Under the pieces are notes generated by a model, which worked only from the letters and a program-made list of their open reading frames with translations, did no database searches and had not been told where the DNA came from. DNA of 28,158 nt, from the IMG/VR virus record IMGVR_UViG_3300035526_000093, positions 1-28,158 of that record, one strand, 5' to 3'. The translations under genes and the position numbers were made by a program. Position 1 is the stretch's first letter. Each line of letters starts with the position of its first letter. Positions 1 to 28,158 of this stretch are shown here, piece after piece. Source of the stretch: a virus. Taxonomy: Duplodnaviria; Caudoviricetes.

Positions 1-279
1 ATTATATCTTCGTAAAGTTGAATTTATGTTAACTAAAGAACATTTATATTTAATAGAAAGTTCTTTTGTTGATATTTTATTTTCGATATAATCTTTAATT
101 ATATTGATAGAATTTTGAGATACTTGTATTAGTTTTACTTTTTTAATAGCTCTCTCGGCTGTTTTTTTAGAAAAATCATATTTATTGCAAATATAATTTA
201 TATCAATCATATTTTTGTAAGAATCTTTTTTAATTTTTTGTAAGTTATCTTCTGTTAATAGTTTTGCTATTCTTGCCAT
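1..279 (-). CDS. Partial ORF (runs off the window), HTH-like N-terminus, probable homing endonuclease
   Basis: ATG at 279 with GGAG RBS; reads MARIAKLLTEDNLQKIKKDSYKN...ISTKELSIKYNVSLVNINSTLRRYN with no stop to base 1; HTH-like pattern; preceded by the GTTATTAACA motif shared with other endonuclease genes. Not in the ORF track. Confidence 0.6.
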   Translation of the reverse strand, partial: MARIAKLLTEDNLQKIKKDSYKNMIDINYICNKYDFSKKTAERAIKKVKLIQVSQNSINIIKDYIENKISTKELSIKYKCSLVNINSTLRRYN

Positions 280-385
280 TATAAACTCCATATATAATTT
301 AACTATATATGTTAATAACTATTTAACAAAAAAACTTAAAAGATCTTTATTTTTGAATATAAGTATTTGATTTTATTAACTTTTT

Positions 386-634
386 TTAAAAATTAACCAC
401 ATCCATATCAACAAGAAGAAGACCAATTTCATGCTTGAGAAACGGAGCATTATCTTGATTAACGATACGCTTAACATCAGCATTGTGATTAGATATATGC
501 TGAGCTAACTGAGGAATCAATCTGCCACCAGTCCCGCCACATCCAACCACAATAACAGTAGTAGTAGCATAGCTATATGTATTTATATTAGGCACAAAGC
601 CAGATGAAACAACATCTAAAATATTAAAACTCAT
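386..634 (-). CDS. ThiF/E1-like activating enzyme, N-terminal part only (PRTRC-type); probably exon 1 of an interrupted gene
   Basis: VIVVGCGGTGG nucleotide-binding motif and LLVDMDVV; stops just before the expected E-x-x-N-x-x-RQ motif; lies downstream of JAB, E2 and Ubl genes. Confidence 0.8.
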   Translation of the reverse strand: MSFNILDVVSSGFVPNINTYSYATTTVIVVGCGGTGGRLIPQLAQHISNHNADVKRIVNQDNAPFLKHEIGLLLVDMDVVNF

Positions 635-635
635 A

Positions 636-974
636 TTACACCTTCAACTTATTCCATAAATTAGCATATCCACTTCTTGGAATACCAAATCCATTAGGGA
701 TAGAGACATGCTTAAAGCCAACATTTTTATTTTCAACTTTCACAGCCTGATTAAACGCTAAGTTTTTAACAGCTTCTTTATGATCTATATCAAAGTGCTC
801 ATCGCTATCTTCAAAAATGTTATCCATTTCAACATCATAAAACTTACCTAGCGTACCAAATCTAAACTTATGGTCAGGAATTACATTATTAAGCTTACCA
901 ATTACACCAGAATAGCGATCACGATTATCGTCTCTATCATCTACGCCACTAAAGAAAGCATTCATTCCACTTGT
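636..974 (-). CDS. JAB/MPN+ metalloprotease (PRTRC protein A-like), exon 2
   Basis: TSGMNAFFSGVDDRDD supplies the S-x-x-D half of the JAMM motif whose HSH half ends exon 1 (2162..2581); in frame after the predicted terminal G at 975. Confidence 0.8.
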   Translation of the reverse strand, partial: TSGMNAFFSGVDDRDDNRDRYSGVIGKLNNVIPDHKFRFGTLGKFYDVEMDNIFEDSDEHFDIDHKEAVKNLAFNQAVKVENKNVGFKHVSIPNGFGIPRSGYANLWNKLKV

Positions 975-2161
975 CATTACGTTATAAATCATTTTTTAAT
1001 TATTGACTCCTTAATTTTTACGGATATAGTTATTAATACTTATGAGATGAGTAAATCTCACACAAATAAATTGAAGGATTTTAAATGTTAAAATTAGAAC
1101 CATTCAAAAACGAAATATTAGAACTTTATAACTCTGGACATACAGTTAAAGAAATAGCAAGTAGATTTAATTGCTACAATCAACCAGTTTATAACTTGAT
1201 TAAGAAATACTCTAAACTAATAAAGAGAGATCAAAAACCAAAGCAAAACCCTGGAGATACTAAATACTTTAACAATATAGACTCAGACATCAAGGCATAT
1301 ATAGTTGGCTTTATAGCTGCAGATGGAGCAATAGTTAAGAGATCTCATAGAGACGAGCATCAGTTAACAATAACCATACACAGAAAAGACAAGTCTATCC
1401 TTGATAAAATTAAAGATGAGATAGGATGTGAACATTCTATTACTAATATCAATAGGCCATTTTCACATGATCCAACTAAAAGCACAGATCATGTAAGACT
1501 TGTTCAATCAAACAAGCACATTATTAAAGACCTAATCAATTTAGGTATTAAACCTAAAAAATCACTATCTATGCCTAATTTAATTCTAAATATTCCAAAA
1601 CAACACAGAAAATCTTTTATTCTTGGATACTTTGACGGAGATGGCTCTTTTACAATACAAAAATTCCAAGATGGAAAATGTTTACGCAAAAGAGGTTACG
1701 TACAAATAAGAGGAACAAAAGAACTTCTGCTTGGAATTGCAGATGAGCTACAGTTAACATCTTACTCACTATCTAAGAAAGATAAAATATGTAACTTATC
1801 AATTGGTTCAAAGCAAAACATCAAAACTTTTTTTTCAATTTACAGTAATAATAACTTCTATCTTGATCGAAAGTATTCAAAATTTATAGAATACTTTAAT
1901 ATGATAAATTAAGATCAGACTATATCACCATCCTTAGCATTACCTATTAGGATGCTCGGCGCTCGTGTCAGGCTTATTGGTAGATTCCTCACCTGTTAGT
2001 CGTTACACCTTCCTACTTACTTTTATATCATTCAGTAGGCTTGGCACGGGATTAAAGCCATAGTTACTCCTTCCCCGTTAGCATGCGATAAAGCACACAC
2101 CCTCAATGAGGTTCACCGAATTTTCACTTATATATTACTATATAAGGGCACACTTATTTTT
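975..2161 (-). mobile_element. Group I intron in the JAB gene
   Basis: Exon 1 ends ...CACTCGCAT (U) and can pair with GTGTG in a P1 helix with a U.G pair; core elements AATCCCGTGCCAAGC (Q-like), GTAACGACTA (R) and GATATAGTCTGA (S) at about 1915-2060; splicing rebuilds HSH...FFSGVD. The 3' splice site is uncertain by a few nt. Confidence 0.85.
1085..1912 (+). CDS. LAGLIDADG homing endonuclease with N-terminal HTH (intron-encoded, antisense to intron)
   Basis: Two LAGLIDADG motifs: YIVGFIAADG and FILGYFDGDG. Confidence 0.9.
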   Translation: MLKLEPFKNEILELYNSGHTVKEIASRFNCYNQPVYNLIKKYSKLIKRDQKPKQNPGDTKYFNNIDSDIKAYIVGFIAADGAIVKRSHRDEHQLTITIHRKDKSILDKIKDEIGCEHSITNINRPFSHDPTKSTDHVRLVQSNKHIIKDLINLGIKPKKSLSMPNLILNIPKQHRKSFILGYFDGDGSFTIQKFQDGKCLRKRGYVQIRGTKELLLGIADELQLTSYSLSKKDKICNLSIGSKQNIKTFFSIYSNNNFYLDRKYSKFIEYFNMIN

Positions 2162-2581
2162 ATGCGAGTGGATATCCATAAGCACTTTGCATCCAGGAAA
2201 CATATCCCAAACACCTTGCAAATCAAAACTTACACGCGCAGAAGAAAGGCTCTGCTTAGGTACATGAAGAAAGAATTCATCTTCTTTTGGGTTATACATA
2301 ACTAGCACATATGCTTCAGTTTTGTTTTGATTAACCTCTTCAGCATATCTAAAGAACTTAATGGTTTCCCAGAACAGGTTAATAGGAATCTTTCTAGGGA
2401 GAATAGAGATTCTTTCTTTTCCTTCAGGAACACCAGGAATACCATCTACCTTAGTAACAATCCACCCACATGCATTAGGTCTAATAAGAAAAATCCCATT
2501 AGAACAAATTGCATACGTTACAAGCCCAAGGCCAGATTTATCTTCAGGAATTCCATAAACAACATCAAAAAACGGATTCAT
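2162..2581 (-). CDS. JAB/MPN+ metalloprotease (PRTRC protein A-like), exon 1
   Basis: Catalytic Glu region (KTEAYVLV), PKQ, and DIHSH at the exon end. Confidence 0.85.
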
Positions 2582-3297
2582 TAATAGCCCCCAAATGTAT
2601 TTTTTCCAACATCAATATAAAGCTCATCAGGAAAAGTTTCTTTTCCTTCAAGATACTCAAATAGTCCGACATGCGTATCAAAGCCTAGGCTCTTAAATAG
2701 TCGACCTTGAAATAGATGATTATTAAATGGTGCTGCAAATAAACGATCTATATACATAGGAAGCCCCATCAAAGATGTAAATGATCCAGACAGGCTATTA
2801 GATCCCCAGCAAATCCATCCATTATCAGAAATGTTTGGAAATGGAAGAGCATATAGTTTGCTTTTATCATTAAGCAATACAGCATTTTCTTTTACTGCAA
2901 ATAAACGTGTATCAGAAATGGTATATGTACCATTATTAACCCTAAGGATAAATTTCATTACAAGATTTGGTCTAACAGAATCAAACTTTTTGTCGCCGAC
3001 AGTAGCAACAAATTTAGATTCAGGACTAAACAAAATAATTTCAGTATTAGTACCTTTTTCAATATAACGAATCGTACCAATAGGAAGAATAGGGGTTTTC
3101 ATCCCAACATTCTGATCTTTAAAGACTTTTAATAAAGATTCAATAGAAACCGTTTTTTTAGATTTAACACCAGTTTCAAAAATATCCAAAGTATTATTAT
3201 TTCTTACAGGAGAAACAGGAGATGTAACAATTGCATAGTCTCCAAATAACTCGATATTCAAACTTTCACTTTGTTTCTTTTCTACTTTTTCACTCAT
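2581..3297 (-). CDS. Prokaryotic E2-like protein (Prok-E2 family D / PRTRC protein B-like)
   Basis: LYALPFPNISDNGWICWG motif with the candidate catalytic Cys; located between Ubl and JAB/E1 genes. Confidence 0.8.
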   Translation of the reverse strand: MSEKVEKKQSESLNIELFGDYAIVTSPVSPVRNNNTLDIFETGVKSKKTVSIESLLKVFKDQNVGMKTPILPIGTIRYIEKGTNTEIILFSPESKFVATVGDKKFDSVRPNLVMKFILRVNNGTYTISDTRLFAVKENAVLLNDKSKLYALPFPNISDNGWICWGSNSLSGSFTSLMGLPMYIDRLFAAPFNNHLFQGRLFKSLGFDTHVGLFEYLEGKETFPDELYIDVGKNTFGGY

Positions 3298-4325
3298 ACA
3301 TTAATCTCCCGAATAGAAGCACAAAATCTTCTAACTTTAGCACTAAGATTGCGGACAATACCGGCCGTACTTTCATTTTTTCTAAAAGAACCCCATCCAG
3401 TAAATAATTCAGCAAGATGCTTTATGTCACTAAAAGAACAGTCAGGAACTGCATCAGACATAAATCTATTCATCTTATCAGGATTATCTTTACAATAGGT
3501 ATATAGAAGCTCTAATGAACTATACATATCACGAAAATCACAACCAATTATTCTATTTTCTTGCTCAGAAGGATCCGTTGTATCTTCAGGTATTGCACAC
3601 AAGTCATTTATTGACCCAGTTTTACCTTTAAGAAAGCGCATCAAATTTGAAAATGTTATAGAAAAATCATCCTTTGGAACAACTCTTCCATCATCATCCA
3701 CTATAAATTTATCAATATATTTTTCAAAATAATCGAAAATTACACCAAGATAAAAATCAATATTAGCAATAAATTTTATTTCATTCGATATCTTTTCAAA
3801 GATATATCCTTCATTCAAAACCTTATGCTTTACTTCAGGATCTTCTTCTTCATCTTGTAAGATAGTATCTCTTTCTTTTAGAAATTCATTTATTTCATGA
3901 ACAAATGAAGTGGACACACAAAGCCCAAGACCACCTGCAGCCTTTGGAGATATGTTTATAAAATTAGAGCTAATAGCACCCATATCTTCTAGTATAGCAG
4001 TAAGCTCGCCATAAAAGAACAAAGCAAATATATCAATAAAGCCATTGGCATATAAATACTTTTTAATATTAAAATCTAGATAAACATTCCCATAATTAAT
4101 AAATAAACGTTCTACGCAATTAGAAAGAAACGAATTCCTATCATTTAGTATATGCTTTAGTCTTGTTTTAACATAAAATGCAAGCTTTTTCTCTAAGTGT
4201 CTACCATTATATACAGATGTAAAAGAAGAAGACTTAATAACCTTGTTTTTATATAACTCAGAGATTATATATGCATATGATAACTTGCCCAAATAATCTC
4301 TTGCTCTATAATCATTAATAATCAC
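3294..4325 (-). CDS. Hypothetical protein in the Ubl operon
   Basis: 343 aa ORF with 4-bp overlaps to both neighbours. Confidence 0.7.
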   Translation of the reverse strand: MIINDYRARDYLGKLSYAYIISELYKNKVIKSSSFTSVYNGRHLEKKLAFYVKTRLKHILNDRNSFLSNCVERLFINYGNVYLDFNIKKYLYANGFIDIFALFFYGELTAILEDMGAISSNFINISPKAAGGLGLCVSTSFVHEINEFLKERDTILQDEEEDPEVKHKVLNEGYIFEKISNEIKFIANIDFYLGVIFDYFEKYIDKFIVDDDGRVVPKDDFSITFSNLMRFLKGKTGSINDLCAIPEDTTDPSEQENRIIGCDFRDMYSSLELLYTYCKDNPDKMNRFMSDAVPDCSFSDIKHLAELFTGWGSFRKNESTAGIVRNLSAKVRRFCASIREINV

Positions 4326-4678
4326 TCTACAAGCTCCTGATATGGAATTACTCCACGTTTTAGATAATAATCAAAATCGATATCACTATGAGACTTTTGC
4401 AATAGACGGCGTATACTATAAAATGTATTATATTTACCGCGTGCTTTTTCTACCAAAAGAAAAGATTTTTTAAGTCTAGACTCAAGATCATCAACTAAGG
4501 ACAATCTTTTAATTGTAGTACATTTATCTAAATCTTTGAGTAAATCTTCCAGAATATCTGTACTTAAAACCTCGACTTCTTCCACTTCTTCAAGATCAAG
4601 TATTGCCTCAAAAAGAGATAAAGGTTTAGCTTCTTCAGGAGCATCATTATCGTTTATTATTTCATTTTCAATTTCCAT
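4322..4678 (-). CDS. Hypothetical protein with acidic N-terminus, in the Ubl operon
   Basis: 118 aa; GGAG RBS; overlaps next gene. Confidence 0.7.
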   Translation of the reverse strand: MEIENEIINDNDAPEEAKPLSLFEAILDLEEVEEVEVLSTDILEDLLKDLDKCTTIKRLSLVDDLESRLKKSFLLVEKARGKYNTFYSIRRLLQKSHSDIDFDYYLKRGVIPYQELVE

Positions 4679-4691
4679 AATTACTCCAGAT

Positions 4692-4716
4692 AAAAATAGG
4701 GGAGATTTCTCTCCCC
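4692..4716 (-). terminator. Rho-independent terminator after the Ubl gene
   Basis: GGGGAGA-GAAA-TCTCCCC followed by TATTTTT on the minus strand. Confidence 0.75.
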
Positions 4717-4735
4717 GTAATTTATTTAATTTTAA

Positions 4736-4948
4736 TTACGCAATTGCGCCTTTGGTACCAAGGCGTTCTGCAAAAGTGATATATTTTACACCATCTTCAA
4801 TGCGAACAGTAGCAGCACAATTAGCAATAACCGGGAAGACACCTGCGAACATTTCAACGATAGTTTCCTGATCGTAGTCACCTTTAACAGTACTTACCTG
4901 GTCAGTATTAGCGATTTCAACAACAGTTTCATAAATTTCAGTAGCCAT
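4736..4948 (-). CDS. Prokaryotic ubiquitin-like protein (PRTRC protein C-like)
   Basis: 70 aa; FP-x-x-AN motif and C-terminal F-x-x-R-x-GTKG as in PRTRC-C, plus a 3-residue tail (AIA). Confidence 0.75.
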   Translation of the reverse strand: MATEIYETVVEIANTDQVSTVKGDYDQETIVEMFAGVFPVIANCAATVRIEDGVKYITFAERLGTKGAIA

Positions 4949-5018
4949 GATAATTTCCTTTTGTTTTTGTTTGTTAGATTAGTTTAAAGTTTTGCCAAAA
5001 TGGCATGTTAAAAATTGT

Positions 5019-5987
5019 TTATTCGTACTCATCAAAATTTGGACTTGTAGTTCCATTTACAAAATATTCATAAATATGTGAATCATTTTGTACCATTCCA
5101 ATTGTCCCAATAGCTAGCAGTAACCAATTCCTAGGATCCATCTCATATCCTCTTTTGATATATTTCTGCACCCTTGGAAAATGACTCAGTTTATTAGGGA
5201 CATTTATAAATCTGAGTTTTTTATCTCTAAGATCGTGAATAGCACCTTTGGTCCATATTATATTCAGACCATCATATGCCATTGTAGAAATTGTCAAGTC
5301 AAATTCACTCAGTAACTCTTCAACAGAATTAATTATTTTTCTCATACATTGTATGGTTAGGCGAGAGCTTATATTAATAAACTCAGTCAGATGTGGCTTT
5401 TCATTAACAATCCACATGCCTTTATTTTTTCGCAAATGAGATACAACTTTTTTTCTTTCTTTTTCATTTGCAAAGTACAGATCATAATCTCTTTCAATGT
5501 CTTCTTCACCCAGACACCAGCTTCCTACTTTTCCTCCAGCAAGGATAAATTTAAGCCCCTTAGAGTACAAGTCATCAACAAAATCTAGACTATTATTTTT
5601 CTTTACCTTGAACCTACGTTCAAATTTCTTTCTATCAGCACAATAGAACTTGTTATCAGTAATTAAGACTCTAGATATAAATGGACCAAACTTTTTAAAT
5701 AAATAGTCAGAATTCTCCATTGATGAACCATAAAATAAGTCTTTTTCAAAGTCACTAGCAGTAATAGCAGTAGTAGTCCAGTTGTTTATAAAAGTATCCA
5801 TTGTAAGATTATTAGTTACAAGATTAGTTCCTAGAGCAGTTACTGTTCCGGCAGTAGCAAGCTGCTCAGTTTGATAAGCTAATGTGTTGTTTTCAGCAAA
5901 CTGAGTAAATTCTTCTACGACATTAGGATCTGTCTGTTCTTCACCTTCATCTCGGACAAAATATATTTCATCATCCATTAATAGCAC
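5019..5987 (-). CDS. Nucleotidyltransferase (Pol beta superfamily, CCA/poly(A) polymerase head-like)
   Basis: LAGG...RDYDLYF, FDLTISTMAYD and R-x-x-KY-x-x-RGY motifs; start overlaps the RT 3' end. Confidence 0.75.
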   Translation of the reverse strand: MLLMDDEIYFVRDEGEEQTDPNVVEEFTQFAENNTLAYQTEQLATAGTVTALGTNLVTNNLTMDTFINNWTTTAITASDFEKDLFYGSSMENSDYLFKKFGPFISRVLITDNKFYCADRKKFERRFKVKKNNSLDFVDDLYSKGLKFILAGGKVGSWCLGEEDIERDYDLYFANEKERKKVVSHLRKNKGMWIVNEKPHLTEFINISSRLTIQCMRKIINSVEELLSEFDLTISTMAYDGLNIIWTKGAIHDLRDKKLRFINVPNKLSHFPRVQKYIKRGYEMDPRNWLLLAIGTIGMVQNDSHIYEYFVNGTTSPNFDEYE

Positions 5988-6714
5988 CTATTAGTTTATC
6001 TTTTTGGAAAGAGTTAATACCATTAACATAACTAAGTAGACCAAGCTCTTTATCGCCAAGATTATTCTGATGTATAGCAGCTCTTATTTTAAGCCTAGTT
6101 TCCTTACATACAGAAGGAACAGAATTTACATTTATTCCAAGAACACGTTGCCTTCCACTTTTAGGCATAAACTTAATTTTCTTCTCATTGATAGCAAGAT
6201 TTATCTTATTCAATCTTACCTTAATCATGTTTATAATAAATCTTTTATCAAGATAATCATATCCTGAAAGAATAATATCATCAGCATATCTAGAATAATC
6301 TATATTAAACTCAGATAGCCTATTAAATACATCCTCATCAAACTCTCTCATATAAACATTAGCGATAGCAGGACTACAAGGAGAACCTTGCACAAGTCTT
6401 CCGTTATATCCAACGAATATCTGTTCTTCCTCACTCAAAAATCCTAAATCAGATACTTTTATAGAAGGAAAGAAGTTTTTAACATCAATAGTAAGAACCC
6501 AATCTTTATCAGAATGAACCCTTGCACAATCTACAGCAGATCTGTCTTTAACAAATCCATAATTAGCACTAGATATCCACTCATCTAGCTCTAATCGTTT
6601 TTTAATAGCATGTTGGACTTTCTTGAGGTCAGCTGATGGAGAGAAGATTTTTCTCTTCCCTCCACTCGGCTTCTTTACCCAAAAAATACGATAGGACATG
6701 TCTTTATTTTCCAT
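5971..6714 (-). CDS. Retron-type reverse transcriptase (compact, 247 aa)
   Basis: KPSGGKRKIFSP, DVKNFFPSI, QGSPCSP, YADD; retron region X variant CARVH (NAxxH) and region Y variant VLG (VTG). Confidence 0.9.
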   Translation of the reverse strand: MENKDMSYRIFWVKKPSGGKRKIFSPSADLKKVQHAIKKRLELDEWISSANYGFVKDRSAVDCARVHSDKDWVLTIDVKNFFPSIKVSDLGFLSEEEQIFVGYNGRLVQGSPCSPAIANVYMREFDEDVFNRLSEFNIDYSRYADDIILSGYDYLDKRFIINMIKVRLNKINLAINEKKIKFMPKSGRQRVLGINVNSVPSVCKETRLKIRAAIHQNNLGDKELGLLSYVNGINSFQKDKLIGAING

Positions 6715-6748
6715 AACATTTCCCCAAAAAAAAATTAAAAAATTGTAT

Positions 6749-6771
6749 AAAAAGCATACCTTTGTATGCTT
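6749..6771 (-). terminator. Hairpin with U-run between the ncRNA and the RT gene
   Basis: AAGCATAC-AAAG-GTATGCTT-TTT on the minus strand. Confidence 0.45.
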
Positions 6772-7034
6772 AAGATACTCAATACCGGTAAAAGGGTACG
6801 ACGCGTTTTAGCTCAGCTCGAGCTAAACACGCGGTGGGCCCGGCCGGATCCCAGCGTGCACAAAGCGCAGCTGCAGTCACGTGGGGGCGGCGCAAGACTG
6901 GGCGGATATTTTTGGGGACCAAAAATCAGCATCCGCACAGTTTTGCATTTACCAGGTATTTAATCAATAGAAAAACTGAACTTGTAACGTAGTGTAAAGT
7001 CAGAGTTTATCTATTGATTAGGTCCGATCTTAGC
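6768..7034 (-). ncRNA. Putative retron ncRNA (msr-msd)
   Basis: Non-coding, highly structured region directly upstream of the RT; terminal inverted repeat GCTTAAGAT (6768-6776) / ATCTTAGC (7027-7034); hairpin 6961-7020; long stem 6781-6792/6948-6960 enclosing hairpins 6802-6833 and 6892-6946. Confidence 0.7.
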
Positions 7035-7049
7035 AAGACAGAAACTGTC

Positions 7050-7544
7050 TTACAGCTTTTCTGTTAGAGTGTCATTTGTGATCAGCAAAACTTTATAACA
7101 ATCACCAACTTCCTCTAACCGTGGTTCACATAGCTCCAATTGCATTCTTCTAACAACATCAATCGGAACCTTACGATCCCGATTTTGTTGATTTAGCATG
7201 CTTTTCGCTACAGAGCATGGGCAATAGAAAATAATAATTTCAGTTTCCTTCATCTTATTGCATTCTCTAATTGTCTTATATATTTTCTGCCTATCTTTCA
7301 GCTTTATAGATGTGTTATCAAGAATAATATCATCATCATTTAATAAGGCTTCTGTAAACCTTTTATATACAAGTGTCCACACTCTTTTATTTGCAGTTTG
7401 GTTTCCAGCATCTCCAGTTAGCTCTTCTCTAATAGCATCAGCACTGATATAAGTTGCTGAAATGCCCATTTTATCTGCAAACTTTTTTACCATCGTTGTT
7501 TTACCACTACCTGGTATCCCAACAGTAATAATTACTCTAGCCAT
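7050..7544 (-). CDS. P-loop kinase, polynucleotide kinase-like (AAA_33)
   Basis: GIPGSGKT Walker A, ISADAIR, ILDNT, R-x-R-x-VP lid. Confidence 0.85.
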   Translation of the reverse strand: MARVIITVGIPGSGKTTMVKKFADKMGISATYISADAIREELTGDAGNQTANKRVWTLVYKRFTEALLNDDDIILDNTSIKLKDRQKIYKTIRECNKMKETEIIIFYCPCSVAKSMLNQQNRDRKVPIDVVRRMQLELCEPRLEEVGDCYKVLLITNDTLTEKL

Positions 7545-8227
7545 GACTTTCCCATAAGTAGAGAGAAATCTTCGTGTGAATCTAAAAAGATAGACTCATC
7601 GTCCCTGATAAACTTTCCATCTTCAAGGTATATAGTACATCCATTTTTCCATCTATCTTCTAGATTAGTCCAGTTAACACCTTTCGAATGTAGCATTTCA
7701 TGCATATCAGCACGTTTCTTACCATGTAACTCTTTATCGCTAAAGTGAGCCCGAGATAGCATTTGTAGGCTATTTCTTTCCCAATCTTTTTGACGCCAGA
7801 TAAAGTAATTACATACTTCATCCTCAGGTATATTAAATACCCTTGCATCAAACATAGCAAGCCTTTCATATTCATAATAACTATTAAATGCAGCAGTAGC
7901 AATACTAGCACTTACTGAGCACATCTTTTGCACATTATATTTAAACCAAGCATCGGTATGAATGGTATCAAAGTCTGTTACTAGGATAGAAATCTCATCA
8001 GATTGTGTATACCCCAACTTTGCGCCTTGAATATTATTCAATAAATATTCCATCGTATATACCATTGCACCATTTAGATACTTATCAAACGGCTTAATAC
8101 AATGTTTAGTAAAAGTATGAAAAGCTTTTCCATCTATTCTAATGATAGCAGGAGTCCTACGAGTCAGAAAGTTTCTACTAACCGACTCATAGCACTTCAT
8201 TCTATCGCCTAATGAATCTTTTTTCAT
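7532..8227 (-). CDS. thg1: tRNA(His) guanylyltransferase Thg1-like protein
   Basis: RIDGKAFHTFT, GYTQSDEIS, FDAR, YFIWRQ-x-D motifs. Confidence 0.92.
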   Translation of the reverse strand: MKKDSLGDRMKCYESVSRNFLTRRTPAIIRIDGKAFHTFTKHCIKPFDKYLNGAMVYTMEYLLNNIQGAKLGYTQSDEISILVTDFDTIHTDAWFKYNVQKMCSVSASIATAAFNSYYEYERLAMFDARVFNIPEDEVCNYFIWRQKDWERNSLQMLSRAHFSDKELHGKKRADMHEMLHSKGVNWTNLEDRWKNGCTIYLEDGKFIRDDESIFLDSHEDFSLLMGKSWLE

Positions 8228-8552
8228 AATAAAATCCTATAAATAGAAGCTTGCCAAGATGAGTCATATCCGCCACCCCAAGGATCTCGTAATGAATCAT
8301 GAGGGGCTAAATGTGATGGCTTTGAAACAACACCTTCTAGATTAAGCTTATGCAGTGCATGTTTTACTAAATGTGTTTTCACACGCAAGTATTCTGCAAC
8401 TTCTTCTGCAGTAATTCTTGCATCCCAATGACCAGTATTATTTGGTCTTTTAACAAGACCATTTATAACTTTATCAATGAAATCTTTAGTTCCATCATAT
8501 ACTTGCTTTTTAGATCGTTTCTTAATCCCAATAGGTTTAAGTTTATTTCCAT
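8224..8552 (-). CDS. Unlisted winged-HTH-like ORF with no canonical in-frame start (possible frameshift)
   Basis: Open frame ...ITAEEVAEYLRVKTHLVKHALHKLNLEGVV...; its TGA overlaps the Thg1 ATG (ATGA). Confidence 0.5.
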
Positions 8553-9559
8553 TCTGTACCTTTGCGTAGCTTATATCTTTCGCTTACATATTTAAGGACA
8601 AGTCGCTTACCAAGCTTCATTTCTTCACGCTCTTTTACAGGAGCAATAACACAGCCTTCCATCATATGGCTTGCACCAGTATGTGTTGTATCAGCATTAT
8701 TAAACTGAAGAACTTTATCTTTAGAGTAAGGTCCACGATATAGCACATTAACGCGCTTAAGGCCATATTTATTACATAGATCCTGGAACTCATCAACATT
8801 CAAGAACCTATCATTTACTTTAGCCGCAAATAGCACATAATCAATCTTACCATTCTTAAGACCATATTTCAGGTCTTGCACACCTAGCACCTCCCCATAT
8901 ACATGAACAAGCTTAGGCAGATTAGCAAACTCAGGATTTTCATTAATTACACGAACAAAAACATTATTTTTATTCGCTTCATTGTTTTTCATCCAATAAT
9001 TATGAGAATGGCTAATAAGAACATCATCATATGTTTTTGCTACTCCAAAGTTAGCACCATGATACTTTTCAGTAATAACAACTTCCTCACCTTCTACAAG
9101 TAAAGAATTGTACTTCTGAAAGTGTTCAGGCTCAGGGAAGATTTCACGTCCAGTTACAGGACGAATAACCTGCCCAGACATTTCCTTAGGGATTGGAGCT
9201 TCATATTTAGTAACACCAAATACGCCAGACACTTCAACACCTGGTTTTAGCTCCGTAGATACTTCTTTAGGCCAATACTTCTCAGCGGGGATAAGCAACC
9301 CTTCAGAAAAGATGCCACGAATTTTAGCAGCTCTTAATCGCTTAGAATAAAAGTTTTCAATACCAAACTCTTTTACCCATTTCTCTGGTAGCACAGCATC
9401 TACCGGGAAATAAAAAGCTAAATCTCCCTTTTTAAAATTACCTTTTCCACTAACACATACATAATCAAGGCCTTCCATTTTAACAATGTCCAACCTATCA
9501 GCATCAGGATGCTTAGTAACTTCCTTAATAACAACTACTTCAACTTTTAATTCAGCCAT
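8543..9559 (-). CDS. RNA ligase, DRB0094/Rnl2-like, with N-terminal OB-fold
   Basis: HPDADRL N-terminus; TEKYHGAN (motif I), YGE, EGCVI, LKYVS; likely start MAELKV at 9559. Confidence 0.9.
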   Translation of the reverse strand: MAELKVEVVVIKEVTKHPDADRLDIVKMEGLDYVCVSGKGNFKKGDLAFYFPVDAVLPEKWVKEFGIENFYSKRLRAAKIRGIFSEGLLIPAEKYWPKEVSTELKPGVEVSGVFGVTKYEAPIPKEMSGQVIRPVTGREIFPEPEHFQKYNSLLVEGEEVVITEKYHGANFGVAKTYDDVLISHSHNYWMKNNEANKNNVFVRVINENPEFANLPKLVHVYGEVLGVQDLKYGLKNGKIDYVLFAAKVNDRFLNVDEFQDLCNKYGLKRVNVLYRGPYSKDKVLQFNNADTTHTGASHMMEGCVIAPVKEREEMKLGKRLVLKYVSERYKLRKGTEWK

Positions 9560-9686
9560 TTTCTTTCCATGCCCTTTTCGCGTCTTTGTAAAGTTTACGA
9601 TATCCATAAGTTTTTAGTGCTGATGGATGCTTATCAAGAAGCTCTTTTAAATCTTTTTTAATTTGTTTTACTCTTTTTCCACGCAT
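9552..9686 (-). CDS. Small basic hypothetical protein (44 aa)
   Basis: MRGKRVKQIKKDLK...KENG; fills the gap and overlaps the ligase start. Confidence 0.5.
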   Translation of the reverse strand: MRGKRVKQIKKDLKELLDKHPSALKTYGYRKLYKDAKRAWKENG

Positions 9687-9716
9687 AAATATCACCAAAT
9701 TACATGTTTGTTAAAG

Positions 9717-9911
9717 CTATTTATCACAAATAGCACGTACTATAAAATCTTTTGCTGCTTCAAGGAGTTCAAAGCTAGTTGGAAATGTTTCGATACCAAG
9801 AAACGAAATATCTTTTTTAGATAAATTTAACATTGTATATTGTCCAGCTATTATACCGAAACAAATTTTCAAATTTACATCCATTGTTTCTTTTTTCTTG
9901 TTCTCTTCCAT
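9717..9911 (-). CDS. Hypothetical protein
   Basis: ORF track; co-directional packing. Confidence 0.5.
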   Translation of the reverse strand: MEENKKKETMDVNLKICFGIIAGQYTMLNLSKKDISFLGIETFPTSFELLEAAKDFIVRAICDK

Positions 9912-10585
9912 CCATATCCCTTCGGATTACAATGATGCGATCTATAAAATAATTCTTCAGATAGCACATTGATTCTCTTTTTTCTTATCTTAAAAGATAC
10001 ATTATATTCTTCTTGTATCTCTGCTTTTTCAATTTCATGAAATAAGGTATCTCTAATTTCACCAATAACAAAAGCATGATTTCCTCGATACTTATGCCAT
10101 CCGTAACCTTTTTGATAGCAAGAATTACCAGACAAACGATATATATGTTTCCTGTAAGTAAAATATCTACTGCGCCAAGTAGCATTATATTTATGGGTCA
10201 AAAAATCCCTAAGCAAATCTTTAGAGTTAACTACTCTTCCATATGAATCAATAACTATTATTGGTTTCATGGCAAAGGATCTAGGGATCCACTGAACATA
10301 ATCAATTACTCGACTAGCATTAAGTTTCCCATGTTCATCGTACTCACGTATAGTTTTATAGTGTGTACAATTATATCCACCAGACCAGACACCATCATTA
10401 TCAGTATGGCGAATATTTTTAAACGCATAATATATATCAGCAATATTATTCTTTTCTGAAGTAAGATTTAGTTGTTCAGCAAGCCAATTGAGAACATCAG
10501 TATAATCTAGCTTCTTCCCAGTCATATCTCTATAAAGAAAATGCCTAATCTCTTTATAGTTATTATATACAAAATATTTCAACAT
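9875..10585 (-). CDS. Hypothetical protein
   Basis: 236 aa ORF with GAGG RBS. Confidence 0.7.
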   Translation of the reverse strand: MLKYFVYNNYKEIRHFLYRDMTGKKLDYTDVLNWLAEQLNLTSEKNNIADIYYAFKNIRHTDNDGVWSGGYNCTHYKTIREYDEHGKLNASRVIDYVQWIPRSFAMKPIIVIDSYGRVVNSKDLLRDFLTHKYNATWRSRYFTYRKHIYRLSGNSCYQKGYGWHKYRGNHAFVIGEIRDTLFHEIEKAEIQEEYNVSFKIRKKRINVLSEELFYRSHHCNPKGYGWKRTRKKKQWM

Positions 10586-10619
10586 ATAAACCCCTCATTA
10601 GGAGCAGGTTTATAGCTCC

Positions 10620-10859
10620 TTATTTCCCTTTATTGATGCGTCGGGCTTTTCTTGCTGCTTTATTACGGCGTCTATTTGCAGCCTTACGGTTCTTCATTTT
10701 AACTTCCTTATTAGCGGCTGCATTCATAGCACTAATAAGTTTTTTGTATTGCTGAGGTGTAAGTTGAATCGGTTTAGGCTCAGCCTGTTCTGACAAAGAG
10801 TCTAATACAACTTCACTTGTTTCATTTGTTGGTTGCATAACTATCTCCATTGAATTCAT
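10620..10859 (-). CDS. Small protein with Arg/Lys-rich C-terminus
   Basis: KNRKAANRRRNKAARKARR tail. Confidence 0.65.
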   Translation of the reverse strand: MNSMEIVMQPTNETSEVVLDSLSEQAEPKPIQLTPQQYKKLISAMNAAANKEVKMKNRKAANRRRNKAARKARRINKGK

Positions 10860-11439
10860 GGATGGATTTTACCATCAAAATTGAATTCTGTTTGAATGTT
10901 TCTGTCTACTTTAAAGCCAAATCTTTTGACTTTCTCTAATATACTAACAAGTTTCTCCTCACTTATAAGAGAAAAATCATTAACATCAAGGCCAACATTA
11001 ACGCAATTGCCCATGACCTTAAATTGATCATGTAAGTGACCACAGCACCAAATAGCAGAACGGTCAACAATACAAACACTTGGGTCGTGAGCAAGGCCCA
11101 CTGCGCCAATACCATCAACATTAATAAACATAAACCGCTGAACAGTCTCAAAGCCTGCATCTATATAATCCTTCCAAGACTCATTATCGTGGTTACCAAG
11201 AATCAAATGTTTTTTGCCTCTTAAGTTTTTAATATTTTTGCTATTTCTTTTATATCAGCAAAAGCAAAATCACCTAAGATGAAGATATCATCATCTTCAT
11301 TTTTAACCATCTTGTTCCACATTAATGTCAAGAATGCATCATGAGCTTTTATGTCTTTAAATTTATCGCCTCTTAAAGCACAATATTTAAGAATATTAGC
11401 ATGACGAAAATGTGTATCTGCACTAAAATATCTAGCCAT
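10856..11439 (-). pseudogene. Calcineurin-like metallophosphoesterase split by a 1-nt frameshift
   Basis: DTH and LGD in 11221..11439; GNHD and GHLH in 10856..11206; one extra A in TTAAAAAC near 11226 restores LKNLRGKKHLILGNHD. Confidence 0.8.
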
Positions 11440-11455
11440 TAATCTTGCACTCCTT

Positions 11456-12562
11456 TTAAAATAAATTCTTAATTATAGAACCAGCACTATTGCGCCATCT
11501 ATTAAGGAGCTCTCTTTTATCATACTTAACACCAAATTCTTTTCTCAGCATAAATAGCATAGATGAAAATTTACTCTTATTCTTTATATATAAGGCGAAT
11601 TCTTTTTGGTCTTCTATTCCTTGAGTTTCTTTATATAAAAGCTCAAGTATGGACAGTTCCTTATTAAGCATTTCAGTAATAGCATGTACAGAATCTTTAC
11701 ATTCAGGAAAATATGTTATTACTTCATCTGTTTCTCCTGCAAGAATAAATGGCACCAAATTTTTAGGTAAAAATAGGTTATCATTACCTTTTAATCTATG
11801 CAAAGCAAGATATGTCTTACTTTTTATTTTTATCCTAAGCCCATTAATATCACGAACTACAATGCCCTCATATGTTGGGTCAGAATTTTCTTTATCATTA
11901 AGGTGCAAGATAACATCATCTATGCTTTTAAAATGATAAATAACAGGACAATTAAACCCATAGTCCTTGGCAATAGATGCAACATTCTTGATAGGAAAAT
12001 CAAAATAATCATATTCAGAATGATTTATAACCCCAATCAAATAACATGTAGGGGAATTATACTGACGAACAACCTTATTGTATAAAGAGCAAAACTCAAA
12101 CACATAAGTACAATTACTATCAAGAGAAAAAGTTTCTGGAGTTTTCCTTAAAGCTTGCCAGACAAGATCAGCCCATGACATACCACATATATGCATATTA
12201 TATTCTGCAAAAGATCCACGAGTATTAATTCTCCATGATCCCATATATGAGTAAATCAGGATAAGAGATCCATCCTCCTTATCAGTAGCATAAGACCCAT
12301 TCCAATTAAATTTACTAGTTAACTCCAGTGCTTCGCCATAGTTAAAGAACCTATCAAAAGCTCTAGCTACAACATTATATGTGTGTTTTTCAAGAACTAA
12401 TCCTCTGCATTCGCAGCAGATACGTTCCATTTTAGGGGAGCCTATTTGAGAATAGTTCAGTATTATTAGTGGATCATAAGGATGATAAGTTATCTCTATG
12501 CCATATTCTGCAGCTAGATCTTCAGGAGTCTTTCCCGATCTAAGATATTTTTGTACTTCCAT
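11456..12562 (-). CDS. RNA ligase 1 (T4 Rnl1-like)
   Basis: ECRGL, FDRFFN, KEDGSL (motif I), FEF, EGIVV, KIKS. Confidence 0.9.
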   Translation of the reverse strand: MEVQKYLRSGKTPEDLAAEYGIEITYHPYDPLIILNYSQIGSPKMERICCECRGLVLEKHTYNVVARAFDRFFNYGEALELTSKFNWNGSYATDKEDGSLILIYSYMGSWRINTRGSFAEYNMHICGMSWADLVWQALRKTPETFSLDSNCTYVFEFCSLYNKVVRQYNSPTCYLIGVINHSEYDYFDFPIKNVASIAKDYGFNCPVIYHFKSIDDVILHLNDKENSDPTYEGIVVRDINGLRIKIKSKTYLALHRLKGNDNLFLPKNLVPFILAGETDEVITYFPECKDSVHAITEMLNKELSILELLYKETQGIEDQKEFALYIKNKSKFSSMLFMLRKEFGVKYDKRELLNRWRNSAGSIIKNLF

Positions 12563-12582
12563 AATTTTTAATCCATAATAAT

Positions 12583-13122
12583 TTACCTATTAAGGTTAGC
12601 TTTATATGCACGAACCTGATTTGCAGTAGTAGCATATCCACGAGCATTAAGAATCTGAGCAATTTGAGCTGAGCTAAGATTATTATAGCTTCGAATAACA
12701 GCGACAATTGCATCTTTTAGCGGTACAACTGGTGCTGCTGTGGTAACAGTGTCAGTGTCAGGCTCATCTTCCTCGTCGTCACATTCACACATTCCGCATC
12801 CATCACACTCATCTTCATCTTCATCATCCACTAATACAGACAAGAAGTATTCAACATGAGGAGCTGTGCCTGGAGTAAATACATTCTTTTGCTGAACAAA
12901 AGATTTACCATCTTCAGTCTCAATAGTAATATTCCAATCAGCATATTCTTTATAAATGCTTATCAGAAAAGCAGAAACATCACGTTGAGTAGCCCAGTAC
13001 CCAATATTTCTAAGAACATTTTTTACTTCAAGTGAAGTAGCTTTTTTATTTGTAACTAGAAGCCTAGTAAAAGCAACTGAAACAACATCTCTTGTTAGTT
13101 TTTTAAATTTAGTTTTATCCAT
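12583..13122 (-). CDS. Hypothetical protein with acidic/Cys linker and C-terminal HTH-like segment
   Basis: CDGCGMCEC in an acidic tract; LSSAQIAQILNARGY. Confidence 0.7.
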   Translation of the reverse strand: MDKTKFKKLTRDVVSVAFTRLLVTNKKATSLEVKNVLRNIGYWATQRDVSAFLISIYKEYADWNITIETEDGKSFVQQKNVFTPGTAPHVEYFLSVLVDDEDEDECDGCGMCECDDEEDEPDTDTVTTAAPVVPLKDAIVAVIRSYNNLSSAQIAQILNARGYATTANQVRAYKANLNR

Positions 13123-13189
13123 TTTGTAATCCTTTGATTAGTTTTTATTATCCCTTTAGTTGGATAATATATTTAATAGTACATTGTGA

Positions 13190-13831
13190 TTATTTTTCTC
13201 TAAGCTTTTCAGCTATTTTACTGAACTGCTGACTAGTTAGATTAGCGTCAATTCCTTTTAATTTAGATACCTCATCAAGAAACAGACATATGCTTTCATA
13301 AGAACTAAGTATAAATTTTGGTCTTTGATTTTTACTTTGTATTTTAGATGTGGCCCATCGACAATTATCTTTAGAATATCCCTTATTTGGATCTATTCTA
13401 TCAAGACTTGTATTTTTTTCTCCATGCTTTTCAGAATGTTTTATGTAGGATCTCTCCATGTCCATAGTAAACCCCTTAAAAGATTCCCATTCATCACAAA
13501 CAGAGATACCACGATCTTTATAATATCTAGCAACTCTTATGTCGCCGGAATTACATCTTGCTTTCATTCCGGCCCATATACTATAAAGTCTAGATCTTTT
13601 AATGCCTGATTGTCCATGTTTTTTAAATCTTTTACTTGTAGCTTCTGAAGCAAAGCACCCACATGATACTGTTCTTCCAAAGCTTAGGGATGACGCAAGT
13701 ACAATTATTTCATTACCACAATCACACTTACATAACCATTGAGTATTCCCATGCTTATTGTTTTCAGCCCTTTTTACGACAGTTAATCTGCCAAATATTT
13801 TACCTGTTAAGTCTTTTAATTTTCTACTCAT
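13190..13831 (-). CDS. HNH-type homing endonuclease
   Basis: DLTGKIFGRLTV, WLCKCDCG, SCGC, SLDRIDPNKGYSKDNCRWAT. Confidence 0.88.
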   Translation of the reverse strand: MSRKLKDLTGKIFGRLTVVKRAENNKHGNTQWLCKCDCGNEIIVLASSLSFGRTVSCGCFASEATSKRFKKHGQSGIKRSRLYSIWAGMKARCNSGDIRVARYYKDRGISVCDEWESFKGFTMDMERSYIKHSEKHGEKNTSLDRIDPNKGYSKDNCRWATSKIQSKNQRPKFILSSYESICLFLDEVSKLKGIDANLTSQQFSKIAEKLREK

Positions 13832-13900
13832 TATAAATTCTCCATGGCATATTAGCCAATTGTTAATAACGAATATTTTGTATACATAAATAAAATTAAC

Positions 13901-15112
13901 TTAACCACGCAATTGTACTAGGTATTTTATGTTTGCTTGATTTTGGTTGTAAACAATAAACTCATTATTTCTTAATGACTTACCAGCTTTAGCAAAAACA
14001 GAATCATAGTTGCCTTTCTTTTTAAGGCTAGATTCATCTAAACGGCTACACCAGCTCTCAAAAGCATCAACCTCTAAGCTGTTGCCAAGATGAACTTCAA
14101 ATAATGCCATAAACGCCTCATTTGAGCTACCTCTTGCCCAATAAGATCCTCTAGAAGATGTATAACCAAGAGACTTTTGAGCCTTATCAGCAAAGTAAGT
14201 TCCATAGCCAAACATTTTACCAGAGATAACAACATTAGAGGGCCGAAGTAGCAGACCATTTTCTAGTATAGATAGCCAATTTTCATTACGACTACCATGA
14301 AAGAATAGTTCACATTTCTTGTTATCAACTTTAGACATCCACTCATCAAAGCATTTCTGAGTTTTATTATTTACAACACGATAAGCTGTAACAAATCTAT
14401 CAGCAATATTATCAAGTTTTTTCTTGATCATTTCTTCCTCTTCAGGAGTAGCAGGTCTAATATCTAGCCCCATTGCTTCAAGAATAGTTGCATTCTTATC
14501 GCTATTTTCTTTTACTAATTCTACTTGCTTAACCTGGGAAGCCATATTATCAAGCAGATTTTGTTCTTTAGTAATTACACTATCAAGAAGTTCATCATCA
14601 ACCTGAACAAGTAAGTGAGATTTTACATCACTCATTTTCCTAGGTATAACCATAAACAGACTAATAAGCTTATTGTTTATATCTGTAACACTTACATTAT
14701 CAGATTCAGATAAAGCAACAATGTCATCAAGTATGGACTGTGCTTCATCAATTTGCTTTTTAGTAACGCTATCAGCAGTTACAGTATAGTTATTTGCGAT
14801 TTCTTTCTTTGCATATAGCTGGAGCTTAGTAAATAAACATTTAACATCATTGTCACTGATATCATGAAATTCAATACTATCAGATACAGTTTCAGCAAAA
14901 AGCTCAGTTACATCACGATAGCCTTTTCTAACTTTTGATTTACGAGTAGATTCCCACTTGCTAATGGGATAGATTTTTGTTTGACAAGCAGCTCCTACCC
15001 TACCAAATTCTGCACGGAAATAACCGTCTTCGGTATCAATCATGTGATAATACTTGTTATTATTGTTTTCTGCGCCGACATATATTAGTTTTATAATATT
15101 TTTATAGTCCAT
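13901..15112 (-). CDS. PARP-family ADP-ribosyltransferase with WGR-like and regulatory domains
   Basis: NNNKYY...FGRVG...K-x-x-KGY (WGR); FHGSR, GKMFGYGTYFADKAQKSLGY, NEFIVY (H-Y-E triad). Confidence 0.92.
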   Translation of the reverse strand: MDYKNIIKLIYVGAENNNNKYYHMIDTEDGYFRAEFGRVGAACQTKIYPISKWESTRKSKVRKGYRDVTELFAETVSDSIEFHDISDNDVKCLFTKLQLYAKKEIANNYTVTADSVTKKQIDEAQSILDDIVALSESDNVSVTDINNKLISLFMVIPRKMSDVKSHLLVQVDDELLDSVITKEQNLLDNMASQVKQVELVKENSDKNATILEAMGLDIRPATPEEEEMIKKKLDNIADRFVTAYRVVNNKTQKCFDEWMSKVDNKKCELFFHGSRNENWLSILENGLLLRPSNVVISGKMFGYGTYFADKAQKSLGYTSSRGSYWARGSSNEAFMALFEVHLGNSLEVDAFESWCSRLDESSLKKKGNYDSVFAKAGKSLRNNEFIVYNQNQANIKYLVQLRG

Positions 15113-15252
15113 CCTTTATACTTACCATTATTAATTTAATCATTTTTGCCATTATTAACTCCTGGCTATATATCTTGATAGTCCACATGATGGTTCAGGA
15201 ATTGGCCTTGAAGTATAAGGTACATTCTTAGTAATACCATATAGTGTACTAG

Positions 15253-15675
15253 ATGCAACAAGGCTACCATGCCCACCTAAAAGGAATTGGCTGTCCAATT
15301 TGTAAGCAATCAAAAGGTGAAGATAAGGTTAAATTATATCTAGAATCTAATAAGATTAAGTTTCAGCAACAAAAAACCTTTAAAAACTGTATTAATCCAA
15401 ATACAAACTATAAACTAAGATACGATTTTTATCTTCCAGAACATAATCTTCTTATAGAATTTGACGGCATACAACACTTTAGGCCATCCACATTTAATGG
15501 AAAAATAGATAAAGAACAAACATTAAAATTATTTGAGCAAACTAAATTTACTGATAATATAAAAAATAACTACGCTAGAGAAAATAATATAAGATTATTA
15601 AGAATTCCTTACACCAAATTCTCTAGCATAAATAAAATAATCTCTAGTTATCTAAATCAACTCGATCAGACCTAA
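15253..15675 (+). CDS. PD-(D/E)xK (DUF559/Vsr-like) homing endonuclease, N-terminally truncated
   Basis: GCPIC, SKGE, YDFYLP, IEFDGIQHF, LLRIPY; paralogue of the C-terminal half of 17139..17867. Confidence 0.8.
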   Translation: MQQGYHAHLKGIGCPICKQSKGEDKVKLYLESNKIKFQQQKTFKNCINPNTNYKLRYDFYLPEHNLLIEFDGIQHFRPSTFNGKIDKEQTLKLFEQTKFTDNIKNNYARENNIRLLRIPYTKFSSINKIISSYLNQLDQT

Positions 15676-17071
15676 CTCTTTCCACCCTTGGGCAGATAGC
15701 TGAAGTGGATGTAAAGCGCTGACAAGTACACTCTAGCACTTTTCCTATCCAATTATCAGGATTTTTAGCAACTTCAATTCTAAAATTTTCATCCATTAAT
15801 TTTCCAGTTCCAATTTCAAACGAAATGAGATTTCCACTCAGGGGATGATAACATTCTACGTTAAAAGCCCCTAACATTTGCTCTTTTTCTGTTCCGTCTC
15901 CATTAAATTTTGTTTTTGATGGAACATACCCTATAATAATAGCCTCAAAAGAGTCTTCTTCTTTGATTTTAATCCAATCAGTACAACGACGGAACTGATA
16001 TACAGCTTTAGGGTTCTTTACAATAGCGCCTTCAAAGCCTTCTGCAATCCAGGCATTAGCAAGATCTCTTGCTTCGTGATAAGTCTCTACGCATTGCCTA
16101 TCAATAACCTCAACCTTATTTCCAAGATTAAGCTTATCAATAAGAGGCTTAACAATAAATTCAAGATAGATACGCATTTGTGTATATGTCCAGCTAGGCT
16201 TACGAGCATACCACTCATTTCTAGGAACACATGCAAAGATAGTAAACTTAAGTTGCTTACGAAGAGCATCTGCACGATCATAATCAGCTTGATATTTTTC
16301 CCAAGCCTTAGCTCGTGTTTTTCCACTCTTGCCTTTAAAATCATCTTCAGTTTTAGAGAAATCAAAACCAAAGACCGTCATTGTATCTTCTAGACAATCA
16401 TTGACAGAACATTCTCCATCCCACATCATATCAGCAATGCCCAGTTGTGACAAAAACGGGATTATATCTACAAAGTTCATAATGGGAAGGCCAGATCTGC
16501 CAACAGGATCATAATAAATAATACCCTCATCCCTATCGTTTTGAGTTTCAAAGAAGGTTCTCACACCATTCTTTTTCATCTCCACTTCAGCATATCCCCA
16601 GATAAACTTACCAGTATCCTCTTCAATAACCTTATCAATTTTATCTTCTTGATCAGCTAGTCCACACTTAAATTTATTATTAGTACCAAATGCTTTATCA
16701 AAAAGAGTTTGCCCTATTCCGATAGTTGCTAAATCTTTTTTTAGACATTTTTCAAACCAAAAACACTGCTGTGTATTAAACCAACTAAAAGTCTTTTTTA
16801 TCTCTTTTAAAGCAGCACTACCGGCTAGCTCTCGATTTTCTAATTGAGACAATAAAGACTTAAAATTTTCCCAAGCTCTAGTATTATCAAACCTTCCATC
16901 TCCAACAGTATACTCAAACTCTTTAACGCCAAAAGTTATACTATTATTTAATGCATAATTTAACATTTCCTTAAGTTGTTTATTCTCTTTATTTTCTGAT
17001 AAAATTCTTAGCTTTTCGTTTGTACTAGATGTTATTTTAAGTATGTCTAATATTTCAATAAAATCTTTCAT
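15644..17071 (-). CDS. lig: ATP-dependent DNA ligase
   Basis: EMKKNGVR (motif I), WDGE, FEGAIVK, WIKIK, C-terminal OB-fold ending PRVERVRSDR. Confidence 0.9.
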   Translation of the reverse strand: MKDFIEILDILKITSSTNEKLRILSENKENKQLKEMLNYALNNSITFGVKEFEYTVGDGRFDNTRAWENFKSLLSQLENRELAGSAALKEIKKTFSWFNTQQCFWFEKCLKKDLATIGIGQTLFDKAFGTNNKFKCGLADQEDKIDKVIEEDTGKFIWGYAEVEMKKNGVRTFFETQNDRDEGIIYYDPVGRSGLPIMNFVDIIPFLSQLGIADMMWDGECSVNDCLEDTMTVFGFDFSKTEDDFKGKSGKTRAKAWEKYQADYDRADALRKQLKFTIFACVPRNEWYARKPSWTYTQMRIYLEFIVKPLIDKLNLGNKVEVIDRQCVETYHEARDLANAWIAEGFEGAIVKNPKAVYQFRRCTDWIKIKEEDSFEAIIIGYVPSKTKFNGDGTEKEQMLGAFNVECYHPLSGNLISFEIGTGKLMDENFRIEVAKNPDNWIGKVLECTCQRFTSTSAICPRVERVRSDRVDLDN

Positions 17072-17138
17072 TATTTATTTATCCTTTTAGTTATTAACAA
17101 CTATGCTTTAAATTTTCGTTAGTTACAGGGAGTCTATC

Positions 17139-17867
17139 ATGAGGAAACTTACTACATTTGAATTTATTGAAAAAGCAAAGAAGATTCATAATAATAAATA
17201 TGATTATTCTAAAACAGAATATATAAAATCAAAAATAAAAATTTGCATTATTTGTCATATACATGGAGAGTTTTGGCAAACTCCAAACACGCATTTATTA
17301 GGAGCAGGCTGTCCAGACTGTGCAGGAACAAAAAGATCTAATACAAGTTCATTCATAGAAAAAGCAAAATTCCTACATAACAATAAGTATGATTATAGTA
17401 AAGTAAATTATGTTAATGCACATACAAAAATAATAATAACTTGTCCTATTCATGGAGACTTTCTACAAACTCCTAATAAGCATTTAAAGAATCATAATTG
17501 TCCTAAATGCAATATATCTAAAGGTGAATTAAGAATTCGTAATTGGTTAACTATTAATAATATTCAATTTGAAGAACAAAAAATTTTTAATAATTTATAT
17601 TTTACAAATAAAAAAGCAAAATTAAAATTCGATTTTTATCTTCCAGAATATAATTTTTGCATAGAATTTGATGGCGAACAACACTTTAAGCCATTTTCAT
17701 TTTCTTCGGATAAATCAAAAGAAACGAAGCAAAAAAATTTAAAAATAGTTAAACAAAGAGACTCTATTAAAAATCAATATTGTCTCGATAACAATATCAA
17801 ATTATTAAGAATTCGATATAATCAATATCCTAATACTGAAAAGATATTAGAAAGGACATTATTTTGA
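17139..17867 (+). CDS. Homing endonuclease with tandem Zn-finger repeats and PD-(D/E)xK (DUF559-like) domain
   Basis: Two FIEKAK..HNNKYDYSK..C..HG.F.QTP..HL...CP.C repeats; FDFYLP, IEFDGEQHF. Confidence 0.85.
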   Translation: MRKLTTFEFIEKAKKIHNNKYDYSKTEYIKSKIKICIICHIHGEFWQTPNTHLLGAGCPDCAGTKRSNTSSFIEKAKFLHNNKYDYSKVNYVNAHTKIIITCPIHGDFLQTPNKHLKNHNCPKCNISKGELRIRNWLTINNIQFEEQKIFNNLYFTNKKAKLKFDFYLPEYNFCIEFDGEQHFKPFSFSSDKSKETKQKNLKIVKQRDSIKNQYCLDNNIKLLRIRYNQYPNTEKILERTLF

Positions 17868-18296
17868 AGGCCAGACTTCATCCATAATTGCCTTGCCGAC
17901 ATTAGTAGAGGCAATATCTTTCTGGATGCAACGCTTATACCATTTCTTTTCTTGATCAGTACACGTTCTCAAGAAAGATTCAACAGCATCATTAGCAGCA
18001 TGTCCGCTAATATCTTGGTTAACAAGAGCTTTAACTACACGGTCAAAATTATCCCAGGAACTAAGACCCATTCGACTAAAAGCAGTACCAGTACCTTTAT
18101 TAGCCTCTATCTTATTGATATTAAATTTAACACGCTCATCGATAGCAAGAATTAAATATTCTTTAAGGTGAGAAGTATCTCTATTTTCTTCAAGAATTGC
18201 CTTTTTATCATTAGTCTTAGGTGTCTTTTCTAGAAGGTCTAAAACGTCTAAGAAATTCCATAAACTAGGAGCTACAAATTTTTCTTTTTTTGCCAT
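17859..18296 (-). CDS. Stand-alone paralogue of the DNA ligase N-terminal domain
   Basis: Aligns by eye along its length with the first ~130 aa of the ligase (FLDVLDLL/FIEILDIL; SWDNF/AWENF; WYKRCIQKD/WFEKCLKKD). Confidence 0.75.
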   Translation of the reverse strand: MAKKEKFVAPSLWNFLDVLDLLEKTPKTNDKKAILEENRDTSHLKEYLILAIDERVKFNINKIEANKGTGTAFSRMGLSSWDNFDRVVKALVNQDISGHAANDAVESFLRTCTDQEKKWYKRCIQKDIASTNVGKAIMDEVWPSK

Positions 18297-18308
18297 ATAT
18301 TACCTCAA

Positions 18309-18339
18309 TAAAAAAAGGGTAAACTAAATAGTTCCCCTT
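18309..18339 (-). terminator. Probable terminator
   Basis: GGGGAACTA-TT-TAGTTTACCC followed by a T run. Confidence 0.5.
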
Positions 18340-18485
18340 AAAGATTCGTTTTAAATTTGGAGGACGGTTTTAAAGAGGACCCGTCCAAAACTCTATATAT
18401 TTTGAATCTGCCACCTAGCCTTGCGGCAGATTCCAAGTCGAATTCATATATTTTTTAATTACATATATATAGTATTACTTCTTTC

Positions 18486-18637
18486 ATTGAGCACTATAGT
18501 TAAAGCTAAGAAATTTTGCTCTTCCACTGAGCTACAGGCCAATATATCAGGACACGAACTAATGCTCATGTACTCATGGCTGGCCTGGAGGGGCTCGAAC
18601 CCTCGCACAAATTTTTGATTGGAAATAAAGTGCCAAT
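18486..18637 (-). ncRNA. Circularly permuted tRNA-like RNA (YrlA/Y RNA-like)
   Basis: T-arm GAGGGTTCGAGCCCCTC and CAGGCCA-G-CCA come before TGGCCTG-TA-GCTCAGTGGAAGAGC (D-arm); closing stems AATTT/AAATT and ATTGGCACT/AGTGCTCAAT. Confidence 0.7.
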
Positions 18638-18835
18638 TACTTGATAAGCAAAACTGCCTTTGAAGCTATAGGAGCAAAACACTGATATCCAGACGCGTTT
18701 CATAACGTCAATGGATTTATTAAGACAACGATAAAGATAATAATAACGCTGCTCCATATATAAATCAAAGTTGTTTAAATATTAACGAGATTTTCTTTAA
18801 AGTGAAATAATCTCTTGTAAATTTCTTATATTTAT

Positions 18836-19585
18836 TTAGCCCTTAAGAATATAATCAGAAAGAGTTTTTCCAATTTTAACCTTAAGCACATCAACGTTAT
18901 TAGCACGCTGACGTGCTTGTTTCACAGCACGAATCAATGCATCAACACGACCCATGACGCGAGATTTCTCAGCAGGAGAAATCATTGAACACCAGTCAGT
19001 CTGTACGTATTTACCAATAGCAACATCTTCCGTAGATTCTTTAACCTGCGCAGGATGTTTATCAGTAGCCTCATAAAGAACAACCGGCTTCATAACTTTG
19101 GTAGTACGAATACGCTCTTGAAGTTTTCCAGAACGATATACGCCTTCACCTTTTACCTGGTCGGCAACCCAGGGAATAGCAGGAGCAAGTGTAGGAACCA
19201 TTGCTACCAAGTTACGGACGTCCTTCAGCTTATTCTCCAACCCAAGAAGAAAGGTAGCCGGGACATCTTTAGCAATAATATTACCGTCAATAATAATATC
19301 TGCTTTTGCGATTTGATTAGTGCTTTCCTTTTGGAGAACAGCATCAAACCAATTATTTACATGACCAAACACATAATCAAGCTTGTCACCAACAGTAGTA
19401 ACAAGATCTTTGGATTCGGAAGGTAGTTCATTTTCAACGCCTTCATTAAAAGGCTCATAATGCTTTTCGAAAGCAATAAAGTGATCAGGCTTCTTTACAA
19501 AAGTATTAACTGCTTCATTAATTACCTTTTTAGCAGTTCCTTCAAGATCGCCTTCTACGGCCAAAATTTCATGTAATTTACTCAT
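18836..19585 (-). CDS. Hypothetical protein (249 aa)
   Basis: MSKLHEILAVE..., PATFLLGLE, ATDKHPAQV, AVKQARQRAN; AAGGA RBS; resembles an uncharacterised family recalled from bacteria and phages (not verified). Confidence 0.8.
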   Translation of the reverse strand: MSKLHEILAVEGDLEGTAKKVINEAVNTFVKKPDHFIAFEKHYEPFNEGVENELPSESKDLVTTVGDKLDYVFGHVNNWFDAVLQKESTNQIAKADIIIDGNIIAKDVPATFLLGLENKLKDVRNLVAMVPTLAPAIPWVADQVKGEGVYRSGKLQERIRTTKVMKPVVLYEATDKHPAQVKESTEDVAIGKYVQTDWCSMISPAEKSRVMGRVDALIRAVKQARQRANNVDVLKVKIGKTLSDYILKG

Positions 19586-19614
19586 CGGTATTTCCTTAAG
19601 ATAAATGTTAAAAA

Positions 19615-19806
19615 TTATTTACGCTTACGCATAATCTTATCGCTAGAAATAGCAATCATTTTAATTACAGCCGACTGACCATCAGTAATCGGCCTAATCG
19701 GAAGCATAATACGTGCTACTTCATAAAGTTTAAAATTTCTTTCGATAGACTTTTTCAGTCGCTTAATATATGAACCATGTGTTTTTTCATGAACCTTCTT
19801 AATCAT
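19615..19806 (-). CDS. Small basic hypothetical protein
   Basis: 63 aa with GAGG RBS. Confidence 0.6.
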   Translation of the reverse strand: MIKKVHEKTHGSYIKRLKKSIERNFKLYEVARIMLPIRPITDGQSAVIKMIAISSDKIMRKRK

Positions 19807-19823
19807 ATTACCTCTTATGTTTA

Positions 19824-19897
19824 TGGCGGCCTATGAGAGAATTGAACTCTCGACTCTGATTCGACAGACCAGGGTTTTACCACTAAACTAATAGGCC
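19824..19897 (-). tRNA. tRNA-Asp(GTC)
   Basis: GGCCTAT/ATAGGCC-G-CCA; anticodon arm CTGGT-CT-GTC-GA-ATCAG; TTCAA T-loop. Confidence 0.92.
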
Positions 19898-19966
19898 AAA
19901 AATTAAGTGACTCTAAACTGTTATTAACACTTAGAGTCCCATCAGTACTCTGCTAGGAGATACAAT

Positions 19967-20390
19967 ATGAAACACTGCAATATTTGCGATACAACCAAGC
20001 CTCTGACAGATTTTCACAGAAAAGGAACAAAAGCAGATGGATCAAATAAATATCAATCCAAATGCAAAGTATGCCAAGCAGCATACCTAAAAGAACACTA
20101 TAGTAAAAAATAAAGAATACTATAAAGATAAAGCGCTCAAGAATAAACAAACTTTAAAAGAGTGGATGCGTAATTACAAATCAACTCTTTCATGTAAGAT
20201 CTGTAATGAGTCTGCAACATGCTGTCTAGACTTTCATCATAGAGATCCTAGTCAAAAAGAATTTGTACTTAGCGATATGGCTAATCGCGGCCAATCAATA
20301 AAGGTTATTGAGAAAGAAATCGCTAAATGTATTGTTCTTTGCTCAAATTGCCATAGGAAATTACATGCAGGTTTAATTGATCTTCCATAA
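19967..20390 (+). pseudogene. HNH endonuclease with a 1-nt frameshift in an A6 run near 20105
   Basis: AGGAG RBS; MKHCNICDTTKPLTDF...KCKVC, then in another frame CKIC...LDFHH...LCSNCHRKLH. Confidence 0.75.
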
Positions 20391-20392
20391 AT

Positions 20393-20470
20393 TGGCATGC
20401 CCGGCAGGACTCGAACCTGCGACAGTCGGGGTAGAAACCCGATACTCTGATCCAACTGAGTTACGGACAC
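20393..20470 (-). tRNA. tRNA-Arg(TCT)
   Basis: TCGGG-TT-TCT-AC-CCCGA anticodon arm; GCAGGTTCGAGTCCTGC; CCA encoded. Confidence 0.92.
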
Positions 20471-20575
20471 ACATAATTTGCTTTAATGACTAGGAATAAG
20501 TAATAACAATATTTAGTGTGTATTTATCCATTATATACGATGTAATTGTTATTTGCACCATAGTCGAATTAAAAC

Positions 20576-20983
20576 TTAAATTACCTCAGTCAGAAGTCGC
20601 CAATCTTTCAGTGTATTTCCATCAAACTGAATTTCAACAGGCTTTCCAACAAGTTTAGTGACGTCATTTACTTTTGCTTCTTTTAGTAGACTATCTAATT
20701 TTCTACAAATAGCAACAAGGTCTTTATCACGATCTTCTTCTGTCCACTTGGTATTCTCAGTGACTTCAATAATAGATGGTGACCAGCATCCCATGTGCCA
20801 GCTTACTCCACCCCATTTGCCTTCAAATGTAATTGTGACACCAAACATAGCATCTTGATATCCACCAATACCAAATTGAACGGATACGATTTTACCAAGC
20901 TCTTTTTTATATTCTACTTCTTCTGCTGCATTAGTAGCAGCTTCTTCTTCAATTACTACCTGACTCTCATTTGCTTCTGTCAT
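20576..20983 (-). CDS. Hypothetical protein
   Basis: 135 aa, GGAG RBS. Confidence 0.75.
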   Translation of the reverse strand: MTEANESQVVIEEEAATNAAEEVEYKKELGKIVSVQFGIGGYQDAMFGVTITFEGKWGGVSWHMGCWSPSIIEVTENTKWTEEDRDKDLVAICRKLDSLLKEAKVNDVTKLVGKPVEIQFDGNTLKDWRLLTEVI

Positions 20984-21065
20984 TACATAGCTCCATTAAA
21001 TAGTATGAGCAGTTTTTATACCAGAACTCTGCTCCAAACTGGGGTCCTAAGGATTCTGCCTAGCC

Positions 21066-21395
21066 TCAGCTGGGTGAATCTGCCTTAGTAAAGATCTTTA
21101 CAAATTGACTTACCCATTTAGGAAGTTTTGCTTCTGAGAAGCAGCGATTGCAGCGATCTGCAAACTCAATAAGATCATCCTGAACTGCATAAGGAACTTT
21201 TACCTCAAGAAGTCCGCGATCTACATATGCTTTAGCACGCTTAATTGCTACATCAGTTCCAAACTCATTACTAAACGTATCGCCTTTACGGCATTTAGTA
21301 AAGCCAATAGATACGACATCACTGCCTTCTTCAATGAAAGCAACAAGTACACCTACTTTAGTCCGATCTTTTTTCCGAATAAATTGTTTAATCAT
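21066..21395 (-). CDS. Hypothetical phage protein
   Basis: 109 aa; GFTKC...DTF...G...A..RA pattern. Confidence 0.7.
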   Translation of the reverse strand: MIKQFIRKKDRTKVGVLVAFIEEGSDVVSIGFTKCRKGDTFSNEFGTDVAIKRAKAYVDRGLLEVKVPYAVQDDLIEFADRCNRCFSEAKLPKWVSQFVKIFTKADSPS

Positions 21396-21403
21396 AACAA
21401 TAC

Positions 21404-21583
21404 CTATTTCTTTTTAAATTTAAACATAAAAAATGTAAAAGTTCCACCAAAAAAACCTAGTATAAGACCAGAAATTGCAAGCTTAAGCACTGCTCCAAAA
21501 ATAGCAGAACTTACCATGAAGCTAACACCAATAGCTGCAAGTATGACACCTACAAAAATAGCAATAAAAAGTTTCATCTTCAT
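21404..21583 (-). CDS. Small membrane protein with two TM segments (59 aa)
   Basis: MKMKLFIAIFVGVILAAIGVSFMVSSAIFGAVLKLAISGLILGFFGGTFTFFMFKFKKK; below the ORF-track cutoff. Confidence 0.65.
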   Translation of the reverse strand: MKMKLFIAIFVGVILAAIGVSFMVSSAIFGAVLKLAISGLILGFFGGTFTFFMFKFKKK

Positions 21584-21747
21584 TCCTTAATTAAGGTTGT
21601 TTCAACAAAGAAGCCGTGACAAACTCTTCCATCACTATCCAAGTGATAGCAAGGAAATGTATATTTATCTTTAGCATTTCTATGCTTACTAAAAAATCTT
21701 CTTGTTTTTAATATTTTACCGCAAATAGCACATTTGCATTTATCCAT
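21580..21747 (-). CDS. Small Cys/His-rich protein
   Basis: MDKCKCAICG...H...C; the longer ORF-track start lies inside the tRNA. Confidence 0.55.
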   Translation of the reverse strand: MDKCKCAICGKILKTRRFFSKHRNAKDKYTFPCYHLDSDGRVCHGFFVETTLIKE

Positions 21748-21749
21748 GG

Positions 21750-21825
21750 TGGCAGCTCCGCGCGGATTCGAACCGCGAACTTCTTGGCTCAAAACCAAGC
21801 ACTCTAGCTGTTGAGTTACGGAGCA
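21750..21825 (-). tRNA. tRNA-Gln(TTG)
   Basis: CTTGG-TT-TTG-AG-CCAAG; T-arm CGCGGTTCGAATCCGCG; U1.U72 mismatch; G73-CCA. Confidence 0.9.
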
Positions 21826-21836
21826 TCACAGTTCAT

Positions 21837-22061
21837 CTATATTACTTCTGATAAGTACACTTTAACCATTGGCTCATGTACCGAACAGTAGTATCTTACC
21901 TTATAGTCAACACATTGGTCAATAACTATTTGCTTCATTTCTGGGCTATGTCCGGTAATAATTAGTACATCTTTACCTTCTTCCCAGTTATCATTTATGA
22001 ACCTACAGATAGCACCTGGTGCTTCCGCATGCTTTACTCCATGTAAATCTAACTGTTTCAT
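21837..22061 (-). CDS. Stand-alone Smr domain protein
   Basis: LDLHG and IITG motifs. Confidence 0.8.
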   Translation of the reverse strand: MKQLDLHGVKHAEAPGAICRFINDNWEEGKDVLIITGHSPEMKQIVIDQCVDYKVRYYCSVHEPMVKVYLSEVI

Positions 22062-22064
22062 AGG

Positions 22065-22265
22065 TCAAGGCTCATTTAAGATTAATACCTGAGATGTATC
22101 CATGACACTATCTCGATATGTCTGATTTGAGCATATACCTGCATTTCTTAGTGTACGACGGAGCACATCAATACGACCTCTAGGCCCAGAAGGCTGTCCA
22201 CCAATTGCCCATGTGATAGCTTCCAACAGCAAAGCATCTTCCATTGACATTTCAATGCTTACCAT
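22065..22265 (-). CDS. Hypothetical protein
   Basis: ORF track; true start may be further upstream. Confidence 0.55.
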   Translation of the reverse strand: MVSIEMSMEDALLLEAITWAIGGQPSGPRGRIDVLRRTLRNAGICSNQTYRDSVMDTSQVLILNEP

Positions 22266-22399
22266 TTTTCTTTCTTCTATAACAACACGTTCATAGTTTT
22301 TCTATATAAGTTTCTACCTTCATTTTTCTCTCCAAGATTAACACTACCCTCCTATTTCTAGGAGGGCAATCATATTAGTATGCTATAAATAGCAGTGAC

Positions 22400-22702
22400 T
22401 TATGAGCGTAGTCTTCCGTATTTGTTATATCTACGCTCAATGCTTGACACGAAGTTATTGTTTTCTTTTGGAATCTCAATCTTAGAATGTATCATATAGA
22501 GAGCATTGTGATATTGATGTGGATCATAAGCTTTATCGCCACATAAAATAGCTCTATATGCCCCGCTTTTAAATCCAGTATATAACAATGCACTAAACGT
22601 ACAATTTCCTTTATATAATGACACTTCAATTACATAATAGGAGCATTCATCAAGATCTTTGACCACATCTTGTAAGTAGACAAAGTTATTATTTATATCC
22701 AT
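22400..22702 (-). CDS. Hypothetical protein
   Basis: 100 aa ORF. Confidence 0.65.
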   Translation of the reverse strand: MDINNNFVYLQDVVKDLDECSYYVIEVSLYKGNCTFSALLYTGFKSGAYRAILCGDKAYDPHQYHNALYMIHSKIEIPKENNNFVSSIERRYNKYGRLRS

Positions 22703-22857
22703 TACGATAACCCTGTGTTAGCACGTACTTCGTCAAGAGTCATGTTCCTAAAGAGACGACCACTATCATATACTACATAGTTCTCACCACACAGATCATG
22801 CTCCATAAGCATTGGATATTCTTTATCTTTAGCTTTTATTGTACTTTTAACTGTCAT
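22702..22857 (-). pseudogene. Short ORF resembling the C-terminus of nicotinamide phosphoribosyltransferase (NadV)
   Basis: Ends VVYDSGRLFRNMTLDEVRANTGLS; near the NMNAT-Nudix gene. Confidence 0.4.
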
Positions 22858-23233
22858 TTTTTATACTTTCATTGGTTAAGAATTCATATAGAGTAGAAAT
22901 AAATAATTCAATATCGGTTACAAGGTTGATAGGTAATAGATATGTAACAACAGGATCAATCTTAAAAATATCAGATTTGGGACCAATACTTTTTATTTGT
23001 CCATACTTTTTAACAAAATCAGGCCACCACTTTTGTTTTTCACACCACATAAGAATCGTGCGCAGCTTAAAGTGGTTAAATACATTATGCACATCATTTG
23101 CTTTTTCAACTTCACTAGCCCAAAATTCTTCTCCACAATGGATACATGTTCTTCCATTTATAGAATCTTTAAAGTCATGCCAGCATTTGCCCATAAGCTT
23201 CGCAAAATATTTATTTATTTTTTCTTTATTCAT
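22847..23233 (-). CDS. Hypothetical protein
   Basis: 128 aa; CWH...CIHCG. Confidence 0.7.
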   Translation of the reverse strand: MNKEKINKYFAKLMGKCWHDFKDSINGRTCIHCGEEFWASEVEKANDVHNVFNHFKLRTILMWCEKQKWWPDFVKKYGQIKSIGPKSDIFKIDPVVTYLLPINLVTDIELFISTLYEFLTNESIKNDS

Positions 23234-23365
23234 ATTCTTTTAAACTTACCTCTTAAAATAAGTCCAGTCTTCGGCCCAATCAAATAAGTATCACATATGT
23301 ATAGTGTACAGAAATAGGAAACTTCCTATCTTTCAGGGAGCTTAATACATCTTCCCAGTTAATCA

Positions 23366-24475
23366 TTATCGCCTTCCAATAAGATTAAAGATAATGTCAG
23401 AATGATCAGAGAATATCTGACCTCTATCAGCCATCTCTTCAAATTCACACAAAGGAACCCATTTGGCTTCAGCAGCGTCATCAGCAGCTTTAACTTCAGG
23501 CAATCCCGCAGCAGAATTAGGTAGCTCAATAAGATACGCTTCAGTAATCATACGCCCACGAAGATCGCGGCTAGGATGATCATATATTTTATGCTTTACA
23601 ATAAATCTTTCATTAACCTCTAAGCCAGCTTCCTCTTTAAGTTCACGTAAGCAGCACTCTCTAAGAGTTTCATTTTCATCCAAGAACCCGCCAGGCATAG
23701 CCCAGTTACCTTTACCAGGATTATGCCCACGCTTAATAAGAAGAATATGTCCAGACTGAATTACAGCAGCGTCTGCAGCTATAAATTTAGGAGGAAATAG
23801 AGCAAATTGCCATGATTCTTTATAAGCTTTTACCTTCTTATACTCATCCAAAAGACAAGCAAACTCATCAGTTTCACGCCAATGAGATAAATAATTAACA
23901 ACACTCTTTGGCAGAACCTTAGAAGCAATAACACTAAAGTCGTGATCAAGCTTCTCAAAATACAAAGTGCGTAGATCACTAGCATTAAGTGCAGCCATAG
24001 AGCTTACTTCTTTATAGTCCCACTGAGGAAACAAGTCCAAGTAAAAGCTAGACTCATCTTTACGATGACCTATCAAGCAAACTTTGGGTCGAGGAGAAAA
24101 AGCACCATTAGTATTGCCAGTGTAAATAATGCGAGCAACTTGCTTTTGTACTTCCTGGGCCCACATTTGATCATTGTAGACATAATCATTAATACCACGT
24201 ACAGTGAACTTAAGACTAGAGTTCGTAACACCATATCCCTCAACAACCTCATTGATAGCAAGATCAATCATTATCTCACGATCCTGTACAGTCCATGGGT
24301 TTTTAATTGAACGAGGTCTGTTTTTGGATCCAGTAAGAATGATTACATGATTAGCAAGACTAAATGCTTCTTTAATCACATGTAGGTGACCAACGTGAGG
24401 AGGCTCAAGCCTTCCTATGAATACACAGTAGTCGTATTCCTTTTTAGGAGTTTCAATCATTTTATCTTCCCACAT
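23366..24475 (-). CDS. nadM: Bifunctional NMN adenylyltransferase / Nudix (ADP-ribose) hydrolase (NadM-Nudix)
   Basis: GRLEPPHVGH (HxGH), KNPW, SSFYL; Nudix box GGFLDENETLRECCLRELKEEAGL. Confidence 0.93.
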   Translation of the reverse strand: MWEDKMIETPKKEYDYCVFIGRLEPPHVGHLHVIKEAFSLANHVIILTGSKNRPRSIKNPWTVQDREIMIDLAINEVVEGYGVTNSSLKFTVRGINDYVYNDQMWAQEVQKQVARIIYTGNTNGAFSPRPKVCLIGHRKDESSFYLDLFPQWDYKEVSSMAALNASDLRTLYFEKLDHDFSVIASKVLPKSVVNYLSHWRETDEFACLLDEYKKVKAYKESWQFALFPPKFIAADAAVIQSGHILLIKRGHNPGKGNWAMPGGFLDENETLRECCLRELKEEAGLEVNERFIVKHKIYDHPSRDLRGRMITEAYLIELPNSAAGLPEVKAADDAAEAKWVPLCEFEEMADRGQIFSDHSDIIFNLIGRR

Positions 24476-24492
24476 ATTATATCCTTTAAATT

Positions 24493-24516
24493 AAAAAAGG
24501 GGACTAACGTCCCCTT
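24493..24516 (-). terminator. Rho-independent terminator
   Basis: AAGGGGAC-GTTA-GTCCCCTT-TTTT. Confidence 0.8.
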
Positions 24517-24543
24517 CTCTGTTATTATGTCTTCGTTTTTGTT

Positions 24544-24888
24544 TTAGAAGTTACGGACTTCTACTGCCGGTTTTTCATCTTCACCAAGAAGTTCATCCAA
24601 GCGATCAACATAGCGCTGAGCACGAGCATTTTTCTTCTCAATAAGGGCTTTTACTTCAGCAGTTTTAGCTTCAGTAGCAACCAATTTAGCACGCTTCTCT
24701 TCAAGCTTTTGCTCAGCCTTAATAGAAGCCTTGGTATTCATTTCGATACCCTTTTGCGCCTGTACTTTGGCTTGCTCGTGAAAATGAAGACTTTTCTCGA
24801 TATGATAGCTACCATCAATAAAGTATCGAACTACATCGAGTTTCATAATAAAATTAGTAATTTTTTCCAACATTTTTTTTCTCTCCAT
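24544..24888 (-). CDS. Coiled-coil hypothetical protein
   Basis: 114 aa, Ala/Lys/Glu-rich. Confidence 0.7.
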   Translation of the reverse strand: MERKKMLEKITNFIMKLDVVRYFIDGSYHIEKSLHFHEQAKVQAQKGIEMNTKASIKAEQKLEEKRAKLVATEAKTAEVKALIEKKNARAQRYVDRLDELLGEDEKPAVEVRNF

Positions 24889-25030
24889 GAGAACATAAGG
24901 TGTTTTGTTTTGTCTTCATGACAATAACATTTTCGTTTTTACATGATTCACATTTTCCGTTAACTAGTCGTTTAGATAAATGAAAGCAATTTGTACATTT
25001 AAACATATAAAAACTCCTTATAATTATTAT

Positions 25031-25109
25031 TCAGGGAATAAGCGATAACAGTAGCTTGTTAGTCGGATTAAAAGTCTGATTAGAAGTATCTGTTATCTTC
25101 ACCACTGAG
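25031..25109 (-). ncRNA. Minimal Y RNA-like hairpin carrying a tRNA-Lys-like anticodon arm
   Basis: CAGTGGTGAAGATAACAG...CTGTTATCGCTTATTCCCTG stem shares motifs with 27261..27445; internal TCAGA-CTTTTAA-TCCGA. Confidence 0.5.
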
Positions 25110-25169
25110 ATTAAATGGTAGCTGGGAGCTTAAAGTATATAAAATTACCGTAGATTGGTAACATAATTA

Positions 25170-25261
25170 TGGTACGGGCGGTTGGGTTCGAACCAACGAT
25201 GTGAACTTATCTGTGCGAGATTTTAAGTCTCGTGCGTCTCAGCCAGCTTCGCCACACCCGC
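25170..25261 (-). tRNA. tRNA-Leu(TAA)
   Basis: CGAGA-CT-TAA-AA-TCTCG; long variable arm; A73-CCA. Confidence 0.9.
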
Positions 25262-25735
25262 ATGTAATTCTCGATGACACCTAGCACATAAAAGAACACA
25301 CTTCTTAGCCTCATCTAATAGAGACTGAAGTGAAAAATGATAAGAACTAGAAAGATCAAAGTTTTTAATTTCTGGATCAATATGATGAACATCTATAGCA
25401 TCTAGACACTTATCGTATCCGCAAATTACACATTTATTACCTAAAAAATTAAAAATTTTTTCTTTATTTTTCTTTCTAGTAGCCCTTGTTTTACATGATG
25501 AACACTCTAAATTACGTGTCTTATAAGTAAACTCTTTTCCACATGTTTTGCATATTCGTTTTTTAGCAATAAGAATTCTAGTCTTTTTCTTATATGTACC
25601 ATTCTTTTTTGCCTTATACGGGCTACACTCTATACAATATGTTCTTTTTCGTACATCTTTACGCTTTCCATCTATTTTTATGAAATTAGGGAACTTGCAT
25701 CCACACTGTTTGCATATTGGCATAATTACCTCCAA
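25223..25735 (-). CDS. HNH endonuclease with Zn-finger N-terminus
   Basis: CVICGY...IDVHHIDP...LLCARCHRELH; 3' end overlaps the tRNA-Leu 5' end. Confidence 0.85.
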   Translation of the reverse strand: MEVIMPICKQCGCKFPNFIKIDGKRKDVRKRTYCIECSPYKAKKNGTYKKKTRILIAKKRICKTCGKEFTYKTRNLECSSCKTRATRKKNKEKIFNFLGNKCVICGYDKCLDAIDVHHIDPEIKNFDLSSSYHFSLQSLLDEAKKCVLLCARCHRELHAGVAKLAETHET

Positions 25736-25813
25736 GTAATTTATTACTTGTTAATAACTATATACATATATACAACTTTCTGTGTATGCCAATTCCGCCA
25801 CCCAGCTGTGTTA

Positions 25814-26203
25814 TTAATATCTTCCTATAGTTAAGTGTAGTCCAAAGTTTGTAGGAAACTTAAACTCCTTTCTTATATCAAGTAAGAAGTCATTTTTTAC
25901 CTCAACGAAACAAAATCCTCTTCGGAATACAATGTCGTTACTATATTCAAAATCAACTTCCTTTAAATGATATTTCTTCCATAGGTGCATATATTCATTA
26001 TAAGGTTTTTCTCCACGAATTATGGAAACATGTGATCCCCATGATGGCATATGTAATTTCAGCCAATAACGCTTCATTACAAACCATCGATAATAACGTG
26101 TAATTTCAGGGTCTACAATTAAAGTAACCCACCAGTCCTTTTTCTTCTTAAGATTAGGTCTATGTGGGTCATAAATGATCTTACCTGTGCTTTTAAAGAA
26201 CAT
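25814..26203 (-). CDS. 2H phosphoesterase superfamily protein
   Basis: Two H-x-(S/T)-hydrophobic motifs: HVSI and HLTI. Confidence 0.7.
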   Translation of the reverse strand: MFFKSTGKIIYDPHRPNLKKKKDWWVTLIVDPEITRYYRWFVMKRYWLKLHMPSWGSHVSIIRGEKPYNEYMHLWKKYHLKEVDFEYSNDIVFRRGFCFVEVKNDFLLDIRKEFKFPTNFGLHLTIGRY

Positions 26204-26380
26204 AATAATACTTTACTGCTTATGTTATTAAAGTTTTTTGTGGTTAACCTCGATTGCTTCCCGGTACACCACAAGGTCACGGGGTCGCAGTCTTTTTATG
26301 TGCCACATTCGCAGCATTATCACCACACTGTGGAGGATTAGACCAAACCTGTCATGAGAACCTCAGTCCTCAGAAATAAC

Positions 26381-26821
26381 TCAACCTCGACGACCTTTGC
26401 CTTCTACTGCTACCAGCAGAGGCTCAAGCAGCCAATCGGCTTCGCTACAAAATTCACTCTTAGCACGTTTTAGCAAATGCCTAAACTTGCGATCCGCTTC
26501 TTCATTATTGATAGTAAACGAGACCTTATAAGGATTAAACTCACACTTTTCTCGCTCCATTTCAACAATGAGACCACTCTTAATTTCACTGCCAGTAAAC
26601 AAAAGGCGTTTTGATTCTTCGTGAATAATATCACGAACAAGTTGCCAACGAGCTTTGCCAGAATAAGAAATACCAAGTTTCTTACAAATAGGCTCAAGCA
26701 CATATTTACCATCAGATCTCTTACATGTATCTTCATCAAGATACCCTGGAGAATCCCATCCGTGCTTAATTACAGCAGTCTCAACATCAAGAAGAAGCGC
26801 TTTAAACTCTTCAATAGTCAT
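26381..26821 (-). CDS. Hypothetical protein
   Basis: 146 aa, AGGA RBS. Confidence 0.7.
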   Translation of the reverse strand: MTIEEFKALLLDVETAVIKHGWDSPGYLDEDTCKRSDGKYVLEPICKKLGISYSGKARWQLVRDIIHEESKRLLFTGSEIKSGLIVEMEREKCEFNPYKVSFTINNEEADRKFRHLLKRAKSEFCSEADWLLEPLLVAVEGKGRRG

Positions 26822-26854
26822 TTTATTATCCTAAAAGTTGGTGGGTGCATGTTG

Positions 26855-26935
26855 TGTACAGGGACGGAGTTGAACCGCCACAGCCTACGACGCCTGATTT
26901 ACAGTCAGGGGAGCTCACCAATGCTCAGCCTGTAC
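26855..26935 (-). tRNA. tRNA-Tyr(GTA)
   Basis: GTACAGG/CCTGTAC-A; CCTGA-CT-GTA-AA-TCAGG; CCA not encoded. Confidence 0.88.
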
Positions 26936-26979
26936 ATTTAGTTAACAGATACGTTTCTTGTAACCAAGAAACTCAATAG

Positions 26980-27050
26980 TAGCAGACACTGTAGGAGCTG
27001 AACCCATTAGAGCAGGATTTGGAGTCCTGTGAAGCTCCCACTACTTCTTT
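26980..27050 (-). pseudogene. Degenerate tRNA-Trp(CCA)
   Basis: Intact anticodon arm CAGGA-CT-CCA-AA-TCCTG, but decayed D-arm, T-arm and acceptor stem. Confidence 0.55.
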
Positions 27051-27070
27051 AATCTTCGGTACCTATTTAT

Positions 27071-27149
27071 TGGTGGAAGATATCGGATTTGAACCGATCT
27101 GAAATCCTCAGTGCAAGTGAGGCGACCACCCCTAGCAGTCCCATCCCCC
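27071..27149 (-). tRNA. tRNA-Ala(TGC)
   Basis: G3.U70 pair; CCTCA-CT-TGC-AC-TGAGG; A73-CCA. Confidence 0.88.
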
Positions 27150-27160
27150 ATGTGGTTAAT

Positions 27161-27251
27161 TGGAGGCGGGTGTGGGATTCGAACCCACGGGTGCTTGTGA
27201 CACCTCCGGTTTTCAGGACCGGTGCAATAAGCCAGACTCTACCAACCCGCC
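27161..27251 (-). tRNA. tRNA-Ser(TGA)
   Basis: CCGGT-CC-TGA-AA-ACCGG; long variable arm; CCA encoded. Confidence 0.9.
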
Positions 27252-27260
27252 AATCTTTTA

Positions 27261-27445
27261 ATGTAAGGAATAGTCAACAATAGTGTTTTTTCCGTGTGCT
27301 AACCAATTACACTACCTCCCCATGAAGTTTGTTTTACAAATGTAATACACACATTAAATGTGTTTTATATGGCGGCGCGGACAGGATTCGAACCTGCGTC
27401 TCGGACTCATAATGTCGATGTAACTATTGTTTATCACCATTACAT
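27261..27445 (-). ncRNA. Circularly permuted tRNA-like RNA (YrlA/Y RNA-like)
   Basis: Outer stem TGTAA..AACAATAGT / ACTATTGTT..TTACA; T-arm GCAGGTTCGAATCCTGT with CCA precedes D-arm GTGTAATTGGTTAGCAC; TCCG/CGGA junction stem. Confidence 0.7.
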
Positions 27446-27450
27446 AATTA

Positions 27451-27711
27451 TTATTCAATAATTATTTTGCTATTTTTATTTATAGAATTAAGGCACATAC
27501 AAACATACATTTTGCCATTTTTATCAAAGTTTATCCTTCCACGCCTAGTAAAATCAAAATCAGACCTGATTATTTCTTCCACCTTTTTAGCAAAGTTAAC
27601 AATTCGATCTTTCATATACATATCACTAGGAAGAATTTTAACGGTTGTGCGCTCTTTGGCTATTGTAATTTTAGTTTGACTGTTTTCCTTCTCATATACT
27701 TCAAATAACAT
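27451..27711 (-). CDS. Hypothetical protein
   Basis: 86 aa ORF between RNA genes. Confidence 0.6.
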   Translation of the reverse strand: MLFEVYEKENSQTKITIAKERTTVKILPSDMYMKDRIVNFAKKVEEIIRSDFDFTRRGRINFDKNGKMYVCMCLNSINKNSKIIIE

Positions 27712-27728
27712 TACTTGTACCCTTTAAG

Positions 27729-27804
27729 TGGCGGTTCGTAAGGGAATCGAACCCTTATTTCCGGAGAGACAATCCAGCGTCGTGAGCCATTGGATCAACG
27801 AACC
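27729..27804 (-). tRNA. tRNA-Asp(GTC), second divergent copy
   Basis: CTGGA-TT-GTC-TC-TCCGG; G73-CCA. Confidence 0.88.
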
Positions 27805-27817
27805 AAGTTAATTTCTT

Positions 27818-27893
27818 TGGTGGGCCTGGAGAGATTTGAACTCCCGATAACACGGTTATGAGCCGCGCGTCTTAGCCGCTAGACGACAGACCC
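27818..27893 (-). tRNA. tRNA with CAT anticodon (elongator Met or Ile2)
   Basis: CGCGG-CT-CAT-AA-CCGTG; G1-C72 paired; A73-CCA. Confidence 0.88.
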
Positions 27894-28034
27894 AAACTAC
27901 ATAGCAGTCCCTATGGAGTTTCACCACAGAACATCCGGATACTTATCACATATATAAACGGAGAGGACTTTTGGGTATATCCGCATTAGTGGAAACCTCT
28001 TCTCAAATTTACATATGTGACTTTAAATTGAAAG

Positions 28035-28158
28035 TGTAAGGAATTAGTTGATAATAGTATTGTCTTTCTCTATCCAGTTGAGCTACAGGCGGAAACTTGT
28101 ATGGTCCGCCAGGCAGGACTCGAACTTGCAACCTTTTGATTAAGAGTCAAATGCGATG
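28035..28158 (-). ncRNA. Third permuted tRNA-like (YrlA-like) RNA, 5' end outside the window, with a Lys(CTT) anticodon arm
   Basis: T-arm then CTGGCGGA-CCA..TCCGCCTG hairpin, D-arm, and 3' tail ACTATT...ATTCCTTACA matching 27261..27445. Confidence 0.6.

Follow-up and report, generated by a model that had tools for sequence, protein, structure and literature searches.

The template part of a predicted phage retron carries a catalogue of ten different 6-bp palindromes, and this catalogue is very probably a selected feature of the template. We favour the reading, at a probability of about 0.55, that reverse-transcribed DNA (RT-DNA) bearing the catalogue serves as a decoy for host restriction-modification (R-M) enzymes. 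The broader proposition that large phages have repeatedly made retrons into programmable DNA-decoy factories, with a list of the commonest restriction sites that is updated by point mutation, is tentative and falls slightly short of even odds. The window (the whole stretch of DNA analysed) is a virus record of 28,158 bases with nine tRNA genes. The catalogue lies in non-coding DNA beside a small retron-type reverse transcriptase (RT) gene of an uncultured phage, in the intergenic stretch between a kinase gene (7050-7544) and the RT gene (5971-6714), all on the minus strand.

6784 to 6883, unstranded: ten different 6-bp palindromes of the types AgeI, MluI, XhoI, ApaI, EagI, BamHI, ApaLI, PvuII, PstI and PmlI.

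All ten sites listed in an earlier note on this DNA were found where it had placed them, with starts at 6784, 6801, 6817, 6836, 6841, 6846, 6856, 6868, 6871 and 6878 and no type repeated. GCTNAGC, GTAC, GCGC, CGCG, GATC and CCGG, which it also named, are all present, and its count of 75 G+C among the 120 nt of 6781-6900 is correct. Its claim that chance would give far fewer sites holds under shuffling of the same 120 nt, which yields means of 2.06 (mononucleotide) and 2.61 (dinucleotide) versus ten observed, with P(≥10) = 1e-4 and 5e-4, respectively (20,000 shuffles). P rises to 0.0023 for 6781-6960 and to 0.026 when all of the intergenic sequence (6715-7050) is taken, so the site signal is local. 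A pairing-preserving null in which the predicted fold is kept gives a mean of 2.5 and a maximum of 9, and reaches ten in 0/5000 cases. Within 6777-6960, 61 of the 182 palindromic specificities of Biopython's REBASE list are present versus 34 in shuffles, and the rest of the window has at most six distinct palindromes with at least two G/C per 150 nt. Eleven palindromes per 120 nt also occur near 18352 (18352-18500), adjoining tRNA-like sequence; this segment was ruled out as the same kind of catalogue because it is AT-rich with TATATA-type runs.

5971 to 6714, minus strand: small retron-clade RT of 247 aa with YADD, CARVH in place of NAXXH and VLG in place of VTG.

Assignment of this enzyme to the retron clade, as first suggested from its letters, is supported by HMMs, PADLOC and the predicted fold. 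The protein matches Pfam RVT_1 (1.6e-26), its best PADLOC RT model is RT_III-A (1e-51), and it scores 163 bits against NCBIfam retron_St85_RT (NF038233, type II-A), which is under the curated cut-off of 235. The AlphaFold model (pLDDT 92.7) has the retron Eco7, Eco2 and Ec86 RTs as its best Foldseek matches, and HMM and fold matches to DRT, UG, group II and DGR RTs are far weaker. No PRTase-like effector of retron type III-A was found among the seven RT neighbours scanned. Retron RT hallmarks are NAXXH in region X and a region Y that starts with VTG, from which some validated retrons deviate, according to the available part of PMC6868368. The family of the window RT comprises about 30 proteins of 240-267 aa with 36-48% identity, across which A64, H67, V191 and G193 are conserved. 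CARVH and VLG in the window are variants of both motifs.

The RNA predicted upstream of the RT has the following parts.

7026 to 7035, minus strand: predicted a1 arm, from the MFE fold and pair probabilities that sum to 7.5 pairs with 6766-6778.
7025 (or 7024), minus strand: candidate branching G, the first unpaired G after the predicted a1.
6961 to 7020, minus strand: predicted msr hairpin (inverted repeat I1) with the family motif CTCTGAC...GTTCAG.
About 6777 to 6960, minus strand: predicted msd (template), with inferred boundaries; the predicted RT-DNA is the plus strand.
6781 to 6960, predicted RT-DNA: four-way fold with basal stem 6781-6792/6948-6960 and hairpins A (6794-6841), B (6843-6891) and C (6892-6946).
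6767 to 6778, minus strand: predicted a2 arm, which pairs with 7026-7035 in the fold of 6755-7052.
6739 to 6769, minus strand: 3' hairpin plus motif TTTTATACAATTTT (motif 6739-6752), a candidate terminator or promoter element.

The pairing of 7026-7035 with 6767-6778, the unpaired GG, 6961-7020 and 6781-6960 are thus predicted to be a1/a2, branching G, msr and msd. This layout puts the catalogue in the msd, in line with the earlier proposal that the sites lie in the templated part. The stem 6781-6792/6948-6960, which the earlier note placed around the array, exists, but it probably forms the foot of the msd fold rather than the a1/a2 arms. Taking this stem for a1/a2 and hairpin C for the msr was rejected because the conserved motif sits in 6961-7020 instead; in addition, hairpin C favours the plus strand and acquires a BamHI site in a natural allele (X6, below). 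The CTCTGAC...GTTCAG motif is invariant in six aligned units from the window and two related loci (L001 and L081), and the msr hairpin that bears it is likely to be the RT-recognition stem. Unit 1 of L001 is predicted to have the same a1/a2 layout, with CG at the place that matches the window's candidate branching G.

Folding is strong throughout the region (z = -7 to -10; z = -10 for DNA of 6775-6965). The plus-strand fold has four G-T pairs versus zero G-U pairs on the RNA strand, and hairpins A, B and C all fold better on the plus strand; the msr hairpin has its single wobble on the RNA strand. This G-T bias, which involves small numbers and is absent in L001, suggests a folded single strand, which fits poorly with a working form that is double-stranded. 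In the window, L001 and L081, RNA units are closed by the TTTTATACAATTTT motif, which has one exact copy in the window. On a contig from run X5, a match to 6724-6758 is surrounded by unrelated sequence, so this motif may be a phage regulatory element. No sigma-70 promoter was found in 6600-7300, and no Rfam family was matched by the region's RNA. A 65-aa plus-strand ORF (6766-6963) was rejected as a gene because two single-base insertions in X6 would shift its frame.

Words of the region are contained in 20 runs from 15 studies, with no RNA run listed among them. Contigs were assembled from six of eight runs (X4 and X8 gave none), and those of four other studies overlap parts of the region with natural differences. 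The X10 contig is identical to the window over 6674-6824, and that of X5 has a single base difference across 6819-7200. X2 and X3 span 6853 onwards, X7 spans only 6952 onwards, and X6, from another study, spans 6718-7058. Collections of plasmids (72,556 records) and phages (50,697 records) contain no match to the region. Site density here resembles that of a cloning polylinker, but these independent variant contigs and the lack of plasmid or phage matches refute a synthetic linker or assembly artefact, the chance of which is negligible, and bear out a natural origin.

Within 6777-6960, X6 differs from the window by six substitutions and two insertions. One insertion and two substitutions convert GGATCC (BamHI) to GAATTC (EcoRI) and replace two G-C pairs in the hairpin B stem; GGATCC is regained at 6929, 80 nt off, GCCGGC (NaeI) is gained at 6886, and the XhoI site CTCGAG is lost from a loop. 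Random edits of this size produce at least three gains in 1.2% of trials and a total of at least 11 sites in 4.8%, and X6 is the single informative allele for site turnover. G6887C is common to four runs (X6, X2, X3 and X5), which suggests that the window may hold the derived state.

Similar catalogues occur beside other phage RTs. We scored distinct sites per 150 nt in the 700 nt on either side of 333 distinct RT loci, with a threshold of at least nine; of the 119 genome loci, 39 had flanks too short to be scored. Loci were drawn from 9/64 metagenome, 53/64 viral (first scan) and 20/64 genome parts, so relatives are under-sampled. The threshold was reached at 5/136 viral, 0/77 metagenome and 0/80 bacterial-genome loci.

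Catalogue loci, on contigs of 104-215 kb: downstream of the RT in L001; upstream of the RT in L003, L004, L028 and L072.

Elsewhere in these five phages, over 100 kb of each, the count is at most seven. The six catalogues (window plus five) differ in content and fall into three RT groups in a quick tree, which requires at least four changes of catalogue label. Together they hold 69 sites and 36 different palindromes, with 67/69 sites distinct within their own locus; GGATCC and CTGCAG each occur in five of the six (P = 0.009). Known Type II specificities are matched by 67/69 sites, which is weak evidence because 56 of the 64 possible palindromes match one. The palindromes reach 8 bp about as often as expected by chance (20/69, P = 0.33), and enrichment ends at 6 bp, which is the size of Type IIP sites. 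The excess from 4 to 6 bp is circular since loci were chosen on 6-mers, and the six segments in the pooled tests were delimited after their sites had been seen. Interrupted five-base sites (2+1+2) are not enriched (80 versus 69, P = 0.10), and how often a palindrome occurs in the catalogues shows no relation to the number of enzymes in Biopython's list (P = 0.21), which is a poor proxy. The expectation that density is kept while individual sites vary is upheld both across relatives and between alleles. Genome-wide avoidance of catalogue sites is weak (observed/expected 0.72-0.96 in phage genomes), and it is no stronger than for other palindromes; the window and one related record (G002) are mild exceptions.

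Catalogues are not universal in this family. L081, a close relative with 44% RT identity and the same operon, has at most three sites per 150 nt and no catalogue; L170 has two, and relatives of L003 at 47-48% (L007, L164, L165 and L169) have three to five. Two viral and two bacterial loci reached eight sites per 150 nt. These borderline loci are L245 and L247, upstream of 538-aa RTs, and L306 and L310, with P about 0.01 for the two viral loci and 0.04-0.05 for the two bacterial loci. A single-sequence locus search found nothing, whereas an alignment-based search did find loci; searches seeded with L003/L004, L072 and the QGSPCSP pattern gave no further catalogue of at least nine sites. An RNA model built from six units matched only its training units and none in L003, L004, L072 or L028, so the model gives no sign of homology with the RNAs of other clades; L003 and L004 RNAs have only the 5' hairpin and ends in common. 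In L001 (47%) and L081 (44%), the two loci of the RT family with DNA available, several RNA units are distributed to either side of the RT.

L001, 3430 to 3990 and 4770 to 5045: retron-like RNA units.
L081, 3585 to 3990 and 4745 to 4900: retron-like RNA units.

Cargos of these units vary and include perfect AT-rich stems (long ones at 3510-3555 in L001 and 3690-3730 in L081), branched folds or a site catalogue.

The earlier note cautioned that sites outside hairpin stems would need intermolecular annealing or a second strand to be double-stranded; this caveat is stronger than it was stated because even in-stem sites are imperfect duplexes. In the window's predicted fold, 0/10 six-base sites are perfectly paired; in six of the ten, five to six bases are paired, but opposite a bulge or mismatch. 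The only perfectly paired 4-bp cores are CGCG and AGCT, and GATC and CCWGG are not in perfect duplex in this fold. Across all six loci (69 sites), a perfect intramolecular duplex occurs only in the two GGATCC copies of L072. The catalogue of L003 folds no better than shuffles (z = -0.57), which indicates that hairpins do not explain the catalogue. Together, the unduplexed sites and the unfolded L003 catalogue suggest that selection acts on linear sequence, which points to a double-stranded form. An RNA-DNA hybrid is an unlikely substrate because only 6 of 223 restriction enzymes are reported to cut such hybrids (PMC3001074, in its available part). RNase H genes occur in three of five related records. 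Dimerisation through long palindromes was dropped because their extension beyond 6 bp is at chance.

The mechanism that we propose starts with the template part of the phage retron-type RNA, which is likely kept by selection as a non-repeating list of 6-bp sites. The adjacent RT would copy this template into many small DNAs; the predicted RT-DNA runs from 6777 to about 6960 on the plus strand and measures about 180 nt. The sites would be read in double-stranded form, since the single-strand fold completes none of them, and second-strand synthesis is the preferred route; retron-Sen1/Se72 would be the precedent because it makes double-stranded DNA, as described in the available part of PMC6868368. 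Alternatively, mismatched stems may bind enzymes and be cut poorly. The same partial source describes mismatched msDNA that sequesters MutS, and engineered retron DNA is reported to bind transcription factors (bioRxiv 2023.09.27.556556, in part). Many unmethylated copies could then occupy endonucleases (or methyltransferases) early in infection, and the phage genome would escape.

5019 to 5987, minus strand: Gad2-like (PF26128) nucleotidyltransferase of 322 aa, with a start that overlaps the RT stop.

The earlier note left decoy and sensor functions side by side; the decoy is now favoured and the sensor disfavoured because the neighbouring gene is Gad2-like and was not found in four of the five other catalogue records. 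The Gad2-like protein has an ESM Atlas score of 0.97 and TM values of 0.75-0.79 to Gad2 clusters, and a precomputed PF26128 label is present on both it and its L001 orthologue; PADLOC gave no match for it. Orthologues with 34-36% identity lie next to the RT in L001 and L081. Among the five related records, an orthologue was found in G001 only, with a 3-sequence profile that may miss distant forms; two of the records without a match (G002-G005) are rated complete. This pattern suggests that the catalogue can do without this gene, which makes a sensor less likely. Gad2, for which a nucleotidyltransferase domain is predicted, is used by phages to inhibit Gabija (bioRxiv 2023.05.01.538930, in its available part), and we read the Gad2-like gene as a neighbour in an anti-defence block rather than as a gated toxin. 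The other catalogue-linked RTs are flanked by HNH or unknown genes, and no known retron effector is present among the ORFs read beside L003, L004, L072 and L028. Some of these flanking genes we take to be YqeY-like and glycosyltransferase-like.

In a sensor, the Gad2-like nucleotidyltransferase would be released or activated when any of the many sites in the RT-DNA is methylated or cleaved. We consider this improbable. In its favour, the genes for the RT and the nucleotidyltransferase overlap in the window and lie side by side in L001 and L081, and methylation-triggered retrons exist (Dam for Sen2 and Dcm for Eco1; bioRxiv 2020.06.22.160242 and 2023.08.16.553469, each in part). However, the GATC and CCWGG sensed in Sen2 and Eco1 lie within the msDNA hairpin duplex according to the same sources, whereas the window's sites are not perfect duplexes. 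L081 carries the nucleotidyltransferase gene but no catalogue, the 3-row profile found no orthologue in G002-G005, and no C5 or N6/N4 methyltransferases were found in the five related records. It is unlikely, although less so, that the RT-DNA acts as a broader decoy that titrates other palindrome-binding host proteins, such as Gabija-type nucleases, orphan methyltransferases or dimeric regulators. Inhibition of Gabija by Gad2 (bioRxiv 2023.05.01.538930, in part), the long perfect AT-rich stems that replace catalogues in other units of L001 and L081, and weak genome-wide site avoidance are consistent with this wider target range. Limitation of the excess to 6-bp palindromes, without extension to longer inverted repeats, argues against it, as does, weakly, the match of nearly all catalogue sites to Type II specificities.

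It is very unlikely that the sites act in the chromosome or RNA, for example as a cutting or recombination hot spot that mobilises the unit, or in recruitment of a host methyltransferase. Every site is perfectly duplexed in the phage chromosome, and the position of the catalogue unit differs, upstream of the RT in the window but downstream of it in L001, which shows that units move. Nevertheless, so many sites present once in the genome would attract cutting, and the catalogue lies inside the predicted template and, in every case, no more than 700 nt from a retron RT. Short palindromes could also be functionless by-products of GC-rich hairpins and template switching in reverse transcription, for which the chance is slim. 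Strong folding of the region, the lack of catalogues at most RT loci and in some close relatives, and the modest P for the whole intergenic stretch fit such an origin. Against it, the structure-preserving null never reaches ten, L003 is not folded above chance, and the BamHI-to-EcoRI swap takes three coordinated changes; a stem would also double a palindrome in both arms, yet nearly all sites are distinct within their locus. The decoy for R-M enzymes thus remains the preferred reading.

Among known systems, the window resembles retrons II-A/III-A (Retron-Eco1/Ec86 and Retron-Sen2/St85) in RT clade and fold and in the predicted a1-msr-msd-a2 RNA upstream of its RT. It differs in being phage-encoded, in its 247-aa RT with CARVH and VLG that falls below the St85 cut-off, in sites that are not in perfect stems, in having no NDT or PRTase effector, and in relatives that bear several RNA units per RT. 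Sen2 and Eco1 msDNA bears one methyltransferase site that matters, as far as the accessible parts of their descriptions go, whereas the window has ten or more different sites. Retron-Sen1 (Se72), compared here by its description, is a precedent for an RT that makes a second DNA strand, and the available part of that description (PMC6868368) contains no site catalogue. Gad2 shares its Pfam label (PF26128) and fold with the window's downstream protein; unlike the window, its description mentions no linked RT in the part available (bioRxiv 2023.05.01.538930). DRT9, a host defence, uses an RT-made poly-dA homopolymer as an SSB sink (PMC13434031, in part); the proposed decoy would likewise be an RT-made DNA sink, but phage-made and sequence-specific. 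Literature that includes the accessible parts of 2026 reviews (PMC13728456 and PMC13434031), with subscription journals largely uncovered, describes no phage retron with a restriction-site catalogue.

A retron that mass-produces restriction-site bait for a phage would, if confirmed, reverse the defence role of retrons, which are known as host defences. It would also represent a broad and easily re-programmed anti-restriction mechanism, in which genuine DNA, produced by reverse transcription, would absorb many R-M enzymes at once. T7 Ocr and ArdA are DNA-mimic anti-restriction proteins aimed at Type I enzymes; the proposed decoy would similarly neutralise a DNA-binding enzyme via a substitute substrate, but one that is phage-made, sequence-specific DNA rather than protein. 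The X6 allele provides a built-in control because, if the decoy reading is true, activity against EcoRI should be gained and that against XhoI lost. Such a system could provide a compact tool for passing DNA through the R-M barriers of laboratory strains. An RT of 247 aa that carries a payload of 180 nt also holds interest for retron editing.

The genome setting holds further features of note. Gene order in L001 and L081 is the same as in the window: RT, nucleotidyltransferase and PRTRC-like cluster.

PRTRC-like cluster after the Gad2-like gene: window 2138 to 4948, minus strand; L001 6184 to 8359; L081 5955 to 8621.
tRNA repair and supply set of kinase, Thg1, two RNA ligases and nine tRNA genes: window 7050 to 9607, 11456 to 12562 and 19824 to 27893.
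PARP-domain protein with a weak WGR domain, and NadM-Nudix protein: window 13901 to 15112 and 23366 to 24475.

In the window, the PRTRC-like cluster consists of ORFs of 70, 118 and 343 aa, a Prok-E2_D gene (2581-3297) and a weak PRTRC-A match (2138-2581).
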